This document shows positions 1 through 64,000 of a DNA stretch of 64,000 bases, one piece after another. Positions within the stretch are counted from its first letter, which is position 1, and each line of letters opens with the position of its first letter. The notes below the pieces were generated by a model that saw only the letters and a program-made list of their open reading frames with translations, was not told the origin of the DNA and made no database searches. Where the stretch lies: NCBI GenBank assembly GCA_964525295.1, contig CAZGEO010000001.1:9671-73670 (forward strand), given 5' to 3'. A program made the translations under genes and the position numbers. The stretch comes from an uncultured Candidatus Saccharibacteria bacterium. Its GTDB lineage: Bacteria > Patescibacteriota > Dojkabacteria > GCA-002793355.

Positions 1-17
1 AAACTATAGTAATTATC

Positions 18-758
18 ATGCAAACTCTGCTACTTTCACTACTCGGAGTAATACTCATTAGTGCCGTTCCTCTCATTGCTTTAATTGCAATAAAAATTAA
101 ACAACCTCTGTTGGAAAAAATTACCCATTTATTAGTAAGCTTCTCTGTTGGAGCCCTGCTTGGTAATGCACTTCTGCATTTAGTTCCCGAAGCTTTCGAA
201 GAAATTGGTGACGCAAAAATTGCAGCATTATTCGTAATTATTGGCATACTTATCTTCTATACAATCGAGCAATTTTTGCGTTGGAGGCATTGCCACGAGG
301 CAACTAATGAACAACATCAACATCCAGTTGCAGTAATAAATGTAATCGGTGATACGGTTCATAATTTCCTCGATGGCATTTTAATATTCTCAAGTTTTGC
401 GATTTCTCCAGAAATTGGTTGGGCAACTGTTTTTGCTGTTTTCTTACATGAAGTGCCTCAAGAGATTGCAGATTTTGGTGTACTTTTACATGCGAAATGG
501 AGCATAAAGAAAATTCTGCTAGCTAACTTACTCTCAGCTAGCGCAGCAGTAATTGGTGTGATTTTTGGAAATGTGCTAGCTGAAGTATTCACCTCATTTG
601 AAGCTTATGCCGTAGCAATTACCGCTGGGGGGTTCCTATACATAGCCTGTACTGATCTTCTTCCTGATTTACACGAAAAGGGGGCAGTAGTCACAAAAGA
701 AAGATTGATTCAATTGCTATTGATAATAATTGGAGCAGCAATTTTTTGGTATCTATAA
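18..758 (+). CDS. ZIP-family divalent metal transporter (ZupT-like)
   Basis: Multi-TM protein with the His-rich motifs HNFLDGI and HEVPQEIADFGVL that are typical of the ZIP family. Confidence 0.8.
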   Translation: MQTLLLSLLGVILISAVPLIALIAIKIKQPLLEKITHLLVSFSVGALLGNALLHLVPEAFEEIGDAKIAALFVIIGILIFYTIEQFLRWRHCHEATNEQHQHPVAVINVIGDTVHNFLDGILIFSSFAISPEIGWATVFAVFLHEVPQEIADFGVLLHAKWSIKKILLANLLSASAAVIGVIFGNVLAEVFTSFEAYAVAITAGGFLYIACTDLLPDLHEKGAVVTKERLIQLLLIIIGAAIFWYL

Positions 759-1241
759 ATGTTTACCTTTTATCAAACACTACTCTTAACGCTTAATGTA
801 ATATTTCTTGCCTTTTTTGCATATCAGGATTATCGAACGCGAAGTATCCCTGCTTGGTCATTACTAGCATGGGGAGTTGTCACCATTATTGTGACGATTT
901 TAGTTGGGTTTACTAACTCGTCGGCTCTTTTTGTTCAGCAATTTCGTCATATAGCTATTCTCTTTCTTGCTCTTATATCAATAGGCTTACTTGTTGAGAT
1001 TTACACACAGGCAAAGTACTTCACCAAAGTTGACGCAATCATTTTTTCGGTTATTTGCGCATCATTAGGACTTGCAGGTACAGTACTTGTTGGAGCGTAT
1101 CTTTTATTTATTGGGATTGCACTTAAAAGCATGAAGATTTCAGAAATTACGAAACTTCCATTTGCTACAATTCTTATCGTAGCTTATATACCAGCCATTT
1201 TAACGTTAGAATTTATACTAAAAGCAATCGGACTCAATTAG
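759..1241 (+). CDS. Short A24-family prepilin peptidase-like membrane protein
   Basis: 160-aa polytopic membrane protein with a QDYRTRSIP motif resembling the catalytic Asp region of TadV/CpaA-type prepilin peptidases. It lies next to a pilus operon. Confidence 0.5.
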   Translation: MFTFYQTLLLTLNVIFLAFFAYQDYRTRSIPAWSLLAWGVVTIIVTILVGFTNSSALFVQQFRHIAILFLALISIGLLVEIYTQAKYFTKVDAIIFSVICASLGLAGTVLVGAYLLFIGIALKSMKISEITKLPFATILIVAYIPAILTLEFILKAIGLN

Positions 1242-1641
1242 TTAATGTTAGTGGCGAAGTGGAGATATCGACTCTCTTGCTACGTCTGACCGTATATTCA
1301 CCAGATACTGCAGTAATTTGTAAACTTCGAAGATTCGGTTGTCCATCAATATTCGTAATAACCGCGGTGCATGATCCTTCATCAAAAGTAAGTGTAAAAT
1401 TACCCAAGAATGATGAATTTTTAACAAGGCGATTCATTGATTCTTCAACGCACGAAGCGATTTTCAATTCAGCAAACTGCCTAGACACAAAATTCTTTGA
1501 TACGATAGTCACATCAATTGCATTGTAGAGAATAGCTATACCGGTAACCACCAAAACTGCGCCAGCAAGTAAAACTGATGTCAATGCGATATTGGCCTTC
1601 AATCGAATTTTCAGGAGTTTTCGTATCTTATCTAAATGCAT
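1234..1641 (-). CDS. Pilus-associated membrane protein (hypothetical)
   Basis: N-terminal TM helix. Overlaps the downstream pseudopilin gene, and is the last gene of the minus-strand pilus operon. Confidence 0.4.
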   Translation of the reverse strand: MHLDKIRKLLKIRLKANIALTSVLLAGAVLVVTGIAILYNAIDVTIVSKNFVSRQFAELKIASCVEESMNRLVKNSSFLGNFTLTFDEGSCTAVITNIDGQPNLRSLQITAVSGEYTVRRSKRVDISTSPLTLTN

Positions 1642-2113
1642 AATATGATTGAATTGTCTTACTTATTGTATCTGGATATTTCTCAGCGACCAAAGTCATC
1701 GTTATGCGTGCGCCTACAGCGACATTATTTGCGTCATATACAGGTTCCACCAAGAACATGGTTACATCCACGAGCGAATCTGTTAAGTTATGCGACGTCG
1801 TTCCATTCTGAACGAGAAATGTTCCTGAAGTAACGGAATAATCACGATAACCACCAGCAGTTGTGATACGCACCTTGCCATTATTATTACCAAAAGTTGA
1901 TGAAGCTTCATCAATTGTAATTCCCTGATTAAATGTATCTTTGAGATGCTCTATTACGAAGATTGCGTTTTTCTCTACAGCATTTTTGTATTCTGCAGAT
2001 CTATTGTTTTGTGTTAACGTAATAGTAAAAGTAATTACTGAAAAAAAGACAATGTTGAAAAGTGCCAGATACAGAATTGCTTCTACCAAGGTAAATGCCG
2101 ATAGCCTTTTCAT
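1628..2113 (-). CDS. Minor pilin/pseudopilin (type IV prepilin-like)
   Basis: N-terminus SAFTLVEAILYLALF is a class III signal with Glu at +5 and a hydrophobic helix. The start ATGA overlaps the stop of the upstream gene. Confidence 0.65.
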   Translation of the reverse strand: MKRLSAFTLVEAILYLALFNIVFFSVITFTITLTQNNRSAEYKNAVEKNAIFVIEHLKDTFNQGITIDEASSTFGNNNGKVRITTAGGYRDYSVTSGTFLVQNGTTSHNLTDSLVDVTMFLVEPVYDANNVAVGARITMTLVAEKYPDTISKTIQSYYAFR

Positions 2114-4035
2114 TTTTGATAGGTTAGTTCAAAATTAGCGAATTCCGGCGTTGATAACGTATCCGACGTAAATAAGACGCGATATTGGAAGTAGCGATTA
2201 TTATTGAGCTGTGCAGGTAATGTCATTATCTGCTGGGAAGTAAAATAGGTGTTTGACGTACCATCAGCCCCAATCCAACTTGCTCCATTCAATGTTGCCG
2301 TATTACTTGCTCTTACTTGAATTCTGACTGTAGCAGAAGCAGGAATTGTTCCACCCCAATCGAGTGAATAATACTGTGTCGTTGCTGAATTTGTATCAAA
2401 TATTCTTGAAATATATTCTCCTTCATTGGCATACCCTTGCCCTTGTGAATTGCCCCCACCCGGCCCACCCCTAATAATTCTCAATTCAGTTGATGCTTCA
2501 CTTGTAACAATGTATGAATAAGCATTTCCGTTAGTTTCTATCATCGAAAATACCGCATTCGGTGGTTGAGGTAAAGCTAAACCGCCACAATATACTGGCT
2601 TTGTTTCATTGTCGAGCGAAACAACTTGATATTGCTCAGAACCACCCGAACCAACTACGATTACTCGATTAGCGCCTTCTGGTGCAGTTATATCAATAGG
2701 CGCCATACCTTTGGTATCATAGCTACTGAAGGGATATTTTGTACCTGTTTTACTTGTCACATCAACAATAAAAAGCTCTGGTTGAGTTACAGAAACGGTA
2801 GTTCCCACATAAGCACGCGTTTCAGCTTCATTTACGTAAACAGTTTTTGCAGATTGCGTGTTAAGATCAATTTTACCAATGCTTCGCATCGATGAAGGGT
2901 TCGACAAATCAATGATTTCAAGTTCGGTTACCGAGTTACTTAATGCGATGTAAGCATAATTACCTCGAGCGAACATGTCTACAACTGTTCCTTGAAGGTT
3001 AATATACGATATGACAGGCCTTGCGCCAGTTTTCGCTGAAAGATTAAATGAATATAATCGAGTATCAGTAGCAACAAAACCTGTTGAGCCGTTGACGTAA
3101 ATACCTCTCCCTTGCGAATTTACCGATGGATTGAAATAGCCAATTTCAGTGTAAGGTGATGTTGCCATATTAACAATAACGACTTCTTTACTGTTCGTTT
3201 GTGTAGCTAAATAGCCATAATTGCTTTCAGCAAAAATGGCATTCGTTTTATATCCATCAAAAGTTCCCAACGATGATACAACAGGCGGTTCAACGGGTGT
3301 GAATGATAAGCGCGCAAAAGAAACACCAGAAGCGTTTGAGCCTGTTCCCATATATATATTCCCTTGAGTAACATATAGTGATTTCGCAATACCTTGACCA
3401 GGCAGATCATGAGTAGTTTGCGTTAACCCAGGTTTACACCAATCTGCAAAGAGTACTGGCGCCAAAACTACTTCTCCGCCGGCATTATTTCTTACCAGTG
3501 TTGAATTGTTAGTACCTGTTTCAAAATCAGCTACAGAAGTTTGAGACAAACGCAAAGTTGCCCAGTCACTCACGTAGGTAACCGTAGAGATTTCATTTGG
3601 AAGTCCTAAAAAGTCAATCCAGCTAGCAAGAAGTAAGACACTTCGAGTATGAGTATCTAAAGTACCGCCTGAAGTTACAATATTACCGTTAGTATCACGA
3701 TAAACATCCGTAATTGTTGTTGAAAGTGTCACACCATTTTTTGTTATTGATCCAGGGGTAAATTGATACTTACCTTCGTTATACGTTAAGTGGATTGGTC
3801 CAATTCCAGTATTAGAAATAATTGCACCCCACAAATTATCTTTGTTTTGAATGAGTGCATTGCTCATCTCTTGCAAATATTGGCTTGCTACAATCCGTTC
3901 TGATGAATTCTTTGTTGCACGAACAGCATCATTAGCAAGTACTCCAACTGAAGTAATGAGCATCGTAAATAAAGCCATACTGAGAAGAATTTCTGCAAGA
4001 CTAAAACCTTTAAATCGTAAACGAGTATTTTTCAT
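2110..4035 (-). CDS. Large minor pilin with prepilin N-terminus (641 aa), possible tip adhesin
   Basis: N-terminus KGFSLAEILLSMALF is a canonical G^F..E prepilin motif. It is followed by a ~600-aa Ser/Thr/Gly-rich extracellular domain. Confidence 0.7.
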   Translation of the reverse strand: MKNTRLRFKGFSLAEILLSMALFTMLITSVGVLANDAVRATKNSSERIVASQYLQEMSNALIQNKDNLWGAIISNTGIGPIHLTYNEGKYQFTPGSITKNGVTLSTTITDVYRDTNGNIVTSGGTLDTHTRSVLLLASWIDFLGLPNEISTVTYVSDWATLRLSQTSVADFETGTNNSTLVRNNAGGEVVLAPVLFADWCKPGLTQTTHDLPGQGIAKSLYVTQGNIYMGTGSNASGVSFARLSFTPVEPPVVSSLGTFDGYKTNAIFAESNYGYLATQTNSKEVVIVNMATSPYTEIGYFNPSVNSQGRGIYVNGSTGFVATDTRLYSFNLSAKTGARPVISYINLQGTVVDMFARGNYAYIALSNSVTELEIIDLSNPSSMRSIGKIDLNTQSAKTVYVNEAETRAYVGTTVSVTQPELFIVDVTSKTGTKYPFSSYDTKGMAPIDITAPEGANRVIVVGSGGSEQYQVVSLDNETKPVYCGGLALPQPPNAVFSMIETNGNAYSYIVTSEASTELRIIRGGPGGGNSQGQGYANEGEYISRIFDTNSATTQYYSLDWGGTIPASATVRIQVRASNTATLNGASWIGADGTSNTYFTSQQIMTLPAQLNNNRYFQYRVLFTSDTLSTPEFANFELTYQK

Positions 4036-4475
4036 TGCGGGTAATAAGAAATCATCCCTTCTGAATTAATTTCTACACGATATGTTTTTTGTGAATCGGT
4101 TACCGACACATAGCCGAAGGCATTGGGTCGAAACGCACCAGCAGAAAAAACCACTTCATTGCCAGAACTTAGTGCGATATTACTGATCCTAATTGGCTGA
4201 CTCACCGGAATTGTATCTGAAGCTTCAGCTTGTGCTAAACTAGCACCTCGGAAGGCAACTATTCTATCTGAAAAGAAAGCGACTCCATATGGTTTATCTA
4301 AATTCCCTGAGTATGCTTCTTGTTGTTGCCTGAATATTTCATAAGAAATCTCTTTTGCCTCTGCATCGGCGCGTTTCTGATTTATCAATCGAAGAGAATA
4401 TGGAAACATCAGCATTACTAAAAGAGAAAAAATTCCAAGAACGATTAATGTTTCAAAAAGGCTTGCTGCTTTCAT
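4032..4475 (-). CDS. Pseudopilin-like protein
   Basis: N-terminus SLFETLIVLGIFSLL is prepilin-like (Glu plus hydrophobic helix). Overlapping starts and stops place it in the operon. Confidence 0.55.
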   Translation of the reverse strand: MKAASLFETLIVLGIFSLLVMLMFPYSLRLINQKRADAEAKEISYEIFRQQQEAYSGNLDKPYGVAFFSDRIVAFRGASLAQAEASDTIPVSQPIRISNIALSSGNEVVFSAGAFRPNAFGYVSVTDSQKTYRVEINSEGMISYYPQ

Positions 4476-5549
4476 TTAATCATTAATCGCAGAAGTTAAT
4501 GAATAAATTGGTCCGACAATAATAACAGCCAAAAGACCAATCATTAGCCCAATAAATATCAAAAGAATAGGTTCAATTAATGCAGCCATGTTGTTGGTTA
4601 ATTCTTGCAATTCCTCTGAATAGAAGCCATGCAGATAGCGTAAGTTTTCTTCAAGTGACCCACTAGACTCACCAAGCTCAACTAATTGAATAAATGTTGC
4701 AGGGAAATATTTTTTATAATCACGCAAACAAGCAGCAAAACTCTTGCCACCTTCAACTTCAGTTGCAATCTTTTTCATCATTTCGTTATAGATAACATTG
4801 GACGTCGTGTCGGCAGTAATTTTAATTGCTCTCACCAACGGAATACCATTCGACATCAGTATACCTATTGTTCTCGCAATCGAAGTCAAAATATTTAAGC
4901 GAACAACATTCTTAATGACAGGAAAGTGCAGTGAGATAACACTCACCGTTCGTTTTCCATGTTTCGTCTTAACGTATATTGCAATAAGAATCCCTAATAG
5001 AATGACCCCTAACAACAACCAATACCAATTTGTGCGAACGAAAGTAGTAATATTCATGATTAAGATCACATAGGCCGGAATATTTTTAAAGGTCAAAAAG
5101 AGCTTTTCCATCTTAGGTAAGATAAAGAAAATAACTCCAGACATTTCGACTGCTGTCAGAAAGAAAACAATCATTGGATAGAGTAGTGCTCCATTAATTT
5201 TTTTCTGAAGGTCGTTTTTCTTCTTCAAATAATCAGCCAAAAAGAGTAAATTCTGATCTAATCCACCACCTTGCTCACCAACCTCAATAATTGAAACGAC
5301 AATAGGGGAGAAAACCTTAGGGAATTTCCTCATCGATTCAGCGAGACTCACACCTTTTTGAATACTTTCATGAATGACCCCGAAAACTTTACGAAGAAGT
5401 GGATCTTCTGACTGTTCTGTCATAATTTTGATTGTATTATCGAGGCTAATTCCTGAGCGAAGCATGACAGAAATATGGCGAATCGCCATTGCAACACTTA
5501 TCTCAGAAATCGATTCGCCAAACCCCAACTTAAACTCCTTTTTTTCCAT
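4476..5549 (-). CDS. pilC: Type IV pilus / type II secretion platform protein (PilC/GspF/ComGB family)
   Basis: Two GspF-type repeats and three TM segments. It sits directly after the ATPase gene. Confidence 0.85.
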   Translation of the reverse strand: MEKKEFKLGFGESISEISVAMAIRHISVMLRSGISLDNTIKIMTEQSEDPLLRKVFGVIHESIQKGVSLAESMRKFPKVFSPIVVSIIEVGEQGGGLDQNLLFLADYLKKKNDLQKKINGALLYPMIVFFLTAVEMSGVIFFILPKMEKLFLTFKNIPAYVILIMNITTFVRTNWYWLLLGVILLGILIAIYVKTKHGKRTVSVISLHFPVIKNVVRLNILTSIARTIGILMSNGIPLVRAIKITADTTSNVIYNEMMKKIATEVEGGKSFAACLRDYKKYFPATFIQLVELGESSGSLEENLRYLHGFYSEELQELTNNMAALIEPILLIFIGLMIGLLAVIIVGPIYSLTSAIND

Positions 5550-5551
5550 AG

Positions 5552-6799
5552 TTATTCCCTCATTGTAGTAACTCTCATTAATTCTGGAAAATCAATTAAT
5601 CCAGCCTTCAACTTATCAACCCCTGCTTCTACAATTAATCGTAGCCCTTGCTTACGAGCCTTCGCGAAGATATCATCAACAGTTGATTTTTCAGAAATCA
5701 TCCTGCGCAAGTCTTCATTAATTTCAAGAATTTCATACAAACCGACTCTACCTTTGTATCCAGTATTGCTACACGCCTCACACCCATTCTTCTGGAATAA
5801 AGCTTCTCCTGCGGTAAATGTATCTGAAATATCAGGTCTAGTCTTAGCAATATGACTAAGTTCTGCTGTCGTTAACTTGTACTTTTGTTTGCATTTCTCA
5901 CATAGACGACGACACAATCTTTGCGCAATAATGACATTTACCGTTGAAGCAACGAGATAAGGCTCAACCTCCATGTCAATTAATCGAGGAATAGTTGTTA
6001 CCGAATCATTGGTATGTAACGTAGATAACACTAAGTGTCCCGTCATTGCAGCGTTAACAGCAATTTTGGCAGTTTCAGTATCTCGAATTTCACCTACCAT
6101 AACAATGTCAGGGTCTTGGCGCAAAATTGCTCTTAATCCAGTTGCAAAGGTCATGTTTGCCTTTGTGTTGACCTGTATGTGATTAACGCCATCAATATCA
6201 TATTCTACGGGATCTTCAATGGTAGTTATGTTACGTTCTCTGGAATTTAGAATCTTCAAAATAGTATAAAGTGTTGTCGTTTTCCCCGAACCAGTTGGCC
6301 CAACCGCCAAAATCATACCATATGGTTTATTGTAACTTTTATTAACTTTTTCGAGATCTTCACCAACGATACCAAGTTCTTCAAGCGTTAAACTCTTGCC
6401 TTGCTGCGCAAGTAATCGAATAACTACTTTCTCACCTTTAGTTGTTGGAATAATAGAAATACGAGCGTCTATGACGCCATTATCGTTCGTAAAGCGGATC
6501 TTCCCGTCTTGTGGGGCAAAATGCTCATCTGTTCTGATTTGCGCTTCAACTTTAATTTTGAAAAGTAATGCTTCTTCAACAATTTTGTCGAACAAATAAA
6601 CTTCGCGCAGTAATCCATCGACACGGTATCTAACAACCAAACGGTGTTCGGTCGGCTCTATATGAATATCAGAAGCTTTTGCCTCATAAGCTTTGAAAAT
6701 AAGTGTTTCCAGTAGATTGCCAACATCTTGCGTATTAATACTTGCTGCGATTGTTTCATCAAGATTCTGATTTTGTGGAGCTTCAGTAGATATATTCAT
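5552..6799 (-). CDS. pilB: Type IV pilus assembly ATPase (PilB/GspE/ComGA family, short form)
   Basis: Walker A GPTGSGKTTTL, Asp box, His box and a tetracysteine motif CxxC...CxxC. At 415 aa it lacks a long N-terminal domain. Confidence 0.9.
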   Translation of the reverse strand: MNISTEAPQNQNLDETIAASINTQDVGNLLETLIFKAYEAKASDIHIEPTEHRLVVRYRVDGLLREVYLFDKIVEEALLFKIKVEAQIRTDEHFAPQDGKIRFTNDNGVIDARISIIPTTKGEKVVIRLLAQQGKSLTLEELGIVGEDLEKVNKSYNKPYGMILAVGPTGSGKTTTLYTILKILNSRERNITTIEDPVEYDIDGVNHIQVNTKANMTFATGLRAILRQDPDIVMVGEIRDTETAKIAVNAAMTGHLVLSTLHTNDSVTTIPRLIDMEVEPYLVASTVNVIIAQRLCRRLCEKCKQKYKLTTAELSHIAKTRPDISDTFTAGEALFQKNGCEACSNTGYKGRVGLYEILEINEDLRRMISEKSTVDDIFAKARKQGLRLIVEAGVDKLKAGLIDFPELMRVTTMRE

Positions 6800-6853
6800 A
6801 AGATAGAGCAGTCAATTTTTATCATTGTAGCAGATTAGCAAATTCAGTACAGC

Positions 6854-6880
6854 AAAAAAAAAGGGGGCCAAAGCCCCCTT
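6854..6880 (-). terminator. Rho-independent terminator between the pilin and pilB genes
   Basis: On the minus strand this reads GGGGGCTTTGGCCCCC followed by T9. It lies immediately 3' of the pilin gene. Confidence 0.75.
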
Positions 6881-6901
6881 TCGAATTAACCGCAACGCAG
6901 G

Positions 6902-7381
6902 TTATTTTCTAACTACAATGCTTTTGTTATCTTCTGCATTTGGCGCGCTAACTTCGACGCGGTTACCTGCAGTTTTGCAGATATCGTAGCCTGTATCAGC
7001 TGCTGTTCCTGCTGCAACAGTTCCACCTGGGTCACGAGGAATATCTGCGATATAAGTGTCAACCAACAAGGTGTAAAGGTTAATAGCTCCAGCTGCTGGG
7101 GTTGGGGTTCCTGAACCTGTGTAGCCAGCAATAGGTGCTGTGGTTGGGCAGATTGGAATTGAACCAAAATCAGCTAATGACTTTCCTGGTTCTGAGGCAT
7201 ATTGCCAAATTGCATTAAGAATTTGCTGCACGTCAGCGCTTCGCTGTGTATTTCGTGTAGCCATGAAGTTTCGTGCTGGGTTAATAGCGACGATAGTAAT
7301 CGCGGCTAAAATTGCGATCAAGCCGACGACAACAAGGATTTCGATTAAGGTGAAACCCTTAAGTGATGCCCGTTTCTGCAT
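6902..7381 (-). CDS. Major type IV pilin
   Basis: N-terminus KGFTLIEILVVVGLIAILAAI is the canonical prepilin methylation motif (G^FTLIE). The protein is 159 aa. Confidence 0.9.
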   Translation of the reverse strand: MQKRASLKGFTLIEILVVVGLIAILAAITIVAINPARNFMATRNTQRSADVQQILNAIWQYASEPGKSLADFGSIPICPTTAPIAGYTGSGTPTPAAGAINLYTLLVDTYIADIPRDPGGTVAAGTAADTGYDICKTAGNRVEVSAPNAEDNKSIVVRK

Positions 7382-7415
7382 GGGACAGATTATTTTTAAT
7401 TTATACTTTCGGTAC

Positions 7416-7444
7416 TAGTATATGGTAGGTAATTAGAAATGTCA
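7416..7444 (-). promoter_or_regulatory. Predicted sigma70-type promoter of the pilin gene
   Basis: On the minus strand: TTGACA, 17-nt spacer, TATACT. It lies about 35 nt upstream of the pilin ATG. Confidence 0.45.
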
Positions 7445-7517
7445 ACTAAATAATTTGCAATTCTCAATTCCCAATTTTCAATTAATGCGAAATTGCAAAT
7501 CTTGGAGCACATTCACG

Positions 7518-7620
7518 CTTTAGTACTTTAATCCTTTAGTGCTTTAGCGCTTTACTGCTTTAGTTCTTTAGCGCTTTCGTGCTTTACTGCTTTAGTACTT
7601 TAGTGCTTTACTGCTTTACG
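7518..7620. repeat. Tandem array of 13 copies of an 8-bp unit CTTTANNN (consensus CTTTAGTG)
   Basis: Direct reading gives ctttagta ctttaatc ctttagtg ctttagcg ctttactg ... ctttacg. The array ends 12 bp before the exonuclease ATG. Confidence 0.9.
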
Positions 7621-7632
7621 TTATACTACCCA

Positions 7633-8412
7633 ATGTCTCGCATTATTGTCGATGGTCACAATCTTTTATTCAAATCCTTTGCTGTGCCTTTCAAATTCAC
7701 TTCTTCAAAAGGAACACCCCTACACGTTGTCAGTACATATCTAAAATATTTACGGCTACTCAGTACAAATTATTCGCCAGATGAGTTTTTCGTCGTCTTC
7801 GATACTGAAACCTCAAATACCAATAAAGAGTTATCAAGTACCTATAAAGCAAACAGGGTCAATAACTATCCAGACCAAGAGTCTCCCTTTATTCACCTTC
7901 CAATAATCAAGCGAGTGCTCGAGTTCTGCAACATTGCAACAATTGATGCAATAAATTACGAGGCTGACGATGTGATTGCGACACTTACTGAACGAGCAAA
8001 TACTCAAACTTACATCTGCTCAACCGACACAGACTTCTTCCAACTTCTTTCGCAAAGAGTAAGTATTTTAAAGTTTAAACCTCGAATGATTATCGAAGAG
8101 ATAACGCCCGAAAAACTGTCAACTAATCTTGGCATTTCACCGCAAGATTATGTATTCTTCAAATCACTAACCGGTGATACTGCAGACAATATCAAGGGCA
8201 TCCCAGGAGTAGGGAAAGTCAGGGCAAAATCGATACTTGAAGGAAAATTGTCAATCAATCTTGACGAATATCGTGATCTCATTGAACTAAACAAACAACT
8301 CATCACGCTAGACCGAAATGTGCCCTTACCAGAGGCTGCATTTCAGTCAACGTTTTCTGACACAAAATTGCATTTATCGAACCGAGAAATCTGGACAGCA
8401 TTAGAGTTCTAA
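7633..8412 (+). CDS. Stand-alone 5'-3' exonuclease (FEN/Pol I N-terminal-like, PIN plus H3TH)
   Basis: N-terminal IVDGHNLLFKSF and H3TH motif LTGDTADNIKGIPGVGKVRAKSIL. The ORF-track start at 7579 lies inside the repeat array, so the ATG at 7633 is preferred. Confidence 0.8.
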   Translation: MSRIIVDGHNLLFKSFAVPFKFTSSKGTPLHVVSTYLKYLRLLSTNYSPDEFFVVFDTETSNTNKELSSTYKANRVNNYPDQESPFIHLPIIKRVLEFCNIATIDAINYEADDVIATLTERANTQTYICSTDTDFFQLLSQRVSILKFKPRMIIEEITPEKLSTNLGISPQDYVFFKSLTGDTADNIKGIPGVGKVRAKSILEGKLSINLDEYRDLIELNKQLITLDRNVPLPEAAFQSTFSDTKLHLSNREIWTALEF

Positions 8413-8478
8413 ATCAAGAAACACCACACTCGATTTTATACAATTGCTAATTGATCATTTTTAATTGATAATTGATCT

Positions 8479-9150
8479 ATGCGATTAGCACTCTACAGCA
8501 GCGGTTTACATCATGCCGATAAAACTATCGATGAGGCAGTTTGGCAACTTCTTCATAAGCCCACCCACCCACGCCTTTTATTACTCGTAGCTTCGCCAGA
8601 CGCCTTCAATTTCGTTTCCCCAGCTTTTACAAACTATTTACACGACTTCTGTTCACCAGAATATCAAGTCATTTTACCTACTTCTGAAAATCGAGACGCA
8701 ACGATTAACGCAATAGAGCAGAGTGACCTCATTTTTCTTTCAGGCGGAAATACCTACAATTTTCTAAACAATTTGAGAAACCTGCAACTAATTGATGCAG
8801 TAAAGAAGGCAGCACACACAAAAGTTATTGCTGGCTCAAGCGCCGGTGCGATACTTATGACGCCTAGCATAGAAATTGCCGGATATCCCGTTGAAGATGC
8901 AGATTCAAATGATTGCGGTGTGACCGATTTTTCTGCACTTAGTTTGGTTAAATTTGAGATTACTCCCCACTACGTGGCTTCTGAAGCTATAGATAAGCAA
9001 TTTCGCGAATATTCTATGAAGAGTGGCAGGCCTTTGTATGCACTCGCCGATGGAACAGGCATTATTGTTGAGGGCAATAAGGATCAATTATTCGGAAACA
9101 TTTTGATGTTCGACCACGGTGAAAAAATTAAAGTACAATGTTCATTATGA
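8479..9150 (+). CDS. Peptidase S51 family (dipeptidase E / cyanophycinase-like)
   Basis: FLSGGNTYNFL motif and catalytic Ser motif IAGSSAGAIL. Confidence 0.7.
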   Translation: MRLALYSSGLHHADKTIDEAVWQLLHKPTHPRLLLLVASPDAFNFVSPAFTNYLHDFCSPEYQVILPTSENRDATINAIEQSDLIFLSGGNTYNFLNNLRNLQLIDAVKKAAHTKVIAGSSAGAILMTPSIEIAGYPVEDADSNDCGVTDFSALSLVKFEITPHYVASEAIDKQFREYSMKSGRPLYALADGTGIIVEGNKDQLFGNILMFDHGEKIKVQCSL

Positions 9151-9548
9151 GAAGATTCACGACGCCAGACAATAATGACCAGACACCTTCACGCAAAGAG
9201 TTAGGCGAACCGCTTGATATAGTGATTGAACCAGAAAATTTCACTGCATCAATAACAGAACTCGTCCTACAAAATATGAAAAAAGAAGTAAAACAAGATC
9301 AAGAACTGCCAGATTTTAAAATTGACTACATTACTGCAGTAACTGAAGCGTATGAAAATTCTCCGGAAGTGTTACTAAATTTCGACATTTTTGTACCAAC
9401 AGCAAATTTGAGGCAACCTGCTCTTTGTTGGGGGAATGTATTTTCACATGAAGTTCATGATCTAGAACTCGAAGGTGAAGCATATACGGTCCCCGATACA
9501 CTCGACAACCTCATCCGGAATATCGCACGATCTGCAAATCGCAAATAA
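9138..9548 (+). CDS. Hypothetical protein
   Basis: 136-aa ORF overlapping the stop of the S51 peptidase gene. No recognisable motifs. Confidence 0.35.
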   Translation: MFIMRRFTTPDNNDQTPSRKELGEPLDIVIEPENFTASITELVLQNMKKEVKQDQELPDFKIDYITAVTEAYENSPEVLLNFDIFVPTANLRQPALCWGNVFSHEVHDLELEGEAYTVPDTLDNLIRNIARSANRK

Positions 9549-9634
9549 TTACTCAAAAAGATTCGTGACCATCTTCTTACTGTGAGACAACAAAAAATAT
9601 AGTATTAACGACTACAATCAGATATACTGTATGC

Positions 9635-11296
9635 ATGGAAGTAGACATTCTTTTAAAGGAAACACTTGGCCTTTCTGATTTTCAAATACTCGTCTATACG
9701 ACATTATTAGAAAGACAATCAACAGCTGGGCAACTAATAAAGAGATTAAATATTAATCGTGCCACTTTGTATCGAGTACTTGATGAGTTGGTAGAGTTGA
9801 ATCTTCTCATAAAAAAGCAAAGTGGCACCAGAATGATTTTTGAAGCAATGCACCCAGATGCGCTACTCGAAATGTTCAAGAGAAAACGCATTGCATTTGA
9901 AGAGAAATCTTTTGCACTTGAAAGGGTCGTGCATGAATTGATAAACAAAGCAAAAACTCAGCCTACTGATGCCTCTATCAGCATTGAAAAGGGTGTTATG
10001 GCACATTATCGCTCAATGAAATTGCAACTAACCTGCAAAGAAAAGATTATTCGTCAGAAGATAAGTAATGACAGTTCAATTTATTCTTATAAGAACTATC
10101 CAGAAACTGGAGATTACTTGAAATTCATGCATAAATACATGGCAGAGTGCGTTAGACTTGGTATTCACACGCATATCCTTGTTTCACTGAAGATTCCCGC
10201 AAGTATCAGTTCTTATAACGTCACCGATCCGACCTACAACCATATCTCAAAAGCTTTGCCAGAAGAAATATTTCCCAATATTAGTTTCAGAATATTCGAT
10301 GAGTACGTAATTTTCAGTATCAGAGATAAAAATCCAGAAGATAATACAATCATAACGATTCGTAACAGAACTACGGCTGATTTTTTGAAGTCGATGTTTG
10401 ATTTTATTTTTGACAGATCAATCTTGATTTACAAAGAAAAACCCATTGAAACGATAAAAACGAAGGAGCATGAAGTACTTTCAAAGATTGGCATGGGCAC
10501 AGCAGGCGTAGGTGGGTTTTGGAATGCAAGGCACCCTTTTAGTAATGATATTAGTGACCTTGATCAAATGCGTTTTTCACTGAGCAAAGGTATCAATTAT
10601 ATTGATAACTGCCTTATGTACGCCGAAGGCCACGCTACAGAACTTGTTGGTAGGGCAATCAAGAATTTTCCCAGAAAATCTCTCTTTATCAATGGCAAAT
10701 TAACCAGAGTAGGCGGCAAACTGGTTTCGAATGCGAAAGAGATTGAAACACAGTGTAATCAGTATTTAAAAAGCCTCGGAACAGATTATCTCGACGTCAT
10801 GCAGATTCACAGTCCAGGGTCACTCGCAATACCAGAAGAAGAAGTCGTGCAAAAATTCGAAGATCTCATCAGCGCAGGTAAAATACGTTATTGGGGCGTC
10901 AGCAACTATAATAAATCGCAATTAGTAAAAATTCAAAACTACACTAAGTATCCAATTTTCTGCAATGAAGTTCCGTTTGGCGTTTACGCAAGAGAATACG
11001 AAAAAGACGGGACTCTTGATTACATGAGAGCGCAAAATATTCTTACAATCTCATATTTCAGTATACTCAAAGGTGTATTAGGAATTAATCAATTTCTTGA
11101 TACAGAACACCCATTGGTAAGAATTGCAACTAAATACCGAAAAACACCCGCTCAAGTTGCAATAAATTGGGTTCTTTCACATCCATTTACTATTGCCATA
11201 ATTAAGGCAACGAACGGGACGCACATAAATGAAAATATCGGAGCACTTGGGTGGGAATTGGAGAAAGAAGATTTAGAAATGATTACTGGACTTTGA
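9635..11296 (+). CDS. Fusion protein: TrmB-like wHTH transcriptional regulator domain plus aldo/keto reductase domain
   Basis: The N-terminus DFQILVYTTLLERQSTAGQLIKRLNINRATLYRVLDELVELNLL is TrmB-type. The C-terminal ~270 aa carry the AKR catalytic tetrad context IDNCLMYAEG, INGK, MQIHSP and YWGVSNY. Confidence 0.7.
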   Translation: MEVDILLKETLGLSDFQILVYTTLLERQSTAGQLIKRLNINRATLYRVLDELVELNLLIKKQSGTRMIFEAMHPDALLEMFKRKRIAFEEKSFALERVVHELINKAKTQPTDASISIEKGVMAHYRSMKLQLTCKEKIIRQKISNDSSIYSYKNYPETGDYLKFMHKYMAECVRLGIHTHILVSLKIPASISSYNVTDPTYNHISKALPEEIFPNISFRIFDEYVIFSIRDKNPEDNTIITIRNRTTADFLKSMFDFIFDRSILIYKEKPIETIKTKEHEVLSKIGMGTAGVGGFWNARHPFSNDISDLDQMRFSLSKGINYIDNCLMYAEGHATELVGRAIKNFPRKSLFINGKLTRVGGKLVSNAKEIETQCNQYLKSLGTDYLDVMQIHSPGSLAIPEEEVVQKFEDLISAGKIRYWGVSNYNKSQLVKIQNYTKYPIFCNEVPFGVYAREYEKDGTLDYMRAQNILTISYFSILKGVLGINQFLDTEHPLVRIATKYRKTPAQVAINWVLSHPFTIAIIKATNGTHINENIGALGWELEKEDLEMITGL

Positions 11297-11307
11297 TTAT
11301 TAACGTA

Positions 11308-12087
11308 TTAATCTTGCCTTAGACCGATTTCGTTTTTATTACAAACAACGACATTAGGATTAACAAATAGCAAAATTGGAACATCCAACCTATTGCTATG
11401 CGCAAATGTATAACTGGCAGTGCTATTATATCTTGTCTCCAATGTTCTTAAGTCCTCAACACTTATTGCCTTACTAAAACTAGGAAGTGAAAATGGTGGT
11501 CTGCCACCATATTTATGATACCAAGAGAAAGGTTCCTCAGAATTTAGTGCACTAACTACAATTACCGGAATTTTTTTATTAAATTTTTTTATTTCAACAT
11601 GAAAAGAGATATTACCGTCTAACTGATCTTCCAAAGTTGGCAAAGAAATTTTAATGTTCTTGTTATTTGCTAAGCCCGCGATAATACCTGCGAGTAAACG
11701 ATAACGTGGCAGCTTTCCTGAAAATGGACGGTCGCTCCACTCTTCATGCAAAAACTTAAACCTAATCAATGAATTAAGCGTTGTACGTGTTGTACCTGAC
11801 ACGAGTAGTAATCTTACTAAATCTTGCTCCATCTCTGTAAACTTTTTTTGCAAATGACGGAGCTTTGCTTCCAAATTTCCAATGGAATTGGCAGATTTAA
11901 TCCTCATTTTGAAATTTGAAATATCACTATACGACTTTTGCATTCGTTCAATGAAAGTGAAAGTTCCACCGAAATTTCCATTGATTCTATTCTCAATGGC
12001 AGATGTCTTTGCATCAATAATTCGACGTTCTGAAACATATGAACGTATCTGAGCATTTTGCTTTGCAGTATCACGTATATCTGCCAT
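11308..12087 (-). CDS. Hypothetical protein
   Basis: 259-aa ORF with no recognisable motifs. Confidence 0.4.
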   Translation of the reverse strand: MADIRDTAKQNAQIRSYVSERRIIDAKTSAIENRINGNFGGTFTFIERMQKSYSDISNFKMRIKSANSIGNLEAKLRHLQKKFTEMEQDLVRLLLVSGTTRTTLNSLIRFKFLHEEWSDRPFSGKLPRYRLLAGIIAGLANNKNIKISLPTLEDQLDGNISFHVEIKKFNKKIPVIVVSALNSEEPFSWYHKYGGRPPFSLPSFSKAISVEDLRTLETRYNSTASYTFAHSNRLDVPILLFVNPNVVVCNKNEIGLRQD

Positions 12088-12135
12088 ATCCCATATTATA
12101 TCAACAATCTCTCAAAATTTTTAGTATACTTCAGT

Positions 12136-12657
12136 ATGAAAGTCATTTTATACAATGCAATATCAATTGACGGCTTTATTGCCACACCTGACGGAAATTC
12201 CGACTGGGTTTCAGAAAACGATTTACCACACTTTAAATCTGAAATTGAAAAGGCAGGCGCAATCATAGTTGGTCGAACAAGTTATGAACAATTTAAAGGC
12301 GACCTATTCCCCATTACTGGCGTTCTCAATGTTGTTATGACTCACGATAAAGGCTTTGCAGCAACAGAGTCAGCTGGCGATACACTCGTAACAACGCTAG
12401 ATCCACATGGCATATTATCAATGCTTGAAGCAAAGGGGTTTACTTCAGTTGTTATCGTTGGTGGTGGCAAAGTCAGTGCTTCTTTTCTGGCAGCAAATTT
12501 GATTGACGAGATAATTGTTGACATTCATCCACTAGTTATCGGAAAAGGAATAAAAATTTTCGAATCAGACAAGCCTTTATTAATGAATTTCACTCTAGAA
12601 GGTGTCGAAACCATTTCTGAAGGGCTCATAAAGTTACGTTATTTGCGAGCGTCTTGA
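12136..12657 (+). CDS. Dihydrofolate reductase-like protein (RibD C-terminal domain family)
   Basis: MKVILYNAISIDGFIATPDGNSDW is typical of RibD_C/YwjB-like reductases. The start was moved to the internal ATG at 12136. Confidence 0.7.
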   Translation: MKVILYNAISIDGFIATPDGNSDWVSENDLPHFKSEIEKAGAIIVGRTSYEQFKGDLFPITGVLNVVMTHDKGFAATESAGDTLVTTLDPHGILSMLEAKGFTSVVIVGGGKVSASFLAANLIDEIIVDIHPLVIGKGIKIFESDKPLLMNFTLEGVETISEGLIKLRYLRAS

Positions 12658-13361
12658 TTTCCTACGAGCCCTAGTTTACCGTTGTCCCTTGCAATCAAGC
12701 TGAACGGGACACCAATAAATATTGGTGAATCCCAACCACATTTCTCACTTTGTTCTTGTGCAATTCGGTATTTATCTAGGTACTTTTGCTCAAGTGTCAA
12801 TGCTTTATATGGTGAAGCAGGGTAGTTCAATATTTTTTGATCACCTGGAAATACAAAATACCCTTCTTGCACAGATTTATGAAACAATATTGGAATTACT
12901 TGATCGTCTTTAACCAAAAGAAAGCTAATTTTTCTTTCCCGCCTTGTACAAATATTTGGTAGTTTGACCGAAAAACCCGGGTTCATTTGCAGTAAAGCTA
13001 CAATAGTTGCTGCTTCTAATAAGAGTTTTGCACCTAATCCATTCAATCGCGAGAAATATTGTTTGACCTCGCAGGAGAATTTCATTCTGAAAACTTCGTT
13101 TTGTAATAGAGTTTGCAAAAGAGCGATTTCATGTTTTGCAATTTTCTCGCCCAAACGTTTCTGCTTCTGTAATATCCCTCTATCTGTTGGAGCATTGGCA
13201 AGAGCATTCTCCACATTTTGCTTGTCAAGCGATAATCGTGACAAATCCTTCAAACACTCAGATAATTCATTCGCAGGCGTTGGTTTTGGTGCATCTTTTT
13301 GTGTTTTAATTCTTGAGCTGTCGAGTGCTCCAACAATGTATGCTTCAAAATAATTACGCAT
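12639..13361 (-). CDS. Hypothetical protein
   Basis: 240-aa ORF with no recognisable motifs. Confidence 0.4.
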   Translation of the reverse strand: MRNYFEAYIVGALDSSRIKTQKDAPKPTPANELSECLKDLSRLSLDKQNVENALANAPTDRGILQKQKRLGEKIAKHEIALLQTLLQNEVFRMKFSCEVKQYFSRLNGLGAKLLLEAATIVALLQMNPGFSVKLPNICTRRERKISFLLVKDDQVIPILFHKSVQEGYFVFPGDQKILNYPASPYKALTLEQKYLDKYRIAQEQSEKCGWDSPIFIGVPFSLIARDNGKLGLVGNQDARK

Positions 13362-13468
13362 AGCCTATATTATATGATAGATACGCGTATTATGCAACTA
13401 ATACACCATATTGACTAAACAGCAGAAGAAACGTATACTTTACGTATATAACCTAACTGCCAGGTTTC

Positions 13469-14956
13469 ATGCAAGAACAATATCTCTATCTTGGTGACAC
13501 AGAAGTTTTTAATGGTCATTATTTGCTCGCCGTTTTCAAATTAGTTCCCTATGGCGACATCACAATCGAAGATGCTGCCTCAGAAGTTGCCGCTGAATCA
13601 TCAACAGGTTCCAATCTAAAAGTCGGCACACGTACCAATTACTCAATGGGTATCGATGCACGAGTCTACAAAATTGATAAAGAAAATCAACTTGCATACA
13701 TCGCGTACCCTTGGTCTATGTTTGATAGGGGAGGAAATGTACAAAATATTTTGACTTTCATTGCCGGTAACGTATTCGGCATGTCAGAATTGAAAGAATG
13801 TAAACTTCTTGATGTTTGGTTTCCATCGCAAATGCTCGATCAATACGACGGCCCAAGCGTAACACTCGATGATATGCGAGAATATCTAAACAATTATGAT
13901 CGTCCTGTATTAGGAACCATTATTAAACCAAAAATTGGCTTAACTTCAACAGAATATGCTGAAGTATGTTACGATTTCTGGGTAGGAGGTGGCGACTTTG
14001 TTAAAAATGACGAACCACAAGCTGACCAAGTTTTCTCTCCTTTTGAAAAAATGGTTGATTCCGTTCGAGAAGCAATGGATAGGGCCGAAGAAGTAACCGG
14101 CCACACGAAAATACACTCGTTTAATGTTTCGGCTGCTGATTTTGACACTATGCTTAAACGAGGTGATTACATTTCATCTGTTATGAAACCTGGAAGTTAC
14201 GCATTCCTTGTTGACGGCATTACCGCTGGCTGGAGTGCTGTACAAACAATTAGACGCCATTTTCCTCATGTATTCTTACATTACCACCGAGCTGGACACG
14301 GAGCATTTACTCGAGCCGAAAATCCAATTGGATACTCGGTACTTGTTCTCTCAAAGTTCGCGCGCTTAGCTGGCGCTTCAGGAATTCATACTGGTACAGC
14401 AGGTATCGGTAAAATGGCAGGAGACGCAAAAGATGACATTACGGCAGCGCACGCAATATTGAAGCTCAAGTCAAAAGGTCATTACTTTGATCAGGTTTGG
14501 TCTGAAATTCCAGAAAACGATTTTGATATTGTTGCTGCAATTGAAAAAGAAGCAGCATTATGGGGTAAAGGTGCCCATGGTATCGCTATGTCACGATTAC
14601 GCGGTCTAGATATGACTATGCAGCGAAAAATGTCTTGGAGAACAATAAATAAAACCGCACCAATTATTTCTGGTGGGTTGAATCCTGTACTTTTGCCAGA
14701 GTTCCTTGATACTATCGGTACAATCGACTTCATAACGACTATGGGTGGTGGTGTACACTCACATCCAAGTGGAACAAAAGCTGGAGCTACCGCTGTCTGC
14801 CAAGCATATGATGCCTGGAAACAGGAAGTAAAACTTGAAGAATATGCAAAAGAACATAAGGAACTTGATGAAGCAATCAAATTCTTCAATAAGCACGGTA
14901 CACAGGCCCACAGAGTAGACAATTCAGAAGTCTATAAGGTTGACAAGCCTGCATAA
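13469..14956 (+). CDS. rbcL: Ribulose-1,5-bisphosphate carboxylase/oxygenase large-subunit homologue (form II/III or III-like)
   Basis: Motifs KPKIGLT, GGGDFVKNDE (Lys/Asp/Glu active site), HYHRAGHGA and SGGLN...GGGVHSHP match the RuBisCO catalytic signature. No small-subunit gene is present. Confidence 0.8.
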   Translation: MQEQYLYLGDTEVFNGHYLLAVFKLVPYGDITIEDAASEVAAESSTGSNLKVGTRTNYSMGIDARVYKIDKENQLAYIAYPWSMFDRGGNVQNILTFIAGNVFGMSELKECKLLDVWFPSQMLDQYDGPSVTLDDMREYLNNYDRPVLGTIIKPKIGLTSTEYAEVCYDFWVGGGDFVKNDEPQADQVFSPFEKMVDSVREAMDRAEEVTGHTKIHSFNVSAADFDTMLKRGDYISSVMKPGSYAFLVDGITAGWSAVQTIRRHFPHVFLHYHRAGHGAFTRAENPIGYSVLVLSKFARLAGASGIHTGTAGIGKMAGDAKDDITAAHAILKLKSKGHYFDQVWSEIPENDFDIVAAIEKEAALWGKGAHGIAMSRLRGLDMTMQRKMSWRTINKTAPIISGGLNPVLLPEFLDTIGTIDFITTMGGGVHSHPSGTKAGATAVCQAYDAWKQEVKLEEYAKEHKELDEAIKFFNKHGTQAHRVDNSEVYKVDKPA

Positions 14957-15046
14957 GTATACAACTTGCCCATACAGCTATATACAGAACATAGGCTTCT
15001 GTGCTAGTATCAACTAGTACAAGTTAAGCTGAGTGATTTTATAGCA

Positions 15047-16225
15047 ATGCAGCCATTAGCATTTAGAATGCGTCCTACAAAGCTGGAAGATTTTGTTGGT
15101 CAAGCAAACATTGTCGGTGAAACTGGGCCATTACGATCAATGATTGAAGCTAATTCAATCCCAAGTATGATTTTTTGGGGGCCTCCAGGAACTGGCAAAA
15201 CAACACTTGCAGAAATAATTGCTACAACTGTTGATGCAGAATTCTATAGACTTTCAGCAGTAACTGACGGCAAGGAGGCTCTTAAAAAAGTCGTACAAAT
15301 TGCAGAAAAGAATGAACAGTATCACAAAAAAACTATTCTCTTTATTGATGAGATTCACCGCTGGAATAAAGCACAACAAGACGCACTACTTCCATACGTT
15401 GAATCTGGCAGCATTACGCTAATCGGAGCGACAACTGAGAATCCAAGTTTTACGGTTATCTCTCCACTTTTATCGCGTTCACGAGTATTTATTTTTTCGT
15501 CTCATTCAGTCGAAGACATTGCAAATCGATTACAAAAAGCAGCAAAAGAATTAGAGATTGAACTTTCTAACGATTTAGCAATTTACATCGCCAATCTTGC
15601 AAATGGTGATATGCGATTTGCAATCAATTCTCTCGAATTAGCAGTTGAATTATCCCAAAAGAAACCCTTAACAAAGGAAATTGTCGAAGCTGCAATGCAA
15701 AAATTCCTTAGGTACGATAAATCAGGTGAAGAACATTACAATATTATCTCTGCAGTTCACAAAAGTTTGAGAAGTAGTAACGCTTCTGCTGCTGTTTATT
15801 GGATTGTTCGTATGCTTGAAGCAGGCGAAGACCCCTTGTATATAGCTCGACGATTAGTTCGCTTTGCCAGCGAAGATATTGGCAATTCACAACCAAATGC
15901 TTTGCTGCTTGCCAATCTAGTATTTGATACATGCAAAAATCTTGGTATGCCAGAGTGTGGCGTAGCCCTTGTGCAACTTGCAGAGTATTTAGCAAAAGCA
16001 CCAAAAAATAATTCTGCATATGTGGCCTATACCGAAGCAGTTAAAGACGTGCAGAAATTAGGCAACTTACCAGTACCACTCCACATTAGAAATGCTCCAA
16101 CGAAATTAATGAAAGACGTTGGCTATGGCAAAGGGTATCAATATGATCACGATTTACCAGGCAAGAAATCAAATCAAGAATGTTTTCCAGACGAACTTAA
16201 AGGTCGAAATTACTTCAATGAGTAA
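15047..16225 (+). CDS. rarA: Replication-associated recombination protein A (AAA+ ATPase RarA/MgsA)
   Basis: Walker A WGPPGTGKTT, Walker B IDEIHRWNK, and a conserved RarA C-terminal domain. Confidence 0.9.
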   Translation: MQPLAFRMRPTKLEDFVGQANIVGETGPLRSMIEANSIPSMIFWGPPGTGKTTLAEIIATTVDAEFYRLSAVTDGKEALKKVVQIAEKNEQYHKKTILFIDEIHRWNKAQQDALLPYVESGSITLIGATTENPSFTVISPLLSRSRVFIFSSHSVEDIANRLQKAAKELEIELSNDLAIYIANLANGDMRFAINSLELAVELSQKKPLTKEIVEAAMQKFLRYDKSGEEHYNIISAVHKSLRSSNASAAVYWIVRMLEAGEDPLYIARRLVRFASEDIGNSQPNALLLANLVFDTCKNLGMPECGVALVQLAEYLAKAPKNNSAYVAYTEAVKDVQKLGNLPVPLHIRNAPTKLMKDVGYGKGYQYDHDLPGKKSNQECFPDELKGRNYFNE

Positions 16226-16231
16226 TTGGCG

Positions 16232-17128
16232 TTATTGCACTTCAGTTGGTGTAGCAGATGGTATCTGCGAATTTTTCAAGAAAAAATCGATTATATCGGC
16301 TGTATACTCAGTATCAATTTGAAAGTGAGTCTTACCATCAAGCGTTACCAATTCAATTGGTAATTCTTTCTTCGTGAAGTATGTTAGCAACTCTTTGCCA
16401 ACCCAATACGGAACATTTTTATCTGCCGTGCCATGCCACACTTTAAGTGGCACGTTGCGATATTTTTCAAAATCGTCTGCCTTGTATAACTCAACCTGAG
16501 TGGCTGGGGCAAGAAGCGCGATCTTCTTTATAGTTGTGTGATGTAATAAGACATGTTTCATCGCTGGCATTCCTCCCATACTAAAGCCTAAAATCACAAT
16601 CTTTTCCTCTATTGGATATTGCGTCTTTACCCAATCAATTAAGGCAATCGAATCTTGTACTGCAGCAACACTACCATAATTATCACCATGCTGATTTGAT
16701 GCCAGAAACACGAAATTCTTTTTTGTAAATTCTGAAGCCATGTAGCGAACATTTTTCATGACTTCATCAGAAAAATTGGTTGTGATGCGCTGCGAAGAGC
16801 CGTGATAGTACATCACAATAGTTGGTGGTAAAGCAGGATCAATAATACTCGGATACGCAACATATCCTTGCTGGCCACCGATTGACGGAGTCTTTTCGAA
16901 GAAACCCGAGAAACCTTCTGGAGCTGTTTCAGAATAAACAATTGGCGTTGGAGTAGGTACCGGAGTTGCGGTGGTGGCGACTGGGGTGGGGGTGGGGTTT
17001 GTTTGCACCATTTCTGGAGGAGATGATTTCTTGAAAATTACAATAAACACCGTAATGGCGACAATCATCACAATAATTCCAAAGAGAGCAAATGTTTTTC
17101 GCTTTTTCACCGCATTAAATCTATTCAT
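16232..17128 (-). CDS. Membrane-anchored alpha/beta-hydrolase (esterase/peptidase-like)
   Basis: N-terminal TM, a Pro/Thr-rich linker TPTPVATTATPVPTPTP, and the GFSMGG nucleophile elbow. The ORF-track start is at 17227. The internal start MNRF (17128) is preferred because it avoids overlap with the next gene. Confidence 0.65.
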   Translation of the reverse strand: MNRFNAVKKRKTFALFGIIVMIVAITVFIVIFKKSSPPEMVQTNPTPTPVATTATPVPTPTPIVYSETAPEGFSGFFEKTPSIGGQQGYVAYPSIIDPALPPTIVMYYHGSSQRITTNFSDEVMKNVRYMASEFTKKNFVFLASNQHGDNYGSVAAVQDSIALIDWVKTQYPIEEKIVILGFSMGGMPAMKHVLLHHTTIKKIALLAPATQVELYKADDFEKYRNVPLKVWHGTADKNVPYWVGKELLTYFTKKELPIELVTLDGKTHFQIDTEYTADIIDFFLKNSQIPSATPTEVQ

Positions 17129-17163
17129 TTCGCTCATTATAGCAAAAGTGCTAAAATGAAATA

Positions 17164-17916
17164 ATGAAGTTGATTGATATATTTTTGCAAAGGTATAAAA
17201 ATACCAGAATTTCCATAAATATCTCAATCAAAACAGCTACAAAAGTTGCTGAAAACAATAGTTATTCACTAATTCTGCAAGATATTATCAAAACAGATAA
17301 TATACCAACAGCTATACAGCTAACCAATGGCGAAAATATGGCTGCAGAATCAACCATGACGATGAAATTACCTCAAGATGCACTCATAACTGAAGCGCCT
17401 CAAGGTTTAGTGATTTCATACGAAACAGCGGAGCGCAAGATATCCATTACCTTAACTGGCACGCCAATAGCAAATACAAAAACAGAGCAGCCACATCCAG
17501 TGCACCAGAAAGATGCAGCAAATGACCTCCCAAAGATCCGTGAAGTAAAAGATTCTCATGATCAGATCAGTAAAATCACAATTCAGACTCCAGCAACTTA
17601 CCAAGACCAGTCCTTTTTCGAACAGTTGAAACAACTTATTGAATCGTTTTTGCGCGACTGGCGAACGCTTTCACTTGCCAAAAAACGTACTGGAACGGCG
17701 ACTTGGCTTCACAAGAATGTTCGATTTGATCAAATAGCAACAGTATTCATTCCAGGAGATACTTTCTTTCAAATTTCAGCCTTCGAAGGAAAGGAATTAA
17801 TTACTATTGATATTCCCACCTCAATGACAATCTCCGTGCAAAATAAGAATATTTTGTTCGATTTTGACGATATCTCGTATGAATTAGTACAAGGCGACAA
17901 GCCTACAATGCGATGA
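17164..17916 (+). CDS. Hypothetical protein
   Basis: 250-aa ORF whose stop overlaps the start of the downstream EEP gene (ATGA). Confidence 0.4.
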   Translation: MKLIDIFLQRYKNTRISINISIKTATKVAENNSYSLILQDIIKTDNIPTAIQLTNGENMAAESTMTMKLPQDALITEAPQGLVISYETAERKISITLTGTPIANTKTEQPHPVHQKDAANDLPKIREVKDSHDQISKITIQTPATYQDQSFFEQLKQLIESFLRDWRTLSLAKKRTGTATWLHKNVRFDQIATVFIPGDTFFQISAFEGKELITIDIPTSMTISVQNKNILFDFDDISYELVQGDKPTMR

Positions 17917-18965
17917 GTGTTACTTCCTTCAAAGAGTCTCGTTTTGGAGTTATGATCGAACCTATCATTTCAATCTTTCTGGTATTGTGCACAGTAGCAT
18001 ACTTTACCTTCCCCGAAAAATGGGGCGTCTTCTACTTCTTCATTAATACTCCGCCTCTTTTTGTTTTTGCACCAATTGCGATTTTCGCTGCATACGCTTT
18101 CCTCTTCAAACGTAAAATTGCGAAAATCGCACTACTCAATGCGGTCATTTTTGTCATTCTTTCAATTGCTGCGGTGAGACCGCACCTTTTAGGACCTCAA
18201 CTGTTATCGCAAGATATAAAAAGAGAACAACCTATTCAATATCGCATCTGCTCGTGGAATACCGCCTATTTCTTTGAATTCAATAGAACTGAATCTTTTA
18301 ACTACCTTGCACAAAAGAATTGTGACATCATACTATTACAAGAAGTATGGCGAAGCGATTTACTAACTATTGAGTTAGAACAATACAAGACAAGTCATTT
18401 TCCTGAACATGAACTGATTGCGAACGAAGAATTCGTCATTATTTATCCCAAAACACTAAAATTACTCAAACAATATGAATCTGAGTACAAAGGCCATTTT
18501 GCCGTAGGTTTGTCATTGCCTGGAGAAAAATCAGTTATTATTATCAATGCTCACATTTGGAATCCTATTGTTCCAAGACCGTTTTATACAGAAATTGATA
18601 CGGTAGCTTATCTTGATGGACGAAAAACACGTGAACTTGAACAAACTGAATTAATCAACTTCGTTAATTCGCGAATATCAGAAAATCAACGTATAGTATT
18701 AATGGGTGATTTCAACACAACACAAAATAATGAATTCTTTGCAAAGTTAACTGCTCCCGGCACGAGATTACAGCATACTTCGCCTCTAATTGCGATTGCA
18801 GAGCCTATTTGGTCAAAACAATCTACGTATCCAGCTTCATCGCCATTTCTCCGACTCGATTATGCATTCGTCAGCAAACCACAAGCGAATAGAGCAGAGC
18901 TTAAAAAAGAATGTCGCCCAGAGTTTGCCGATCACTGCTTGATGATTTTAGAAGTTCTGTTATAA
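17913..18965 (+). CDS. Membrane-anchored endonuclease/exonuclease/phosphatase (EEP) family protein
   Basis: Three or four N-terminal TM helices followed by an EEP domain (ILLQEVW, INAHIW, MGDFNT). Confidence 0.7.
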   Translation: MSVTSFKESRFGVMIEPIISIFLVLCTVAYFTFPEKWGVFYFFINTPPLFVFAPIAIFAAYAFLFKRKIAKIALLNAVIFVILSIAAVRPHLLGPQLLSQDIKREQPIQYRICSWNTAYFFEFNRTESFNYLAQKNCDIILLQEVWRSDLLTIELEQYKTSHFPEHELIANEEFVIIYPKTLKLLKQYESEYKGHFAVGLSLPGEKSVIIINAHIWNPIVPRPFYTEIDTVAYLDGRKTRELEQTELINFVNSRISENQRIVLMGDFNTTQNNEFFAKLTAPGTRLQHTSPLIAIAEPIWSKQSTYPASSPFLRLDYAFVSKPQANRAELKKECRPEFADHCLMILEVLL

Positions 18966-18974
18966 TTCATCTAC

Positions 18975-19047
18975 GGGCAGTTAGCTCAGCTGGTAGAGCA
19001 CGTCATTGACATTGACGTGGTCATAGGTTCGAGTCCTATACTGCCCA
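18975..19047 (+). tRNA. tRNA-Val (anticodon GAC)
   Basis: Cloverleaf by hand: acceptor GGGCAGT/ACTGCCC, D-arm GCTCAGCTGGTAGAGC, anticodon stem CGTCA/TGACG with loop TTGACAT, T-arm ATAGGTTCGAGTCCTAT, discriminator A. CCA is not encoded. Confidence 0.9.
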
Positions 19048-19048
19048 T

Positions 19049-19095
19049 GGGTGTTTGGCAATCTCGCAGAGGTTGGCAGACACCCATTTTGTTAC
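19049..19095 (+). terminator. Hairpin plus U-tract after tRNA-Val
   Basis: GGGTGT...ACACCC stem followed by ATTTTGTT. Confidence 0.4.
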
Positions 19096-19128
19096 ATAGG
19101 CGATGAACCCAATATTACGAAGTAAGAT

Positions 19129-19182
19129 TGAAGGTTCGAGTCCTATTCCGAGTTTACGAGGAATATGGAATATACTGCCCCT
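19129..19182 (+). repeat. Interrupted duplicate of the tRNA-Val 3' end (pseudo-att remnant)
   Basis: aggttcgagtcctat matches the tRNA T-arm exactly (15/15). After a ~25-bp insertion comes atatactgccc, repeating the acceptor 3' strand. A third copy tatactgccca lies at 19282-19292. Confidence 0.7.
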
Positions 19183-19446
19183 ATTTTTATAACGAAGTGG
19201 CAACAGTACTTTTGAATACACTTATAATGTCGAGAACCTATGCTGCGAAGCAGTAATAGGTAAGAGGCCTAAAGCATAGCTTTACAAAGTATACTGCCCA
19301 TTCAATATCAGTCTCATAGCTTCCCTGAATTATGACATCAATACCCTAAACCAATAACTTTTAGTACTTCAGCACATTAATAATTTATCGCTCTACTGCT
19401 TTAATGCTTTATTTTTCCCGAGTTCCTGTAGTTGATTTCAATACTA

Positions 19447-19475
19447 TTGACATTGACACTGTCATAATTTATAAT
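19447..19475 (+). promoter_or_regulatory. Predicted sigma70 promoter for the small secreted protein gene and glycan cluster
   Basis: TTGACA, 17-nt spacer, TATAAT, about 28 nt upstream of the ATG at 19504. Confidence 0.5.
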
Positions 19476-19503
19476 ACGAGTAAATTAGCTATAGAAAATA
19501 ACT

Positions 19504-19767
19504 ATGAAAACTCTAACAAAATTAGCAGTTGCAGTAATGAGCGTATTCTCATTTGCAAACATCAAATCAGTTGCAGCACAAACTGACACTGGTTCAGTAT
19601 CAGGAGTTGTTACGACATTAAACGTAACACCATCAGCAACAATCACCGCAACTGGTGAAGTTCTTGGTGCAACTCAAAACGCAGGGCTCTTAAGCTACTG
19701 GTGGGTTATCTTACTGATCGTTGTTGTATTGGGTGTTGTTCTCTTCTTCGCAACTAAGAAGAGCTAA
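19504..19767 (+). CDS. Small Ser/Thr-rich secreted protein with C-terminal TM anchor
   Basis: Signal peptide MKTLTKLAVAVMSVFSFA, a Thr/Ser-rich middle region, and a C-terminal hydrophobic helix followed by KKS. Confidence 0.6.
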   Translation: MKTLTKLAVAVMSVFSFANIKSVAAQTDTGSVSGVVTTLNVTPSATITATGEVLGATQNAGLLSYWWVILLIVVVLGVVLFFATKKS

Positions 19768-19807
19768 TCAGTACTTGAACGAATCTATAGCACTTAAGAA
19801 GAAAGTC

Positions 19808-21157
19808 ATGGTTGTATCCTTAGGGATACTGACTATGGCTTTCTTTTTTTTATTACGCAGTCATTTTCTTACACCGTGGAAACTTTATTCAGATTCCTAC
19901 AAGTTTTTGCTAATCGCTGAGTCTTTTGGCAAAATTCGCTCTCCTCTTGAAATGTTTCCTCAAGTTAATTGGCCTTTTGAAACGTTATTATGGCCATATA
20001 AATGGTTATACCCAATCATAATTGCAATTTTTCACAAATTCTCCTCACTTATTTCGCTCGCGACAACAACAGAGAGTCTTGCTCACTCGGTAAATCTAAT
20101 TTCATCAAGCGTAATTCCGCTACTCATTGGGGCAATAATTCACAAAAAGACCAGAAACTCACTTCTTACAATCATCTCAATTCTATTGATTGGAATTTCT
20201 GGCTCACAATTAATTTGGAGTGGCTTTATTGTAACTGAGCCTTTAGCATTAAGTCTAATACTTGCGTATTTCCTATCAGAGAAAACTGGCTTCAAATTTT
20301 TATTTGCAGTTCTTATGTTTCTTGCGCGACCCGAATTAATAATCATTCCGATTATCACAATTCTATTGAGTAAAATTACAAAAACTCAAGTTGCCAAGTA
20401 TGCAGCGATAACCCAATTACTCACAGTAGGAATAATTACACTATTATTCGCAATGACCACCTACTTTACAACCTATTGGCAATTAGATTTACTCATTTTT
20501 GCTGCTGTCATCACAGCACTTGCATTCATCATATTCAACAAAATTAAGACTATTGATCTCGAATTAACCACTACTTTTATAACACTTTCGATTATCTACC
20601 TTCTCTTCAATCCAAACATCGAACGATATGGCGTTATTCTCATTCCACTAATGCTTATTGCGATATTTGCATCGTTTGAAAAGTTTGAATTAACAAAACA
20701 ATTAAACTCACTTTCAACGAAGATTGCAATTTCAGTAGCGATAGTAGTTCTAGCAAGTATTCAATTCTCCGCAGTGATTAATTACCCCATTCGAACAAGC
20801 CAAGACTATCATAGTGAGATTGCCGAGAAAGCATTGCGTTATGCGATTCAAAATGATTACACAAAGATTGTCACTTATCAGGTTGATCCGCTACTTTACA
20901 CGGCTTACAAGTACAATTCGCCTGTTTCCGTTTATGCAATTGAAAAGTTAGCCGATATAGATGAAGTTTATAGCGAAAAATGGTATAATACGCTATTTCT
21001 AATTGATGAATCAGCTGAATACTATGATACAAAACTAGATTTCACCAGATTGAAACTAGAAACATCCTTTTATTCACAAGAACCCTTCAAAACTAACAAC
21101 GAAACTATACCCAACGCAAAAGTAGAATTATGGCGAACAAAATTGGATTTGGAATAA
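19808..21157 (+). CDS. Polytopic membrane glycosyltransferase, GT-C fold (GT39/ArnT/PMT-like), putative
   Basis: About 11 predicted TM helices in the N-terminal two-thirds and a soluble C-terminal domain, matching the architecture of GT39/GT83 proteins. The start was moved to the ATG at 19808. Confidence 0.5.
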   Translation: MVVSLGILTMAFFFLLRSHFLTPWKLYSDSYKFLLIAESFGKIRSPLEMFPQVNWPFETLLWPYKWLYPIIIAIFHKFSSLISLATTTESLAHSVNLISSSVIPLLIGAIIHKKTRNSLLTIISILLIGISGSQLIWSGFIVTEPLALSLILAYFLSEKTGFKFLFAVLMFLARPELIIIPIITILLSKITKTQVAKYAAITQLLTVGIITLLFAMTTYFTTYWQLDLLIFAAVITALAFIIFNKIKTIDLELTTTFITLSIIYLLFNPNIERYGVILIPLMLIAIFASFEKFELTKQLNSLSTKIAISVAIVVLASIQFSAVINYPIRTSQDYHSEIAEKALRYAIQNDYTKIVTYQVDPLLYTAYKYNSPVSVYAIEKLADIDEVYSEKWYNTLFLIDESAEYYDTKLDFTRLKLETSFYSQEPFKTNNETIPNAKVELWRTKLDLE

Positions 21158-22731
21158 CAATACTGGCGATAATTGCATTGTCTGTTTTTTACTTAGTTAC
21201 TCGTACCAATACAGTTGCAACAATCAGCCCAATATCAGCTGAATTAGCAAAACAATTATTTGTAGAAAGTGATAAAGCGGTTAAATCTCTCAAGTTGCCA
21301 GCATTAATTTCCAACGGAATGGTTCTCCAGCGAGAGACGCCAATTTTACTTTGGGGTACTGCTGTTCCTAACTCTCTCATCGAAGTTACCATCCAAAATC
21401 GTACGGTAAAAACTCTGTCAAATAATGACGGCTTATGGGCAGTCAATTTACCAAAATTAAAAACTTCAGCCAGCGAAACACTCTCGATAAATGCAGCAAA
21501 TGAAACAAGAATTTTTACAAATATCGCAATTGGTGACGTTTGGCTTTGTAGCGGACAAAGTAACATGGCATGGCCAATTTCAAAAACAACCGATGATGCA
21601 ATAGATGAATTGCAATCAATTGAAATTGCAAACTTAAGATTCTTCTCAGTCAAGAAAATTTATGATTTGAATACCTATTCTTCATTCGCAAGTGAAGAAA
21701 GACCAATAGGCAATTGGTTTACGGCTGAATCGAAAAAAGAATTTGAAAATTTTTCTGCCGTATGCGGACTTTCAGCAAAAGAAATTTACGAAAAAACGCA
21801 AATACCTCAAGGTTTTATTTTGAGCGCACATGCAACAACATACATTGAAGCATGGTTAAATCTCACACAACTTGACGAATTCCCAGAATATCGCCCAATA
21901 ATATCTACTATGTATACTGACGCTAATATTGAAAACTCGTACTCATACATTAAAGCTTGTGATAAAAGGCTTATACCTGCGAGCCATTATAATACTATGA
22001 TCTTTCCAATAATAAATTTTACCTACAAAGGAATCATTTGGTATCAGGGAGAAAATAATATCAAGCATACAGAGAATTACGCAGGCTTATTAACTTCTCT
22101 GCTAGGACATTGGAAAATAAACCCCGCAAAAGGTGCTAATGTACGAGATATTTATGTAATTGAACTTGTTAGTTTTGATGAACCAGGTGACAAACATTCA
22201 TGGGCTGCAATTAGACAATCACAATCGATTGCGGTATCGAACCAAACACGAACATTCCTTATACCTGCAAGTGATCTTGGGGATCCAGAAAATGTTCATC
22301 CTGTAGATAAGATGCCCCTTGTATCTAGACTAAATACTAGAATTTTGGCAAATTCATACGGCCTTGCAACAGATATTGTTGCACCAAAAGTACATACAAT
22401 CACAATTCGTGAAAATAGTATTGAATTAATTGTTAACATCACGAACGATACCTTAGAAGAAGACAAAACCTCAGAGATTTCAGGTTTTGAACTTGCTTCA
22501 ACAGACGGCCAATATTTTTCAGCGCGTGCAGTATTATCGAAGGGAAACATCATTTCAGTTACTTCAGATAAGGTGCCAAGTCCACGATATATTCGCTACC
22601 GATGGAGTAATGTGCCACAAAACGGCATATTCATCACAAAAAGTTCTAGACTGCCAATTCTAGGATTTTCAAATAATCCAGCTGATTTTAGTAATAAATC
22701 ATCGCTAAATTCACTTACTTCATGCAATTAG
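21130..22731 (+). CDS. Sialate O-acetylesterase-like carbohydrate esterase (DUF303/SIAE family)
   Basis: Signal anchor plus the CSGQSNMAWP motif (GQSN block) typical of 9-O-acetylesterases. Confidence 0.65.
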   Translation: MANKIGFGITILAIIALSVFYLVTRTNTVATISPISAELAKQLFVESDKAVKSLKLPALISNGMVLQRETPILLWGTAVPNSLIEVTIQNRTVKTLSNNDGLWAVNLPKLKTSASETLSINAANETRIFTNIAIGDVWLCSGQSNMAWPISKTTDDAIDELQSIEIANLRFFSVKKIYDLNTYSSFASEERPIGNWFTAESKKEFENFSAVCGLSAKEIYEKTQIPQGFILSAHATTYIEAWLNLTQLDEFPEYRPIISTMYTDANIENSYSYIKACDKRLIPASHYNTMIFPIINFTYKGIIWYQGENNIKHTENYAGLLTSLLGHWKINPAKGANVRDIYVIELVSFDEPGDKHSWAAIRQSQSIAVSNQTRTFLIPASDLGDPENVHPVDKMPLVSRLNTRILANSYGLATDIVAPKVHTITIRENSIELIVNITNDTLEEDKTSEISGFELASTDGQYFSARAVLSKGNIISVTSDKVPSPRYIRYRWSNVPQNGIFITKSSRLPILGFSNNPADFSNKSSLNSLTSCN

Positions 22732-22734
22732 CAT

Positions 22735-23727
22735 ATGGAGAGCAAACAGCAAAAATATCTTCCTGTACTTGATTGGCTCCGTGCGATCGCAATATCTCTG
22801 GTTCCATTGACGCACGCTAGCTACAATGAATTATTTAACGTCAATAAAATTGTTGCCTACGCAGACGTTTTTGCACACTTAAGCGTGCCAATCTTTGTAT
22901 TTATTTCTGGGTTTCTTTCTCTTGGTGCAACACCACAGAAAATTAAAGAACGTCTACCAAGAATTTTATTACCATATCTTCTCATGAGTATCTTTTGTCA
23001 GGTAGTCAAATTTAGAGATGATTTAATTGGTAATTTCTGGACGATTATTTACAATATTCTTACTGCAGATTCATTCGGTATTTACTATTTCGTTTTTGTA
23101 ATTGTCTATTTGTATTTATTTGCTATCATTCTTTCAAAATATCAAAAACATTTGGGCAAATTTTTACTAATAACATTATTCATAAGTATTCCTTTCTTCA
23201 TTTATAGTGCGATTCCTTCACAAAATCTTTATCAAATTTCAAGAGAATTGTATTATCGCTTCCCACTTAATTGGCTTATCTTCTTTATCGCAGGCATGTG
23301 GTTCAAGGCAAATGATATATTCTTGAAACTACAGCAATTCAAAATACATTTTGCACTAGCTTTTCTTGCTTCACTCACATTGCTCGTAATTGCTGGGGAA
23401 CTCGGTTTCTGGGTCGTTTACGGCTCAATTTTCTGGTTCATTTTTAGTTCATTAGGCATCGTTGCAATATACTTACTTTTTGAAAATGTAAAAGTATATC
23501 CGATTATTAAATATCTTTCGGAAACATCTTATTCTATTTACCTGTTACATATCATTCCATTGGCATTTTTGTATTATTTCATTTCAATACCAGATTCAGC
23601 GATTGTCGCATACTCATTACCAATAACTTTAGTACTCGCAGTAGCAGTTACCATATTCTCAATAATTGGCAGGGAAGTTACGAAATATATCTTTAAGGAT
23701 AAATCACCATATATCATCGGCAGTTAA
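22735..23727 (+). CDS. Acyltransferase family 3 membrane O-acyltransferase
   Basis: Ten-TM protein with the N-terminal LDWLRAIAI motif typical of acyltransferase_3. Confidence 0.7.
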   Translation: MESKQQKYLPVLDWLRAIAISLVPLTHASYNELFNVNKIVAYADVFAHLSVPIFVFISGFLSLGATPQKIKERLPRILLPYLLMSIFCQVVKFRDDLIGNFWTIIYNILTADSFGIYYFVFVIVYLYLFAIILSKYQKHLGKFLLITLFISIPFFIYSAIPSQNLYQISRELYYRFPLNWLIFFIAGMWFKANDIFLKLQQFKIHFALAFLASLTLLVIAGELGFWVVYGSIFWFIFSSLGIVAIYLLFENVKVYPIIKYLSETSYSIYLLHIIPLAFLYYFISIPDSAIVAYSLPITLVLAVAVTIFSIIGREVTKYIFKDKSPYIIGS

Positions 23728-23728
23728 T

Positions 23729-24826
23729 ATGAAAAAAATACTTTTTCTCAACTCAGAATTTCCGCCAATTGGAGGAGGTGCAAGCCCTGTCAGTTATGAA
23801 ATTGCACTAAAACTTTCTGAAAATGGTTATGACATCGATGTAGTTACGGCTGGTTATAAAAAGCTACCAAAATTCGAAGAAATCAATGAGCATTTAAGAA
23901 TTCATCGGGTGAAATGTCTGCGCTCCAAAAAAGAGATTTCTACACCAATTGAGCAACTTAGCTATCTAGTCAGTGCATTTTTCAAAGCTTTTTCGTTACA
24001 TAAAAAGAAGCAATTTGATTTTAGCTATGCACATTTCATTATTCCAACAGGAGCATTAGCGCTAGCGCTAAAGTTGATCACCGGACTCAAATATTTGATT
24101 TCTGCTCACGGTAGCGACGTTATTGGACATAACTCAAGATTCAAAGTTCTGTACAAGGTACTTGTTGCACCATGGAAATTGATTTTGAATAACGCTGAAA
24201 AAATTACCGTTCCTTCACAACATTTATTTGAAAAACTAACTACAACACATTCCCACTTGAGCGCTGACAAAGTAATCATTCTACCGAACATTGTAAAAAG
24301 TGACATATATAAACCAATGAATAAAGAAAAATATATTCTTACCGTTTCTAGAATCAATCCACAAAAAGGTATCCAAGACTTATTAACGGCCTTTGCGAAC
24401 ACGAAAAATTTCGATTGGAAAATAAAAATAGTAGGCGAGGGACCATATAAAGAGAATTTACAAAAAATTGCAGTCGATCTTGATATATCAAAGCAAGTTG
24501 AATTTGTTGGTTGGGCTAGCACACTAGAGAAGAAACAAGATTTATATGGTCATGCAGCAATTTATGTTAATCCAAGTTACGCAGAAAGTTTCGGTATTAC
24601 CACAATCGAAGCAATGCAAGCAGGTTGCCATTGCATCATTTCAGAAACTGGTATCGCAAAACAACTACAGAATGTTAAAACATTTCGACCTGGTGATATA
24701 AAAACACTGCAAGAACATCTAAACGAAGCATTTACAAGTGATAAACTAACCTTGTCGAGTGATCACGAACTCTTTACAGAAGAAAAAGTTGTACCTTTAC
24801 TGCTTAACATATTACAATCAATGTAA
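23729..24826 (+). CDS. Glycosyltransferase family 4 (GT-B, retaining)
   Basis: N-terminal FPPIGGGAS, and the C-terminal EGFGLPVLEAM-like motif ESFGITTIEAMQAGCHCI. Confidence 0.8.
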   Translation: MKKILFLNSEFPPIGGGASPVSYEIALKLSENGYDIDVVTAGYKKLPKFEEINEHLRIHRVKCLRSKKEISTPIEQLSYLVSAFFKAFSLHKKKQFDFSYAHFIIPTGALALALKLITGLKYLISAHGSDVIGHNSRFKVLYKVLVAPWKLILNNAEKITVPSQHLFEKLTTTHSHLSADKVIILPNIVKSDIYKPMNKEKYILTVSRINPQKGIQDLLTAFANTKNFDWKIKIVGEGPYKENLQKIAVDLDISKQVEFVGWASTLEKKQDLYGHAAIYVNPSYAESFGITTIEAMQAGCHCIISETGIAKQLQNVKTFRPGDIKTLQEHLNEAFTSDKLTLSSDHELFTEEKVVPLLLNILQSM

Positions 24827-25845
24827 TGAATCAAAATTCACAGAAATTTCCAATTACACTCATTAGTGTCGTAGTTGTTGCGATTCTCGCTGCAGTCATA
24901 TACTACGTGAACTTTCTTCCATTCGGACTAAACACTCATAATGAGCTAATTTTTGGTAAAGAAAATGACACGTTAGGAGTATTCAAATTATTACCTTCAA
25001 GCGCATGGGGAAGCAGAGATGTAGAACAATCGGGCACTACCTACAGAACGATAGAAGGGTCGGCTCAAATAACGTACCAACCAAAATATGTTCTTACCAA
25101 AAGTAAAATTTCGTTAACTATTGAAGGAGATGATGTTGCTGCCTATACCGATACTGTTCCTTTTAATCCCGAACTTTTCAATAAATGGCAGCACAATTGG
25201 GACCTTAGCACTAGAATTCCAACGGAATTTAAAGGTAATACCTATTTATTTGATGGTTGTACATATTTCGATGGTAAATCAATAATGTATTACGAGAATA
25301 CAAAAGATTTATTTGAAAGTGGAACTTTTTCTCTCTACGTTGAATGGCAACCAAATGAAGTGCTAGATTATCAGCAAATAGTAGGGCATTTCAACTGGGA
25401 ACTGTTTCAATCAAAGAACTTCGTAATTTTCCAGGTCGGCAAGATGGCTGGAACAACCTCAACGACTTTCTACTCAATTCGAGCTCCAATTGATCAAACC
25501 TTCTTCAATAAAAAGCATAAAATTCTCATCCAATATAAACCTGATTCAACCAATGGCTACATCGAGATGTTCCTTGATGACAAATTTGTAGAAAGAAGAA
25601 ATATCGGTTCTGCAAGAATCGACCCACAATATGGTGACAATAACCTAACATTTGGCTGGTCTTCACACAATTATCAGCAAAATCCACGGTTTAAAGGGTG
25701 TTTGTATAGAGTAGCTTACTCACAAGATTTGGCAATTACGCCGACAAAAGAATTGTCCTATACCTCAAATACCCCAGAAGCCTTATTCAATATTGTTGGA
25801 AAAGGAAAAATCTACAAAGCTAGTATTACCGTAGAAAAGCAATGA
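24826..25845 (+). CDS. Membrane-anchored concanavalin/LamG-like domain protein
   Basis: N-terminal TM followed by a beta-rich domain with a jelly-roll-like pattern (FSLYVEW, IVGH, FQVGK, YIEMFLDDK). Confidence 0.45.
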   Translation: MNQNSQKFPITLISVVVVAILAAVIYYVNFLPFGLNTHNELIFGKENDTLGVFKLLPSSAWGSRDVEQSGTTYRTIEGSAQITYQPKYVLTKSKISLTIEGDDVAAYTDTVPFNPELFNKWQHNWDLSTRIPTEFKGNTYLFDGCTYFDGKSIMYYENTKDLFESGTFSLYVEWQPNEVLDYQQIVGHFNWELFQSKNFVIFQVGKMAGTTSTTFYSIRAPIDQTFFNKKHKILIQYKPDSTNGYIEMFLDDKFVERRNIGSARIDPQYGDNNLTFGWSSHNYQQNPRFKGCLYRVAYSQDLAITPTKELSYTSNTPEALFNIVGKGKIYKASITVEKQ

Positions 25846-27716
25846 ATCGAAAAGATCTTATTTTTGCCCTAGGTTTTGTTTGTGTAGTACTACTTACCCT
25901 CATAGGGGGTGATATTTGGGGACTTTTTAGAATTCGCATGCTTATCGACATTCCGACACTAATCATCGTTACTTTTTTAACCTTTGTGTTGCTTATTAAC
26001 CTTGTCGCAACTCGATTTCTCTTCCCTTTACAAGATACATTACAGAAAATTTTTATTTATTCTACAGTATTCTTTGCGCTAGGAACTTCAATCATTGCAA
26101 TACTTTTCGGGCATTCATTACTTACCTGGTTTGGCATAGCAGTCGTATTTCTTGTAAGTTCGTTACTCATAAACGATTTCGCCCATCGTGCGGATATCGA
26201 AACCGAATCATTTGAAATACCAAAAAATTTCTTTTTACCAATTTATGCAATTATTGGAATTCTATTTCTAGCGACGAGACTGTACATACTTATAACTTAT
26301 CAAGGCTCATACCTAGACGAGTATTTACACATATTCACAGGTGTTTCTTGGGTGAATCAAGCTTTCGGTGAAATCTACAAAGGAATTGAGTATTACCGCG
26401 GAATATACTTAACCGCATTAAGTGCAGTATCATTTCTCATTTTCGATTTCTCATTTTACGCACAAAAGGGTATTCCATTGCTCTTTAGCATCATCAATTT
26501 CATACTTTTTATTTCGTTCTCGAAGAAATATATCACAAATAAATGGATGCACATTTTGTCTATTTGTGCATACGCTATCACCCCAATTTTGATATTTAAT
26601 GCAACATATATGAGAACTTATATCTTTTTTGAAACGTTCGCATATATTTCGTTTTTCTTGGTAAACAGAACAATTCGTTATTATGAAGAGAAGAATTGGC
26701 AAATGCTTTCAGCATTTGCCGTATCAACAGTTATTTTCATTGCATTCATCTTCTTTACTAGAGATGTAGAATCTATGTTATTCCTCTTAATAATTGCTTT
26801 TGGCGGATTATTCTACATCTTATTTACTGCAGCGACACAAATAAAGTTCGATTTTCTTGCAAAATTACCTCTTAAGCATTGGCATATTCTGGCAATAATC
26901 CTACTTGCTTTACCATTTTTAAATGTAACAAAATATCTCGATTTATTCTTAAATGGACAATTAACTCACGGGGATGGTGGCGTACAAAAATTCCTACAAT
27001 TCTTTTTTGTAGACAATCTTTTAATTACCGTTTACTTCTTAGTCTTGTGGATTGTGACACTCTTCGAAAAGAACATTGAGAGAAAGATCTTCTTTGCTGT
27101 TATCGCATCATTATTTATCTTTCACAACATAATCACACCTGATTATCGAACATTACGTGGTATTTTTTACTTCTTTCCCTTCTTTATTATTGGTGCATTT
27201 ACAGTTATTGAGAAACTCTATTCTTCACGATTTATTCTTATGGTTTGCATAGGTATAGTTCTTGCAGTCTCCCCATTATTCTCAGCTAGGCAATACTTTA
27301 TTAATGGCCCTGGTATACCAAAAGAAATTGATTACTATCCATTCAAAAAATATTACGAAACCGTAAAATTTGAATGCAAAGATCGAAAAATTCTCTCAAT
27401 GATGCATTCAAACTATATTTCGAATTTTCATGGTGTTAAACCATATGCCATAATTTATCTTCGCCAAGAACAACTAGCAATTGACGAACGGTATTATAAA
27501 GGTGATACCGGCAATTATTTTCAGTCAGTTGATAATGTTCCTGTATTAAGTAGCTATATTGATGTCGAAAATCTGCTCAAAAATGAAAAAGTTTGTCTTC
27601 TGCTAACTACAGATTTTCGCCATACAGGGCTCTACATTACGGGGAATGACTATTCAGCACTATTTGGCAATTTAACAACGACTCCCGTTCAATCACTGAG
27701 AATCCTCAAAAATTAG
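25842..27716 (+). CDS. Polytopic membrane glycosyltransferase, GT-C fold (GT39/ArnT-like)
   Basis: At least 12 TM helices, and an acidic DE motif in an early loop (YLDEYLHIF) typical of the PMT/ArnT GT-C families. Confidence 0.55.
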   Translation: MNRKDLIFALGFVCVVLLTLIGGDIWGLFRIRMLIDIPTLIIVTFLTFVLLINLVATRFLFPLQDTLQKIFIYSTVFFALGTSIIAILFGHSLLTWFGIAVVFLVSSLLINDFAHRADIETESFEIPKNFFLPIYAIIGILFLATRLYILITYQGSYLDEYLHIFTGVSWVNQAFGEIYKGIEYYRGIYLTALSAVSFLIFDFSFYAQKGIPLLFSIINFILFISFSKKYITNKWMHILSICAYAITPILIFNATYMRTYIFFETFAYISFFLVNRTIRYYEEKNWQMLSAFAVSTVIFIAFIFFTRDVESMLFLLIIAFGGLFYILFTAATQIKFDFLAKLPLKHWHILAIILLALPFLNVTKYLDLFLNGQLTHGDGGVQKFLQFFFVDNLLITVYFLVLWIVTLFEKNIERKIFFAVIASLFIFHNIITPDYRTLRGIFYFFPFFIIGAFTVIEKLYSSRFILMVCIGIVLAVSPLFSARQYFINGPGIPKEIDYYPFKKYYETVKFECKDRKILSMMHSNYISNFHGVKPYAIIYLRQEQLAIDERYYKGDTGNYFQSVDNVPVLSSYIDVENLLKNEKVCLLLTTDFRHTGLYITGNDYSALFGNLTTTPVQSLRILKN

Positions 27717-27718
27717 AA

Positions 27719-28951
27719 TTATTTTGAGGCGCGTAATAACAAATACACCCAAATTCTAACACTTAGTGCCATGATTAATTGCAGGACTACTACTGCAACA
27801 AAAATTGCAGAAACTCCGCCATATGCGTAAGCAAGAGGAAGCGCAAACAAACTGATTAACCCTAGTGGAACATAAGAATAACTTAAAATTTTTGCATACC
27901 CGGCTGGCACAATAATGCCTGTATCGACCAAATTCGTCCAAATATATATTGCCAATTGCGCAAGCATTGAATAAACTACTGTTTTATTAGCCAATAATTC
28001 ATTATACTGTGGAAAAACTACGGGTAGTACAAGAATTAAACCATAAAAAAGCCCAACGCAGATAATTGCAACCGGTAACAACCATATAGAAAATTTCCCT
28101 AATTCATTCCTCAAAAAAGATTTATTTTTTACAATCTCTTCTTTTGCGTATCTAGGTGCTAAAATTTGGCCAACGATTGAAAAAGGAAACGCAAATAAAA
28201 GCATCACTCTCGATAGTAACTCGAAGGTTGCGAGCTCATTAGTCGCACCAACATTTCCCAAAACAATTAAGACATATCTTGAAAACAAGAAATAACTAAT
28301 GGCAGCAATACCAAATTGAACTGAGAACTTAAGCAACGGCTTCACATATTTGAGCGTTACAGCAAAGTTTGGTCGAATTTTTCCTAAGTAAAATAATCCA
28401 ACTGTCATAAATACCCAGTAGAAGGTTTGAGCGAGTAATCCTCCTAAAATTCCATATTGTTTCAAAAGAAAATAGGTGACAAAAATTGCGATAAGCGAAC
28501 TAACTACAGTTACGACTGCGCTTTCATTATATTTCTCAAGACCCCTTAAAACACCCTCAAAAAGTGTTGCAATGACCGAAAAAGCAACCATTACGAGTAA
28601 AGCCACTAAATGTAATGGATTGACTATACTTAGCAACCCCAAAAACAGTAATATACTAATAACAAGAACGCCAAGAATTACACTAACCAGAGCAATAATC
28701 AAGCCAGCACCGGTAATTCTTTCGGTATTCTCTTTCGTTGGATTATTCGCAACAAATCTTGTTGCTGCTGTTGAGATACCAAAATCAGCCAACATATACG
28801 CAATAGAATATACCGCCAACAGATAACTAAACTGAGCATATTCTGGAATTGGTAAAATGAGTGCTGCAATAAAACTAGTAAGCAATATTACCGCCTGTTT
28901 GAATCCTACCGTAATAAATCTCAATACAAAACTTTTTTTTAATGAATGCAT
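27719..28951 (-). CDS. Oligosaccharide flippase (Wzx/MOP superfamily polysaccharide biosynthesis protein)
   Basis: 410-aa protein with 12 TM helices, and a Wzx-type N-terminal region. Confidence 0.7.
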   Translation of the reverse strand: MHSLKKSFVLRFITVGFKQAVILLTSFIAALILPIPEYAQFSYLLAVYSIAYMLADFGISTAATRFVANNPTKENTERITGAGLIIALVSVILGVLVISILLFLGLLSIVNPLHLVALLVMVAFSVIATLFEGVLRGLEKYNESAVVTVVSSLIAIFVTYFLLKQYGILGGLLAQTFYWVFMTVGLFYLGKIRPNFAVTLKYVKPLLKFSVQFGIAAISYFLFSRYVLIVLGNVGATNELATFELLSRVMLLFAFPFSIVGQILAPRYAKEEIVKNKSFLRNELGKFSIWLLPVAIICVGLFYGLILVLPVVFPQYNELLANKTVVYSMLAQLAIYIWTNLVDTGIIVPAGYAKILSYSYVPLGLISLFALPLAYAYGGVSAIFVAVVVLQLIMALSVRIWVYLLLRASK

Positions 28952-29916
28952 TAAAATGGCTCTTTTATATAAAGAAACGATGCATCTTTTTTCTTATTCA
29001 TCGATTGAATAATCTTACGTTGTTTCAGCATGTGTGGCAAATTTTTCAAGAAGATTCCAATCGATTTAAAATATGCGACAATAATACCGAAATTTCTTTT
29101 TTTAACAGCAACGCTCAGGTAAATAAAAGGGTAGACTAATGCAGCAAAAAAGATACGGAACAATTCTTTCAATGGAAAATTTTTTACCATGACTGTTAGA
29201 ATTCCCGATAAATAGTAGGTAAACTTCCAAGAAAAGTATTTCTTATCATCATGATTCCCCATACCAATATGCTCGAGCAATTCGGCATTATATAAATAAA
29301 CTTTATATCCTGCAGCGTATGCTCTTGCAGAAACATCTGTATCATCTAGCATGAAAGGTTGAATTGTGTCGTAACCACCAAGTTTCTCCCAAATCTCTTT
29401 TTTAAAGAATACACCTCCACCATGATACGACGGTACTACAATTGGCCCCGAATGCGTAGTCATTTTTTCAAGCTTTACTGCATTCTTATGAATTTTTGTT
29501 CCATACAATGAATAATAGATACCGTAATACTTTGTTTTCTTTGCTCCAGCATCGTATAAACCGACGCCCAATAATGCTGCATCCTCTAACTTGAGAAAGG
29601 CTTCAAATAAGTTGGTGATGTAACTTCTAGATTCTGGCAAAATATCATTATCTAGTAATAATACGTACTCACCACTAGCTAATGAAACCGCTGTATTTTT
29701 ATTTACCCCATACCCATGACGTTCGTCACCTAAGCGTTTATATCGAATTTGAGGGAAATTCTTTTTAATATATTCCTCTGTACCATCATGCGAAAAATCA
29801 TCAGAAACTACAATTTCGAGGTTTGGATAATCTTGCTGTAACCAGACTGGCAATGTTTTTTCTAACATTGCACGCTCATTTACTGAGGTGAAGGCAATGG
29901 TAATTTTTGGGTTCAT
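28951..29916 (-). CDS. Glycosyltransferase family 2
   Basis: N-terminal Rossmann-like GT-A fold with the DxD-type motif VSDDFSHDGTEE. The start overlaps the upstream gene. Confidence 0.75.
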   Translation of the reverse strand: MNPKITIAFTSVNERAMLEKTLPVWLQQDYPNLEIVVSDDFSHDGTEEYIKKNFPQIRYKRLGDERHGYGVNKNTAVSLASGEYVLLLDNDILPESRSYITNLFEAFLKLEDAALLGVGLYDAGAKKTKYYGIYYSLYGTKIHKNAVKLEKMTTHSGPIVVPSYHGGGVFFKKEIWEKLGGYDTIQPFMLDDTDVSARAYAAGYKVYLYNAELLEHIGMGNHDDKKYFSWKFTYYLSGILTVMVKNFPLKELFRIFFAALVYPFIYLSVAVKKRNFGIIVAYFKSIGIFLKNLPHMLKQRKIIQSMNKKKDASFLYIKEPF

Positions 29917-30872
29917 TTACTTGATTCTCTAATCAGATAGCTCTTTTTATCACCGCTTTCGTAATAGGCACGAAGCATAATTTCTCCTAGAAAACCGAAA
30001 AAGAGGAATTGCATACCAATAAAGAAAGTCATGATACTTATAATGAAAAATGGGTTACCGGTAATGTCTGACATTCCCAAAATTTTCATTAAAATTGTTG
30101 CTACAAAAGAGAGGCCTGAAAGCCCCAAAGAAGCTAAAGTTAATGGAGCAATCATCTGTGTAGGAGTAGTTTTTCGCATCATCAACATTTTAAGATTGAC
30201 GATATCAACAATTACCTTAAACATTCTTCCGAGCCCATATTTTGATTCACCATATTTTCTTGGTGCATACTTCACAACAAGCTCACCAATGTTTGCACCC
30301 AAATCATGGGCGATGTATGCAATAAATCTATGTAACTCACCATATAATTTGATGTTTTTGAACAATCTTGCGGTAGCAAGCTTTACGGAACATCCAGCAT
30401 CGTGCAAATGATGTGCCCTAAATGCTTTTCTAATAACCCAGTTCGCAATGAGTGATGGCATTCGTCGAGATTTTGATTCTTGCCAACGTTCTTTTCGCCA
30501 TCCAACCATCATGTCGTATTTACCGGTCTTTACAATCTCATACATTTTTACGAGATCTTCTGGAAAGTTTTGCAAGTCTCCATCTAATGTTGCAATATAA
30601 TTGCCAGTAGCTAGGTCTAAACCTGCTGCGAGAGCAGTACTTCGACCACTAGTTCTCATGAGAGAGATAAATTTTTGCGCTGGATTTTTCGCATTGACTT
30701 CTCGCAAAACCTGTCTTGAATTATCTTTTGAATTATCATCAACCCAAATAACTTCGTACGGAATACCTGCGAATGCAGTATCAATTAAACTCGCTAATTC
30801 GGGAATACTTTCACTTTCGTTCAAAACGGGGATCACTATCGACACTTCAACTTTGCTAATAGTTTTTTTCAT
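29913..30872 (-). CDS. Polyprenol-phosphate glycosyltransferase (GT2, GtrB/ArnC/Dpm1-like)
   Basis: VSIVIPVLNE, WVDDNSKDNS and ATLDGDLQN motifs plus two C-terminal TM helices, which is the GtrB architecture. Confidence 0.8.
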   Translation of the reverse strand: MKKTISKVEVSIVIPVLNESESIPELASLIDTAFAGIPYEVIWVDDNSKDNSRQVLREVNAKNPAQKFISLMRTSGRSTALAAGLDLATGNYIATLDGDLQNFPEDLVKMYEIVKTGKYDMMVGWRKERWQESKSRRMPSLIANWVIRKAFRAHHLHDAGCSVKLATARLFKNIKLYGELHRFIAYIAHDLGANIGELVVKYAPRKYGESKYGLGRMFKVIVDIVNLKMLMMRKTTPTQMIAPLTLASLGLSGLSFVATILMKILGMSDITGNPFFIISIMTFFIGMQFLFFGFLGEIMLRAYYESGDKKSYLIRESSK

Positions 30873-30924
30873 GGATTATTATAACACTATCTTATAGTAT
30901 TTTCAACTTCACTTGTGTCTAGTT

Positions 30925-31620
30925 TTACGTGGCAAACTTAGCAATTAACCTCTTTACCGCACCAACAGCACTCTCTAAGCCACTTTTTCCTTTTTCTACC
31001 GTTTTTGAAGGGTTTTTAACAATAAAATGTGCATCTTGAGGTGCTCGAATAATTTTCTCACGAGATTCTTGTAAACGCTTTGTTGGATTATCACGATCGC
31101 CAGATAAAATTCGCTTTTCCATTTCTTCTAGGGAATCTGGCACTATCATAATAGTTAGTACATTACACAAGCTCTCCAATGCTTTCTCCATAAATCTTGC
31201 GCCATTATTTTCTGCGCAATAAAGTGGAATCTTACGAGAAATTATTGCTCGTTTTACTGATTCATAAGGAGTTCCATACAAATTTCCATAGTGAAAATTA
31301 TGCTCCAGCAAATTGTATTGTCGAATAGCAGACCTAATATAAGAGTTTGTTGGTTCACCGGTTTTTTGCTGTCGCATCCATAAGTAATCTTTGTCTGATT
31401 CACCTTTACGGGGATTACGACTTGTTGCAGTTCTTACGTAGTGAAATTTTCCTGTTCTTAATAAAATATCTTTAATTGTATCTTTGCCGGCACCAGATGG
31501 CCCAATAATATTCACCCACAAAAGTTTACCTGGATTAACAACGAATTGCTTACCTTGAAACACTAATGGTGAAATATCAGTTTGTCTTGAAGACGAAAAA
31601 ATTTGGGGCAGTATTTCCAT
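30925..31620 (-). CDS. gmk: Guanylate kinase-like protein with N-terminal extension
   Basis: P-loop GPSGAGKDT and TSRNPRKGE resemble the guanylate-kinase GPSGVGK / TTRxPRxGE motifs. There is an extra N-terminal extension of about 35 aa. Confidence 0.6.
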   Translation of the reverse strand: MEILPQIFSSSRQTDISPLVFQGKQFVVNPGKLLWVNIIGPSGAGKDTIKDILLRTGKFHYVRTATSRNPRKGESDKDYLWMRQQKTGEPTNSYIRSAIRQYNLLEHNFHYGNLYGTPYESVKRAIISRKIPLYCAENNGARFMEKALESLCNVLTIMIVPDSLEEMEKRILSGDRDNPTKRLQESREKIIRAPQDAHFIVKNPSKTVEKGKSGLESAVGAVKRLIAKFAT

Positions 31621-31823
31621 AGGTAATCTTATCAGATTAATTACAAATTTTTAATTATCAATACTCAATTCTAAACCAAACTTTTTCCTACAAATTACAC
31701 TATTTTCCCGAATTGATAATTGAACATTACCAATTGACAATTGCCTTAGACTACAGCTTACCAACGTAAAATTGGGCAATACTTGCATTTTCTTCATTTA
31801 CTATATACAATCAAATCGTAACT

Positions 31824-32627
31824 ATGGCAAACCTTGATGAGTTTCTAACAGATTTAACACAAACAACAATCCCTACGCTTGATACTGAAGCAAAATCTCA
31901 ATTTGGCCCTTTCAAAACTTCAATTTTACCTATTCCTCATAGCATACCACTTTCTTTTAACACTCAAATTTCTATTGAAGAACCTACACAAACAACTAGA
32001 ATGCTCCTCGGTTTAATGAAGAGAAGAAATGAATTCCTATATCTGCAGGCGATAGATCATGCTGCTCATACGGTGAATTTTGCAACAATGATTGGTCTTT
32101 CAATCCGTGAAATTAATCTATTGTATACTCAAGCACTTCTTCAGGGAATTGGAAAAGCATTTTTCTTGAATCTTGCAATGGCACCAAGATCATTAACAGC
32201 AGATGAAAATAAAGATTTGCAAAAACATTCAATACTCTCGTTCTTAATTCTGCGAAAATTCGATTATCCTGAAATTCTTGCTTATGGAGCTCTATACCAC
32301 CACGTTTCTTACAGTAAAGCACTTGGATATCCTGATCCTGAAGGTGACATTCAAGATGCAGTAGAGAAAGTCGCACAAGAATATGGCTTTTCAAAATTCG
32401 TTCCCAACGTTGTATTACCAACAGCAATTCCACATAAACATTGGCAACTGTACAGTATTGTTTACCTAACCAACGCACTTTCTGCTGCTATTGATTTTAC
32501 TAAATCGTATAAAAAGCCTCTAGAATTATCAGAAGTAGCGCATGACTTTGAAAGCTACTGGACTGAGTGGTACAACCCAGATTTACGAGAAAAGTTTCAT
32601 CAATACGTTGATTGGCTGAGGAAATAA
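31824..32627 (+). CDS. HD-GYP-like domain protein with degenerate HD motif
   Basis: HAAHTVNFATMIGL matches the first His motif. LLQGIGK sits where LHDIGK is expected (HD replaced by QG). YHHVSYSKALGYPD matches HHE..DG.GYP. Confidence 0.45.
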   Translation: MANLDEFLTDLTQTTIPTLDTEAKSQFGPFKTSILPIPHSIPLSFNTQISIEEPTQTTRMLLGLMKRRNEFLYLQAIDHAAHTVNFATMIGLSIREINLLYTQALLQGIGKAFFLNLAMAPRSLTADENKDLQKHSILSFLILRKFDYPEILAYGALYHHVSYSKALGYPDPEGDIQDAVEKVAQEYGFSKFVPNVVLPTAIPHKHWQLYSIVYLTNALSAAIDFTKSYKKPLELSEVAHDFESYWTEWYNPDLREKFHQYVDWLRK

Positions 32628-32637
32628 ATATTAATTT

Positions 32638-32847
32638 TCAATTATCAATATTCAATTTCTTCGATGCCGTTTTAATTGATGATTGGAGTATTTTGATAAT
32701 CTGTTTTAAAACGCAATAAAAGTCAACGTATTCTTCGTTTGTTATTAGTTGCAAATCTCGAATTAAACTCAACCATGTTTCTGATTCGTAGGCTTCTTTT
32801 CTAGCTATCGCCAATTCATAAAGTCTTGAGTCACTATGCTTCATCAA
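32638..32847 (-). CDS. Small hypothetical protein
   Basis: 69-aa ORF in a gap. Coding status is uncertain. Confidence 0.25.
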   Translation of the reverse strand: MMKHSDSRLYELAIARKEAYESETWLSLIRDLQLITNEEYVDFYCVLKQIIKILQSSIKTASKKLNIDN

Positions 32848-32929
32848 TCAGAATAGCAGCACAATTATGATTAACAAAACTCAATCATTCAATTATTCAT
32901 TGAAAATTGATAATTAGTAATTAGTAATG

Positions 32930-34819
32930 CTATGCATTATTATGTGCTGCATCTGCCTCAATATTTCGCTCTTTTCGCCTTTGCACGTCACGTTGAGTCT
33001 TACCCAAAAGAATCTTTCTCAAACGCAAATTCTTTGGCGTAACTTCTAACATTTCGTCTTTTGCTAAGAATGCTAAGGCAAATTCAATTGACAATTGTAC
33101 GGGTGGTTTCAACTTGATACCTGCATCAGCTGTAGCTGAGCGGATGTTTGTTGCGTGCTTCGCTCGTACTGCGTTAACTTCGATATCATCTTGGAATTTG
33201 TTAATGCCAACGATCATACCTTCATACACCTTATCTGCTGGTTTGATGAATAAATCTCCACGTTCTTGCACCATATCTAGGGCGTAACTGGTTGCCTCAC
33301 CAGTTTCTGTAGCGATTAAAACACCTTTTCTAAACAATTCTGCCTGTTTTGTAAAAGGAACATACTCTGCGAGATAGTTAGCAAGAATTACATTACCTTT
33401 TGTGGCTGTTAAGAGTGCCGTTCGCAAACCTAACAGGTTTCTAGTTAGAATTCTATACACAAACTTTGTTTGACCGTTTTCAGTATCCATCGAAATCAAT
33501 TCAGCTTTTCGCTTGCTCACGATTTGCGTAACTTCACCTGCGTATTCTTCTGGAACGTCAACATACAAATCTTCAAGTGGCTCACTCATTACACCATCGA
33601 TTTCTTGCAAAACAACCTCTGGTCGGCGAACTTGGAATTCATATCCTTCTCGACGAAGAGTTTCAATTAAAATTGAAAGTTGCAATTCTCCTCGACCTGC
33701 AACTGAACAACGACCTTCATCGATTTTTTTAATAGTTAAACCAACATTAGTTTCTTTTTCGTAATCAAGTCTTTGCTGTAAAAGTTTCATTGTAACGAAT
33801 TTTCCTTCTTTTCCAGCGTATGGTGAAGTGTTAGCTTCAAAAGTAATCTGAACTGATGGGTTAGAAATACGAATGCCTGGCAACTTTTCTTCGAGTTTTG
33901 GCGAACAAATGGTTCCACCCATTGCACTCACGTCAATTCCTGACATTGAGACAATTTCACCGGCACCTGCTGAATCAATATCCTTGAATTCAAGACCGAT
34001 ACGGGTTTGTAACTTTTCAACTTTGCCAGTATATCTTTCTGTTTCTCCTTTATTATTCTCTAATAAGAGAACGATTGGATCACCTTTTTTTACCGTTCCT
34101 CTACGAATTTTTCCAATTAATGAACGACCTACATGCAAATCGTAATCCATTGCACCAACTTGCATCAAAAATGGTTCATTAATATCACCTTTTGGTGCTG
34201 GAATAATCTCAACTATCTTCTCTAATAATGGTTGAATATCACCAGGAAGTTTTGCCCAAGTTGTTGGATCACCTTCAGGAATTTCATTCCAAATTTTACC
34301 TTCACGGCCAATTGCATAGAGAGTAGGGAAGTCTAATTGCTCTTCGTTTGTTGCAAGCATGAGGAATAAATCTGTCGCTTTATCAAGTGCGTAAGCTGGA
34401 TCAGCATGAGCTTTATCAATTTTGTTAATAATAAGAATTGGCTTCAAATTCAATTCAAAAGCTTTTTTCAAGACGAATCGAGTTTGTGGCATTGGGCCTT
34501 CTTGTGCGTCAATAAGCAAAATGACACCATCTGCCATCGTTAAAGTTCTTTCTACTTCACCACCAAAATCTGCGTGCCCTGGGGTATCAATAATATTGAT
34601 TTTGTAATCTTGAAATGGAATTGAGATATTTTTTGCAAGAATGGTAATTCCTTTTTCACGCTCAAGTTCATTAAAGTCGAGTATCAAATTTTCAGACATC
34701 TCTTTTTGATTATCTCTAAAAAGATGTGATTGTTTCATTAATGCGTCAACAAGAGAAGTCTTCCCGTGGTCAACGTGCGCAATAATTGCGACATTTCGAA
34801 TTTTTTGCTGGTCAGTCAT
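32930..34819 (-). CDS. typA: Translational GTPase TypA/BipA
   Basis: G-domain motifs AHVDHGKTS and DTPGHADF, with the full TypA domain architecture (629 aa). Confidence 0.92.
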   Translation of the reverse strand: MTDQQKIRNVAIIAHVDHGKTSLVDALMKQSHLFRDNQKEMSENLILDFNELEREKGITILAKNISIPFQDYKINIIDTPGHADFGGEVERTLTMADGVILLIDAQEGPMPQTRFVLKKAFELNLKPILIINKIDKAHADPAYALDKATDLFLMLATNEEQLDFPTLYAIGREGKIWNEIPEGDPTTWAKLPGDIQPLLEKIVEIIPAPKGDINEPFLMQVGAMDYDLHVGRSLIGKIRRGTVKKGDPIVLLLENNKGETERYTGKVEKLQTRIGLEFKDIDSAGAGEIVSMSGIDVSAMGGTICSPKLEEKLPGIRISNPSVQITFEANTSPYAGKEGKFVTMKLLQQRLDYEKETNVGLTIKKIDEGRCSVAGRGELQLSILIETLRREGYEFQVRRPEVVLQEIDGVMSEPLEDLYVDVPEEYAGEVTQIVSKRKAELISMDTENGQTKFVYRILTRNLLGLRTALLTATKGNVILANYLAEYVPFTKQAELFRKGVLIATETGEATSYALDMVQERGDLFIKPADKVYEGMIVGINKFQDDIEVNAVRAKHATNIRSATADAGIKLKPPVQLSIEFALAFLAKDEMLEVTPKNLRLRKILLGKTQRDVQRRKERNIEADAAHNNA

Positions 34820-34865
34820 AGCAAGCGAATTATAACATAAGTAGAGATTGATTTCACGTTAAGAG

Positions 34866-35906
34866 CTACAATTTCAGCATGTATCCAAGTTTACGACGGG
34901 AAACTAACTGAATCGAGTCATCATTAAGTTTTTTCAATTTTGTTTTGATCGTTGACAGAAGCTTGGGTATATATGTGAATGAATATTTGCTATCAAAGTC
35001 ATTGCCCCAGATTTTCTTACCAATTTCATGAGAAGAAACAAATAAATTACGCCTCACTATCAGTAGTTGCATAACCAACTCTTCCTGAGGAGAAAATTGA
35101 TAGCAAAGTTCTTCTTTGTAATGTATCCGTCCTCCAATTAAATTCAAAACAGGTTTTAACACCACTCCTAGCGAATCGAGATACATTTGTGAATCATTCA
35201 AATCTTTATCGTTTTTTTGCGGTCGTGGAGATAATTCGTCATCAAGTTTCAATTCATGCACGCCAAAATTCAATAGAAAATCTGCTATTGAAAGAACCTT
35301 ATCCCACCCTCCCGAAACTGCGAAAGTTTCTTCGTTTGATATTCCTTGCGGATACAACAATTGCCTGAGGTATATCTGAAATATCATTTTTGCAATTGTA
35401 GATACAGGCGCATCAACTCGATAAATGAGTGAAATACTACCATCGGTACTGAAATAGTAACTACCATCAGTACCAAAATTAGTCAGCATTAATGTAACTT
35501 TTGAAAAGATATTTCTAGGAATACTAAACCGACTCTCTAGATAACCATATGTCATCTGAATATATTTCTGCAATTTACTTTCTAAAGCCACCTGTGTTGA
35601 TAGTGGTAACAATGAATTTGTAATAAAATTTTTATCTTTTACTGTAAAATACTTCGAGAATTGCATAAACTTACTTTCAGAAATTAACGCATCAAATTCT
35701 GAGATTTTTATTTTCTGCCAAAACTCGTGAGAAGCAAACGCATCCATATATGGAAGATATGTATAATTTTCAAACGCCTTGACCTCACGAAAAAGTGGAA
35801 ACTTTTGGAGCACAGATGGAGAGACTGCTATCGTGTTTGCCGTGTAAATAATACGCCACAATTCCGACTCTAGGTTATTTAGCGATTTTATATCGACGGT
35901 AATCAT
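34866..35906 (-). CDS. One-component regulator: unrecognised N-terminal domain plus OmpR/PhoB-type winged-helix DNA-binding domain
   Basis: C-terminal FSPQEELVMQLLIVRRNLFVSSHEIGKKIWGNDFDSKYSFTYIPKLLSTIKTKL...RRKLGYML matches trans_reg_C. No receiver-domain residues are present at the N-terminus. Confidence 0.55.
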   Translation of the reverse strand: MITVDIKSLNNLESELWRIIYTANTIAVSPSVLQKFPLFREVKAFENYTYLPYMDAFASHEFWQKIKISEFDALISESKFMQFSKYFTVKDKNFITNSLLPLSTQVALESKLQKYIQMTYGYLESRFSIPRNIFSKVTLMLTNFGTDGSYYFSTDGSISLIYRVDAPVSTIAKMIFQIYLRQLLYPQGISNEETFAVSGGWDKVLSIADFLLNFGVHELKLDDELSPRPQKNDKDLNDSQMYLDSLGVVLKPVLNLIGGRIHYKEELCYQFSPQEELVMQLLIVRRNLFVSSHEIGKKIWGNDFDSKYSFTYIPKLLSTIKTKLKKLNDDSIQLVSRRKLGYMLKL

Positions 35907-35967
35907 TTGGTAACGCTTACGTTTCTATTATAGGGTATTGTAACAAATCTAATATTAATAAAACAAC

Positions 35968-36762
35968 ATGAGTCTTAATTCAAATGATATTTTCGCTGCA
36001 AGTACCCCTCAGAATATCCGCAATACTGAAATATCCGAAAATACAGTTGCACTGATATCTGCTACCTGGAGTTTAATGCTCGAAGCAATATTGACTATCG
36101 AAGAATATCAAACAATGCTTAAACAAAAAGTACAGGAAGAAGGAATTGGAATATCACCTACAGAAGACAACAGCTTTAGTATGGGCAAAAAAATAACTCT
36201 CAATAATGAAACAAACATCATAGCAAAAGTAACAACTAGCAGCACCCAACGTGTACCGGAATTTGAAGTTGCAGTTAACAAAACAATCCCTGGTCAAGGA
36301 AAGCGACCAAACACTATTTCGTTAATTAGTAAATTTGGAGCCCCCAATGAATCATATACTCCAATAAGCCCACTCCTCCTTCCGAACGATAATTCAGCAA
36401 AGATTTTGATTAATAATGGATCTAAAGCTTTTTCCCGTGACGAAATATCTTTGCCAAATGGCGAAACTACTCTTTTTTGGAAAGAAAGTGATAAACGCAA
36501 TCGTCTATCGCAATACATTTCCATACAAATTAATGATTGCGAGGAGGGCACGACATTATGCATTCGTCTTACGCCCGAAAAGGTCGGAACTTCGGAATTT
36601 ATTACGGCTGAACTCGATGGTCAACCTGCTGATATCAATCTATTGCATAAGTATTTGCCAATGGCGTTCAATGTAAAACTTCGCGGCAACAATTCGGAAA
36701 TCGAACATACATCTATCTACGAGCGGTTACGCCACATTATCTCAACCGGAGAATCACTTTAA
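35968..36762 (+). CDS. Hypothetical protein
   Basis: 264-aa ORF transcribed divergently from the wHTH regulator gene. Confidence 0.4.
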   Translation: MSLNSNDIFAASTPQNIRNTEISENTVALISATWSLMLEAILTIEEYQTMLKQKVQEEGIGISPTEDNSFSMGKKITLNNETNIIAKVTTSSTQRVPEFEVAVNKTIPGQGKRPNTISLISKFGAPNESYTPISPLLLPNDNSAKILINNGSKAFSRDEISLPNGETTLFWKESDKRNRLSQYISIQINDCEEGTTLCIRLTPEKVGTSEFITAELDGQPADINLLHKYLPMAFNVKLRGNNSEIEHTSIYERLRHIISTGESL

Positions 36763-36830
36763 TATCTATCGCTAAAGCACTAACTACATAGGAAGTTTGA
36801 CAATTTTCACAAAACTTACTACATTCTATA

Positions 36831-37868
36831 ATGAAGAATTTTCGCACAAAAGGTCAGGCATTAGCATTGGTACTCATTATCGTTGTAGTAGCGGTAATAA
36901 TTGGGTACGCAATTACAACGAGAGTCATTGAAGACGTCAGGCAACAAAGCGAAGAAAGAGCTTCAACTCGCGCAGAAACAATTGCAGAATCTGCAGTAGA
37001 AAACTTAACACAGAAATTACAGACAGGAGAACTTCGTCCCGGTGTTGAGGGAGCAGTTTCAGCATTTGGAATAAGTAACCAAGCACCAAGTGGTATTCAA
37101 ACGGTTTCAAATCTAGGTCTTTGCGATCCGCAATCAACCGATATCAGCAAACAATGTGATGCCAATAGTGTAGCAAAGGTTAGTTACTTCAACATGATCG
37201 TACAATTCAAACTATTTTCTAACGAAAATATCGAAGTGCAGTTAACTGATGCAGCCTCCACAGTACCAAAAACTGGCACAGAAGGAGCGATCATTATTCA
37301 TGCAAACAAAAGTGCAACTAACGATTCCTTTAAACTTGACCAAAGCTCAATAATGATTAAAGCGCTCAAGCGTGTAATGGTAGATGGCAAAGCTCAAGTA
37401 CAAGTTGTAGGTGAATGCGTCTGGAATCTTAATGCTGCAACAGCGCCAGCAGGAACCTGTATTCCAAACAACACGTTATCAATGGCATTGGTTACCTGTC
37501 CATCAGTAGCAGTTGATACCGATCAAAATGAAACAACACCTGCTTCTCAAAAAGTACTTGGAACAAACTGTCTTTCAATTCAACCTACAGCAGGGAATGG
37601 TGTATCTTTCTATAGAATCAAGCCACTTCTCCAAGGTGGCGCAGCAGGTCAAAATTCATATGTTGATATTAGCGCGACTGGATTAACTATTAGTAAACTT
37701 CCAGTTCCTCAAATGGCACTTATTAACGCAGGAGTTTATTCGGGTACAGTTGGTAGTTCTCAACAAGTTTTTCAGCAAAGCACTCGCTTAGTTCTATTGA
37801 ATAAATCTGTTCCAGAAATTGCCGACTACGCACTATACAATGGCGCGGAAGCACCAATTAGCAAGTAA
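36831..37868 (+). CDS. Hypothetical membrane-anchored extracellular protein
   Basis: N-terminal TM (ALALVLIIVVVAVIIGYAI) followed by a Ser/Thr/Ala-rich domain of about 310 aa. Confidence 0.45.
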   Translation: MKNFRTKGQALALVLIIVVVAVIIGYAITTRVIEDVRQQSEERASTRAETIAESAVENLTQKLQTGELRPGVEGAVSAFGISNQAPSGIQTVSNLGLCDPQSTDISKQCDANSVAKVSYFNMIVQFKLFSNENIEVQLTDAASTVPKTGTEGAIIIHANKSATNDSFKLDQSSIMIKALKRVMVDGKAQVQVVGECVWNLNAATAPAGTCIPNNTLSMALVTCPSVAVDTDQNETTPASQKVLGTNCLSIQPTAGNGVSFYRIKPLLQGGAAGQNSYVDISATGLTISKLPVPQMALINAGVYSGTVGSSQQVFQQSTRLVLLNKSVPEIADYALYNGAEAPISK

Positions 37869-38232
37869 AAAAGCATAAGGATTTGGAAACAGGCGACTAA
37901 ACAATGTGGCAGAAAACTGCAACATTCATAGTCATTCCCGACCTGTTTCAGCGGAGTTAGCTTCCAGAAATAATCCACACAACGATACAGACAGTAACGC
38001 ATCCCATTGTTGAGATAATGAATACTGTAGTAAAGGTGCGAATTTTTTTTGGAATTAGTTTCTCCAAAGGATTCATCTTTGAATCCTCCTTTCTGGCTTA
38101 TGCCAAAAGTTTTCAAGTTCTTTCGAACATTGACAAAGAATTATATCCTATAGTTAACTGTCCTGTCAAGATGAATTGCTTTGAGAACACTGATTTCACC
38201 GGACTATTTCAGAGTTAGAATACCACGCCCAC

Positions 38233-39117
38233 TCACCGAATATTATGCTTTACAATAAATGCAACAGCCATCCAAACCAATGCACTTAAGATTCCGATTG
38301 CGCCTCCAATAAATGGATGATAGCTCGTTAATATCAATATAAAAACTCCAGCAAACGCATTAAACATTCCATGTAGCGCACCTGCAAAAAGCACATTCTT
38401 TGTTTTATCGGCAATTACGCCAAAGGCAAACGAGAACCCGATGCAAAAAAGAATAAACGCAAAAACGCCTGGAATAGCTAGTGAAGTACCATAATTATAT
38501 CCCTGAATAATAATTGGCGCATGCCATATCCCCCAAATCGCACCAATAAGAAGATTTCGCTTAACAAACGGTAAATGCGCGAATTCCTGCATTAGATATC
38601 CTCTCCATGAAATCTCTTCACCTAACGCAAAGAGAAGATTTATAGTGAATCCTGCAATAATTGCTGAAACGAAAGACATTATGACTAGAAAAATTGGCCC
38701 AAATGGAACATTAGCGCTTCCTCCCGAGCTACCGTTCAACGACGAAATATGACGTGCCAGTGATTCTGTGTCTGTAATTAACGTACCAAAATATGAAGGA
38801 AATATTTTACCAAGCAAAAACGTTACTCCTAGAAGTAAAATTGCCCATGTAATGAACATTCCAATTGTAAGAAAGAAATTCTTAAGCGTTAAGCCTGATT
38901 TATCAAAAAATTTGTTAACTGCATATGATTCCTTCGACAATGATTGATTAATCATGTATGCATACAAAGGCGCAGGCATGTACATAAATGCCAAAATCAT
39001 TCCCATAATTCCACCTTTCATTGGATCGGCAGGTAAAGTACTTATGTAGTAATAAAAAGTGGCTGCAAGAATTGTAATAATTGCTAAAATTATGAAATAT
39101 CGTGTAATTTTCTTCAT
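38233..39117 (-). CDS. CPBP-family intramembrane glutamic endopeptidase (CAAX protease / Abi)
   Basis: Motifs EEISWRGYL (EExxxR), FALGEE and IWGIWH within a polytopic membrane protein. The start was moved to the internal MKKITRY. Confidence 0.75.
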   Translation of the reverse strand: MKKITRYFIILAIITILAATFYYYISTLPADPMKGGIMGMILAFMYMPAPLYAYMINQSLSKESYAVNKFFDKSGLTLKNFFLTIGMFITWAILLLGVTFLLGKIFPSYFGTLITDTESLARHISSLNGSSGGSANVPFGPIFLVIMSFVSAIIAGFTINLLFALGEEISWRGYLMQEFAHLPFVKRNLLIGAIWGIWHAPIIIQGYNYGTSLAIPGVFAFILFCIGFSFAFGVIADKTKNVLFAGALHGMFNAFAGVFILILTSYHPFIGGAIGILSALVWMAVAFIVKHNIR

Positions 39118-39190
39118 AGTAGAGAATAATGTTTTTTCGCATTTTTTGCAAGGAACTGCTATAATTACGTATAAAACGTGAGTCAATTAA

Positions 39191-39505
39191 ATGAATTCCG
39201 AAACGCCACAACCGAAAAAGCCTTTTCCATACCGTTGGTTACTCATATTTTTTGGATTTTCAATACTTTCTGATATTGCCAAACCTGTTTACAAACTTGT
39301 AAAGAATAGTGGGTTTATGTACACAGATCAATTGTTCTATGGCATTCTTATTGCAATTGTTGTCGTATTGCTGATTTTCAAAATTCGTAAGCGTATTCAG
39401 TTGGCGAAACAAGAAAAGCTCATAAATATGATTGATCAAGCGATTTACGAAGAATCAAAAGCTGGGCAAGAAGAAAAAGCAGCAAAAGGAAGGAGCGTGG
39501 AGTAA
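39191..39505 (+). CDS. Small membrane protein
   Basis: 104 aa with two TM helices. Confidence 0.4.
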   Translation: MNSETPQPKKPFPYRWLLIFFGFSILSDIAKPVYKLVKNSGFMYTDQLFYGILIAIVVVLLIFKIRKRIQLAKQEKLINMIDQAIYEESKAGQEEKAAKGRSVE

Positions 39506-39522
39506 GTTGTTCCCTATAGAAA

Positions 39523-39963
39523 ATGCAAGATACTGGTGGCCTTCAAAATACAATAAAAATTAGTGTTGGAATCCTTGTATTCAAGGATGAATCTATACTT
39601 TTTGGCAGATCACGAGACTCAACTGGAGTAATCAAATATTGTCTTCCAGTTGGACATCTAGAATTTCTTGAATCATTTACTGACTGTGCCAAGAGAGAAA
39701 TTCTCGAAGAATGTGGAATAGAGATAGAGAATATTAGATTTCAATTCCTCTCAAATACCAAACATTATAAGCCAAAACACTACGTCCATATCGGATTAAT
39801 AGCGAATTGGAAATCAGGCGAACCGCAAGTCTTAGAGAAGGGAAGTATCGAAGCTTGGGAATGGCGAACTAGAAATGACCTGCCTGAATCTCTTACAACA
39901 GGTGCAAAACTTACACTCAACGCGCTAGATGAGAAACGATTGATGTACGAAGACTTAAGCTGA
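39523..39963 (+). CDS. NUDIX hydrolase
   Basis: Nudix box GHLEFLESFTDCAKREILEECGIE. Confidence 0.75.
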   Translation: MQDTGGLQNTIKISVGILVFKDESILFGRSRDSTGVIKYCLPVGHLEFLESFTDCAKREILEECGIEIENIRFQFLSNTKHYKPKHYVHIGLIANWKSGEPQVLEKGSIEAWEWRTRNDLPESLTTGAKLTLNALDEKRLMYEDLS

Positions 39964-39988
39964 AATCACCCAAAAATCAATTGAAGAA

Positions 39989-42781
39989 TTACGATCGACT
40001 ATTCATCCTGTACTTATTTCCAACATACAAGGAAATTATACATATAATTATCACAATAAACCATAACCACATATAATTAATCCTTTCACTGTTCGTTTCA
40101 TTTCGGATATCATTAATAATAATTTCATTCACTTTAAGGTTTCTATCAAATTCAAATTCTCCTGTAATGTTGTTGATTATATAGCTAAACTTACCCGAGC
40201 CCCAATGCTGGACAAAAATATATCCCTCTCCATTGGTAGTATAGTACATGTTATTAATTTGAATCTTTGCATCTACAATAGGATTGCCATCGCTATTCTT
40301 AATTAAAATGGCAAAAACTTCTTCCTCGCGATATTCATTATTTCTAATTTCTTCTGTAACTTGTTCTTGCTTGTTATTCTGGTCGAGATCTTGAATACTC
40401 TGACCTTCATCTACAACGAGCTTATAGAGCCACTCTGGAAAATATTCTTCACCAACAATTAATGTTAGTGTTCGTATCGCAGATTGGTTACCAGCTGCAT
40501 CGGTACTAGAATAGGTAATAATATTTTTACCCCTAGCAAGTTTTGGGTTGTTTAAAAGAATTCTAAAGAATCCTGCATTATCAGAGTTCGTAACGTATAG
40601 AACTTCCCCAACTACAAATTTCACTACCGCATTTGCTTCAGTTATCCCCTCAATCATCGGAGTTTGAGAGGTGAAATAGTAAGATAAATTTGCACTATCT
40701 GGCAAATTAGATATTAATCCTAATTTGGTGAGTTTAATTCCAGGTACAGTTTTATCTAAAACTATACTAGCAGAAGAAACTTCCGAGAAATTCGTATATA
40801 AATCTTCATACTTAATATACACAGTCTTTGTTCCATTGCCATCCGAGAGGATAAATTCAGTTGTTTGACTGTATGGTTGCCATGTCGCTCCAGAAAAGCT
40901 TGGGTTTTCTGAAATCATCATTTGTTTGACTGAAGAGAGCGCATCTGACGCCGCAGTTGAAAGCGTAACATTTGAATTGTTTGTGACGATAGCTCCTGAA
41001 TTAATAGCTATGCTTCCAACAGGAATTTCTCGATCATGACGATAAACACGAATACGATCTGCATAACGATCTAAAATATAAATACTACCATCGCTAGCAA
41101 TAGCAAGTGAACTTGGAATGTGAAACTCTGCTATCGAACCCCACACATACAGAAAGTTACCATACTTATCAAACACCTGTATTCTTGAGTTATTAGTATC
41201 TGCTACCCAAATATTATCATCAGCATCACTTGCAACAGAATTTGGCGTATTGAATTGACCAAGCTCTGTTCCTCGTGTACCAAATTTAAATAAGAATTCT
41301 CCAAACTCAGTAAATACCTGAACTCTATGATTAAGTTCATCCGCGACTATAACTCTATTTTGGTTATCAACATCTATACCCCAAGGTCGATTAAATTGTC
41401 CATCGGCAGAACCACTACTTCCAAACTTATATAAAAAATTCCCTTCGAGATCAAACACTTGAACCCGATAGTTTTGATCTTCGATTAAAAATATTTTATT
41501 GTTTTTGATTGCTAGATCTGCTGGATTTTTGAACTGACCATTTTCACTTCCATAAGCACCGAATTTTGATATGAAAGCACCATTTTTATTAAATCTTTGA
41601 ATTCGACTATTTCCAAGATCAATCACATAGATATCACCATTGGCGGGATTAGTTGCAACCCCTACAGGTGTATTCAACTGACCATCACCTGATCCATACC
41701 CACCCAAGACAAGTACCGGGCTATCATTACTATTGTAAATTAATATTCTATGATTGTCGGTATCGACCGCATATACTGTGTTATTTTCATCTACATGAAC
41801 TCTAAGAGCGCCATTAAGCGAATTATCTCTAATAACTGGAATGTTGTTACCGATAAGTAAAATTTGGACATTTGAAGGATTAAATTTATGAATTTGTGCA
41901 TATCTTGATGCGGCAACGTATAAATTACCAGCTGAATCAATCGATGAGCTTAATGGCCCGGCAACACCAGTAACTTTACTTATATAACTTCCAGTTATCG
42001 TAAGTTTCTGGACTCTATTATTACTAATTTCAGATACATAAATATTCCCTAACGAATCAATATTTAGGTCAACCGGTCCGTTGAATTGGCCATCTCCACT
42101 CCCAGTCGAACCGAACTTGGAAAGAAAATTTCCAGCTAAATCAAAAACTTGTACTCTATTATTCGTTCTGTCGGCTACATAGATTTTACTATCAAACACT
42201 TTTATCCCTGTAGGGTAGATAAATTGACCGTCTCCACTCCCAGACTCACCAAAACTCAGTATATATTCACCATTCAAATCTCGAACAAATATTGATGTAT
42301 TCGCGTAATCTGAAATATACATCTTTCCGTCGGAGATCGAAAACCTTATTGGATCTCCTGGGGCTCCATTTATTTTTGTATGATATACAGTTGAAATATA
42401 CTTACCCTGTGTATCGTATTTATAAATTGCTGAATTATGCTTATCAAGTACATAATAATGATCATTGTAATATGAAATGCCACGAATATCACACAGAAAA
42501 TCTATGCTTTGTTGATCAGGAGTATCAAAGACAAATAAAAAATTACCATTACTGTCAAATTTTTGTACATTCCATTGAGCGATATCTGCTGTAACAAAAT
42601 TATCATTTTCAACAACAGTAATACTAGATAAGTATGCAAATATTCCATTACCTCTATTAGATACAATCGTTTTTTGGTAAAGAGGAATATCATTTTGAGT
42701 CCAAGCATCTACTTTATTTGATAAACTAAAGTAACAAATTACTCCTAGAAACAAACTAAAGATTAGAAGCCGTCTGCGCAA
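39989..42781 (-). CDS. Large NHL-repeat beta-propeller surface protein (930 aa) with C-terminal TM anchor
   Basis: Signal peptide, then at least 12 NHL-type repeats (NNRVQVFD, NHRVQVF, NSRIQVFD, SGDGQF...), and a C-terminal hydrophobic helix YMWLWFIVIIICIISLYV. Confidence 0.8.
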   Translation of the reverse strand: MRRRLLIFSLFLGVICYFSLSNKVDAWTQNDIPLYQKTIVSNRGNGIFAYLSSITVVENDNFVTADIAQWNVQKFDSNGNFLFVFDTPDQQSIDFLCDIRGISYYNDHYYVLDKHNSAIYKYDTQGKYISTVYHTKINGAPGDPIRFSISDGKMYISDYANTSIFVRDLNGEYILSFGESGSGDGQFIYPTGIKVFDSKIYVADRTNNRVQVFDLAGNFLSKFGSTGSGDGQFNGPVDLNIDSLGNIYVSEISNNRVQKLTITGSYISKVTGVAGPLSSSIDSAGNLYVAASRYAQIHKFNPSNVQILLIGNNIPVIRDNSLNGALRVHVDENNTVYAVDTDNHRILIYNSNDSPVLVLGGYGSGDGQLNTPVGVATNPANGDIYVIDLGNSRIQRFNKNGAFISKFGAYGSENGQFKNPADLAIKNNKIFLIEDQNYRVQVFDLEGNFLYKFGSSGSADGQFNRPWGIDVDNQNRVIVADELNHRVQVFTEFGEFLFKFGTRGTELGQFNTPNSVASDADDNIWVADTNNSRIQVFDKYGNFLYVWGSIAEFHIPSSLAIASDGSIYILDRYADRIRVYRHDREIPVGSIAINSGAIVTNNSNVTLSTAASDALSSVKQMMISENPSFSGATWQPYSQTTEFILSDGNGTKTVYIKYEDLYTNFSEVSSASIVLDKTVPGIKLTKLGLISNLPDSANLSYYFTSQTPMIEGITEANAVVKFVVGEVLYVTNSDNAGFFRILLNNPKLARGKNIITYSSTDAAGNQSAIRTLTLIVGEEYFPEWLYKLVVDEGQSIQDLDQNNKQEQVTEEIRNNEYREEEVFAILIKNSDGNPIVDAKIQINNMYYTTNGEGYIFVQHWGSGKFSYIINNITGEFEFDRNLKVNEIIINDIRNETNSERINYMWLWFIVIIICIISLYVGNKYRMNSRS

Positions 42782-42953
42782 GATCTGATTTCATTCAAAT
42801 AATTCAAATATATACTAGCATGGGGGAATATCGATGTCCAATTATTCACTCAATATTAGTTGCTTAGGTATAATTCCTGGCGATATTTCCAAATATTGAA
42901 AATCAGGTTCTTTTTTGATTTTGCTTTGTACCTACACTAAAGAGTAAACGCAA

Positions 42954-43083
42954 GAGCGGGTGACGAGATTTGTATTCGAACTTCGTCTTCAGTATCAATT
43001 CGATCTACAACTCACCCTCACATTCATTCCACTCATTGGATCTCATTGTCGAACTTTCGTTCTCATCTCGTACATAGCAAAAG
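42954..43083. repeat. R1 repeat copy A: degenerate tRNA-Gly 3'-end fragment plus conserved 33-bp core
   Basis: gcgggtgacgagattt matches the 3' end of the tRNA-Gly at 52227. The core cattgtcgaactttcgttctcatctcgtacata (43044-43076) is identical to 51272-51304. Confidence 0.7.
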
Positions 43084-43149
43084 TGGAATGATAATGAGAT
43101 AGTCTCTCATTACATGTATAATAATTCAGGTTACTAAATATTAAAAACG

Positions 43150-43572
43150 ATGATAGATTTGAGTACTGCTCGAAAAAAAATGGATTTAGCATTAAAAGTC
43201 ATTACAGTACAGTTGTTACGCGATTCTGGTTTTAAAGGTAAATATCCACACTTTTATAGAATAAAAAAGGAAAGTATTGAATTGTTAAGTTTTCAATTTA
43301 ATAAATGGGGAGGGAGCTTTGTTGTTGAAATATCATATACTGACAACCAACATAAAAACTTATACTCTTACACTAATAAACTACCTTCAGAGCTACGCGT
43401 TTCTCAAACTATTGAACGACTAAGACTCGGTCCAAAAGTAAAAGGGGATTATTGGTTTAGGTTCGACAACATAAACTTGCTATTTTGGAATAACAAATAT
43501 AATGCGATTGCTGAAAAAGTTAATTATTATATTACAACAGAGGCAGAGACTTGGTGGGAGAATAAATCTTAA
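43150..43572 (+). CDS. Hypothetical protein
   Basis: 140-aa ORF between repeat copies A and B. Confidence 0.4.
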   Translation: MIDLSTARKKMDLALKVITVQLLRDSGFKGKYPHFYRIKKESIELLSFQFNKWGGSFVVEISYTDNQHKNLYSYTNKLPSELRVSQTIERLRLGPKVKGDYWFRFDNINLLFWNNKYNAIAEKVNYYITTEAETWWENKS

Positions 43573-43680
43573 CTTACTTGTATTGTCCGAACCACAATAA
43601 TTTTGTCTCTCAATTCCTGATGTGCTCGTTTTATTGTTATTTCTAAGACTATCAAGTGTTTTTGTACATCGTTTGCGATA

Positions 43681-43737
43681 TATCGTCTAAGATGTATATG
43701 AGCGGGGCACTAGATGAAGTCCGAACCGCACTTAGTA
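43681..43737. repeat. Repeat copy B: duplicate of the tRNA-Gly downstream flank (R3) plus R2 module
   Basis: tatcgtctaagatgtatatgagcggg matches tatcgtctacgatgtatataagcggg at 52207. agcggggcactagatgaagtccgaaccgcacttagta matches 51351-51387. Confidence 0.7.
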
Positions 43738-44005
43738 CAGGTGCCTCACTTTTCATCGATAATTTTAATACTCTTAACTAATTTTGATTATAATATAAAC
43801 ATGAAATTTACGCATGGGAAAAGTGGAATGATTACGAGATCATCTTCATTTAACTGGATTAGTTGGTTGGTCTCTTTTGCCTTTTTACCAATTAATTTTT
43901 TACTTATACTATTGGGTATTTGCCTACACTTAAAAAAGTAATTATTCTAAAAAACACATAAATAGTGGGTAGTACGTATTATGGCTACCCACTATGCTTT
44001 TAACG

Positions 44006-44563
44006 CTACTTAAATAACGAAGTTACACTTTCTAATTCGCTTACACCTATGACAACATTGCTCCCATTAACCTTTTCGTTTGCATTAATTGGGTATGGGT
44101 TGCAGTCTGGTTTTTCAATAGCAAAATCTTCAACAGAATAACTCTTTTCACAAACTGTACAAATAAGTTTGTTTCCTTCTTGCACATAACCTTTCCCATA
44201 CTTTGCACACTGTTTATTTCCATTAGCTGCAACTCTAAATTTACCTTCAGCATCTTTTAAGACCATAAAATAGACTGTTGTTCCATCAGGTAAAGTTGCA
44301 TTAAAGAACTTTACTTTGTTCACCTCAAATCCAACAGTAGGGATCGAAACATTTCCATCAACCACTTGAAGCGTCTCACCCTTATTTCCTGTAAATACAT
44401 ACGCTTCAGTTTCTTCTGCTGTATTTGTTGGCGTTGCATTTGATGTTGGCTGAGCTTGGATTGTTAAATTGTCAGACTTTGGCTTATTATTCAATGAATA
44501 GAAAACTAAACCACCAACAACAATTGCTACAATGATCAAACCTCCTAATACTTCTTTTTTCAT
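44006..44563 (-). CDS. Membrane-anchored Cys-motif protein, possible metal-binding
   Basis: N-terminal TM, a Thr/Pro-rich linker, and the C-terminal Cys pattern CAKYGKGY...CTVCEKSY...C. It is the last gene of the copper operon. Confidence 0.45.
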   Translation of the reverse strand: MKKEVLGGLIIVAIVVGGLVFYSLNNKPKSDNLTIQAQPTSNATPTNTAEETEAYVFTGNKGETLQVVDGNVSIPTVGFEVNKVKFFNATLPDGTTVYFMVLKDAEGKFRVAANGNKQCAKYGKGYVQEGNKLICTVCEKSYSVEDFAIEKPDCNPYPINANEKVNGSNVVIGVSELESVTSLFK

Positions 44564-44582
44564 ACATTAATTATTTAAGAAA

Positions 44583-46895
44583 TTAAATCTTTACAAACTT
44601 CAATCTTAGTGAATTTGTAACAACTGAAACACTACTAAATGCCATTGCTAAACCTGCAAATACTGGATTTAATAGAATTCCCCAAATTGGAAAGAGTAAT
44701 CCAGCCGCTAACGGAATACCAACAACATTGTAGATAAATGCCCAAAAGAGATTCTGTTTGATTGTAGCCATTGTTTTCTTTGACAACTTGATAGCTTGTG
44801 GAATCTTTGAAATATCTCCTGCAAGTAATGTTATATCTGCGGATTCAATTGCAACATCCGTACCTGTTCCCATCGCAATTCCTACGTCAGATTGAGCAAG
44901 TGCAGGTGCATCATTTACACCGTCTCCTGCCATTGCAACTACTAAACCTTCTGCTTGTAATTCACGAACCTTGTCTGCTTTTTCACTTGGCAATACTTCT
45001 GCAAAGACTTTATCAATGCCAACCAAATCTGCTATGTATTTAGCCGTATTTCGATTATCACCTGTAAGCATTACGACTTTAACACCAAGCTTATGTAATC
45101 TTGCAACTGCATCGGCACTTGATTCTTTAATTGTGTCTGAAATTGCAATTGTTGCTAAAACCTCTTTGTCATCAGTGAAGAGTACTGGCGTTTTGCCTTG
45201 TTTCGACAATTTATCAATTAGATCCTTATCGTAATCAAGCTTTAAATCGTCCATAAGTTTCAGATTTCCTGCAAAGTACATCTTTCCATCAATAGTACCT
45301 TTCAATCCTTTACCTTCAATGATCTCGAAATCATCAACTTTTACAAGTTGAACATCCATAGATTTTGCCTTTTCCTTGATTGCCTCAGCTAATGGATGCT
45401 CCGAGTTCTTTTCTAAAGAAGCTATTAATTTTAGTATTTCAACTCCATCAATAGACTCATTTGCATATGAAGGAAGGATATCTGTAACTTCAGGCTTACC
45501 TTTTGTAATTGTTCCTGTTTTGTCAACAACAATGGTATTAACTTTGTGTAACTTTTCTAAGCTTTCAGCATTTTTAATGAGAATACCGTTTTGAGCTCCT
45601 TTACCAACACCAACAATGATTGCTGTAGGAGTAGCAAGTCCTAAAGCACATGGACAAGCAATCACCAAAATCCCAACAAAGCAGAGTAATCCGTAAGTAA
45701 GTGCTTCATTAAATGGCATAAATTGACTTCCAACTGCCAACCATATTATCAACGTTAAAACAGCAATGACAAGCACAACCGGAACAAATACTCCTGAAAT
45801 TTGATCTGCTAACTTTTGTATTGGTGCTCGTGATCCTTGTGCTTCTTCTACCATTTTAATAATACTTGCTAAAAGAGTATCTGAACCAACTTTCGTAGCA
45901 TTAAACTTGAATGTACCTTGCTTATTTATTGTTCCTCCAATAACTTTGTCTTCAACTGTTTTATCAACTGGAATTGGCTCGCCAGTTACCATAGATTCAT
46001 CAATTGAAGATTTACCTTCGATAATAACACCATCTACAGGAATTTTACCTCCTGGTTTAACAATGACAACATCGTCAAGTTGCACCATATCAATTGCTAT
46101 TTCAATTTCTTCTCCATTTCTTTCAACTAATGCTGTCTTTGCTTGAAGATTCATTAACTTTTCTATTGCTTCTCCTGTTTTGAGCTTTGATCGTGCTTCT
46201 AGATATTTACCGAAGACAATAAAGCCAATAACAACGATTGCGACATCAAAGTAATTTGTTTCAGGAAGTCCTGCTGAATGTGCAATATTAGGGAATAAAA
46301 CAACAAATGAACTATAGAGATATGCCGTTAATGTACCAATTCCAATCAAAGTGTCCATATTGGCAACTTTATATTGAATAAAGTTTACTATGCCCTTTAA
46401 AAAAGGTTGTCCAATCCAAAACAGCACTACGGAAGAAATAATCATCATCATTGTAGAGTACAGTTGCATTGGGAGAAAGAATGCTGGAACGACATTTGGG
46501 AATGATTTTGCACTAATTTCCCACATCATTAATACAAAGATCATCAATGCAATCGGGAGGACAAATTCAACTTCAGATTTTTGTTTATCCAACTCCTTAA
46601 GTTTTTCTTGCTTGCTTTTATCAAGTCCTAAGTGTTCTGCATGTTCATTTGCTGACATATTTCCATGACTCATTGGCATTGCAACTTCATTTTGCAATTC
46701 ATAGCCAAATGGTTTTATTCTTTCGCTCATTTGGTCTATTGATGTTGCAGTTTTATCAAACTCAATAGTAGCTTTCTCTGTGCCATAATTCACTTTAATT
46801 GAGTCAACTCCATTTACTTTGGAAATTGCTTTCTCAATGGTTAATGCACAACTTGCACAGTGCATTCCCTTAATAGGTATTGTTATTTTTTCCAT
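44583..46895 (-). CDS. copA: Copper-translocating P1B-type ATPase
   Basis: N-terminal [17 protein letters not shown], the CPC motif in [18 protein letters not shown] and [10 protein letters not shown]. Confidence 0.92.
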
Positions 46896-46919
46896 TGTTT
46901 TTATATGATAGTAGGTTAA

Positions 46920-47480
46920 TTATTTGACTTCGTACCAATCAGTTCTCATTTGACTTAATTTGATCTTACCTTTGTGTAAGAAGTCTTCGACTGCGTTTGC
47001 ATTGTTCAAGATTTCATTTCTTGTTGATTTTTTTTGAATCTCCATAGTCATTTCAATTCCTGATTCGTGATGGGTAATGAGTGCATTTAAAAATCTCCAA
47101 TCCAACTTTTCATCATACGTACCTAAATTTGGAACTTCCATTGAAGCGACTTCTTTTGTATCGTTATACCAATCCTTCTTCCATTGATATAATTCAGCAA
47201 TTGCTTTTGGTTCATCTGTTAAGATCATATTTGCAAGATCTTTAATATCCTGTCTCCGAGATTCATTTTTAACCTGTTCTGCTAGTTTCATTGCACCTTT
47301 ATGATGTGCAATCATGGCATTTATGTATCGTAAATCAACATATTTATCTGCTTTACCTAAATCTACCATTTGTTTGCTTTCGTATTGATCCATTGAATAC
47401 TGGGGTGACACGACATAGCCGAGACCAGTTCCAAGTACAAAGAAAATAATGACGAGCGAAATTGTTATATATTTTGACAT
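46920..47480 (-). CDS. DUF305-family protein (copper-resistance associated)
   Basis: N-terminal TM and two repeats carrying HH motifs (MIAHHKGAM and LITHHESGI). Confidence 0.7.
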   Translation of the reverse strand: MSKYITISLVIIFFVLGTGLGYVVSPQYSMDQYESKQMVDLGKADKYVDLRYINAMIAHHKGAMKLAEQVKNESRRQDIKDLANMILTDEPKAIAELYQWKKDWYNDTKEVASMEVPNLGTYDEKLDWRFLNALITHHESGIEMTMEIQKKSTRNEILNNANAVEDFLHKGKIKLSQMRTDWYEVK

Positions 47481-47498
47481 AGTTATTTGAAGTAAAAA

Positions 47499-47723
47499 TT
47501 AAGCAATAATGTTAAGATTAGAGTATTTATAGTCTGTTAACTCTTTAAATACTTCTTGAAGATCTTTTTCAACTTCCTCAGTATTTTTAGAAGTCACAAA
47601 GGTAGCAACATTTTTTTCAGAATCAACAGAAACTTCTTCTAGCCCAATATCTTCTAATGACATGGTTATTAAGTTTTTGCATCCTGAACAGTGCATTCCT
47701 GAAATATCTATTTGGTATTTCAT
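47499..47723 (-). CDS. copZ: Copper chaperone (HMA domain, CopZ-like)
   Basis: 74 aa with GMHCSGC. Confidence 0.85.
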   Translation of the reverse strand: MKYQIDISGMHCSGCKNLITMSLEDIGLEEVSVDSEKNVATFVTSKNTEEVEKDLQEVFKELTDYKYSNLNIIA

Positions 47724-47732
47724 ATTTAAATA

Positions 47733-48155
47733 TTAATTAAAATTAATTACAAAACTATACATTCCCATACTACAAGAACCTCTTAAGCTGGTACCTGCAT
47801 TTTGAGAAGTAATTTCAATATCAGTATTACCACTTGCAGGTAATGTCTTTGAAATTCCTAAACTTAGGATTCTAAATGCTCTTTCGCAACCGTAAACACC
47901 ATCTGATTTCATACGAATAATTGTTGGAACACCTGCTTTGGCGTTAATTGTACGAGGTGAATAGCCACCACTAACTGTAACTTCAATAATTTGTTTATCT
48001 CCTGAAGTGCTGACGACATTTGAACTTGCACCTTTTACATCAGCTGAACGATTATTCCCAGAACCAACGAGAAAGACAAATCCAATCATAACAATTACGG
48101 CAATTCCAATCAATAAACCTTTACCGTCAACAGTTATAGTTCTAACTTCTTGCAT
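47733..48155 (-). CDS. Membrane-anchored His-less cupredoxin-like domain protein
   Basis: N-terminal TM followed by SGGYSPRTI...GC...SCSMGMY, paralogous to the C-terminal domain of the upstream HMA-permease (SGYSPNTI...GC...SCWMGMV). It resembles the cupredoxin_1 YyC..pgH..GMkG pattern with the His segment deleted. Confidence 0.5.
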   Translation of the reverse strand: MQEVRTITVDGKGLLIGIAVIVMIGFVFLVGSGNNRSADVKGASSNVVSTSGDKQIIEVTVSGGYSPRTINAKAGVPTIIRMKSDGVYGCERAFRILSLGISKTLPASGNTDIEITSQNAGTSLRGSCSMGMYSFVINFN

Positions 48156-48193
48156 ATACGTGGTTTGTTTTAATATTATATATTTCCAAAACT

Positions 48194-49660
48194 TTATTCC
48201 ACAACCTCAATAATTCCAGTTACCATTCCCATCCAACAGCTAAATCTATATTTCCCGACTTTTGTTGGAGTAAACTCTTTAACTGCTACTTTTCCAGTTT
48301 CAAGATCTATCTGACCATCAAAAAGACCTTTTGAGATAATGGCATTTGTACAGCCTGAAGTCCCAGTATCATTAATTTCCCATCGAACAGGGACATTCAC
48401 TCTTACTTTGATAGTATTAGGTGAGTAACCTGAAGCACTTGCCTCCATTTTTACAATTTGTTTTCCATTAACAATTTCGGGAAGAGTGCTATTTGAAGAT
48501 CCAGTGTTATTACTCTGGTTTACGCTGCTTTGTCCAAAACTAATGTCATTTAAATTTGGTAGTCCGAGTGCAATAAGTTGCATGTTGACTGTTGATAGTC
48601 CAAAGAGTATGACGAGAATACCAACTAACTTCATGAAATTTTCAGCAACATGTGCTTTTTCATACATCTTTGTGCTAGACATTCCAATGAATAAAAGCAT
48701 GGGAGAAGTTCCTAATGCAAACAATGACATTATTAAAGCTCCACGAATAGGATCTCCTGATACCATGGCTAACCCCTGAGCTGTAATGGTGAATCCACAA
48801 GGAAGAAAGAATGTAAGTGCCCCCATAATCATAGGCATGTATTTGCCTGCAAAATTTGATTCATCAGCAATATACCTTGAAAATACTTTTGGCATTCTAA
48901 ATTGAAATCTTTGAAAAGCCTTAATACCAAGCATTTGTAAACCTAACAACACCATCATAATTGAAACGAGAATTGCGACAAGAGCCGTAAATAATGGAGA
49001 AATGGTAAATATACTTCCAATTGCACCTAAAACACCTCCAAGTATTGCGAATGAAACAATTCTTCCGATGTTAAACAATAGATGTGGTTGTAATTTCTCT
49101 GAAAAAGAATTACTTGTTGAATGTAACTCATACCACTGCTTTGACATTGACAAAACAATTCCCCCAACAAGAGCCGCACAACTCGAAAACCCTGCTACAA
49201 TGCCAAAAAAGAAAAACGCAGGTAAGGCAGAGGTTGCATTAACAGAGACAGCAGAAGCTAAACCAAATCGTTCAAATAGTTTATAGATTAAGAAAATACC
49301 TGCAACTCCAATTATAATAAAAAGGATTGAGTTGATTTTGCGTGTGCTAAAAGTTAACTTACCATTTTCAATTTGAAACAATTTTTCAACATCCTCTTGA
49401 ACTTGGTCTTCAGTGCCAGTTTCGTCAAAGCTATATCCTTCAGTTTTAAACAATTTATTCAATAGTTCTAAAGTGGGCTTCTCTCCTTTATATTCTATTT
49501 TTACCTTGTTGTCTGAAGTAGAAGCATCTACACCTTCAATGTTATTTTGTTTTATAAGTTTTTTTTCAATGAGGACTTCACAACTTGCACAATGCATTCC
49601 CTTTACTGAGTAACTGCATTCTTTTAGTTGAGGCTCTGATTTTTTCGATTTACTTTTCAT
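48194..49660 (-). CDS. HMA-domain::polytopic permease (TauE/SafE- or CcdA-like, paired Cys)::cupredoxin-like domain fusion protein
   Basis: N-terminal GMHCASCEVLIEKKL, a membrane core with AGFSSCAALVGG and FFLPCGFT, and a C-terminal FSCWMGMVTGIIEVVE module. Confidence 0.6.
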   Translation of the reverse strand: MKSKSKKSEPQLKECSYSVKGMHCASCEVLIEKKLIKQNNIEGVDASTSDNKVKIEYKGEKPTLELLNKLFKTEGYSFDETGTEDQVQEDVEKLFQIENGKLTFSTRKINSILFIIIGVAGIFLIYKLFERFGLASAVSVNATSALPAFFFFGIVAGFSSCAALVGGIVLSMSKQWYELHSTSNSFSEKLQPHLLFNIGRIVSFAILGGVLGAIGSIFTISPLFTALVAILVSIMMVLLGLQMLGIKAFQRFQFRMPKVFSRYIADESNFAGKYMPMIMGALTFFLPCGFTITAQGLAMVSGDPIRGALIMSLFALGTSPMLLFIGMSSTKMYEKAHVAENFMKLVGILVILFGLSTVNMQLIALGLPNLNDISFGQSSVNQSNNTGSSNSTLPEIVNGKQIVKMEASASGYSPNTIKVRVNVPVRWEINDTGTSGCTNAIISKGLFDGQIDLETGKVAVKEFTPTKVGKYRFSCWMGMVTGIIEVVE

Positions 49661-49680
49661 TCATAGTTCATAACAAATTA

Positions 49681-49702
49681 GGCTACTACAAGTGTAGTAG
49701 CC
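49681..49702. promoter_or_regulatory. Cop box operator: perfect 22-bp palindrome containing TACAAGTGTA
   Basis: GGCTACTACAAGTGTAGTAGCC overlaps a predicted minus-strand promoter (-35 TTGACA at 49714-49719, -10 TACACT at 49691-49696). It lies about 21 bp upstream of the HMA-permease start. Confidence 0.7.
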
Positions 49703-49731
49703 TAACGATTAAATGTCAAGTATTTTTGGAA

Positions 49732-50685
49732 TTAATTTGATGGACAAGAAGTTGGAGTGTCCATAGAATGCACAGAGCACAGATTTTCTGAAGAATTACT
49801 TTGGAGATTATTAACAAATATTTGAATACAATCTTCGATATGTTCACAGTTATAAAATTTCACCGTATATACGAAAACAGGTAAGCTGACCAAGGCAAAC
49901 AAAAAGAATGATGATAAAGTAGTAACTAGTTTAAAGTTAAATTTCTTTGCTCCAACTAATACAGGTATTCTTTCGGGCATATTACTAAAATGTGCTAAAT
50001 TTGGTTGCATGGTCATGGAAAAGTCATTACTCAGAATCGAGTATAAGGCTTCAATAATAGGTCTTTTCTTTCCTAATATGTTTTCTGAGTGTTCATCACT
50101 TTTTAATTCAACAGATGTGAAGTAAATATCTTTCAGCTTGTTCTTAAAAGGAAACTGAGGAAGTATATTATTAATGAGTTGTACAATAAATCCTCTCAAA
50201 GGATCATGATCTTTGCAATGCGAAAATTCATGATGCAAAACCGCCTTCAACTGTTCAGAAGTTAATGAACTCTTTAGTTTTGAGGAAATATATACTTTCG
50301 GTGTAAAGAATCCTGCTGTAAAGACAGAAGTTTCCTTCGAATCTAAAGTGATAACAGCTTTATTAGACTTACTGTTTAAAGAATTCAAAAACTTTTGGGA
50401 GAAAAATAATTGTTTAAGTGAGACTAAAATTCCCTTTAATGCAATAAATAATAGACTCAATGAAAGTAATCCAAATAGGACAGATTGAATAAAAGCTTCA
50501 CTAAAAATAATTGAAGTAATTTCAGAACGATTTTTTATAACTCCGTCTATAAGAAAGAGTGTTTGCATAAAAAATCCTGGTAAAGCTCGTACAGAGAGAA
50601 GGGTTAATAGAGTAACGTAGGCAAAACTAGAAATAACATAAATTGCAAAAAGACGATTTGTTTGGCTACTATAAATTTTATTCAT
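49732..50685 (-). CDS. M56-family (BlaR1-like) membrane metalloprotease lacking a penicillin-sensor domain
   Basis: Four N-terminal TM helices and HEFSHCKDHD (HExxH). It is 317 aa, whereas BlaR1 is about 585 aa. It overlaps the upstream repressor gene by 8 bp. Confidence 0.7.
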   Translation of the reverse strand: MNKIYSSQTNRLFAIYVISSFAYVTLLTLLSVRALPGFFMQTLFLIDGVIKNRSEITSIIFSEAFIQSVLFGLLSLSLLFIALKGILVSLKQLFFSQKFLNSLNSKSNKAVITLDSKETSVFTAGFFTPKVYISSKLKSSLTSEQLKAVLHHEFSHCKDHDPLRGFIVQLINNILPQFPFKNKLKDIYFTSVELKSDEHSENILGKKRPIIEALYSILSNDFSMTMQPNLAHFSNMPERIPVLVGAKKFNFKLVTTLSSFFLFALVSLPVFVYTVKFYNCEHIEDCIQIFVNNLQSNSSENLCSVHSMDTPTSCPSN

Positions 50686-51043
50686 TTTTATTTAAAAAGT
50701 CTTTGAGAAGTTTAGCATTTTTGCTATCACTTTTCACAGAGTCAATAAACTGCGAAATTGCTAACTCTCCATATGTATCTACCAACGAATTAAAAATTCC
50801 ACCTAAATGTTTACCAGCAAATTCTTCCTTACACTCAGTATATGTATATACATACGAATTACCGTCTGGAATTCTTTTAAGAATACCTTTTTTCTCCATT
50901 CTAGTCATTACAGTCATTACGGTGGTGTATGCTGACTTTTCTTTTAACTGTTCGAGTACAGACCTAACATTCATGGGCTCTTTTGAAGCCCAAATGATTG
51001 ATAATATTTCTTGTTCGAGGTCACCAAGCACTAAAGATTTCAT
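50678..51043 (-). CDS. copY: BlaI/MecI/CopY-family winged-helix transcriptional repressor
   Basis: LGDLEQEILSIIWASKEPMNVRSVLEQL...YTTVMTVMTRMEKKGIL matches the penicillinase-repressor family. The start was moved to MKSLV because the operator lies inside the longer ORF. It has no C-terminal CxCxxxxCxC. Confidence 0.75.
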   Translation of the reverse strand: MKSLVLGDLEQEILSIIWASKEPMNVRSVLEQLKEKSAYTTVMTVMTRMEKKGILKRIPDGNSYVYTYTECKEEFAGKHLGGIFNSLVDTYGELAISQFIDSVKSDSKNAKLLKDFLNKNE

Positions 51044-51068
51044 ATTTTTAATCACTATAAAACAACTA

Positions 51069-51080
51069 CTACAAGTGTAG
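51069..51080. promoter_or_regulatory. Cop box operator (CTACAAGTGTAG palindrome) upstream of the repressor gene
   Basis: Shares the TACAAGTGTA core with the 49681 palindrome. It lies about 26 bp upstream of the repressor ATG. Confidence 0.65.
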
Positions 51081-51190
51081 CACAAAATTGGAGCTATGCC
51101 AATTATTGACACAATAAAAATATGGGAAGATATATATCAGGCGATTTATAAAGATAATTCGAATACTTCATTATCGTAAACGATATATAT

Positions 51191-51387
51191 GAGCGGGCGA
51201 CGAGATTTACCCACAGGGCATCAATTCAGTTTACGAATCACTTCCTCAATACTTCGTCGTTCTTCGGACTTCATTGTCGAACTTTCGTTCTCATCTCGTA
51301 CATAACAAAAGAGGGCTGCTATCCACCTTTCAGGTGAACACCAGCCCTCAAGCGGGGCACTGGAGGAAGTCCGAACCGCACTTAGTA
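51191..51387. repeat. Repeat copy C: 15-nt copy of the tRNA-Gly 3' end, then R1 with 33-bp core, then R2 module
   Basis: gagcgggcgacgagatt matches tRNA-Gly 3' end plus flank. Core at 51272-51304, and R2 agcggggcactggaggaagtccgaaccgcacttagta at 51351-51387. Confidence 0.7.
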
Positions 51388-51445
51388 ATGGTACACTTAT
51401 TTATACAAAAGATCGGTACTTTCCACAATTTAATTTAAAGTAAAG

Positions 51446-52054
51446 TTAATCTATCCAATTTGGGTTCGATGTTATGTAGTTTGAAAAAATGTGTGAATAC
51501 GTCTCTGAGTCGTATTCTTTTCTAAACTTGTCAATTATAGTAGTTAATTCTTGTTTAAAAAATGCGGGACTTATTAGCACCTGCCAATCCCCTTGTTCAA
51601 GCAATGTATTTAGGATTTCTTTATAAGTACCGGAAATATTACTTTCTTTATGAGTTTCTAATTTACCTGAGTCAATAGACCAAAACTGGTAGTGGTTAAT
51701 AAATCTTGCTTCATAGGAAGTAAGAAACCAATTTTTTGACTTCTGATTATCAGAAAATGAGGTTGTAAATTCTCTATACGTCCATAGAAAACCATATTTG
51801 AAGTCTTCTGCAGTTAATATACTTTCCTTAAATGAAGGTATTCCCCAAGATTCACAATTTTCTATAAAAATATCATTTCCATCCTTACCATTACACTGAT
51901 CTTCGATAAACTGAGCTCTTTTTTTTGCTGAATCATAAGGTAAAGACCTTAAATATTCAGTAATCTTGAGATATTTTGCAAGAGTATCAGTATGCTTAAC
52001 GGTTCTCGATTCCAATAAATCTTCAATTTCGGGGATTGTACTTAAATCTAACAT
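51446..52054 (-). CDS. Hypothetical protein
   Basis: 202-aa ORF between repeat copy C and tRNA-Gly. Confidence 0.4.
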   Translation of the reverse strand: MLDLSTIPEIEDLLESRTVKHTDTLAKYLKITEYLRSLPYDSAKKRAQFIEDQCNGKDGNDIFIENCESWGIPSFKESILTAEDFKYGFLWTYREFTTSFSDNQKSKNWFLTSYEARFINHYQFWSIDSGKLETHKESNISGTYKEILNTLLEQGDWQVLISPAFFKQELTTIIDKFRKEYDSETYSHIFSNYITSNPNWID

Positions 52055-52226
52055 TCATATTTCAGTTTAAATTGATATTCTATTTTACACTTTACAAAGA
52101 TATTTGGGAAATTGAATGAAAAACAATAGAGAAATAGTTGTCAAGTATTAAAAAGAGAACTATTGTTAATTGTGACTTTTTAAAAGAAATTTATTGTCTG
52201 AGATATATCGTCTACGATGTATATAA

Positions 52227-52299
52227 GCGGGCGACGAGATTCGAACTCGCGATCTTCTGTTTGGAAAACAGACATTCTAGCCGCTGAACTACGCCCGCA
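52227..52299 (-). tRNA. tRNA-Gly (anticodon UCC)
   Basis: Minus-strand cloverleaf: acceptor GCGGGCG/CGCCCGC, anticodon stem TCTGT/ACAGA with loop TTTCCAA, T-arm GCGAGTTCGAATCTCGT, discriminator U. Confidence 0.88.
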
Positions 52300-52352
52300 C
52301 GGTACTAATTATTAATTGATAATTTTTAATTAATAATTAATCTTACTGCATT

Positions 52353-53147
52353 TTACTGAGAAACTCGACTTTTTTCAAGATAGCTACTCATTTGATTCAT
52401 ATGTTGCACAACTGCACGTGCCCAATTATGACCACTTGCTGCGCAAGGAGGGCAATATGCTGGCTCTATATCATACGGTGTAAGCTTTGTTCCGTAACCT
52501 AACGACAATCGAGCAGTCAACACTTTTATACCAACTTCATAGGTTTCAAAAATCTGCCATGTTCCCCCAGGACCACCTTTCCACCCCCAACAGTTATTTG
52601 TGTTTGCTGGTGTAATACGACAAAAACGTGATTCGATACCTGAAATTGCGACTACTAAACGCCAGTCAAGCCCAAAACCATCGGCCTCTTTAACAATCAT
52701 TTCAGCATATGGCATCAACGGGGAATTTACATCACGCAAGTATTTTTTTAATGCTGCAGCACGACCGTCCATAACGGCTACATCTGAGCCAATATCATAT
52801 TCCTGAATTGAAGCTGCATAACTATAATCTGTTGAAGATTTCAACAGAAATTGCTCCTTGTCGATTTTTGATAATTCATATGTCTTACCAGATACAGCGA
52901 CTGGATGTAAGCTTTCAACGATTTTTTCATTAACAAATGTCGAGATTGGTGCAAAAAAGACGGCAACTAATGCTACCCAGATTAAGATAATCAACATAAA
53001 AGAAACTTGTGCAAAGCTCAAGTTTTTAAGTGTATTCCCCAACGAAAACCGCTGAGTGCCGTAATAATTTACTGCAGTATTCGCTTTTTTTGGTAATAAG
53101 TTTTTTAAACGCTCAATAACATTCATAGACAAATAATAGTAGCGCAT
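52353..53147 (-). CDS. Membrane-anchored glucosaminidase-domain protein (peptidoglycan hydrolase, Bax/FlgJ-like)
   Basis: N-terminal TM and LDWRLVVAISGIESRF...NNCWGWKGG, resembling the mannosyl-glycoprotein endo-beta-N-acetylglucosaminidase domain. Confidence 0.55.
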   Translation of the reverse strand: MRYYYLSMNVIERLKNLLPKKANTAVNYYGTQRFSLGNTLKNLSFAQVSFMLIILIWVALVAVFFAPISTFVNEKIVESLHPVAVSGKTYELSKIDKEQFLLKSSTDYSYAASIQEYDIGSDVAVMDGRAAALKKYLRDVNSPLMPYAEMIVKEADGFGLDWRLVVAISGIESRFCRITPANTNNCWGWKGGPGGTWQIFETYEVGIKVLTARLSLGYGTKLTPYDIEPAYCPPCAASGHNWARAVVQHMNQMSSYLEKSRVSQ

Positions 53148-53182
53148 TTTTCAACTAAATACCACCCATTACTGAATTCAGA

Positions 53183-54355
53183 TTAATCGTTCGAATGATC
53201 TACCTCGGGATACGTATTCATTTCTTCAAAAGTCATCTCTCCCGAAGTGAGAGTGAATGCAATTTGATTAATTGACTGAGCTAAGGCGTCAAATGACTGT
53301 ACCTGTTCATCAGTAAAATTACCTGATTTCATATTATCGAGCGATTGTTCCGTTATTAACTGCTTAAACATTCGCTTAACGTCTTGAAATAGCGAACCCT
53401 GAAAAGTAACCTCATATGCATCGAGATCACTATTTAGATGTAGATTCCCTTGTGCAAAACTGCAAGCAAGTTTGTCATCACCAATTTCTAGGCTTTTCAA
53501 AACAAACACAGCCTTGACTCCCGATGCATCTGGAAAATTAACGTGACGTTTTCCAACTGCAATTGGCAATTCTCGCCACACCATACTCGCAGATTGATAA
53601 TTCACTATTGCTTTTTCTTTATTAGTGCAAAACAACGTAGCCTGATCTGCTTCGCGACGTGCATTTGAGATAGTCCCACCCAGTAAAACGCTAATATTAA
53701 GTAATGTTCCTGATCGTGAGTATTCAGCAGCCGTTTTTAACTGTTTATCGTAAAGTAATGATTTGCCAGTTGCTGCATCAAAAGTGAAAATTCTTGAAAC
53801 AGATAATCCAAACTCAGTTTGCTGAAATGTCTCAATTTTTACGTTATAACCAAACTTTTCTCGATGATAATCAATTGTCATTCGATATGGTGCAGTTGCA
53901 ATTTCTCCTGATTCCAAAATTTCATAAGAATTTGATTGTGGAATTCTTAACAGTTGCAGCCTCGAGTCATCAGAGCTGACATTAGCAAATGGTAATTTAT
54001 GTTCAATTGCATTCAGACAGGCGTTTGCAGTTCGTACTCTTTCAATATTAAGTGAAGCTGTGCCTCGTTCAATCCAATCTAGAAATTTTTTTGAAAAAGA
54101 AACTCCAAATTTTTCACCATGTTGCTTAAATGGGACTGCATCTGCTGGCAAATTTGGACTTGTTCCCGCCATGAGTAATTTTACTCTTTTATATCCTATA
54201 AGTAAATATACTTCAATGAAGTGGTCGTTATACAACATTTCATATAACCGTTGAGTTTCATTGCTGCATAGTCTATAATATCGGAGCTCGAGAGTATTGT
54301 GCACGAGCGCCAGGTAGTTTACTAACTGGAATATTTTTTGCGCAATACAAAACAT
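53183..54355 (-). CDS. Hypothetical protein
   Basis: 390-aa ORF. The true start is probably internal (for example MAGTSP near 54172), because the annotated start lies 19 bp from the divergent rpmG start. Confidence 0.4.
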   Translation of the reverse strand: MFCIAQKIFQLVNYLALVHNTLELRYYRLCSNETQRLYEMLYNDHFIEVYLLIGYKRVKLLMAGTSPNLPADAVPFKQHGEKFGVSFSKKFLDWIERGTASLNIERVRTANACLNAIEHKLPFANVSSDDSRLQLLRIPQSNSYEILESGEIATAPYRMTIDYHREKFGYNVKIETFQQTEFGLSVSRIFTFDAATGKSLLYDKQLKTAAEYSRSGTLLNISVLLGGTISNARREADQATLFCTNKEKAIVNYQSASMVWRELPIAVGKRHVNFPDASGVKAVFVLKSLEIGDDKLACSFAQGNLHLNSDLDAYEVTFQGSLFQDVKRMFKQLITEQSLDNMKSGNFTDEQVQSFDALAQSINQIAFTLTSGEMTFEEMNTYPEVDHSND

Positions 54356-54373
54356 AACATAGGTCGTAAAACG

Positions 54374-54547
54374 ATGGCAAAGTCAAAGGGAAAGACACAA
54401 TACGTCAGATTGAAATGTAGCGTGTGTGCCAACATCAACTACACCACAGTTCGTGGAACAGCAGCAGGAGCAGAGAAGCTTGCATTAAGCAAATTCTGCA
54501 AAAACTGTAAGAAGCACACCGATCATACTGAAACTAAGATTAAATAG
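54374..54547 (+). CDS. rpmG: 50S ribosomal protein L33 (zinc-ribbon form)
   Basis: MAKSKGK...CSVC...CKNC pattern, and its position before tRNA-Trp/secE/nusG. Confidence 0.8.
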   Translation: MAKSKGKTQYVRLKCSVCANINYTTVRGTAAGAEKLALSKFCKNCKKHTDHTETKIK

Positions 54548-54554
54548 GAGGTCT

Positions 54555-54624
54555 GGGGGTATAGTTTAGCGGTAAAATGACGGTCTCCAAAACCGTTGTC
54601 CTCCGTTCGAGTCGGAGTACCCCT
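54555..54624 (+). tRNA. tRNA-Trp (anticodon CCA)
   Basis: Acceptor GGGGGTA/TACCCCT, anticodon stem ACGGT/ACCGT with loop CTCCAAA, T-arm CTCCGTTCGAGTCGGAG. The rpmG/tRNA-Trp/secE arrangement is conserved. Confidence 0.85.
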
Positions 54625-54632
54625 GTTCTCAT

Positions 54633-54842
54633 ATGAGAAAGATTAGTATTAAAACAAAATTTACGCTACCAAAGGTGTTTCAAGACATTGCAAGCACTTT
54701 TGTAAGCATCCAATGGCCAACAGTAAAAGAAATAGCGATCAGTTTGTTTGCTGTTTTTGTATTTTCTGTTATAATTGGCGCGTATCTCTGGCTACTCGAT
54801 ACAAGTTTCGGGCAGCTCAGGAATGTAATATTATTTAACTAA
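54633..54842 (+). CDS. secE: Preprotein translocase subunit SecE
   Basis: 69 aa with a single C-terminal TM, upstream of nusG. Confidence 0.85.
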   Translation: MRKISIKTKFTLPKVFQDIASTFVSIQWPTVKEIAISLFAVFVFSVIIGAYLWLLDTSFGQLRNVILFN

Positions 54843-54850
54843 AGCGGCAA

Positions 54851-55384
54851 ATGGATCATAAGTGGTATGTCCTCAATGTTCACTCTGGTAAAGAGGATTT
54901 CGTCGCGGAAAAAATCAGAACAATGATTGCCGCCCAGAACGCAAAGGATTTAATTTCCGATATCTACATTCCCAAACAGTCAAAAATCGTTGTCAAAGAC
55001 GGTAAAAAAACCGTTAAAAAAGAACGATTACTCAAGGGATATCTTTTGGTTAAGATGAAATACAACAACGCAACTGCGCCAATGTTAACAAACATTGATG
55101 AAGTTCGTGGATTCGTACGAATCGGAACCGAAGTTTATCCATTGACTGATGAAGAAGTTGCTCGCATGATGGAGCAGAAGCCAGAAGAAACCAAGAAAAC
55201 CAAGACCTATTCAGCAACTGTACGCATCAATGATGCGGTAAAGATCGTTGAAGGTCCATTCAAGGAATTCATCGGAAAGGTTTCTGAAGTTGATGATACT
55301 AAAGGAAAAGTCAAAGTTCTCATTACCATGTTCGGTCGTGAGACTCCGTTTGACCTCGATTTAACTCAAATCGAAAAGCTTTAA
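54851..55384 (+). CDS. nusG: Transcription termination/antitermination factor NusG
   Basis: NGN domain WYVLNVHSGKE plus a C-terminal KOW domain. Confidence 0.9.
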   Translation: MDHKWYVLNVHSGKEDFVAEKIRTMIAAQNAKDLISDIYIPKQSKIVVKDGKKTVKKERLLKGYLLVKMKYNNATAPMLTNIDEVRGFVRIGTEVYPLTDEEVARMMEQKPEETKKTKTYSATVRINDAVKIVEGPFKEFIGKVSEVDDTKGKVKVLITMFGRETPFDLDLTQIEKL

Positions 55385-55406
55385 GTTTTAAGAGGGAGGA
55401 GTAATT

Positions 55407-55832
55407 ATGGCTAAAAAAGTCAAGAAAATACTCAAACTGATTATCCCCGCAGGGAAAGCAGTTCCGGCACCACCACTTGGTCCAATTTTGTCTTCTGCAC
55501 AGGTTCAAATTAAAGAATTCTGTGACAAGTTCAACGAGGCGACACGTTCACTCGGTGAAACTAAAGTTCCAGTTATCGTAACTGTTTATGATGACCGAAC
55601 TTTCTCACTAGAGTATCGTACAGCCCCAATGTCAGAACTCATCAAGAAGAAACTCGGCGTTAAGGTAGGTTCAGCTCGACCAAACTTGCAGACCGTTGGT
55701 ACATTAACCAAAGCTCAAGTTCGTGAAATTGCTGAAGAGAAATTGAAAGATCTCAACACTACCGATGTCGAAAGTGCAATGAATACCGTTATGGGTACTG
55801 CACGTCAGATGGGAGTTAAGATTGTAGACTAA
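55407..55832 (+). CDS. rplK: 50S ribosomal protein L11
   Basis: IPAGKAVPAPPLGPIL... is the conserved L11 sequence. Confidence 0.95.
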   Translation: MAKKVKKILKLIIPAGKAVPAPPLGPILSSAQVQIKEFCDKFNEATRSLGETKVPVIVTVYDDRTFSLEYRTAPMSELIKKKLGVKVGSARPNLQTVGTLTKAQVREIAEEKLKDLNTTDVESAMNTVMGTARQMGVKIVD

Positions 55833-55837
55833 GAAAC

Positions 55838-56527
55838 ATGCCAACACGAGGAAAAAAATACGAAAAGGTTGCAGAGAAGAAACTCGATAAGGTTGTTTCT
55901 CTAGCAGTCGCTGTTGAATCAGTAAAGAAAATGTCTTACAGCAAGTTTGATGGAACTGTAGAATTACACGTCACCACAATTTTGTCGAAAGATAAAGATC
56001 CAAAATCAATAAAAGGTAGCGTTTCGTTACCATTCATGGAAAGTAAAGCATCACGAATTGCTGTGGCAGTTCCAGCCCACCTAGAAAAAGCAGCAGCAGA
56101 TGCTGGTGCAGATCTATATGGTGCTGCATTGATGGAAGAGATTAAAGCAGGAAAAATCAACTTTGATATTTTGCTCGCAACTCCAGATATGATGCCTGCA
56201 CTTGCAGTTAGTGGTAAGGTTCTTGGTCCAAAAGGATTAATGCCTAACCCTAAGAATGGTACAGTCGTTACCCCAGAAAAGATTGCCGACACAATCGGTG
56301 AATTCAAGCGCGGTAAATTGGTCTTCAAGGCCGATGCTGCAGGTGGAATTCACGTAGCAGTTGGTAAAGTATCTTTTGCAAATGAAAAGATTGTTGCAAA
56401 CGTTAGAGAAATGATCAACGCAATTGCAGTTCTTCTTGGAAAGAGCAAAGAATACGTAATTAAGAAAGCTTGCTTGGCACCAACCATGGGGCCATCAGTC
56501 ACATTTGATATTAAGTTGATGGAGTAG
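55838..56527 (+). CDS. rplA: 50S ribosomal protein L1
   Basis: Conserved L1 family sequence (229 aa). Confidence 0.93.
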   Translation: MPTRGKKYEKVAEKKLDKVVSLAVAVESVKKMSYSKFDGTVELHVTTILSKDKDPKSIKGSVSLPFMESKASRIAVAVPAHLEKAAADAGADLYGAALMEEIKAGKINFDILLATPDMMPALAVSGKVLGPKGLMPNPKNGTVVTPEKIADTIGEFKRGKLVFKADAAGGIHVAVGKVSFANEKIVANVREMINAIAVLLGKSKEYVIKKACLAPTMGPSVTFDIKLME

Positions 56528-56531
56528 ACCT

Positions 56532-56792
56532 ATGGCACTTAAATGCGATATCTGTGACAAGAAAACCGTACACGGAAATACACAAATCCACAGACACTCA
56601 AGGTGGCGCTTCCGAGCACCAAAAACCAAGAGAACTTGGGTTCCAAATATCAGAGACGTCAAAGTAACCGCAAAGGAAGGCGTCAAAGAAATTTCTATGT
56701 GTATGTCTTGTTACAAGAGGTACACCAAAGATGGTGCAGCTTTCTTAAACAGAAAGCGAGTTAAAGAACTTAAGGGCGTAACATTGCAATAA
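56532..56792 (+). CDS. rpmB: 50S ribosomal protein L28
   Basis: MALKCDICDKKTVHGNTQIHRHSRWRFRAPKTKRTWVPNI matches the L28 family. Confidence 0.75.
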   Translation: MALKCDICDKKTVHGNTQIHRHSRWRFRAPKTKRTWVPNIRDVKVTAKEGVKEISMCMSCYKRYTKDGAAFLNRKRVKELKGVTLQ

Positions 56793-56820
56793 TATTGCAA
56801 TTACGTGTTCTGAAACATAA

Positions 56821-56850
56821 AAGGGGGCTAACGCCCCCTTTTTTTTTATA
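56821..56850 (+). terminator. Rho-independent terminator after rpmB
   Basis: GGGGGCTAACGCCCCC followed by T9. Confidence 0.8.
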
Positions 56851-56910
56851 AAGTATTACCTGCACAACATAACGCATGCTATACTCAAACAATAAATTCT
56901 CTCACTACAT

Positions 56911-57669
56911 ATGTTTCTTAACTCCCTGTTAGATTTATTCAAAAAGCCCAAACAATCAGATACAACCAACAACCCAGCTTCGAGCACTGCGTCAACAATA
57001 ATTTATCATTCAGAGCAGAATACTGATCGTGCTTTTGTCGGACTTTCCGCTGAAGAAATGCAAGAAATTGAAGAGCATATAAAAAAATATATCGGACCAT
57101 TTGAAAAAGTACTCCACGAAATTGTTTCAGATGGTATGCACCTAGATGTCATTCATGTTCCTGCTCGCAAAGAATTCCCATTTCACACGCTAGTTACTCT
57201 AGGGGCAAGTGAAAAACCAATGACCATGCCAGACGGCGTCAAAATGTCACCATATGCCGAATATTTGATATTTCTTCCTGAAAATTGGCCAATGGATGCT
57301 GAGAGCTGGAAGAATGAAGCCAATTACTGGCCTGTTAGGATGCTCAAAACAATTGCACGAATACCTTATGAATATAAAACATGGTTAAGTTACGGCCACA
57401 CTATTCCTAATGGCAATCCGCCAGAAGCATTTGATTCTTCAACAGAGTTAAAGGGTAGTTTAATTACGTTTCCCTATTTAATTCAGAATTCAGCCGTGGC
57501 TCAATTGAAAGGTAAAAATAAGGACATTTTCTTTTGGTGCATAGCGCCAATACACGAAAAAGAATGGGAATTCAAACTTAATGAAGGAATTGAGAAATTA
57601 GAAGACATTGCGAATGAAAAGGAAATTCCTATGGTACTTGTTCACCCGAATCGACCTAGCGTAGTATAA
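56911..57669 (+). CDS. Hypothetical protein
   Basis: 252-aa ORF. Confidence 0.4.
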   Translation: MFLNSLLDLFKKPKQSDTTNNPASSTASTIIYHSEQNTDRAFVGLSAEEMQEIEEHIKKYIGPFEKVLHEIVSDGMHLDVIHVPARKEFPFHTLVTLGASEKPMTMPDGVKMSPYAEYLIFLPENWPMDAESWKNEANYWPVRMLKTIARIPYEYKTWLSYGHTIPNGNPPEAFDSSTELKGSLITFPYLIQNSAVAQLKGKNKDIFFWCIAPIHEKEWEFKLNEGIEKLEDIANEKEIPMVLVHPNRPSVV

Positions 57670-57676
57670 TCAAACT

Positions 57677-58726
57677 ATGTTCGATTCACTCTTTCAACTT
57701 TTCACTTTTGATATAGGTATTGATTTGGGTACGGCAAATACTCGAGTAGGCATAAAAGGCAAGGGAGTTGTTATGAATGAACCATCTGTTGTTGCAATTA
57801 ACAAGAATACAAAAGAAGTACTAGCTGTCGGAAAAGAGGCTAAAGAGATGCTTGGGCGAACTCCTGCCTCGGTTGTTGCGTTACGTCCATTGAAAGACGG
57901 TATCATTGTTGATTTCGACACAACCCTTGCCATGTTGAAGTATTTTATTCAGAAAGTACATCAAGAAAATGCAACTTATTCCACAGTACCAAGACCTCGA
58001 GTGATAATTGGGGTACCTTCATCGATCACAGAAGTTGAGAAACAAGCAGTACTCGATGCAGCAGAAGCCGCAGGTGCGAGAGAAGCGTACGTTATTGAAG
58101 AACCTATGGCAGCTGCAATTGGTGTCGGCATTCCAGTCAATGAACCACTCGGAAATCTTGTTGTCGATATTGGCGGTGGAACAACTGATATTGCAATTAT
58201 TTCGCTCGGTGGAATAGTCGTTGATAAAACGATTCCGATAGCTGGCGATGAAATGGACGAGCAAATCGTTGATTTCATGCGTGAGCGCTACAACTTACTC
58301 ATAGGCAAACGTACTGCCGAGAAATTAAAGATGGAAGTTGGCGCAGCAATCCCGCTAAAAAAAGAAAAAAGTACTATGATCCAAGGTCGTGATCTACTGA
58401 AAGGCCTGCCTCGCTCGATGGAAGTAGTAAGTAGCGATATAAGAGAAGCAGTAATGCCCTCAATAATCGCAATGACTGAAGCGATTCAAGAAGCAATAGA
58501 AGATGCTCCGCCTGAATTGGTTTCAGATATTTACACGCAAGGAATTCTATTAACAGGAGGTGGTGGAAAACTCGAAGGGCTTGATAAATTCTGGGAGCAA
58601 GAACTCAAGGTAAAAGTAAAAAAAGCACCAGAACCATCACTCAGCGTTGTATTAGGTACACTTGAAGCCCTAAATCACGTCGATATACTCAAGAAGCTCA
58701 AAGAAGCAGAACGCACCCTGCTATAA
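57677..58726 (+). CDS. mreB: Rod shape-determining protein MreB (actin-like ATPase)
   Basis: IGIDLGTANTRV, DIGGGTTD, and the full MreB fold. Confidence 0.95.
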   Translation: MFDSLFQLFTFDIGIDLGTANTRVGIKGKGVVMNEPSVVAINKNTKEVLAVGKEAKEMLGRTPASVVALRPLKDGIIVDFDTTLAMLKYFIQKVHQENATYSTVPRPRVIIGVPSSITEVEKQAVLDAAEAAGAREAYVIEEPMAAAIGVGIPVNEPLGNLVVDIGGGTTDIAIISLGGIVVDKTIPIAGDEMDEQIVDFMRERYNLLIGKRTAEKLKMEVGAAIPLKKEKSTMIQGRDLLKGLPRSMEVVSSDIREAVMPSIIAMTEAIQEAIEDAPPELVSDIYTQGILLTGGGGKLEGLDKFWEQELKVKVKKAPEPSLSVVLGTLEALNHVDILKKLKEAERTLL

Positions 58727-58732
58727 TCAACA

Positions 58733-59524
58733 ATGGAGCAATATAAAGATTCTTCAATCCACTTTTTATGGATTTCTTTATTCGCATTGCTCATTTTTCT
58801 TTTTGATCAAATTGGATTATTGCTTTGGTATAAGAATATACATTCTTTCATAAGTGTACCAATAGAATATTCCCTCAGTGCCTTCAAGCAGAATCTGTCG
58901 AATTCTTTCATTTCATTGCAATATGCAGCGACACTCAAAAAAGAAAATGATGAATTAAAAATGAAAATATTGGAGCTCGAGAAGATCAGTTCCGATCAAG
59001 CTCAATTACTCGAAGCTAAAAACGAAATTGATTCAATAAAACAGGTACTTTCGCAACTTTCGTACAAAAAAGTTTTGGTTGCTACTATCCTCGACGCAAC
59101 GGTTAATGACATAGCAGGGTATCTCCAAATCAACAAAGGCTCTAACGATGGCATAACATTAGGTTCTCCAGTAGTTGTAAAGGATTATTACTTAGGTTAC
59201 GTCGACACTCTAACAAGTCACTCAGCGACAGTAAAATCAATAGAAGTATCAGGTCAAGCATTTATTGGTTATGTAGAAAATAGGAAAATCAGCGCAACGG
59301 TTAAAACTGAAATTGGAAAAATTATTCTCGATGATATTCTCGCAAATGAAACTATTCAATTACACGACTTAGTCGCAATAAAAAGGGAAAATTTACCCTA
59401 TCTCTTTTCAGTAGGGACAATAACAACAACTCCAAAAGATACAGGTACCGCCGAAAGAGTAGGAATCATTACCCCATTTGCACGTACGTCTGATATTTCA
59501 TTTGTCACAGTTATTTTAGAATGA
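58733..59524 (+). CDS. mreC: Rod shape-determining protein MreC
   Basis: N-terminal TM, a coiled coil, and the beta-rich MreC domain. It lies between mreB and mreD. Confidence 0.8.
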   Translation: MEQYKDSSIHFLWISLFALLIFLFDQIGLLLWYKNIHSFISVPIEYSLSAFKQNLSNSFISLQYAATLKKENDELKMKILELEKISSDQAQLLEAKNEIDSIKQVLSQLSYKKVLVATILDATVNDIAGYLQINKGSNDGITLGSPVVVKDYYLGYVDTLTSHSATVKSIEVSGQAFIGYVENRKISATVKTEIGKIILDDILANETIQLHDLVAIKRENLPYLFSVGTITTTPKDTGTAERVGIITPFARTSDISFVTVILE

Positions 59525-59967
59525 TTCCACCAGCATTACTTTACTCAATAATTATAGGCAGTCTGCTTCGGAATTTTATTCCTGGAATTGATCTTTTTTG
59601 GTTGCTCTTCCTCGTCACAATGTTTTCAAATCCCGATAAGAAGATTGAAACCTTGAGGATTTTTGCTCTCGGAACGATACTCGCCTCGTTATTCGGAGGT
59701 CGTTTTATTGGATTACTACCGCTCATTACTGGCGTTATCTTTTTCCTTCTTTCAAAATTCACCGCAAAGCAATTACCAAAAGGGTTGCCTACGATTTTTT
59801 CACTTATTGTCTCTGTTGGGGCAATCATTTTTCTCGAAAATCTTGTAATACATTTTCTTACTTCTGGTATATTAATCTTTTCAACTGGTATATTGGTTAA
59901 ATTCGTTATTACAGTTCTACTTGCATCGCTTATAAGTTTTTTCATGACTAAACGCTCGCATTTATGA
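59521..59967 (+). CDS. mreD: Rod shape-determining protein MreD (putative)
   Basis: 148-aa polytopic membrane protein overlapping mreC, with pbp2 downstream. Confidence 0.6.
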   Translation: MIPPALLYSIIIGSLLRNFIPGIDLFWLLFLVTMFSNPDKKIETLRIFALGTILASLFGGRFIGLLPLITGVIFFLLSKFTAKQLPKGLPTIFSLIVSVGAIIFLENLVIHFLTSGILIFSTGILVKFVITVLLASLISFFMTKRSHL

Positions 59968-61820
59968 AAAAGCTGACAATACAAAAATCGAAAATTGCGC
60001 TCCGCAAGGGGCCAATTGGAGTAAGCGAAATATCTTCGCTAAGAAAAAGCGAAGATATTTCGCCCAAACAGCAACAGTTATTCATTATCTTTGTATTTGT
60101 TGCATTACTAGTCTCTTTCTCTTTTTTGTTAATTTCCGGATTTTCACTCACTATTGCGAACGGTAAAAGATATGCAGAACTCTCGGCAAACAACTCACTC
60201 CGTCAAGAGCCAATATTTGGAGAGAGAGGACTAATTCTCGATAGAAATGGAAATTCGCTGGTTATAAACAAAAAAAGTTATGACATTTTTATTGATCCAA
60301 CAAAAATAATCAAGGAAGATGCGCTAAAAATCATTCCATCTGAAGCTGAAAAGATTGAAAAAATGTATTCATCAAAATTTCTTTCTATTACCAGAGTTGT
60401 TCATGATGCAAAGAAAGAAGATGTTTTCAAATTACGTGAAAACCCACAAAAAGGTATTTCTGTTCGAGAAAGTATAAGTCGTGAATATCCAAGTGCTTAT
60501 CAATTTGCTCATCTACTTGGCTATACGGGAGTTGCAAGTGAAAGTGATTTGCAAAATCCGAGTTACATACAGAACCAAATAGTTGGAAAATCAGGGATCG
60601 AATATGAGTATGATGCTGATTTACAAGGGAAAATCGTTTATGACACAGTCGAAGTTGATTCGATGGGAAATCCAGTAGATCATTTCGTTGCCGAAAAGCC
60701 AGCCGGAGGGAATTCACTGATTTTATCGGTTGATAAAGCATACCAAGAGAAGATGTATGAGTTGCTAAAAAAAACTGTTGATAACAACAAAGCTCGCGGA
60801 GGTTCAGCCGTCCTTATGAATGTAAATACAGGTGAGATAGTCGCGCTTGCCAGCTATCCAGCATTTGATCCTAATGAATTTGTTAAAGGAATTAGCCAGA
60901 AATCATATGAGAAACTCATTAATAGCCCCCAAACACCGTTACTAAACCGTCCCATCGCAGCGCAAGAACCTCCAGGTTCAACATTCAAGACTATTGTAGC
61001 AGTTGCTGCACTAGAATCTGGCGCAATTACACCACAAACGACGCATTATGCTTCTGGCGTGATAACACTGGCTGGTGGACAACCGTTTCAAGATTATCGC
61101 AAGCGGGTATATGGCACTCTCAACGTACGTGATGCGTTAATGGTTTCGAGTAACATCTTCTTTTGTCGAACAATCATGGAATTGAGTATTGAAAAATTAC
61201 TTCCTTATGCCGATGCCTTCGGCATCGGCAAGAAAACTGGTATAGATTTACCAGGTGAAATGAGTGGCAGAATTCCATCTCCCGAAAATAAAATTGCTCT
61301 TTCTAAAGCTGGCGCTTACTGGCTTGATCCTGTTTGGTACCCAGAAGGGGATTCTTGCAATTCAGCAATTGGACAGGGCATTGCACTTGCGACACCACTT
61401 CAGATTACCGTAGTAGCGAGTGCAATCGCGAATAATGGCACAATTTACAAGCCAACACTTGTAAAAAAAATCATCGCCCCAGATGGCAATGAAAATATTA
61501 AAACACCAACTGCACTTGTCACAAATATTGCTTCACAGCAAACACTACAGATAGTTCGAGAAGGAATGAGAATGGGAGTTAACGGACCACGTGCGATTAT
61601 TACTTCACTAAATAATCTACCAGTGTCAGTTGCTGCCAAAACTGGTACTGCAGAGTTCGGTATCAAAGATAAAAACGGTTACCTTACGACTCACGCCTGG
61701 GTTATGGGTTTTTATCCATATGAAGAGCCACAATATGCCTTTACCATTATGATCGAAGGAGGTGGAACAAGTACTGTAGCTTCAACAATGATGAGAGAAT
61801 TCCTTCAATCTGTACAGTAA
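59964..61820 (+). CDS. mrdA: Penicillin-binding protein 2 (peptidoglycan D,D-transpeptidase)
   Basis: N-terminal TM, a dimerisation domain, and the transpeptidase motifs STFK (SxxK), SSN and KTGT. Confidence 0.9.
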   Translation: MKKLTIQKSKIALRKGPIGVSEISSLRKSEDISPKQQQLFIIFVFVALLVSFSFLLISGFSLTIANGKRYAELSANNSLRQEPIFGERGLILDRNGNSLVINKKSYDIFIDPTKIIKEDALKIIPSEAEKIEKMYSSKFLSITRVVHDAKKEDVFKLRENPQKGISVRESISREYPSAYQFAHLLGYTGVASESDLQNPSYIQNQIVGKSGIEYEYDADLQGKIVYDTVEVDSMGNPVDHFVAEKPAGGNSLILSVDKAYQEKMYELLKKTVDNNKARGGSAVLMNVNTGEIVALASYPAFDPNEFVKGISQKSYEKLINSPQTPLLNRPIAAQEPPGSTFKTIVAVAALESGAITPQTTHYASGVITLAGGQPFQDYRKRVYGTLNVRDALMVSSNIFFCRTIMELSIEKLLPYADAFGIGKKTGIDLPGEMSGRIPSPENKIALSKAGAYWLDPVWYPEGDSCNSAIGQGIALATPLQITVVASAIANNGTIYKPTLVKKIIAPDGNENIKTPTALVTNIASQQTLQIVREGMRMGVNGPRAIITSLNNLPVSVAAKTGTAEFGIKDKNGYLTTHAWVMGFYPYEEPQYAFTIMIEGGGTSTVASTMMREFLQSVQ

Positions 61821-61840
61821 AAAGTTCAAACAAAGTAATT

Positions 61841-62734
61841 TCAATAATCTGACGTAAATTTTTTCACTACATTCACAAGCTCTGCAGGTATGCGAATTGG
61901 AGCCAAATGATTCAGGTTTTTCATAATAATCATTTGCGAATTCGGTAAAATTTCACCAAGCTCTTGCGTAACATTAACTGGGTGGATAACATCTTTTTCC
62001 CCCCCGATTACCAGTATTGGAACATTCAGCTGCTCAACAATATCTCGAGCATCAAATGAAAAAACTTCAGAATAACCAAGTAAGAAATATTTGAGTGTTG
62101 TTGCTCGAATATCTGCGTACAATCGAAAAAGATTGATATCATTAGTATCTTTATATTTATTATAATCATCAATAACTTTTGGCGTTCCTTGCGGAATAAG
62201 TGATGCAATCGTTCTTGTCATCTTGATCATAAACTTTGGAGCAGGGGAGATTTTACCAAACAACGAAGATTTTAAACTAGAAGAAACTAACACCAATTTA
62301 TCAACAAGAAGTTGTTTTCGAGCAATCAACTTCATTGCAACCATACCACCAAAGCAGTGTCCTACGAAAATAAAATTTTGGAGCTTCAGTGACTTAATAA
62401 TACCAACAATATCATCGCAAATTTGATCGATTGTGAAACTTGAAATATCTTCTGGTCGAGATGATTTTCCGTGACCTCGTAGATCTATAGCTAAAGAATT
62501 AAATCCTTCATGTACAGCTAGTTTTTGAAATTCCTTCCATGCTGAAGCTGAACCACTCTGACCATGAAGCAAAATTAACCATTTGGAGTTCTCTCCTTTA
62601 GTACTCACACATTGGCAATAATGAATTTTTTCATTATCTGCAGTATCCCAAAAGTGCGAAGTCAACAAGTATGTTTCTAACACCAGACATTCTATCATGA
62701 GTTGACTATAGAGCGTGAGTATAGTAACATTCAA
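61841..62734 (-). CDS. Alpha/beta-hydrolase fold protein
   Basis: LLHGQSGSASAW and nucleophile elbow GHCFGGMVA. The 5' end is uncertain because the annotated start abuts the divergent rpmF start. Confidence 0.6.
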   Translation of the reverse strand: MNVTILTLYSQLMIECLVLETYLLTSHFWDTADNEKIHYCQCVSTKGENSKWLILLHGQSGSASAWKEFQKLAVHEGFNSLAIDLRGHGKSSRPEDISSFTIDQICDDIVGIIKSLKLQNFIFVGHCFGGMVAMKLIARKQLLVDKLVLVSSSLKSSLFGKISPAPKFMIKMTRTIASLIPQGTPKVIDDYNKYKDTNDINLFRLYADIRATTLKYFLLGYSEVFSFDARDIVEQLNVPILVIGGEKDVIHPVNVTQELGEILPNSQMIIMKNLNHLAPIRIPAELVNVVKKFTSDY

Positions 62735-62737
62735 ACT

Positions 62738-62893
62738 ATGCCAGCAGTACCAAAGAAAAGAGCATCACATGCACATACAGCACGACGAAATAAGGCGAAT
62801 AGCCGAGTCGAATTAACAGGCGTTACAAAGTGCGCAAAATGCGGTCACTTGAAGCGCAACCATGCGAAATGTGTTCATTGTAATGCAAAATAG
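62738..62893 (+). CDS. rpmF: 50S ribosomal protein L32
   Basis: [21 protein letters not shown]...[18 protein letters not shown]. The start was moved to the internal ATG at 62738. Confidence 0.75.
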
Positions 62894-62898
62894 AAACC

Positions 62899-63333
62899 AT
62901 GGATTTGTATAATTCAGGTGATAAACGCAGAAATGCCCGTGTCCTGATCATTCAGGAGTTTTATGCAACCTCACAAATCGATACTGCTTCACTCGATGGT
63001 ATTTTTCCAAAGAAATTCTCCTACGATGAAGAAAAATATAACGCAATTAAGCGTTCATTATCTGACCATGCTTCAGATATTGATGCAATGATTAAGCGTT
63101 ACGCAAAAGAACGTCCACTAGAAGAAATTAATCCCGTAGACTACAGCATTTTGCGAGTTGTTATCGCCGAAGGTATTGTCTCTGATATCACCCCCCCAAA
63201 GGTAGCAATAAATGAAGGTATCGAATTAGCAAAACTTTTTGGTTCAGCAGCCAGTTTTAAATTTGTCAATGGCGTATTAGGCGCAATTTATGACGAATAC
63301 AAAAAATCCCACGAAACAAAAGACGACAAATAG
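62899..63333 (+). CDS. nusB: Transcription antitermination factor NusB
   Basis: [13 protein letters not shown] ... [28 protein letters not shown] matches the NusB family. Confidence 0.75.
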
Positions 63334-63364
63334 TTTTAAAACCAATGTCGCCGAGATCGAGAAA

Positions 63365-64000
63365 TTGATTGGTTATACATTCAAGAAAAAACAAACACTT
63401 GTTACCGCATTAACTCATCGATCTTATGCAAACGAACTGAAGCGCCAGGGGTTTCTTTACAATAACGAAAGGTTAGAATTCTTAGGTGATGCAGTGTTAG
63501 AAGTAGTTATCTCTGATTACTTGTATCGAACATACCCAGATCTTCCAGAAGGAATCATGACGCTTGTACGCGCTACTGTGGTTAAAACCACCTCACTTGC
63601 AGAAGTAATTGTTCAATTAGGTGCAGGAAATTACTTGATTTTAGGTCATGGTGAAGAGAAAACCGGCGGACGAACTAAAGAATACCTTTTAGCCAATCTT
63701 TTCGAATCAATCGTTGGAGCGATTTATATTGATGCTGGAATGAAAAAGGCCTCAGAATTCATTAAAAAGTCATTATTTGAGAAAACTGATAGGGTAGTTG
63801 CCACTCAAGCATATACTGATCCAAAGACCAGATTGCAAGAGATTGCGCAACAACACTACAAAATTACGCCAACATATACTATAATTACAGAGAGCGGTCC
63901 CGCTCACGAACGAACTTATGTTGCAGCAGTGCACATAGGTGAGAAGCAGCTTGCTGACGGTAGTGGATCTTCTAAGCAAAAAGCGGAAGAAGCTGCAGCA
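63365..64000 (+). CDS. rnc: Ribonuclease III (5' partial call; continues past the window end)
   Basis: ERLEFLGDAVLEVVISDYLY signature motif. The frame is open from the TAA at 63338 with no in-frame ATG, so a TTG or other non-ATG start is likely, and the exact start is uncertain. Confidence 0.7.
   Translation, partial: MIGYTFKKKQTLVTALTHRSYANELKRQGFLYNNERLEFLGDAVLEVVISDYLYRTYPDLPEGIMTLVRATVVKTTSLAEVIVQLGAGNYLILGHGEEKTGGRTKEYLLANLFESIVGAIYIDAGMKKASEFIKKSLFEKTDRVVATQAYTDPKTRLQEIAQQHYKITPTYTIITESGPAHERTYVAAVHIGEKQLADGSGSSKQKAEEAAA

Follow-up and report, generated by a model that had tools for sequence, protein, structure and literature searches.

The tandem array that lies between a type IV pilin gene and a 5′-3′ exonuclease gene in this genome raises the question of whether the number of its 8-bp units modulates the expression of either gene, or whether the array is a stretch of DNA that gains and loses units with little or no effect on its neighbors.

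Structure and genomic setting of the array

The window, meaning the whole 64,000-nucleotide stretch of DNA that was analyzed, is part of a 659-kb contig, has a G+C content of 36.8%, is ~88% coding, and contains a type IV pilus cluster as well as a RuBisCO large-subunit gene (13469-14956) that is probably of form II/III, as in other CPR genomes. The 5′-3′ exonuclease (flap endonuclease) gene is located on the plus strand at 7633..8412 and encodes a protein of 259 amino acids matching PF02739 and PF01367. On the minus strand, a type IV pilin-like gene with an N-terminal methylation (N_methyl) motif (6902..7381) heads the pilus cluster and is followed downstream by GspE-like and GspF-like genes. 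These assignments bear out the placement of the array between divergent pilin and exonuclease genes that was given in the preliminary description. The closest relatives of the exonuclease among 5.8 billion proteins are no more than 48% identical, the few named ones being Doudnabacteria or Patescibacteria; no repeat was found upstream of homologs of 42-48% identity, and their gene neighborhoods differ too. On the strength of the named relatives, the organism is taken as probably belonging to the Patescibacteria. Further along the window, 9635-11296 encodes an unusual fusion of a TrmB-type HTH and an aldo/keto reductase.

The array occupies 7518-7621 on the plus strand and consists of 13 imperfect 8-bp units arranged head to tail in perfect register, with the consensus CTTTAGTG. 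Reading from 7518, units 1-7 are CTTTAGTA CTTTAATC CTTTAGTG CTTTAGCG CTTTACTG CTTTAGTT CTTTAGCG, and units 8-13, ending at 7621, are CTTTCGTG CTTTACTG CTTTAGTA CTTTAGTG CTTTACTG CTTTACGT; the exonuclease ATG follows after another 11 nt (7622-7632). Tandem Repeats Finder reported the array at 7517-7618 with a period of 8, 12.8 copies, 78% matches, and a score of 127, compared to 56 for the next best repeat in the 64-kb window. For a 22-mer derived from the array, 0.00 matches with up to three mismatches are expected (none in 100 shuffles), confirming the 13 tandem 8-bp copies that had been described next to the exonuclease gene as a run of short head-to-tail units beyond chance.

CTTT is present in 13/13 units and A at position 5 in 12/13, with positions 6-8 variable: of the 14 departures from the consensus in the window strain, 13 fall at positions 6-8 and one at positions 1-5. 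The array thus combines a fixed 8-bp period with a conserved core and a free spacer, the layout known from the arrays bound by ribbon-helix-helix (RHH) proteins. Identical adjacent units are absent, the longest exact internal repeat being 16 bp at a 24-32-bp offset, and no higher-order repeat structure was found, as identity is 75-83% at each multiple of 8. The core motif itself is not enriched in the window, where CTTTA occurs 104 times against ~120 expected.

An in-frame ATG at 7579, inside the array, had been suggested to place some of the repeats in coding sequence. An in-frame start is indeed found at this position, but the codon is GTG in the window and becomes ATG only in a variant strain with 11 units (contig L211, described below), where G7579A changes the in-array codon at 3303-3305 (7579-7581 of the window). 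Coding repeats initiated at 7579 were rejected, since homologs have no N-terminal extension, their N-termini falling within one residue of the 7633 ATG, and an independent gene call on the Logan assemblies returned the same 259-amino acid exonuclease. The array is therefore non-coding, and a leaderless mRNA would probably make the ATG of the variant strain irrelevant. The array is also probably untranscribed, given the promoter predictions presented below. A hairpin, cruciform, or RNA element was likewise rejected, as no single-strand structure was detected in the array (DNA fold z = 0.12) and no Rfam match was obtained at E <= 1; neither the stable or conserved structure nor the family match of a structured RNA, riboswitch, or sRNA is present in the array. 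The wider fold of 7446-7700 reached a modest z of -2.06, due mainly to an inverted repeat at 7453-7500.

This perfect 10-bp inverted repeat (ATTTGCAATT/AATTGCAAAT, arms 7453-7462 and 7491-7500) has 28 nt between its arms, encloses four CAATTNN heptads, and lies between the -35 hexamer of the predicted pilin promoter and the array; it is a possible candidate operator. Arrays of 7-bp units (CAATTNN, TAATTGA, or TATCAAT) also occur elsewhere in the window, at 7458-7485, 8442-8476, 31650-31680, 31711-31743, 32629-32657, 32881-32928, and 52306-52341, and are intergenic, beside or within promoters. The heptads at 8442-8476 spell TTGCTA-17-GATAAT 6 nt before an ATG at 8479, and those at 52306-52341 lie directly upstream of a tRNA-Gly gene. 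They may represent a promoter-building or protein-binding repeat family. A further set of repeats consists of tRNA-like 3′ fragments with shared flanks (43033-43093, 43668-43742, 51159-51206, 51261-51321, 51351-51392, and 52193-52240), which are found on both sides of a segment of ~8 kb carrying cupredoxin, DUF305, and FtrD-like genes and a 770-amino acid ORF. This segment is possibly an integrated metal-handling island beside tRNA-Gly.

Strain comparison and related arrays

Two assemblies, SRR11582162 and SRR11582163, share with the window an identical 251-nt intergenic region with 13 units, apart from one SNP outside the array in SRR11582163. A further strain was reached through the 90%-identity cluster of the exonuclease, in which member P0121 lies on contig L211 of SRR32934939, an assembly from a different study. 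Over 5.7 kb (window 4260-9980), L211 is 97.76% identical to the window, with 112 substitutions and a single indel. This indel removes 16 bp, exactly two units, from the pilin-side end of the array (7517..7532), leaving 11 units in SRR32934939 instead of 13. Three more contigs of that strain added 9 kb of comparison and no indel, so the two-unit change is the only length difference in 14.7 kb over four contigs, of which the array makes up 0.7%. The array thus shows the whole-unit length polymorphism between related genomes that characterizes VNTR loci. Copy number is not invariant among related genomes, and with two alleles known, the idea of a variable array survives this check.

The sequence of the array also changes faster than its surroundings. 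Between L211 and the window, the array and its junction carry 7 substitutions in 112 nt (6.25%), compared to ~2% overall and to 1 substitution in the remaining 128 nt (0.8%) of this intergenic region; by our own Poisson arithmetic, P is ~0.003 for the array with its junction and ~0.03 for the array alone, where 5 of the 88 positions shared by both strains have changed. Two of these five changes fall in the CTTT core (CTATAGTG and ATTTCATG, L211 against the window). This is the reverse of an array that is more conserved than its flanks, as RHH arrays are. The five promoter-proximal units together with the TATACT hexamer that follows them (7582..7627, plus strand) do not differ between the strains, where ~1 change would be expected in the five units by chance. 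No strain difference was seen in the inverted repeat, and the heptad arrays at 7458, 8442, and 52306 showed no length change and 0-1 substitutions, indicating that the length variability is specific to the 8-bp array.

A second, decayed array of seven in-register units (TTTTAGTA CTTCAGCA CATTAATA ATTTATCG CTCTACTG CTTTAATG CTTTATTT) is present on the plus strand at 19359..19414, upstream of a surface-protein/glycan cluster. All seven units have positive PWM scores, against a background in which 3.8% of 8-mers score above 0; a four-unit run at 19383-19414 scores 24.1, compared to a null maximum of 17.1, and 19390-19411 has two mismatches to a 22-mer of the main array, where none is expected in shuffles. 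Most of its CTTT(A) cores are damaged. No other locus in the window rose above the null, and none did in ~12 kb fetched beyond it (L208 and L209). The related array noted earlier around 19391 is thus real by both the 22-mer and the PWM, but its proposed role in a regulatory repeat family fared less well, as decay of this extent fits repeat birth and death better.

The surroundings of the second array bear traces of tRNA-Val. A promoter-like site read from the sequence, TTGACA-17-TATAAT (19447..19475, plus strand), lies 32 nt downstream of the array, and its -35 region duplicates a stretch of tRNA-Val: a copy of the anticodon arm at 19446-19466 provides the TTGACA. The region following tRNA-Val (18975-19475) also holds copies of its T arm (19132-19146) and of its 3′ end (19171-19182 and 19290-19301). 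In the other strain, contig L212 stops exactly at the end of tRNA-Val (19048), before the second array. The tRNA-Val copies and this contig end suggest old integration or excision scars, with strain-variable DNA downstream.

Similar arrays are not confined to this organism. When metagenomes were scanned for five CTTTANNN units in a row, at least 120 loci matched; among the matches listed, 95 of 133 arrays are near-perfect microsatellites, and the contigs that carry such arrays are unrelated, with 23-70% G+C, several arrays lying directly before start codons. Broadly similar 8-bp arrays are therefore widespread, and the majority look like ordinary slippage products. No relative of this organism was found among the matches listed, and the window array is more degenerate than all of them, with 7 distinct 3-nt tails where none of the others has more than 5. 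One match, L086, combines CAATTCT heptads with CTTTAACR octads, as in the window, and was set aside as generic repeat clutter; its array adjoins a possible transposase-like ORF, on a contig that is Bacteroidetes-like as judged by one promoter motif. An AT-rich unit, CTTTAGAA, forms arrays of 6-14 copies in soil-type contigs of 61-68% G+C (L097, L113, L121, L136, L149, and L150), in L121 directly before a start codon, and these arrays may constitute a separate repeat family.

Predicted promoters and competing explanations

Promoter scanning predicted a near-consensus pilin promoter (11/12) on the minus strand at 7417..7445, with TTGACA at 7445-7440, a 17-nt spacer, and TATACT at 7422-7417. Between its -35 hexamer and the variable end of the array are 73 nt. 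In SRR11582163 and SRR32934939, the substitution 7420 A>G changes the -10 hexamer of this promoter from TATACT to TACACT.

On the exonuclease side, a -10-like hexamer, TATACT (7622..7627, plus strand), directly follows the array and ends 5 nt before the ATG, an arrangement that points to a promoter of the leaderless type. In this genome, -10-like hexamers show a sharp maximum 5-7 nt ahead of start codons (11/59 genes, compared to less than 1 per position elsewhere), and a Shine-Dalgarno motif precedes only 2 of 60 genes, so leaderless or Shine-Dalgarno-less initiation seems to be the rule. Examples of -10-like hexamers near starts are found at 9635, 12087(-), 13361(-), 30872(-), 34819(-), 36831, 57677, and 58733. 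Given the position of these hexamers and the scarcity of Shine-Dalgarno motifs, the exonuclease mRNA would also be leaderless, beginning at or next to 7633, and the array would then span about -12 to -115 of the predicted exonuclease promoter. A putative -35 can be read in unit 11, where TTTAGT (7599..7604, plus strand) matches TTGACA at 3/6 positions with a 17-nt spacer to TATACT, below the threshold of the promoter scan; such a weak -35 would resemble those of several other predicted leaderless promoters of this genome. No plus-strand promoter was predicted upstream of the array by the promoter scan. Curved DNA or an UP element was considered and rejected by reasoning, as the 8-bp period is out of helix phase and the T3A tracts are short.

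On balance, we favor the reading that the array is a degenerate, promoter-associated VNTR in which any effect of unit number is nil or a small tuning, with no on/off switch. The array would have arisen, and would still change, by replication slippage or unequal exchange between 8-bp units. It would serve as the upstream DNA of the flap-endonuclease promoter, which would be weak, leaderless, of the sigma-70 type, and driven mainly by its -10, and, at the same time, as the spacer separating this promoter from that of the divergent type IV pilin gene. Because the array is flush with the -10 hexamer and each unit contains TTTAG or TTTAC, gain or loss of whole units should keep the -35/-10 spacing, so that the same kind of hexamer would stand 17 bp upstream of the exonuclease -10 whatever the unit number. 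Changes at the distal end would alter only the distance between the divergent promoters, from 223 to 207 bp as estimated from the predicted start sites, and the effect on expression is expected to be small.

Several observations argue for this reading: the whole-unit polymorphism, the raised substitution density, and the decayed sister array, the last of which is expected under a process of repeat birth and death. The lack of structure, the lack of an identified partner protein, and a geometry that spares both core promoters are consistent with it as well. Other observations count against a fully neutral VNTR. The bias of deviations toward positions 6-8 hints at constraint on the CTTTA core; by our own binomial estimate from the deviation counts, P is ~3e-5 if deviations are independent and ~0.006 by distinct change types. 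Two loci of the same unit family occur within 64 kb, both upstream of promoters and on the same strand, and the five promoter-proximal units are identical between the strains. In a genome that is 88% coding, 104 bp of inert DNA would also be somewhat unexpected.

The best surviving alternative to the VNTR reading is contingency-type tuning, which we nonetheless regard as rather unlikely. Slippage would in this case alter the spacing or helical phasing between the pilin and exonuclease promoters or a distal element, and pilin and/or exonuclease expression might, with somewhat low probability, vary among cells by analogy with nadA and hmw of pathogens. The whole-unit polymorphism between strains, as the only indel in 14.7 kb, would be expected under such tuning, and the variable end of the array is the pilin-proximal one. 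Phase variation classically affects pilins and surface glycans, and it is a surface-protein/glycan cluster that the second array precedes. Each 8-bp step would turn the helical phase by ~0.76 turn, by simple arithmetic. However, contingency loci are (near-)perfect tracts that allow frequent one-unit slippage, and the units here are 78% alike with no identical neighbors and no exact internal repeat longer than 16 bp, so that one-unit slippage would give mismatched heteroduplexes. All three near-identical assemblies, including the one with a SNP, have 13 units. The array is outside the reading frame and outside the predicted 5′ UTR, and with the promoters as predicted, unit changes leave the frame and the -35/-10 spacing of either promoter intact. 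Classical on/off mechanisms are inapplicable to the exonuclease gene, because the array abuts its predicted -10 and the change is at the far end. Of the expression modulation or phase variation that had been proposed, what stands is the difference in unit number, 13 against 11, and what does not is a switch of the exonuclease gene by spacer length or frameshift.

A protein-binding array, which we consider distinctly unlikely, would have a small dimer, for example of the ribbon-helix-helix type, bind each unit through CTTTA and polymerize along the array, repressing or insulating the divergent promoters. The fixed period, the invariant 4-5-bp core with its free 3-bp spacer, the recurrence of the motif at a second site upstream of a promoter, and the overlap with the -35 region of the predicted exonuclease promoter are what such an array would look like. 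However, Pfam scanning of 27 window proteins gave no candidate binding protein, that is, no RHH or other small DNA-binding domain, several neighbors having no Pfam match at all; no gene for a cognate protein was seen nearby, the scan yielding only the TrmB-aldo/keto-reductase fusion (9635-11296). The rapid evolution of the array relative to its surroundings, including changes at core positions in L211, also argues against binding, as do the mostly broken cores of the second array and the lack of CTTTA enrichment in the window.

An improbable but more far-reaching reading is that the array is a working tuning knob in a Patescibacteria-like episymbiont, acting through promoter distance and helical phase or through a putative protein that reads CTTTA. 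In that event, which we rate as doubtful, cells could come to differ in their expression of the pilus and/or the repair nuclease. In other organisms, flap endonucleases counteract the instability of repeats, and with a repeat at the nuclease's own promoter, nuclease level and repeat length could therefore feed back on each other. Finally, a transcribed 5′-UTR element (CUUUA repeats acting by structure or protein binding) or an 18-residue N-terminal extension from 7579 is highly improbable: the codon at 7579 is in frame and reads ATG in the 11-unit strain, and a precedent exists in the hmw repeats of H. influenzae, which are transcribed and function at the RNA level (PMC12721329), but the absence of a predicted plus-strand promoter upstream of the array, of a stable fold in the array itself (the wider z of -2.06 coming mainly from the inverted repeat), of an Rfam match, and of an extension in homologs all argue against it, as does the hydrophobic peptide that such an extension would add to a cytoplasmic nuclease.

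Comparison with known repeat systems

What the array would mean differs between these readings. As a mere slippage hot spot, it would offer a strain-typing marker for an uncultured lineage and would illustrate that even a very compact genome can retain imperfect 8-bp repeats. Should the pilin or nuclease promoter respond to unit number, this would be the first repeat-based expression variation known to us in the Candidate Phyla Radiation, where host contact and DNA uptake are attributed to type IV pili. Full-text searching for work on Patescibacteria that deals with tandem repeats, SSRs, or phase variation found none. The widespread predicted leaderless promoters, scarce Shine-Dalgarno motifs, and conserved heptad arrays that spell promoters may be of broader use for annotation than the array itself.

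Among known systems, the hmw1A and hmw2A genes of Haemophilus influenzae have upstream (ATCTTTC)n heptanucleotide repeats that are perfect and form part of the transcribed 5′ UTR, where they base-pair with a G-rich arm and undergo RNase III cleavage, with more units giving less expression (PMC12721329; PMC8262952). The array resembles these repeats in its pyrimidine-rich unit of a length not divisible by 3, in its more than 10 tandem copies directly upstream of a gene, and in the variation of unit number between strains. Unlike the hmw repeats, its units are 78% alike, it is predicted to lie upstream of the transcription start, and it forms no hairpin. In Neisseria meningitidis, nadA has a (TAAA)n tract upstream of its promoter that is perfect and flanked by defined NadR operators (PMC2791445). 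As in nadA, the array is placed upstream of a predicted core promoter, where unit changes would shift distal elements and not the -35/-10 spacer. In contrast to the nadA tract, it is imperfect and reaches right to the -10 hexamer.

The vlhA genes of Mycoplasma gallisepticum have (GAA)n repeats upstream of the promoter (PMC6258824). The array shares with vlhA a variable repeat region upstream of a promoter in a reduced genome; the vlhA repeats, unlike the array, are trinucleotide and perfect, and the genes they act on encode a family of surface lipoproteins, not a DNA-repair nuclease. The on/off behavior of vlhA is tied to exact copy number. Ribbon-helix-helix arrays are represented by the Omega heptads (WATCACW)n of pSM19035, the ParG ACTC-N4 boxes of TP228 parH, and the 8-bp met boxes of MetJ. 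With these the array has in common a 7-8-bp period, a short core with a free spacer, many contiguous copies, and promoter overlap. The Omega, ParG, and MetJ arrays are conserved and adjoin the gene for their own binding protein, whereas this array is the fastest-changing stretch in the strain comparison.

The array would, by analogy, work most like the upstream tracts of hmw, nadA, and vlhA, yet it lacks the two contingency-locus features examined, a (near-)perfect tract and unit changes that alter frame or promoter spacing. Nothing essential separates it from generic prokaryotic VNTR and SSR loci (PSSRdb, PMC3013739), with which it shares short tandem units, an intergenic position, whole-unit polymorphism, and decay by point mutation; its 8-bp unit lies outside the usual 1-6-bp catalogs, and its host is an uncultured, probably Patescibacteria lineage. 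By definition, the array is a polymorphic SSR/VNTR.

Follow-up and report, generated by a model that had tools for sequence, protein, structure and literature searches.

We found that a TrmB-type wHTH domain and an aldo-keto reductase (AKR) are carried by one and the same polypeptide, which is encoded on the forward strand at positions 9635–11296 of the window, that is, of the whole 64-kb stretch of DNA analysed here. The ORF list gives a single frame at this place, running from ATG to stop without interruption and furnishing 553 amino acids plus the stop codon. An exactly matching product is contained in the public collection (P0001), and the N- and C-termini are aligned with those of 16 homologues. 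The modules follow each other in the order TrmB wHTH (residues 7–74), helix and PLD-like domain (75–270) and AKR barrel (273–553). We predict that the protein functions as an autoregulated one-component transcription factor of the TrmB type with a still-catalytic AKR as its effector module, a reading to which we give about an even chance. Such a fusion would probably couple the ligand state of the enzyme to transcription.

The first-pass annotation had described a two-domain fusion. Both folds are indeed present in one chain, as seen from the Pfam families PF01978 and PF00248, the structure prediction and the single ORF. The two domains are, however, not adjacent, because residues 75–270, which had been left undescribed, lie between them. 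The junction that had been placed near nt 10450 coincides with the predicted interdomain linker (residues 261–272, nt 10415–10450, forward strand), where the AF2 pLDDT dips to ~67 or lower. This linker is also the least conserved segment, with an identity of 36% among the close-clade homologues and of 14% among those of the distant clade. At a pTM of 0.55–0.60, the AF2 model provides no reliable reading of the interdomain contacts.

Two genes, one for a TrmB-like regulator of ~270 aa and one for an AKR of ~280 aa, could have been joined near nt 10450 by an error in sequencing or assembly, and stand-alone proteins of both kinds do exist (240–275 aa and ~275 aa, respectively). Yet two separate assemblies, a 659-kb NCBI contig and the Logan assembly of SRR11582163, contain the identical 553-aa product. 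Moreover, the search in related genomes, which had been proposed as a check, returned ~25 distinct full-length homologues of the same architecture from many samples, with 30–61% identity and falling into two clades. These sequences originate from JGI, ENA, NCBI and Logan samples, keep a continuous frame with a similar linker length throughout, and include CP129470.1 (889 kb) and an ENA contig of 668 kb, both of them chromosomes that are complete or nearly so. Contig-end fragments aside, no split version was seen among the close relatives. The two assemblies together with the ~25 homologues effectively refute an assembly or frameshift artefact, whose probability we regard as negligible.

All labelled fusion homologues belong to the Patescibacteria/Dojkabacteria, and in the databases the family is annotated merely as aldo/keto reductase. 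A further profile search (A3), subject to word-index limits, found only the close clade again. In 20 out of 20 NJ bootstraps the AKR domains of the fusions come out as one clade and are thus of single origin, and the closest relatives of the N-terminal module are again other fusions. Purifying selection acts on each of the three modules, with a pN of 0.05–0.24 against a pS of 0.71–0.87 that is saturated, so that dN/dS is left unquantified. Taken together, the sequences show a fusion that is old and maintained, and a TrmB-AKR design that appears to be rare and restricted to its lineage.

The degree of conservation differs between the modules, and this bears on the question of whether the protein is first of all an enzyme. 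It could be a metabolic AKR in which the TrmB-like module is just a scaffold for oligomerisation or stability and has no regulatory output. This would fit the database annotation, and the AKR is both the largest module and the one that is best conserved across the two clades (38% versus 25–30%). Within the close clade, however, it is the wHTH that is conserved best (64%). Purifying selection acts on this domain, which has also retained the Tyr of the TrmB-type recognition helix. A DNA-binding fold would furthermore be an unlikely choice as a mere scaffold, and the repeat upstream of the gene is conserved as well. We therefore consider an enzyme without regulatory output improbable.

The wHTH DNA-binding domain comprises residues 1–74 (positions 9635–9856, forward strand; Pfam PF01978 and AF2). 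PF01978 matches residues 7–74 with an E value of 7e-10 and 39 bits (cut-off 25.6), and the family was also above threshold in 8/8 distant-clade fusions tested, the N-terminally truncated P0131 excepted. In the AF2 model the domain consists of the helices H15–26, H31–38 and H42–54 and a wing, E58–71, at a pLDDT of ~90. The recognition-helix region reads NINRATLYRVLDEL; in the homologue alignment Y46 is invariant and R47 nearly so. Tyr50 of TrmB, which lies in the region corresponding to Y46, is critical for DNA binding (PMC4158304). The wHTH is followed by a long amphipathic helix of 34 residues (75–108; 9857–9958, forward strand), modelled at a pLDDT of ~83–89, which superposes within the Foldseek matches to TrmBL2 and TrmB. 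Given the dimerisation role described for the coiled-coil helix of the TrmB family (PMC4158304), we presume that it is a coiled-coil dimerisation helix, through which the protein would dimerise.

Residues 114–260 (9974–10414, forward strand) form a PLD-like alpha/beta domain, which was identified solely by structure prediction and Foldseek. For the middle region (residues 75–283), Pfam and NCBIfam gave only a sub-threshold PI3_PI4_kinase match, PF11495 was not detected by Pfam in the fusion protein, and residues 1–280 matched by sequence only DctP in the PDB, at chance level. On the level of the fold the picture is clear. Residues 1–272 find the TrmBL2 structures 5bpi, 5bpd and 5bqt with E 1e-13 across 269–281 columns, the N-terminal module finds TrmB 3qph with E 1.7e-10, and the PLD-fold proteins NucT (6ehi) and Zucchini (4h4a) are matched with TMt 0.69 and 0.67. 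The HKD catalytic motif (H-x-K-x4-D) is absent: its His, Lys and Asp are unconserved across the family alignment, where S217-F-[R/K/A/Q/E..]-[IV]-[FY]-D-[DE]-Y224 stands in its place. This missing motif rules out an active nuclease. In TrmB, the effector-binding domain begins with a subdomain that is itself PLD-like, an eight-stranded sheet with flanking helices, and judged by fold only, the domain of the fusion appears to be its equivalent. Since residues 75–270 comprise the coiled-coil helix and the PLD-like subdomain, residues 1–270 make up a complete TrmBL2-like module. The idea of the first-pass annotation that the sugar sensor has been replaced thus holds for one part of the sensor. The helix and the PLD-like first subdomain are kept, and it is the second, beta-barrel subdomain for which the AKR is substituted: according to Pfam, AF2 and Foldseek, the chain beyond residue 270 is an AKR TIM barrel and the beta-barrel is absent. 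Of the seven sugar contacts of TrmB, six are made by this beta-barrel (PMC4158304).

It speaks against a specific regulator that the N-terminal module is structurally closest to TrmBL2, to which the roles of chromatin protein and global repressor have been ascribed. The fusion might instead be a nucleoid protein that binds DNA with low specificity and tethers a carbonyl-detoxifying reductase there, without effector-controlled transcription. Full-length TrmBL2 chains are the top structural matches, the module lacks a sugar-binding subdomain just as TrmBL2 does, and a regulon motif was not detectable in the 64-kb window. Against this stands the inverted repeat upstream of the fusion gene, which is conserved in position and specific to the clade. 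The sequence similarity to TrmBL2 is moreover marginal: a profile search (A2) returned MarR-type wHTH matches and reached TrmBL2 at E 0.09. In addition, hundreds of stand-alone bacterial proteins of 240–275 aa possess the same module and align with residues 1–270 from end to end, so that the fold match reflects a shared architecture; it does not make the module an orthologue of the archaeal chromatin protein. We hence judge a nucleoid role to be doubtful.

The C-terminal part, residues 273–553 (10451–11293, forward strand), folds into the AKR (alpha/beta)8 barrel. PF00248 (Aldo_ket_red) covers residues 284–551 with E 3e-45, and Tm1743 (5dan/6kik) is the best match both by sequence (E 4e-36) and by fold (TMt 0.90 to 5dan in Foldseek). 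The catalytic tetrad, proposed to be intact from the letters of the sequence, consists of D324 and Y329 in YIDNCLMYAEG, K355 in INGKL and H392 in MQIHSP. Its codons lie on the forward strand between 10604 and 10810 (D324, 10604–10606; Y329, 10619–10621; K355, 10697–10699; H392, 10808–10810). These residues align to the tetrad of Tm1743, are invariant in 25/25 fusions (17/17 close, 8/8 distant), and their columns coincide with the D/Y/K/H of 100–101 out of 101 stand-alone AKRs, which bears the proposal out. The cofactor site is largely retained as well, with N424, K524, H530, E533 and N534 kept in all 25 fusions and S423 in 20 of them. Conservation of the tetrad and of the five fully kept cofactor residues argues for retained chemistry and not for a decayed domain. 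All NCBIfam equivalogs stay below their cut-offs (the top one, YdjG-type, scores 68 bits versus 550), so that a substrate cannot be assigned.

One position of the cofactor site is changed throughout the family. Residue 445 (codon 10967–10969, forward strand) is Glu in 25/25 fusions, while 97/101 stand-alone AKRs have Gln. It aligns to the Q of the Tm1743 segment 'cdQvkyn', the Gln that in AKRs hydrogen-bonds the nicotinamide carboxamide (Q183 in AKR1B1, Q190 in AKR1C9). The first-pass annotation had not mentioned this exchange. From the sequence comparison, Glu at this place might impair or alter NADP(H) binding, and its presence in every member weighs against the reading as an autoregulated enzyme-regulator. 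It could point to a transcription factor with a pseudoenzyme as pure sensor, whose AKR senses the NADP+/NADPH ratio or a nucleotide-like signal and performs no metabolic catalysis. Other AKRs are known to sense such signals: Kv-beta (AKR6) senses the pyridine-nucleotide redox state, and RECON/AKR1C13 senses c-di-AMP. Only 4/101 stand-alone AKRs lack the Gln, and a carboxylate beside the nicotinamide could discriminate between the oxidised and the reduced cofactor. The AKR also shares one covalent chain with a DNA-binding module, and its position is homologous to that of a sensor subdomain. RECON in complex with c-di-AMP (5uxf) is among the fold matches of the AKR domain, with the Kv_beta subfamily model as a weak sequence match. 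On the other side, the tetrad is invariant across a divergence down to ~30% identity, which binding alone would not obviously need. Kv-beta, however, likewise keeps the AKR catalytic residues, so that tetrad conservation does not decide against a pure sensor. We regard such a sensor as unlikely.

Autoregulation is suggested by the region upstream of the gene. In an alignment of eight upstream regions, a clade-wide inverted repeat TGTCTT-N8-AAGACA(AC) is present at the same position in 8/8 close-clade loci, irrespective of the upstream gene. It is placed ~9 nt upstream of a -35-like hexamer, with its centre ~20 bp upstream of this hexamer. A perfect copy, TGTCTTCCCGCCAcAAGACA, is found at L004 and L011. 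The copy in the window, CATCTT-CTTACTGT-GAGACAAC (9570–9591, forward strand; -65 to -44 from the ATG), aligns as a degenerate candidate operator with 3 mismatches in 12 positions. With at most one mismatch allowed, the loci (227 kb in all) contain the N8 form 6 times, and 5 of these copies stand at this position. About 15% of random 110-nt windows contain an inverted repeat whose arms measure 6 nt or more, and it is therefore the conservation among related genomes that carries the operator argument. At the equivalent place, the distant clade shows GTAGTA-N8/9-TACTAC (L009, L015) or GTGGA-N7-TCCAC (L007). These half-site differences are paralleled by those in the recognition-helix regions INRATLYRVL, LDKSS[MT]YRAL and MDKSTVYKV. 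That the half-sites vary between clades along with the recognition helix suggests autoregulation, in which the protein is predicted to bind its own upstream repeat.

Two properties of the repeat weigh against autoregulation: the copy in the window is degenerate, and the half-site centres lie ~14 bp apart, a spacing that is uncommon where a simple wHTH dimer contacts neighbouring major grooves. The repeat could also be bound by another factor, for example by the stand-alone TrmB paralogues that are located near the fusion in L006 and L009. Further copies of TGTCTT-N9/N8-AAGACA in the 64-kb window do not exceed chance (3 found, 5.3 expected), and hence no regulon is visible. Between the repeat and the gene we read promoter-like elements on the forward strand (9600–9628), namely a -35-like TAGTAT (9600–9605), a 17-nt spacer and a -10-like TATACT (9623–9628). 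In 7/8 loci the -10-like hexamer is conserved and keeps its distance to the ATG. Its end lies 6 nt ahead of the start codon, and the mRNA may therefore be leaderless. A scanner for consensus promoters and terminators gave no match at its thresholds in 9300–9800, and the putative promoter is assigned by cross-locus conservation only.

A RuBisCO large-subunit gene (13469–14956, forward strand; Pfam PF02788 and PF00016) is located 2.2 kb downstream of the fusion, and in 9/9 close-clade loci such a gene lies within 0.07–3.5 kb. The neighbour genes at these loci are 70–85% identical, showing that the loci come from related genomes. No RuBisCO gene is nearby at the distant-clade fusion loci examined, and of 42 further RuBisCO loci whose upstream sequence extends over 4 kb or more, none carries the fusion. 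The RuBisCO promoters are without the repeat, save for an N10 variant in L002, and the small ORFs that separate fusion and RuBisCO have no similarity from one genome to the next. The distant clade, the 42 other loci and the promoters led us to downgrade a functional coupling to lineage-specific synteny. A more far-reaching proposal makes TrmB-AKR the missing regulator of the RuBisCO-dependent nucleoside salvage of this Dojkabacteria lineage, in which an AKR tuned by Glu445 reads NADP+/NADPH or a pentose or carbonyl intermediate and sets the transcription of RuBisCO and its neighbours; we consider this very improbable. If true, it would be the first AKR-sensor transcription factor and would give, for the first time, access to the regulation of RuBisCO in CPR bacteria, a question explicitly left open by Wrighton et al. 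2016 (PMC5113843). The link to RuBisCO is weak, and its importance would grow if it were confirmed.

For the autoregulated enzyme-regulator that we prefer, the following mechanism can be envisaged. Residues 1–270, i.e., the wHTH, the coiled-coil helix and the non-catalytic PLD-like subdomain, would dimerise through the helix, and the dimer would bind the inverted repeat whose centre precedes the -35-like hexamer of the gene's own promoter by ~20 bp. Joined on through the short linker, the AKR barrel occupies the place of the sugar-contacting beta-barrel of TrmB and would bind NADP(H) together with a carbonyl or sugar-type substrate. Its occupancy or the redox state of the cofactor may then be relayed via the PLD-like subdomain and the helix and thereby alter DNA binding. 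Like PutA, BirA and NadR, the enzyme may turn over its own effector. The role put forward in the first-pass annotation, a one-component regulator or a moonlighting enzyme-regulator, agrees with these results, and the conserved upstream repeat that varies along with the recognition helix lends it indirect support.

Should this mechanism hold, the AKR barrel becomes one more sensor or effector module of one-component transcription factors. The TrmB scaffold would then be able to take up an entire enzyme in exchange for the sugar-binding subdomain, a point of relevance to the evolution of effector specificity in this family. The hosts are CPR/Patescibacteria with genomes of 0.6–0.9 Mb that encode few regulators, and to our knowledge experiments have so far revealed next to nothing about how transcription is controlled in these organisms. 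As a compact enzyme-regulator that would control its own gene from a predicted operator, the fusion could offer a tractable in vitro entry point, and the family-wide exchange of Gln for Glu at the cofactor site provides a specific redox-sensing hypothesis.

Among known systems, the fusion resembles in its N-terminal part TrmB and TrmBL1 (Tgr), the sugar-sensing regulators of the Thermococcales (3QPH; effector domain 2F5T). They have in common the PF01978 wHTH with its Tyr, the long helix and the PLD-like subdomain, and this likeness leads us to expect a palindromic operator. The fusion differs by its 280-aa AKR TIM barrel in place of their sugar-contacting beta-barrel, by the undetected PF11495 and by its bacterial (CPR) instead of archaeal host. 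The TGM, TATCAC-N5-GTGATA, is unlike the candidate operator of the fusion with its 6-nt arms and 8-nt spacer. TrmBL2 (5BPD/5BPI/5BQT/5BOX), a protein of ~260 aa that coats DNA and has no sensor domain, is matched by residues 1–270 over the whole length. TrmBL2 and the stand-alone TrmB-like proteins stop after the PLD-like domain, whereas the fusion continues into the enzyme and, compared with TrmBL2, has a specific conserved upstream repeat. With the PLD/HKD nucleases NucT and Zucchini it shares the fold, while the HKD motif is theirs only. On the enzyme side, Tm1743 of Thermotoga maritima (5DAN with NADP+, 6KIK) has the same compact barrel of ~275 aa, the tetrad, the K...H..EN cofactor motif and, like the fusion, a His at the R268/R276 position. 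Tm1743 is, however, stand-alone, carries the canonical Gln instead of E445, and is only ~28–33% identical.

Other proteins join DNA binding and an enzyme, or an enzyme-derived domain, in one polypeptide so that a ligand state sets transcription. PutA, BirA and NadR are bifunctional enzyme-transcription factors, and MocR/GabR possess effector domains with enzyme folds. GfcR, which belongs to the same group, is an archaeal sugar regulator with an HTH and a phosphoribosyltransferase fold (PMC10838023). The domain families of all these proteins are non-homologous to those of the fusion and none of them has an AKR barrel; our literature search found no paper describing an HTH-AKR fusion. Finally, Kv-beta and RECON/AKR1C13 provide a functional analogy, with no specific relationship to the fusion beyond the AKR superfamily. 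In both, an AKR barrel with a preserved active site controls a partner through its ligand or cofactor state. Their partners, an ion channel and the NF-kB pathway, are separate, while in the fusion the DNA-binding domain is covalently attached.

The fusion gene (window 9635-11296, plus strand) is a single ORF of 553 codons that starts at its first in-frame ATG. Pfam places the TrmB winged-helix family PF01978 at residues 7-74 (39 bits versus a gathering score of 25.6) and the aldo/keto reductase (AKR) family PF00248 at residues 284-551 (E 3e-45), and the E-values rule out chance for both assignments. The claim of the first-pass annotation that a TrmB-type wHTH and an AKR share one chain is thereby borne out, and structure prediction, a check it had named, indeed gives a wHTH at 1-71 and a TIM barrel at 273-553 (AlphaFold; pLDDT 85 for the full protein, 86 for residues 1-272). 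Its two-domain picture was nevertheless incomplete. In the roughly 200 residues separating the Pfam domains, for which no family match was found, the model contains a 34-residue helix (75-108) and an alpha/beta domain (114-260), followed by a short, low-confidence linker to the barrel. On its own, the 114-260 domain resembles the phospholipase D (PLD)-fold proteins NucT and Zucchini (Foldseek, TMt 0.67-0.69); the HKD motif of PLD catalysis is not conserved in it, which fits a PLD-like domain with a regulatory role.

Among proteins of solved structure, the C-terminal half is most similar to Tm1743, a compact AKR from Thermotoga (5dan/6kik, E 4e-36). In this alignment the motifs that had been taken as catalytic fall on the right residues: Asp and Tyr are D324 and Y329 (YIDNCLMYAEG), Lys is K355 (INGKL) and His is H392 (MQIHSP). 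All 25 fusion proteins keep this tetrad unchanged, along with N424 (the GVSN Asn) and three residues of the C-terminal cofactor motif, K524, H530 and E533. The position of the Gln that touches the nicotinamide carboxamide in AKRs (Q183 in AKR1B1, Q190 in AKR1C9) is Glu (E445) in all 25 fusions versus Gln in 97 of 101 stand-alone AKRs; E445 may shift how tightly the cofactor binds or how well NADP+ is told apart from NADPH. No NCBIfam equivalog came near its threshold, so that none assigns a substrate to the enzyme. The fold matches include RECON bound to c-di-AMP, which speaks for an AKR that would be purely a ligand or redox sensor, by analogy with Kv-beta and RECON; we regard this as rather unlikely.

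The search for the same fusion in related genomes, also proposed earlier, was successful. The identical protein is found in two assemblies, an NCBI contig of 659 kb and the Logan assembly of run SRR11582163. Seventeen further proteins (553-570 aa, 43-61% identity; the close clade) match its architecture, among them one encoded by CP129470.1, a complete Candidatus Dojkabacteria chromosome, and one on an ENA contig of 668 kb. A distant clade (30-34% identity overall; P0123-P0128, P0131, P0133), which includes one UniProt/GenBank Dojkabacteria entry, likewise combines PF01978 with PF00248. With identical copies in two assemblies and the same architecture in two clades, an artefactual joining of genes by misassembly or frameshift is extremely improbable. 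The fusion is carried by 5 of 185,579 GTDB species representatives, all five Patescibacteria. The fused AKR domains are monophyletic against the 101 stand-alone AKRs in 20 of 20 NJ bootstraps, with search bit scores of at least 740 for fusions versus 183 for the best stand-alone AKR. The N-terminal module also has other fusions as its nearest relatives, and no other enzyme domain is fused to it among them. Comparison of the two closest gene pairs shows saturation at synonymous sites (pS 0.71-0.87) against a pN of 0.05-0.24 in every one of the three modules. Read together, these sequence comparisons show one old fusion event, of which selection has kept every part. Public databases name these proteins 'aldo/keto reductase'; one JGI annotation gives both functions.

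Within the close clade the wHTH is the best conserved module (64% identity versus 55% for the AKR), and Y46 of the recognition helix is invariant in both clades. Next to this conservation, an enzyme that carries the HTH as a structural module would be an improbable alternative. Eight otherwise diverged close-clade upstream regions have TGTCTT-N8-AAGACA(AC) in common, some 65 to 45 nt before the ATG, both where a divergent pilin gene lies upstream and where a peptidase S51 gene in the same orientation does. Allowing at most one mismatch, TGTCTT-N8-AAGACA occurs six times in 227 kb of non-redundant loci, five times at that position. The window copy, a candidate operator at 9570-9591, has three mismatches, and additional copies in the 64-kb window are not above chance; moreover, about 15% of random 110-nt windows contain a perfect repeat whose arms measure 6 nt or more. 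In distant-clade loci an inverted repeat with different half-sites occupies the corresponding position, namely AGTAGTA-N8-TACTACT in L009 and TAGTAGTAG-N7-CTACTACTA in L015, both followed by TTGACA, and GTGGA-N7-TCCAC in L007. These differences run parallel to those of the recognition-helix regions, which read INRATLYRVL in the close clade, LDKSS[MT]YRAL in L009 and L015, and MDKSTVYKV in L007. Covariation of this kind is what one would expect if an autoregulated factor and its putative operator evolved together. The most likely reading, to which we give about an even chance, is an autoregulated one-component TrmB-type factor whose effector module would be a still-catalytic AKR.

About 9 nt past the repeat lies a -35-like hexamer, followed after a 17-nt spacer by a -10-like TATACT/TATAAT/TACAAT that ends 6-7 nt before the ATG; a consensus promoter scanner called none in the fusion upstream region. 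Because the -10-like hexamer is so close and no Shine-Dalgarno sequence is present at window 9623-9637 or its equivalents in six related loci (L002, L004, L005, L011, L013, L014), the sequence suggests a leaderless transcript in all seven. In distant-clade L009 the leader is instead about 40 nt long.

How CPR RuBisCO and the genes flanking it are regulated was described as unknown by Wrighton et al. (PMC5113843), and for this reason we put a link to the fusion to the test. A RuBisCO large-subunit gene lies 0.07-3.5 kb from the fusion in nine of nine close-clade loci, with an MgsA/RarA-type gene behind it; one genome has the fusion directly upstream on the same strand. In the window these are RuBisCO (13469-14956, plus; 495 aa, PF02788 and PF00016), presumably of the form II/III or III-like type of the CPR nucleoside pathway (PMC5113843), and the AAA gene (15047-16225, plus). 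Across the close-clade loci the pair is 70-85% and 73-81% identical, so these are related genomes. No RuBisCO lies within 8 kb of distant-clade fusions. We further compared 79 other RuBisCO loci, nearly all 58-67% identical to the window RuBisCO; none of the 42 with at least 4 kb upstream has the fusion, and the RuBisCO promoters lack its inverted repeat. A regulatory link, though conceivable, finds no support, and lineage-specific synteny is the best account of the adjacency. A stand-alone AKR 1.4 kb (L042 6730-7608) and a stand-alone TrmB-like gene 4.6 kb (L025 3671-4372) upstream of CPR-type RuBisCO, single cases among 80 loci, may be coincidence. Pfam matches the catalytic domain of the window RuBisCO in two separate stretches, pointing to a possible insertion. 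RuBisCO promoters (window ~13380-13468; L002, L005, L011, L013, L014) share a GTATTATA block just 5' of a TTGAC -35 with a TATACT -10, and (A/G)A(C/T)TGCC about 10 nt before the ATG, unlike a canonical Shine-Dalgarno.

The fusion-RuBisCO gap holds a RibD_C/DHFR-like gene (12058-12657, plus) between two minus-strand hypothetical ORFs without Pfam match (11308-12087, 259 aa; 12639-13361, 240 aa) of weak mutual similarity (E 0.017); related genomes have here either one unrelated ORF (222-232 aa) or none, and the gap is an insertion point that varies and evolves fast. A peptidase S51 (dipeptidase E-like) gene (8479-9150, plus) is found again in both clades, directly upstream of the fusion or at most 3 kb away (L005 7212-7931; L009 4119-4814; L011 and L013 about 6250-6920). 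The minus-strand type IV pilus/T2SS-like cluster (1234-7381), with a 641-aa ORF (2110-4035), T2SSF (4476-5549), T2SSE ATPase (5552-6799) and a 159-aa pilin-like ORF (6902-7381), is syntenic with L002, L004, L005, L011, L013 and L014. The cumulative GC skew minimum (~54356-54850) coincides with a 495-nt gap between divergent blocks, minus-strand genes of unknown function and plus-strand nusG-rplK-rplA, a SUFU-like gene and mreB. The site may mark a strand switch or be a landmark related to replication; the window ORFs that were checked include no dnaA.

The TrmB review divides TrmB into a wHTH, a coiled-coil helix and an effector-binding domain with two subdomains, of which the second, a beta-barrel, holds six of seven sugar contacts (PMC4158304). 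The top Foldseek matches of the N-terminal model are full-length TrmBL2 chains (E 1e-13 to 1e-11; 269-281 alignment columns, chains of 255-263 residues), followed by P. furiosus TrmB (3qph, E 1.7e-10). Given the TrmBL2 likeness, a nucleoid protein tethering an enzyme is conceivable, but we hold it to be improbable as well. An exhaustive HMMER search with residues 1-280 gave 681 relatives, the majority stand-alone proteins of 240-275 aa that match along their whole length, so that residues 1-270 form a complete and common regulator module. Relatives of 500-1080 aa with two to four matched stretches (P0147, P0158, P0165, P0179, P0203 and others) apparently repeat the whole module in tandem, and Pfam sees only the first wHTH. 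Two divergent genomes have stand-alone TrmB-like paralogues of 262-263 aa within 1-2 kb of the fusion (L006 10744-11532; L009 6285-7076), in L009 in the one-strand order stand-alone TrmB, Shikimate_DH-like gene, fusion. We found no description of a TrmB scaffold with an AKR replacing the sugar-binding subdomain in the searchable literature. HTH-enzyme fusions as such are a known kind, as in PutA, BirA, NadR, MocR/GabR and GfcR. The earlier idea that the sugar sensor is replaced holds for one half of it: compared with TrmB, the fusion retains the first, PLD-like effector subdomain, while the AKR stands in for the beta-barrel subdomain (Foldseek; PMC4158304).

Follow-up and report, generated by a model that had tools for sequence, protein, structure and literature searches.

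In the 64,000-nt stretch of DNA analysed here (the window), the tRNA-Val(GAC) gene (18975-19047, + strand) is the left anchor of a 12,555-nt variable segment (19049-31603) that is replaced in another strain of the same species, and partial copies of the 3' end of the tRNA lie between the gene and the cargo of this segment. We regard the locus as a recombination hot spot linked to the tRNA and not as a simple pile of integration scars. The best explanation for the locus as a whole, to which we give a probability of about one half, is a tRNA-anchored replaceable surface cassette, in which the tRNA-like repeat units would be attR-type relics, later duplicated and carried along with the cassettes.

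ARAGORN and Rfam (tRNA, 71.3 bits) agree on the tRNA-Val gene, which had already been recognized in a first-pass annotation of the sequence; the gene does not encode the CCA end, and it represents the intact tRNA gene that is found at one border (attL-type) of tRNA-targeting islands. Its 73-nt sequence is identical in four related loci (L089, L090, L091, and L093). To the left of it, the gene order is RuBisCO, RarA, alpha/beta hydrolase, a 250-aa ORF, and a gene of the endonuclease/exonuclease/phosphatase (EEP) family, and the 3' end of the latter holds a site that resembles a promoter for the tRNA, TTGATG-16-TATAAT with TG upstream (18939-18966, + strand), whose motif GTGTTATAATTCA is kept in L089, L091, L093, L092, and L102. 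RarA is 78% identical to a protein from a MAG of Candidatus Dojkabacteria (WS6, CPR; L001). In the search for synteny around RarA, no tRNA was present downstream on the contigs with a 60%-identical RarA (L002 and L003), and L001 ends before the tRNA position. On the right-hand side, a terminator-like hairpin, identified as an inverted repeat with 19-nt arms followed by TTTTGTT (19047-19093, + strand), begins at the last base of the tRNA; the hairpin abutting the tRNA end has a different, unrelated sequence in each haplotype or species.

The replacement was observed by comparison of the window (haplotype A) with haplotype B, represented by two contigs, L087 and L095, which share the tRNA as their overlap and both come from sample SRR32934939. 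Over window positions 15340-19048 (3.7 kb), L087 shows 98.9% identity, while L095 matches the window on the other side, with 627 of 629 residues of BipA and 267 of 267 residues of the 267-aa ORF. The left breakpoint lies between 19048 and 19049, exactly at the tRNA 3' end, and the right one between 31603 and 31604, where 163 identical nucleotides follow and the identity is about 99% beyond. Between these flanks the two haplotypes are unrelated or strongly diverged: haplotype B has a different terminator hairpin, a single repeat unit, its own promoter, a gene for a 1552-aa Beta_helix/HYR surface protein, and another allele of the guanylate-kinase-like (gmk-like) gene (about 70% nucleotide and 74% amino acid identity). 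As this same-species strain carries the 1552-aa protein in place of the glycan cluster of the window, the latter is strain-specific cargo. The first-pass annotation had suggested that the cluster may be horizontally acquired, and had proposed synteny in related genomes as a check. That check supports it, the cluster being replaced from the last base of the tRNA to position 31603 in a strain with about 99% identical flanks, so that the suggestion stands as regards strain-specific cargo and a genuine recombination boundary at the tRNA 3' end, but not as regards delimitation by tRNA repeats. Contigs assembled from the window's own samples leave a 99-nt gap at 19049-19147.

The variable segment begins with the tRNA-proximal repeats described below, followed by a short gene (19504-19767, + strand) for an 87-aa protein with a signal peptide and a C-terminal WW-TM anchor. 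This ORF was considered as a remnant of a collapsed giant-protein gene; it shows only a weak TM-anchor match to the giant protein of L089 (E 0.001) and none to that of L095, and the idea was dropped. The glycan cluster itself (19835-30872, mixed strands) comprises, according to a Pfam scan, genes for a 440-aa membrane ORF, a SASA esterase, acyltransferase_3, GT4, two ORFs of 339 and 624 aa with no assigned function, a Polysacc_synt flippase (- strand), and two GT2 proteins (- strand), which bears out the surface-glycan gene set proposed at first pass. Among 5.8 billion proteins, a single full-length relative of the SASA protein was found (41% identity). This relative and a gmk-like homologue occur on Logan contigs of equal size, and a similar cassette may thus exist in another species. 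To the right of the cluster are the gmk-like gene (30925-31620, - strand), all of which except the first 17 nt lies in the divergent segment, the 267-aa ORF, and BipA.

Orthologous loci in other genomes were found by a metagenome scan for the 3' half of the tRNA together with look-ups of the flanking proteins. In L089, the EEP gene and the identical tRNA are followed by two repeat units, a gene for a 2526-aa surface protein, and an opposite-strand gmk-like gene; in L093, what follows the identical tRNA is a single truncated unit, a 503-aa ORF, and a gmk-like gene. In a more distant syntenic relative, L102, a 1388-aa protein occupies the same slot, the 3' end of tRNA-Val differs and reads GTGCTGCCCA, and repeat units are absent. 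In total five genomes share the frame EEP-tRNA-Val...gmk-like-BipA around non-homologous contents, as is characteristic of replacement loci. Since the glycan cluster was found in the window only, the giant-protein content is the common state; the same cluster at this position without tRNA fragments, which would have spoken against the tRNA link, was not encountered among these five genomes.

Two further loci, L091 and L090, from two different metagenomes, show what else can enter at this base. Their upstream parts share 93-96% identity with L089 and their tRNA is the same, but immediately after tRNA-CCA they diverge from L089 into GC-richer DNA that encodes a Resolvase+Recombinase protein (PF00239 + PF07508) and a DDE_Tnp_4 transposase. 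The recombinase is of the large serine recombinase type and possibly frameshifted, the element being known here from its tRNA-proximal part. Content polymorphism among close relatives with a breakpoint at the tRNA 3' end was therefore observed twice, in the window versus L087 and L095 and in L089 versus L091 and L090. In addition, five Logan contigs that enter the tRNA from upstream (five samples, three species) all stop at its 3' end, which fits sequence heterogeneity starting at the 3' base of the tRNA.

The copies of the tRNA 3' end in the window are not chance matches. The sequence AGGTTCGAGTCCTAT, corresponding to tRNA nt 51-65 (19025-19039), has a second copy with 15 of 15 matches at 19132-19146; with up to two mismatches allowed, two copies are present in 64 kb against 0.05 expected, a count reached by no shuffle. 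The core TATACTGCCC, located at 19037-19046 in the tRNA, recurs at 19171-19180 and 19290-19299, and three copies in 64 kb (0.05 expected) were produced by none of 100 shuffles. With the adjacent bases, the last 10-12 nt of the tRNA are copied at 19171-19182 and at 19290-19301, the core-to-core spacing being 134 and 119 nt. These shuffle controls exclude a chance origin, and with it the possibility, raised at first pass, that the matches are too short or degenerate to be significant. The first-pass annotation had described a recurrence of the 3' strand interrupted by about 25 bp, and the two pieces (19132-19146 and 19171-19182) are indeed separated by 24 nt (19147-19170); the third copy, TATACTGCCCAT, is likewise real, with 12 of 12 matches, but had been placed at 19282-19292, wrong by 8 nt. 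No further direct copies of the tRNA 3' segment were found elsewhere in the 64-kb window, nor any tRNA fragments in the flanks of its tRNA-Gly and tRNA-Trp genes. A dispersed repeat or a general feature of tRNA loci was rejected, as the core and box motifs otherwise occur only as an inverted 9-mer at 31606.

The fragments are parts of two units of 80-95 nt with a common plan: a box, (ATAAT)GTCGAGAACC or GGCGAGAACC, then hairpin A, a T-arm remnant, hairpin B, (C)AAAG, and TATACTGCCC. Unit 1 (type I; 19094-19182, + strand) has homologues in L089 (two copies) and L093 (truncated). It has the box GGCGATGAACC, continues with hairpin A, where GAACC (19105-19109) pairs with GGTTC (19133-19137), the T-arm copy (19132-19146), and hairpin B, where TATTCC (19144-19149) pairs with GGAATA (19160-19165), and ends with the core copy TATACTGCCCCT (19171-19182). 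Unit 2 (type II; approximately 19210-19303, + strand) is homologous to the single unit of L095 and consists of the box ATAATGTCGAGAACC, hairpin A (19236-19261), a degenerate T-arm AGGTAAGAGGCCTA (19258-19271), hairpin B (19270-19284), in which TAAAGC pairs with GCTTTA, the sequence CAAAG, and the core copy at 19290-19301. After the identical tRNA, two units stand in L089 and one each in L093 and L095. Across genomes, the modules measure 96-135 nt and contain no ORF, and kb-sized recombinase islands between the repeats were not observed.

Two properties of the units bear on their origin. First, the copies follow the tRNA trailer of their own genome: in L089, whose tRNA gene encodes CCA, they read CCCACCA, and the repeat of L095 reaches into the flank (TATACTGCCCrTTCTCAAA). 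Second, the insertion of about 25 bp corresponds to hairpin B, which is present in 6 of 6 units; with (C)AAAG, it precedes the core copies in the window, L089, L093, and L095. A hairpin shared by all units indicates one ancestral unit instead of separate integration events. Serial site-specific integration, as originally proposed for the fragments, is thus not sustained, all units in all genomes sharing the hairpin B insertion and being conserved far above their surroundings.

The geometry also departs from that of a simple island. Direct copies all lie proximal to the glycan cluster and its distal border bears no direct repeat (attR), a repeat at the far end being found only for the mini-modules of 108-123 nt. 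As all tRNA fragments are situated between the tRNA and the cluster, the latter is outside the supposed scars in classical attL/attR terms. The search suggested at first pass for a distal att copy or an integrase yielded no direct distal repeat in the window and no integrase, resolvase, or transposase in the 40 ORFs between 18 and 52054 that were scanned with Pfam; tblastn with the L091 recombinase and transposase gave no match anywhere in the window. Nor did the GC and codon-usage check show a deviation: the GC content of the cluster is 0.358 versus 0.375 +/- 0.030, GC3 is 0.296 versus 0.300, and the Kullback-Leibler (KL) divergence of codon usage is within the range of other genes, so that composition as a sign of foreign origin is negative.

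In the proposed explanation, tRNA-Val(GAC) would be the fixed left anchor and the 5' end of the gmk-like gene the right one. A cassette would carry the terminator hairpin of the tRNA, one or two tRNA-3'-end units, a strong promoter, and the cargo, that is, the 11-kb glycan cluster in the window and a single giant surface protein in the sister strain and other species. In this view the units derive from the final 23 nt of the tRNA (nt 51-73), copied to a new place, split by a short hairpin at the T-stem/acceptor-stem junction and preceded in each case by the conserved box and a long hairpin; they would be attR-type relics, in which an element-derived arm is joined to a duplicated tRNA 3' end. 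Such relics could stem from site-specific recombination within the T-arm/acceptor region, probably by elements similar to the serine-recombinase element at the same site in L091 and L090, and may afterwards have been duplicated and carried along with the cassettes. The repeats and their conservation, the breakpoints, the replacement between strains, and the recombinase element of a relative are observed; inferred are the making of the units by a recombinase and the role of the invariant tRNA as crossover site in cassette replacement. An attR origin predicts a unit or a TATACTGCCCA repeat at the distal end of the L091-type element. Several observations count against this explanation. Uniformly tiny modules are odd for random deletion remnants of kb-sized elements; hairpin B is shared, the units are highly conserved, no recombinase was found in the window, and no attP-bearing phage or element was found in IMG/VR, where the unit pattern had 0 matches, the tRNA 23-mer matched solely an unrelated phage tRNA array (L086), and the L091 recombinase had no viral relatives.

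The main rival, which we consider possible though rather improbable, is that the units are selected functional elements, either structured RNAs derived from the tRNA trailer or folded or duplex DNA exchange sites that mimic the T-arm/acceptor part of tRNA-Val, with an origin by recombination being secondary. The type II unit is about 88% identical between the window and L095, compared with about 70% for the gmk-like gene, and the other spacer DNA is unalignable; units conserved above neighbouring DNA are not freely decaying scars. Of the 10 differences between these type II units, 4 are in loops, 3 in linkers, and 3 in stems, and those in stems are all pair-preserving (0 of 10 breaks a stem), one of them being a double compensatory change from C-G to T-A. 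The stem of hairpin B is TATTCC/GGAATA both in the window and in L093 but TATTTT/AAAATA in L089, and hairpin A, wholly different in sequence between units, is always closed by GAACC/GGTT. Moreover, unit I can still be recognized between species that share no more than about 30% identity in their EEP proteins, and the uniformly small size of the modules likewise favours this reading. Judged from sequence comparison, the conservation and the pair-preserving substitutions point to selection or to recent spread, which with six units only is suggestive, not conclusive. Against a functional role, RNAalifold on the MAFFT alignment of the units found no consensus structure, so that statements on structure rest on single-sequence folds and manual comparison; the z-scores of single-sequence folding are modest to weak (+0.3 to -2.3), and an Rfam scan at E<=10 matched the tRNA only and not the units, which excludes a known RNA family. 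The units are located behind the terminator-like hairpin and upstream of the cassette promoter, and their transcription is therefore not evident. Finally, L093 has only a truncated unit and L102 none.

Unequal crossing-over offers another origin, by which the modules would be decayed tandem duplications of the whole tRNA-Val gene and its spacer. It would account for the head-to-tail copies directly behind the tRNA and for their spacing, since 134 and 119 nt equal a 73-nt tRNA plus a spacer of 46-61 nt, and MAFFT sets the GTCGAGAACC box opposite the D-arm GGTAGAGCAC of the tRNA. However, the tRNA-derived part of the units begins sharply at nt 51, and local alignment of tRNA nt 1-50 with the upstream portion of each module gave scores in the range of shuffled sequences (p 0.39-0.98), while the hairpin at the T-stem/acceptor-stem junction is left unexplained. 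Duplication of the 3' part of the tRNA only is what att-site duplication predicts, not whole-gene duplication; with no signal from nt 1-50, we reject the latter as unlikely.

Doubtful in a similar way is the idea that the units are working sites, in use together with an inverted core copy at the gmk-like start codon, of a cassette-exchange system whose recombinase would recognize mimics of the tRNA-Val T-arm/acceptor on both sides. The inverted copy is TGGGGCAGTAT (31604-31614, - strand), which corresponds to the core ATACTGCCC(C) and adjoins the right breakpoint; its 9-mer ATACTGCCC, at 31606-31614, is the sole further copy in the window. The N-terminal part of the gmk-like coding sequence has a conserved motif there, CT(T)GCCCC in every relative, so that the inverted copy may be a coincidence. 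An invertible segment between the inverted core copies was considered and rejected, as L083 and L095 cross 31604 unbroken and show no sign of inversion. If an exchange system did operate, whole surface cassettes, with a glycan pathway in one and a giant adhesin-like protein in another, would be swapped between episymbiotic CPR strains, and use as recombination sites would account for the conservation of the hairpin-bearing units.

The least probable reading is that the cassettes differ only by ordinary homologous recombination between conserved flanks, the tRNA repeats being bystanders, for although it agrees with the conserved flanks (EEP and tRNA on one side, gmk-like and BipA on the other) around non-homologous contents in five genomes, with the lack of compositional deviation, and with the failure to find a recombinase in the window, it leaves unexplained why each comparison places the left breakpoint at the last tRNA base, why there are tRNA-3' repeats, and why L091 and L090 have an insertion with a recombinase at that base. 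As a means of spreading an existing cassette, homologous recombination is compatible with the replaceable-cassette explanation.

The tandem repeats downstream of the tRNA gene recall the E. coli tyrT locus (rtT region), where 178-bp repeats downstream of the gene each contain the last 19 nt of tRNA-Tyr and unequal crossing-over has been proposed. In both cases a tRNA gene is followed by head-to-tail units that hold a copy of the tRNA 3' terminus, but the units described here are shorter, number one or two, contain no detectable 5' remnant of the tRNA, are not known to yield an RNA product, and coincide with the boundary of a strain-variable cassette; a unit derived from a whole tRNA gene and spacer, as in the tyrT type, was not found. 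Williams is said to have set out, in 2002, a sublocation scheme for integrators in tRNA genes that includes T-loop integrators. As in T-loop integrators among the classical islands and prophages of tyrosine integrases, the duplicated segment at the present locus extends from the T-arm to the 3' end (nt 51-73); unlike in those elements, no tyrosine integrase, no distal direct repeat bounding the cargo, and no compositional signature were found here.

The closest precedent is that of the ssrA islands of Dehalococcoides, which are arranged in tandem, bounded by 20-bp repeats of the ssrA 3' end, and have a conserved non-ssrA motif upstream of each repeat, their serine-recombinase integrases acting in the T-loop (PMC3146451). 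Both systems have an intact small-RNA gene at the left edge, tandem direct repeats of its 3' end downstream, a conserved motif foreign to the RNA gene just upstream of each repeat, a crossover region in the T-arm, strain-specific downstream content, and a serine recombinase at the site, which for the present locus is seen only in the relative L091. They differ in that the DNA between the repeats is about 100-125 nt here and not kb-sized, the cargo is placed outside the repeat array, on the far side of its last copy, this genome has no integration module, and the repeats are interrupted by a conserved hairpin. With capsule and O-antigen replacement loci the cassette shares conserved flanks around alternative non-homologous surface gene sets and sharp identity breakpoints (99-100% to about 70% or unalignable); unlike in such loci, the left flank is a tRNA gene with the breakpoint at its last base, and the alternatives differ in kind, being a glycan pathway or a single giant protein.

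Strains with about 99% identity elsewhere thus exchange about 2% of the genome, located beside one tRNA gene. For CPR/Patescibacteria such as Dojkabacteria, with their genomes of about 0.66 Mb, a life in attachment to host cells is assumed. With such a lifestyle, surface decoration likely decides which hosts are used and which phages infect. The interval from tRNA-Val to the gmk-like gene is a PCR-addressable locus for strain typing and for the study of surface variation in uncultured CPR, and the units resembling the tRNA 3' end are compact and clearly delimited; whether they act as recombination site or RNA or are relics is directly testable.

A fourth piece of the tRNA, overlooked at first pass, is present at the promoter of the cassette. 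The consensus promoter reported there for the cluster does exist (TTGACA-17-TATAAT, 19447-19475, + strand), and it overlaps a copy of tRNA nt 31-51 (anticodon arm) with 18 of 21 matches at 19446-19466. Its local alignment score of 15 was reached by none of 2000 shuffles, which averaged 7.7 and went no higher than 14. The homologous promoters of L089, L093, and L095 show no tRNA likeness. The anticodon loop of the tRNA, UUGACA, is itself a perfect -35 hexamer.

The tRNA 3' core shared with tRNA-Val(GAC) (18975-19047, + strand), the left anchor of the strain-variable segment 19049-31603, occurs in inverted orientation at the opposite end of this segment. Besides tRNA-Val and its direct copies, the 9-mer of the core is present only once in the 64 kb, within the inverted copy ATACTGCCCC on the minus strand at 31604-31614, which lies in codons 2-5 of the guanylate-kinase-like (gmk-like) gene, precisely at the right breakpoint of the variable segment. 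The position of this copy may be a coincidence, since CT(T)GCCCC is present at the corresponding gmk-like position in relatives.

At the left end, the Logan short-read assemblies of the window's own strain leave out exactly 99 nt next to the tRNA gene (19049-19147), while otherwise matching the window at 100% identity. Left-side contigs stop at 19048 (three samples) and right-side contigs begin at 19148 (two samples); the contigs compared around the gap were L081, L082, L083, L084 and L087.

The glycan cluster is preceded by a perfect promoter, TTGACA-17-TATAAT, at 19446-19475. An 18/21 copy of the anticodon arm of tRNA-Val makes up its -35 region, the -35 consensus itself being identical to the anticodon loop UUGACA; homologous promoters in relatives show no similarity to this arm. 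The promoter is followed by an 87-aa ORF (19504-19767) whose product starts with a signal peptide and carries a WW-TM-KK anchor at its C-terminus; this anchor is weakly similar to the C-terminal anchor of a giant protein in the related locus L089 (E 0.001). The subsequent ORF (19721-21157) is in another frame and overlaps the 87-aa ORF if TTG at 19721 is the start; gene callers place its start at 19835, yielding 440 aa.

In a relative's contig, L091 (region 83-2367, minus strand), the identical tRNA-Val is adjoined by a serine recombinase gene. The latter looks split into a 266-aa part with Resolvase and Recombinase domains and a separate 151-aa ORF, with a DDE_Tnp_4 transposase gene coming next; the element may be in decay, or the assembly may contain a frameshift. 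The IMG/VR viral contig L086 (IMGVR_UViG_3300034406_000036) has an array of 18 tRNA genes, among them a tRNA-Val(TAC) gene (6312-6387) that shares its final 25 nt with the tRNA-Val(GAC) of the window; this match is not an attP.

For the esterase-type SASA protein of the glycan cluster, a single full-length relative was found (41% identity). This relative and a homologue of the gmk-like protein (54%) (P0033 and P0031) are each encoded on a Logan contig of 31,637 bp, and the corresponding slot of another species may hold a glycan-type cassette.

Elsewhere in the window, positions 35041-35240, within an ORF lacking Pfam matches (34866-35906, minus strand), are only 85-87% identical between the two strains, compared to about 99% in the surroundings; this patch may mark another short tract that is hypervariable or has recombined. 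A small ORF matching 23S_rRNA_IVP (PF05635) lies directly downstream of the 267-aa ORF, at about 32638-32840 (L083 13491-13584) according to the collection's gene calls. The synteny of a RuBisCO large-subunit homologue (495 aa, 13469-14956) with RarA is retained in all fetched Dojkabacteria-like relatives (L081, L088, L092 and L102).

Follow-up and report, generated by a model that had tools for sequence, protein, structure and literature searches.

Which molecule is glycosylated, and by what route, by a compact set of sugar-transfer and membrane genes in a CPR bacterium? The question is raised by positions 19504–30872 of a 64-kb window (the whole stretch of DNA analyzed), where ten tightly packed open reading frames (ORFs) were verified. 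We lean toward reading the cluster as a lipid-carrier machine that glycosylates an extracytoplasmic target, with an 87-aa mini-protein as the likeliest acceptor; we infer both acceptor and donor. The cluster comprises the following features.

19447–19475, + strand: promoter-like site P1 (TTGACA-17-TATAAT, 12/12; predicted by consensus match only)
19504–19767, + strand: mini-protein, 87 aa (signal peptide, Thr/Ser-rich stretch, C-terminal TM helix, KKS)
19808–21157, + strand: TM449, polytopic protein of 449 aa (~12 helices, C-terminal alpha/beta domain of ~120 aa)
21130–22731, + strand: SASA/CE6-type SGNH esterase or transferase (PF03629, 5.4e-11), outward-facing with an N-terminal membrane anchor
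22735–23727, + strand: AT3 (Acyl_transf_3) membrane acyltransferase (PF01757, 2e-30, residues 12–308 of 330)
23729–24826, + strand: cytoplasmic GT4, GT-B fold (PF00534, 1e-27; PF13439, 1e-14; start taken from Logan gene calls)
24826–25845, + strand: partner protein, 339 aa (N-terminal TM anchor, extracytoplasmic LamG/ConA-like domain)
25842–27716, + strand: TM624, 624 aa, GT-C(A) fold (predicted structure)
27719–28951, − strand: Wzx-type (MOP family) flippase (PF01943, 2.2e-15; PF13440, 1.3e-6)
28951–29916, − strand: GT2, GT-A fold, with a C-terminal hydrophobic segment (PF00535, 1.1e-20)
29913–30872, − strand: GtrB/ArnC/DPM1-type polyprenol-phosphate sugar synthase (GT2 domain, two C-terminal TM helices by hydropathy)
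30878–30906, − strand: promoter-like site P2 (TTGAAA-17-TATAAT, 11/12, extended TG; consensus match only)

The genes form two convergent operons, each preceded by a near-perfect sigma-70 promoter-like site as judged by consensus match. Among sites in 18900–31900, P1 scores highest and P2 second. P1 is placed 29 nt 5' of the ATG of the mini-protein, which is the first gene behind it, and P2 is directly 5' of the synthase gene. Genes overlap by 1–28 nt or abut: GT2 shares 4 nt with the synthase gene upstream and 1 nt with the Wzx gene downstream, and the Wzx and TM624 genes converge across a 2-nt gap. An independent relative, contig L001, has the entire set in the same order with 37–75% amino-acid identity (65% for AT3) and TTGACA-17-TACAAT at the position equivalent to P1. 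Because genes overlap or abut, synteny extends to L001, and the mini-protein gene has a dN/dS of ~0.38, the cluster is more than a chance assemblage. The recurrence across genomes that the preliminary description had proposed checking is also seen as partial sets. A Saccharibacteria locus, L005, carries the mini-protein, a TM449-like protein, a GtrB-like synthase, several GT4/GT2 enzymes, Wzx, the partner, and a TM624-like protein. In L017, Wzx again comes directly after the GT2 homologue (50% identical), with a TM449-like gene alongside.

Both polytopic proteins had been described as GT-C enzymes, and for TM624 this stands on a predicted structure and fold searches. TM624 has zero Pfam, NCBIfam, or PDB sequence matches, even at E = 10, and its family has no model in the libraries searched (Pfam and NCBIfam). 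Its AF2 model is confident (pLDDT 85.5, pTM 0.80) and two independent fold searches agree on GT-C (Foldseek to ArnT, 4.6e-6). Four extra N-terminal TM helices (residues 1–125) are followed by a GT-C core (128–486) and an outward-facing C-terminal alpha/beta domain (490–624). The loop DE motif noted earlier is present in YLDEYLH (residues 157–163; 26310–26330), right behind a TM helix, and starts the first outer-loop helix of the model. Conservation of D159 and E160 reaches at least 90% across 74 homologues, and both, like H163, Y184, R186, K209, R258, E264, H428, and R439, are invariant or near-invariant there. Fold and catalytic-type motif point to TM624 as a GT-C-fold glycosyltransferase, with the transferase activity presumed from them. 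The family is small (183 clusters at 50% identity). A motif-seeded scan of species representatives yielded 13 genomes with a homologue, mostly DPANN/methanogen archaea and CPR bacteria, and near the homologue are Wzx in 8 loci, GT4 in 9, a GtrB-like synthase in 5, and a second GT-C in 5.

These features bear on whether transfer occurs en bloc. In a Wzx-dependent repeat-unit pathway, GT2 and GT4 would build a lipid-carried oligosaccharide, Wzx would flip it, and TM624 or TM449 would replace Wzy/WaaL, polymerizing or ligating en bloc, possibly with the mini-protein as the final anchor. In 8 of 13 loci, Wzx and several cytoplasmic GTs accompany the TM624 homologue and no Wzy is recognizable, which fits this pathway, as do the approximately six cytoplasmic GTs of L005, a weak EpsG match of one TM624 family member, and matches of the TM624 fold search to the en-bloc transferases AglB, STT3, and PglB. 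Conversely, the fold is GT-C(A), and WaaL and SEDS proteins (RodA/FtsW), representing the fold expected of a Wzy- or ligase-type enzyme, are not among the top structural matches. There is also no STT3 profile match and, on sequence inspection, no WWDYG-type motif. A genuine AglB is beside the cluster in archaeal locus L004, so replacement of AglB does not by itself account for the TM624 family, and neither Wzz nor a priming phosphoglycosyltransferase was found in the window. We consider a repeat-unit pathway unlikely.

The gene of the LamG-like partner overlaps the start of the TM624 gene by 4 nt and is translationally coupled to it. The preliminary description had overlooked this protein. The partner in the window has no direct Pfam match, and its L012 homologue matches Laminin_G_3 (3e-7). 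Eight of the 13 loci have a related N-anchored partner gene upstream of the TM624 homologue, just 5' of it in seven (L005, L007, L008, L011, L012, L013, and L015) and ~1.2 kb away in L006, where two small opposite-strand ORFs intervene.

TM449, which also has zero Pfam, NCBIfam, or PDB sequence matches even at E = 10, is probably a second, very divergent GT-C, as suggested by profile-profile comparison (up to 86%). Its family has four members found. In hhalign comparisons, TM449 is related to PMT_2-type GT-C paralogues with 76–86% probability over ~310–320 colinear columns. Scores range from 47.9 with a three-sequence profile, for which 90 block-shuffles reached at most 27.1, to 52.8 with a four-sequence profile; the shuffle calibration covers the 47.9 run only. 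The same approach gave 0.2% against the one control transporter family, the Wzx-type flippase. The YSDSYK motif (19886–19903) is in the first outer loop, with D29 aligned to the D of the DE motif, and the homologue P0153 has a weak, sub-threshold match to the PMT family PF02366 (0.0024, 17.9 bits). The AF2 model of TM449 failed (pLDDT 45). A transporter identity, raised earlier as the contrary possibility, is thus disfavored for both polytopic proteins, since TM624 models as GT-C and TM449 groups with PMT_2-type GT-Cs rather than the Wzx control. By profile thresholds, neither falls within GT39/PMT, PMT_2, or GT83, the type of classification that had been anticipated.

On the opposite strand, the call of a polyprenol-phosphate sugar synthase is borne out by full-length alignment to ArnC/GtrB and two C-terminal TM helices. 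The protein has a DGD motif (residues 97–99) and its NCBIfam matches are ArnC (NF007986; 5e-43; residues 9–315 of 319; 147 bits vs. a 529-bit equivalog cut-off), PgfS (second best; 4.4e-34; 118 bits vs. a 500-bit equivalog cut-off), and AglJ (2.1e-17, below the equivalog cut-off). PDB matches are ArnC (9hwj, 1.3e-37), GtrB (5ekp, 7e-24), and DPMS (5mlz, 6e-18). For the flippase, the family proposed earlier is confirmed (PF01943), and one or more lipid-linked sugars are its presumed cargo. The classical cargo of Wzx flippases, oligosaccharide units linked through pyrophosphate, counts against our preferred reading. The combination of a GtrB/ArnC-like synthase with a Wzx-type flippase and a GT-C that has a conserved loop DE motif retains the logic of lipid-carrier-based extracytoplasmic glycosylation originally proposed. 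Searches of the 64-kb window did not find profiles of Wzy, Wzz/PCP, a priming phosphoglycosyltransferase (WbaP/WecA), or a ligase, and without Wzy or Wzz there the proposed distinction from a standard O-antigen locus is maintained. A priming enzyme could be outside the window.

Alternatively, a CPR bacterium may have acquired an archaeal-type N-glycosylation module in which the GtrB-like synthase corresponds to AglJ/AglD, GT2/GT4 to AglG/I/E, Wzx to AglR, and a GT-C acts in an AglS-like or OST-like manner on Asn-linked glycans. The NCBIfam similarity to AglJ and AglG (1e-6), the frequency of the TM624 family in archaea, the adjacent AglB in L004, and N-x-S/T sequons in mini-proteins of the window (NVT), L001 (NGS), and L005 (several) are consistent with such an acquisition. 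Yet no sequon position is common to the three mini-proteins, the 64-kb window has no STT3/AglB/PglB gene, and all Agl matches are far under family cut-offs. We regard this origin as very improbable.

The mini-protein ORF is a real, conserved gene. NCBI, Logan, and ENA all annotate it, the L001 orthologue has the same length and 55% identity, and the homologue in L005 is 121 aa with an enlarged S/T/N-rich stretch. The composition described earlier, a signal peptide, a Thr/Ser stretch, and a membrane anchor, is seen in the sequence features; ~39 residues are exposed, of which 13 are Ser/Thr. A conserved TD(T/N)GSVSGVVTT motif in the N-terminal part hints at a specific role beyond that of a passive substrate, and VLG(A/T) separates the Thr/Ser-rich stretch from the C-terminal TM helix. 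The link to the first polytopic protein is strengthened by their adjacency in three genomes, with identity of the polytopic partner as low as 28%. The mini-protein occurs alongside the TM449 family only (three of four members); it was not found in the intergenic gap of L017 and, among the 13 loci with a TM624 homologue, L005 is the sole carrier. We suggest that the mini-protein is the best candidate for the glycosylation acceptor or anchor of the cluster.

A glycopolymer of the cell wall or surface, made elsewhere, is a less likely, though still plausible, acceptor. As in Gram-positive systems for modifying teichoic acids or rhamnose polysaccharides, the GtrB-like enzyme would make a polyprenol-P-sugar, Wzx would flip it like GacK, and the GT-Cs would attach side-chain sugars to the polymer. 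The LamG-like partner would bind the polymer and the mini-protein would be an accessory or unrelated membrane protein. GacI/GacK/GacL and CsbB/GtcA/YfhO are precedents, for which a separate acceptor-binding protein is proposed (PMC8035078), and the LamG/ConA-like domain implies carbohydrate binding. Related loci have pyruvyl- and methyltransferases, epimerases, and many GTs typical of ordinary polysaccharide clusters, which favors a glycan polymer as the product and counts against a protein acceptor. The AT3/SGNH pair, in turn, is typical of glycan O-acetylation (PMC7448272). However, modification of a polymer leaves unexplained the mini-protein/TM449 adjacency and the first place of the mini-protein behind the strongest promoter, and the 64-kb window revealed no genes for backbone synthesis (ABC exporter, LCP ligase, TagO/WecA).

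Profiles confirm the AT3 and SASA families, as described earlier, and acetyl addition by one and removal by the other is not the sole reading. SASA proteins (motifs here are GQSN, 21553–21564, and YQGE, 22042–22053) have an SGNH-superfamily fold (PMC9487903), and AT3 proteins with an extracytoplasmic SGNH domain O-acetylate glycans (PMC7448272), so the two genes may together encode a split O-acetyltransferase. As in OafA and OatA (PMC7448272), an AT3 membrane domain and an outward-facing SGNH-superfamily domain are side by side. Unlike those fusions, the two are separate genes in the order SGNH then AT3, and the SGNH protein belongs to the SASA/CE6 type. Characterized members of that type are esterases, and their hydrolase activity counts against our preferred reading (PMC9487903).

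Under the favored reading of a lipid-carrier machine with a protein acceptor, the GtrB/ArnC-like synthase would move a sugar residue from a nucleotide sugar to polyprenol phosphate on the inner membrane face, a step well supported by homology. The co-operonic GT2 and GT4 could then extend the lipid-linked intermediate. Since the 64-kb window has no recognized priming phosphoglycosyltransferase, the product of the synthase is the likeliest primer, a part comparable to that of AglJ in assembling archaeal N-glycans. The flippase, clear as to family, would carry the lipid-linked sugar(s) to the outer face, where TM624 is predicted to pass sugar from the lipid carrier to the acceptor; holding the acceptor glycan probably falls to its co-translated LamG-like partner. 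TM449 would probably act as a second GT-C with the neighboring mini-protein, a type-I membrane protein, as its most likely acceptor, yielding a small, anchored, mucin-like O-glycoprotein. AT3 and the SASA/SGNH protein may O-acetylate the exported glycan or edit its O-acetyl groups.

The cluster is a variant of known multi-component transmembrane glycosylation systems. Wzx/Wzy O-antigen, capsule, and EPS loci likewise have Wzx, GT2, GT4, and acetylation genes, and the pyruvyl-/methyltransferases of the related loci add to the likeness. The cluster differs from them in the four profiles not found in the 64 kb and in having GT-C(A)-fold proteins in place of a polytopic "unknown." In contrast to actinobacterial Ppm1/Pmt O-mannosylation (GT39), neither polytopic protein of the window matches PF02366, there is no MIR domain, the C-terminal domain is different, and a four-helix N-terminal extension is present in TM624. 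The Haloferax volcanii Agl pathway uses the Dol-P-hexose synthases AglJ/AglD, soluble GTs, the Wzx-like flippase AglR, the GT-C-like mannosyltransferase AglS, and the OST AglB. It is like the cluster in combining a polyprenol-P-sugar synthase, GT2/GT4, a MOP flippase, and a polytopic transferase with no pyrophosphate-priming enzyme, and archaeal members of the TM624 family are common, one adjoining AglB. It differs in that the host here is bacterial, AglB/STT3 is not in the window, and similarity to Agl proteins is at a generic family level.

Systems that modify Gram-positive cell-wall polymers (GacI/GacJ/GacK/GacL, CsbB/GtcA/YfhO, GtlA/GtlB), reviewed along with Gram-negative Gtr and ArnC/ArnT (PMC8035078), are likewise built from three parts, a GT-A synthase, a flippase, and a GT-C. 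The flippase is of the Wzx type as in GacK, and the LamG-like partner fits the suggested acceptor-binding proteins (PMC8035078). The cluster is without a GtrA-type flippase, its GT-Cs are outside PMT_2, YfhO, and GT83, and its additional cytoplasmic GTs show translational coupling with synthase and flippase. Such systems are not confined to Actinobacteria, where they had been said to be characterized: in streptococci, Ser/Thr-rich extracytoplasmic regions receive O-glycans from GtrB with PgtC2 (S. pyogenes, S. pneumoniae) and from Pgf (PMC12041528). These streptococcal systems similarly have a GT-A polyprenol-P-sugar synthase, one or two GT-Cs (two in the S. mutans Pgf system, PgfS/PgfM1/PgfE/PgfM2; PMC12041528, PMC5856776), and Ser/Thr-rich, membrane-associated extracytoplasmic acceptors. 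Relative to them, the GT-Cs of the cluster are in no Pfam/NCBIfam family, and several components are extra: the Wzx flippase, the cytoplasmic GT2 and GT4, the AT3/SGNH pair, and the LamG-like partner. Whereas the streptococcal acceptors are disordered regions of housekeeping proteins, the candidate acceptor here is a dedicated, operon-encoded 87-aa protein.

Ten ORFs lie in the region from 19447 to 30906. They form two compact, convergent operons, in which gene-gene junctions are overlaps of 1-28 nt or gaps of a few bases. The operons are directly preceded by the region's two top sigma-70-like sites, which are read as consensus matches only because promoter-like sites overall are not enriched in the region.

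Features of the cluster
19447-19475, plus strand: promoter-like site of the plus operon, TTGACA-17-TATAAT
19504-19767, plus strand: mini-protein, an 87-aa Thr/Ser-rich ORF
19808-21157, plus strand: TM449, a 449-aa polytopic protein
21130-22731, plus strand: SASA esterase
22735-23727, plus strand: AT3 acyltransferase
23729-24826, plus strand: GT4
24826-25845, plus strand: 339-aa anchored, LamG-like partner
25842-27716, plus strand: TM624, a 624-aa polytopic protein
28951-27719, minus strand: Wzx
29916-28951, minus strand: GT2
30872-29913, minus strand: GtrB-like GT2
30906-30878, minus strand: promoter-like site of the minus operon, 11/12 match, extended TG

The cluster has housekeeping flanks (tRNA, guanylate kinase, and BipA). 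The guanylate-kinase-like gene (30925-31620, minus strand) directly precedes the GtrB-like operon and shares its strand. A counterpart with 54% identity holds this place in L001, an independent contig with the whole cluster in synteny; the gene may be co-transcribed with the operon or just syntenic. A small ORF at 32638-32847 (minus strand) belongs to PF05635, the 23S rRNA intervening-sequence protein family, according to the Logan annotation of the identical contig. Elsewhere in the window are MreB/MreC/PBP2 genes and a metal-handling cluster (44006-49660, minus strand) encoding an FtrD-like protein, a heavy-metal P-type ATPase with an HMA domain, DUF305, and a DsbD_2-cupredoxin-HMA fusion. 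A RuBisCO large-subunit gene (13469-14956, plus strand; PF00016 1.9e-97, PF02788 3e-27) is of a kind typical of the nucleotide-salvage RuBisCO that some CPR bacteria and archaea carry. Type IV pilus genes (4476-7381, minus strand) encode a PilC-like T2SSF protein, a PilB-like T2SSE ATPase, and an N-methyl-motif pilin; a 2024 preprint treats pilins as candidates for O-glycosylation in Saccharibacteria (10.1101/2024.11.25.624915). Together, the housekeeping flanks and the RuBisCO, pilus, and MreB/MreC/PBP2 genes suit a CPR-like host with a small genome.

Searches of Pfam, NCBIfam, and PDB sequences bore out the labels that the preliminary description had given to six genes. By its sequence, the GtrB-like protein belongs to the GtrB/ArnC/DPM1-type polyprenol-phosphate glycosyltransferases: it has a GT2 domain with a DxD motif (DGD at residues 97-99), two C-terminal TM helices (∼240-267 and 273-300), and end-to-end alignments with ArnC (5e-43; PDB 9hwj 1.3e-37) and Synechocystis GtrB (PDB 5ekp, 7e-24) that cover residues 9-315 of 319. 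It also matches PgfS (4e-34) and AglJ (2e-17) in NCBIfam, with scores far under the equivalog cut-offs for all three (ArnC 147 vs 529 bits, PgfS 118 vs 500, AglJ 63.5 vs 325). Wzx scores 57.2 bits on PF01943 (cut-off 28.2), AT3 matches PF01757 (2e-30), and SASA matches PF03629 (5e-11). The SASA protein has an N-terminal anchor, a GQSN block, and an (H)QGE-type YQGE block, following published motif definitions for the family (PMC9487903). By Pfam and motifs, AT3 and SASA, an outward-facing SGNH protein with its catalytic blocks kept, form a candidate AT3-SGNH O-acetyltransferase pair encoded by unfused genes.

The two polytopic proteins had been described as PMT/ArnT-like transferases, and this family placement did not hold. 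Neither TM624 nor TM449 reaches the gathering scores of GT39 PMT (PF02366), PMT_2 (PF13231), or GT83 ArnT, and with the cut-off relaxed to E = 10, Pfam, NCBIfam, and PDB sequences still gave no match to either. A word-indexed homologue search with TM624 returned itself and one relative only. An exhaustive HMMER search of 1.84 billion proteins with a two-sequence profile (E ≤ 1e-3) yielded a small family of 183 cluster representatives. Aligning 74 members showed Y184, R258, and R439 to be invariant, with conservation of 90% or more at D159, E160, H163, R186, K209, E264, and H428. Only 4 of these 74 homologues have a weak PMT_2 match (best 8e-4); a PDB profile search with the 74 gave spurious TM matches only, and no family member with a solved structure is detectable by sequence.

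Structure prediction upheld the GT-C fold proposed for TM624. The AlphaFold2 model from the 74-member alignment (pLDDT 85.5, pTM 0.80; >90 across most of residues 130-624) has a core that superposes on solved GT-C enzymes. Separately, Foldseek with this model ranked ArnT at the top (4.6e-6), followed by STT3B, ALG12, AglB, and PglB; WaaL and SEDS (RodA/FtsW) folds were not among the top fold matches. The DE motif (D159-E160) falls between helix 128-152 and loop helix 160-171; it comes right behind the first core helix and opens the first outer-loop helix, a placing like that in PMT and ArnT-type enzymes. TM624 carries, as GT-C enzymes do, a conserved acidic motif in its first extracytoplasmic loop. 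On the model, TM624 is a GT-C enzyme of a family without a model in the libraries searched.

A GtrB-like synthase and Wzx in the same cluster would fit a polyprenol-P-linked sugar donor for TM624. A monosaccharide and a flipped oligosaccharide would both be compatible with the model, whose fold matches include ALG/PMT/ArnT and STT3/AglB/PglB enzymes alike. By inspection, the sequence past the last TM helix of TM624 is GPGIPKEIDYYPF. Four extra TM helices occupy the N-terminus (residues 1-125, window 25842-26216; pLDDT 50-65), and most family members have a nonconserved N-terminal extension of 130-300 aa. In size and topology, the four helices recall a GtrA-type flippase; no profile match backs a fused GtrA.

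We rejected an STT3-type oligosaccharyltransferase as the identity of TM624, as it has no PF02516/PF22627 match and no WWDYG-type motif. In the identical search, the true AglB of L004, one of the loci with a TM624 homologue, scored 1e-24 (PF22627). This AglB/STT3 gene (L004 19379-21409, plus strand; Methanobacteriota MAG JAENZL010000003.1) is beside a TM624-type cluster. A genuine AglB thus coexists with the family there, which also weighed in the rejection and means that TM624 proteins are not simply AglB substitutes. The same locus has two pairs of a GT-C and a MOP flippase, one of a PMT_2 gene (6703-8250) with a Wzx-like gene (5198-6706), and one of a TM624-like gene (9752-11515) with a Wzx gene near it (12910-14193).

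A motif-seeded scan of GTDB species representatives uncovered 13 loci with TM624 homologues, whose ORFs were mapped by BLAST and HMM. The archaeal loci belong to DPANN and methanogen lineages, and the bacterial ones to CPR groups (Saccharibacteria, Parcubacteria, Paceibacterota, and other Patescibacteria) and a single Myxococcales MAG. This patchy spread suggests that genes have passed between domains, among organisms that are ultrasmall or episymbiotic. Near the TM624 homologue, a Wzx homologue is present in 8 of the 13 loci, a GT4 in nine, a full-length GtrB-like gene in five, and a second GT-C in five; two of the five loci without Wzx end at a contig edge right after the GT-C gene. Among the second GT-Cs, four belong to the PMT_2 type, of which three exceed the Pfam gathering cut-off and that of L004 is just under it (22.7 vs 26.1 bits, E 1.2e-4); the fifth is a TM449 homologue. 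An epimerase adjoins the GtrB-like gene in two loci. Other genes are typical of glycan assembly: extra GT2/GT4, pyruvyl- and methyltransferases, AT3, and an asparagine-synthase-type amidotransferase.

A related N-anchored partner is upstream of the TM624 homologue in eight of the loci, directly so in seven and at a distance of ∼1.2 kb in L006. First-pass E-values ranged from 3e-5 to 3e-4 in a database of 368 ORFs; the partners of L005 (a Saccharibacteria locus) and L015 were reached by iteration only, which can drift. The L012 homologue has a Laminin_G_3/ConA-like domain (3e-7). A genome scan with the 339-aa partner had no match, and direct searches of Pfam, NCBIfam, and PDB sequences with it and with the mini-protein were empty up to E = 10.

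For TM449, a word-indexed search found only itself, an alignment query added only the L005 protein P0153, and of two metagenome scans, the first found none and the second, with a sub-alignment, one 2.8-kb fragment. The four members found are the window protein, its L001 orthologue (37% identity), P0153 (28%), and the N-terminal fragment in L017. All share YSDSYKFLLI in the first loop and LIWSG, and the three full-length members share RPE and ERY, both past the end of the L017 fragment. L017 (positions 1-2784 of JGI metagenome contig Ga0105099_10030317) has its TM449-like gene divergent from a GT2-then-Wzx operon whose products are 50% and 37% identical to those of the window; no mini-protein gene lies between the gene and the operon.

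The GT-C assignment of TM449 came out as probable. A profile-profile comparison (hhalign) with the four PMT_2-type paralogues gave a probability of 76% (score 47.9 over 319 colinear columns), which rose to 86% (score 52.8) with the L017 fragment added. Reversed profiles gave 0.2%, 90 block-shuffled controls for the 47.9 comparison scored at most 27.1, and an unrelated comparison of PMT_2-type proteins with Wzx scored 32. Against the TM624 family, probabilities were 7-47%. The alignment places D29 of TM449 opposite the D of the W-x-DE motif and ERY opposite R-Y of a late helix. This profile-profile signal is the sole positive one; hhalign against single sequences gave none and a PDB search with the TM449 profile had no match; P0153 on PF02366 was subthreshold (0.0024, 17.9 bits, cut-off 22.7). 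Structure prediction did not carry the assignment, with an AlphaFold2 model from two distinct sequences reaching a pLDDT of only 45. A MOP/Wzx-like transporter was rejected as the identity of TM449, for which hhalign with the Wzx profile gave 0.2%. Judged from its sequence, we consider it likely that TM449 is a very divergent GT-C.

As a partner of TM449, the mini-protein is both genuine and conserved. It is called as a gene by the NCBI, Logan, and ENA pipelines, and its L001 orthologue is of the same length (55% identity; dN/dS ∼0.38). In L005, a 121-aa protein of the same plan is beside the TM449 homologue in divergent orientation, with a signal peptide, LTDNGTVDGITT, VLGE, a longer S/T/N-rich low-complexity stretch, a TM helix, and a charged tail. 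The mini-protein was not found beside the TM449-like gene of L017, and of the 13 motif-scan loci with a TM624 homologue, 12 lack it, the exception being L005. The window mini-protein is a candidate extracytoplasmic acceptor, with S/T making up 33% of its ∼39 exposed residues. Conserved flanks around a variable Ser/Thr-rich middle fit a glycosylated linker, and the conservation of the flanks suggests specific recognition. As an LPXTG, PEP-CTERM, or PGF-CTERM sorting substrate, it was rejected for lack of such a motif ahead of the TM helix. L018 is an ENA contig of the Saccharibacterium that also yielded L005. Directly past its mini-protein gene, a UDP-glucose/GDP-mannose dehydrogenase gene (5590-6873, minus strand) hints at a uronic acid in the glycan.

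An alternative to a dedicated glycosylation system was a standard O-antigen or teichoic-acid locus with Wzy and Wzz. Wzx is present, and Pfam detected no Wzy, Wzz/PCP, or priming phosphoglycosyltransferase in the 50 window ORFs scanned, out of 51 with 150 aa or more; divergent Wzy can escape such a scan. The other ORF (199 aa, 12058-12657) is largely overlapped by neighboring genes. The same three were not found by Pfam in ∼40 ORFs of related loci. The cluster thus did not match the standard locus in the ORFs scanned, and we retain extracytoplasmic glycosylation as its proposed function.

The analysis establishes the gene families, the operon layout, the conservation of the modules, and, for TM624, a GT-C fold with a conserved acidic motif; from these we infer the following route. 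The GtrB-like enzyme would make a polyprenol-P-sugar. As no primer was found, the GT2, whose gene is translationally coupled, and the GT4 would probably extend a lipid-linked intermediate; extension without a primer is the AglJ-type logic of the Haloferax Agl genes. Wzx would flip the donor or donors, for which GacK is a precedent of a Wzx-type flippase serving a GtrB/GT-C pair (PMC8035078). TM624, with its lectin-like partner, would transfer sugar to an extracytoplasmic acceptor. TM449 may O-glycosylate the mini-protein, much as Ser/Thr-rich regions are modified by GtrB/PgtC2 and by the Pgf system with its two GT-Cs (PMC12041528). AT3 and the outward-facing, SGNH-type SASA would add acetyl groups by O-acetylation or trim them (PMC7448272, PMC9487903).

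A bolder and unlikely proposal is that, in lipid-auxotrophic CPR bacteria, the mini-protein is a proteinaceous membrane anchor of a surface glycopolymer, a peptide in the anchoring role that a glycolipid plays for lipoteichoic-acid-like polymers. Its threonines would be primed by TM449, and the TM624 family with the LamG-like partner would be a GT-C-type ligase/polymerase of Wzx-flipped units. If true, it would imply a Wzy/WaaL-independent route common to CPR bacteria and DPANN/methanogenic archaea, probably by inter-domain transfer.

CPR/Patescibacteria episymbionts live by surface contact with hosts. Glycosylation in these bacteria is essentially unexplored, and Saccharibacteria are now genetically manipulable, with mutants reported (10.1101/2024.11.25.624915). 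With the homologous cluster of a Saccharibacteria MAG (L005), experiments may be feasible if cultured strains carry it. The cluster is compact, conserved, and testable, with ten genes, two operons, and a dedicated candidate substrate. TM624 represents a GT-C family without a Pfam/NCBIfam model, and the genomes found carrying it are mostly of ultrasmall archaea and bacteria. As a two-gene module, a GT-C and a membrane-anchored lectin-like partner may reveal how such enzymes recognize acceptors. The findings are relevant to CPR and DPANN surface biology, with a mechanism that a specialist would expect unless the acceptor is a protein anchor for a polymer.

The general mechanism is well known from Gram-positive, Gram-negative, and archaeal systems, so the advance is incremental unless the acceptor is unusual. 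The cluster is predicted to work like these multicomponent transmembrane glycosylation systems, but by their own thresholds its proteins fall outside GT39, PMT_2, GT83, STT3, ArnC, PgfS, and AglJ. It differs from known systems in coupling in cytoplasmic GTs and Wzx with no primer, Wzy, or Wzz found, in having two GT-C families without a model in the libraries searched (TM449 probable only), and in having a conserved anchored partner and a dedicated mini acceptor candidate.
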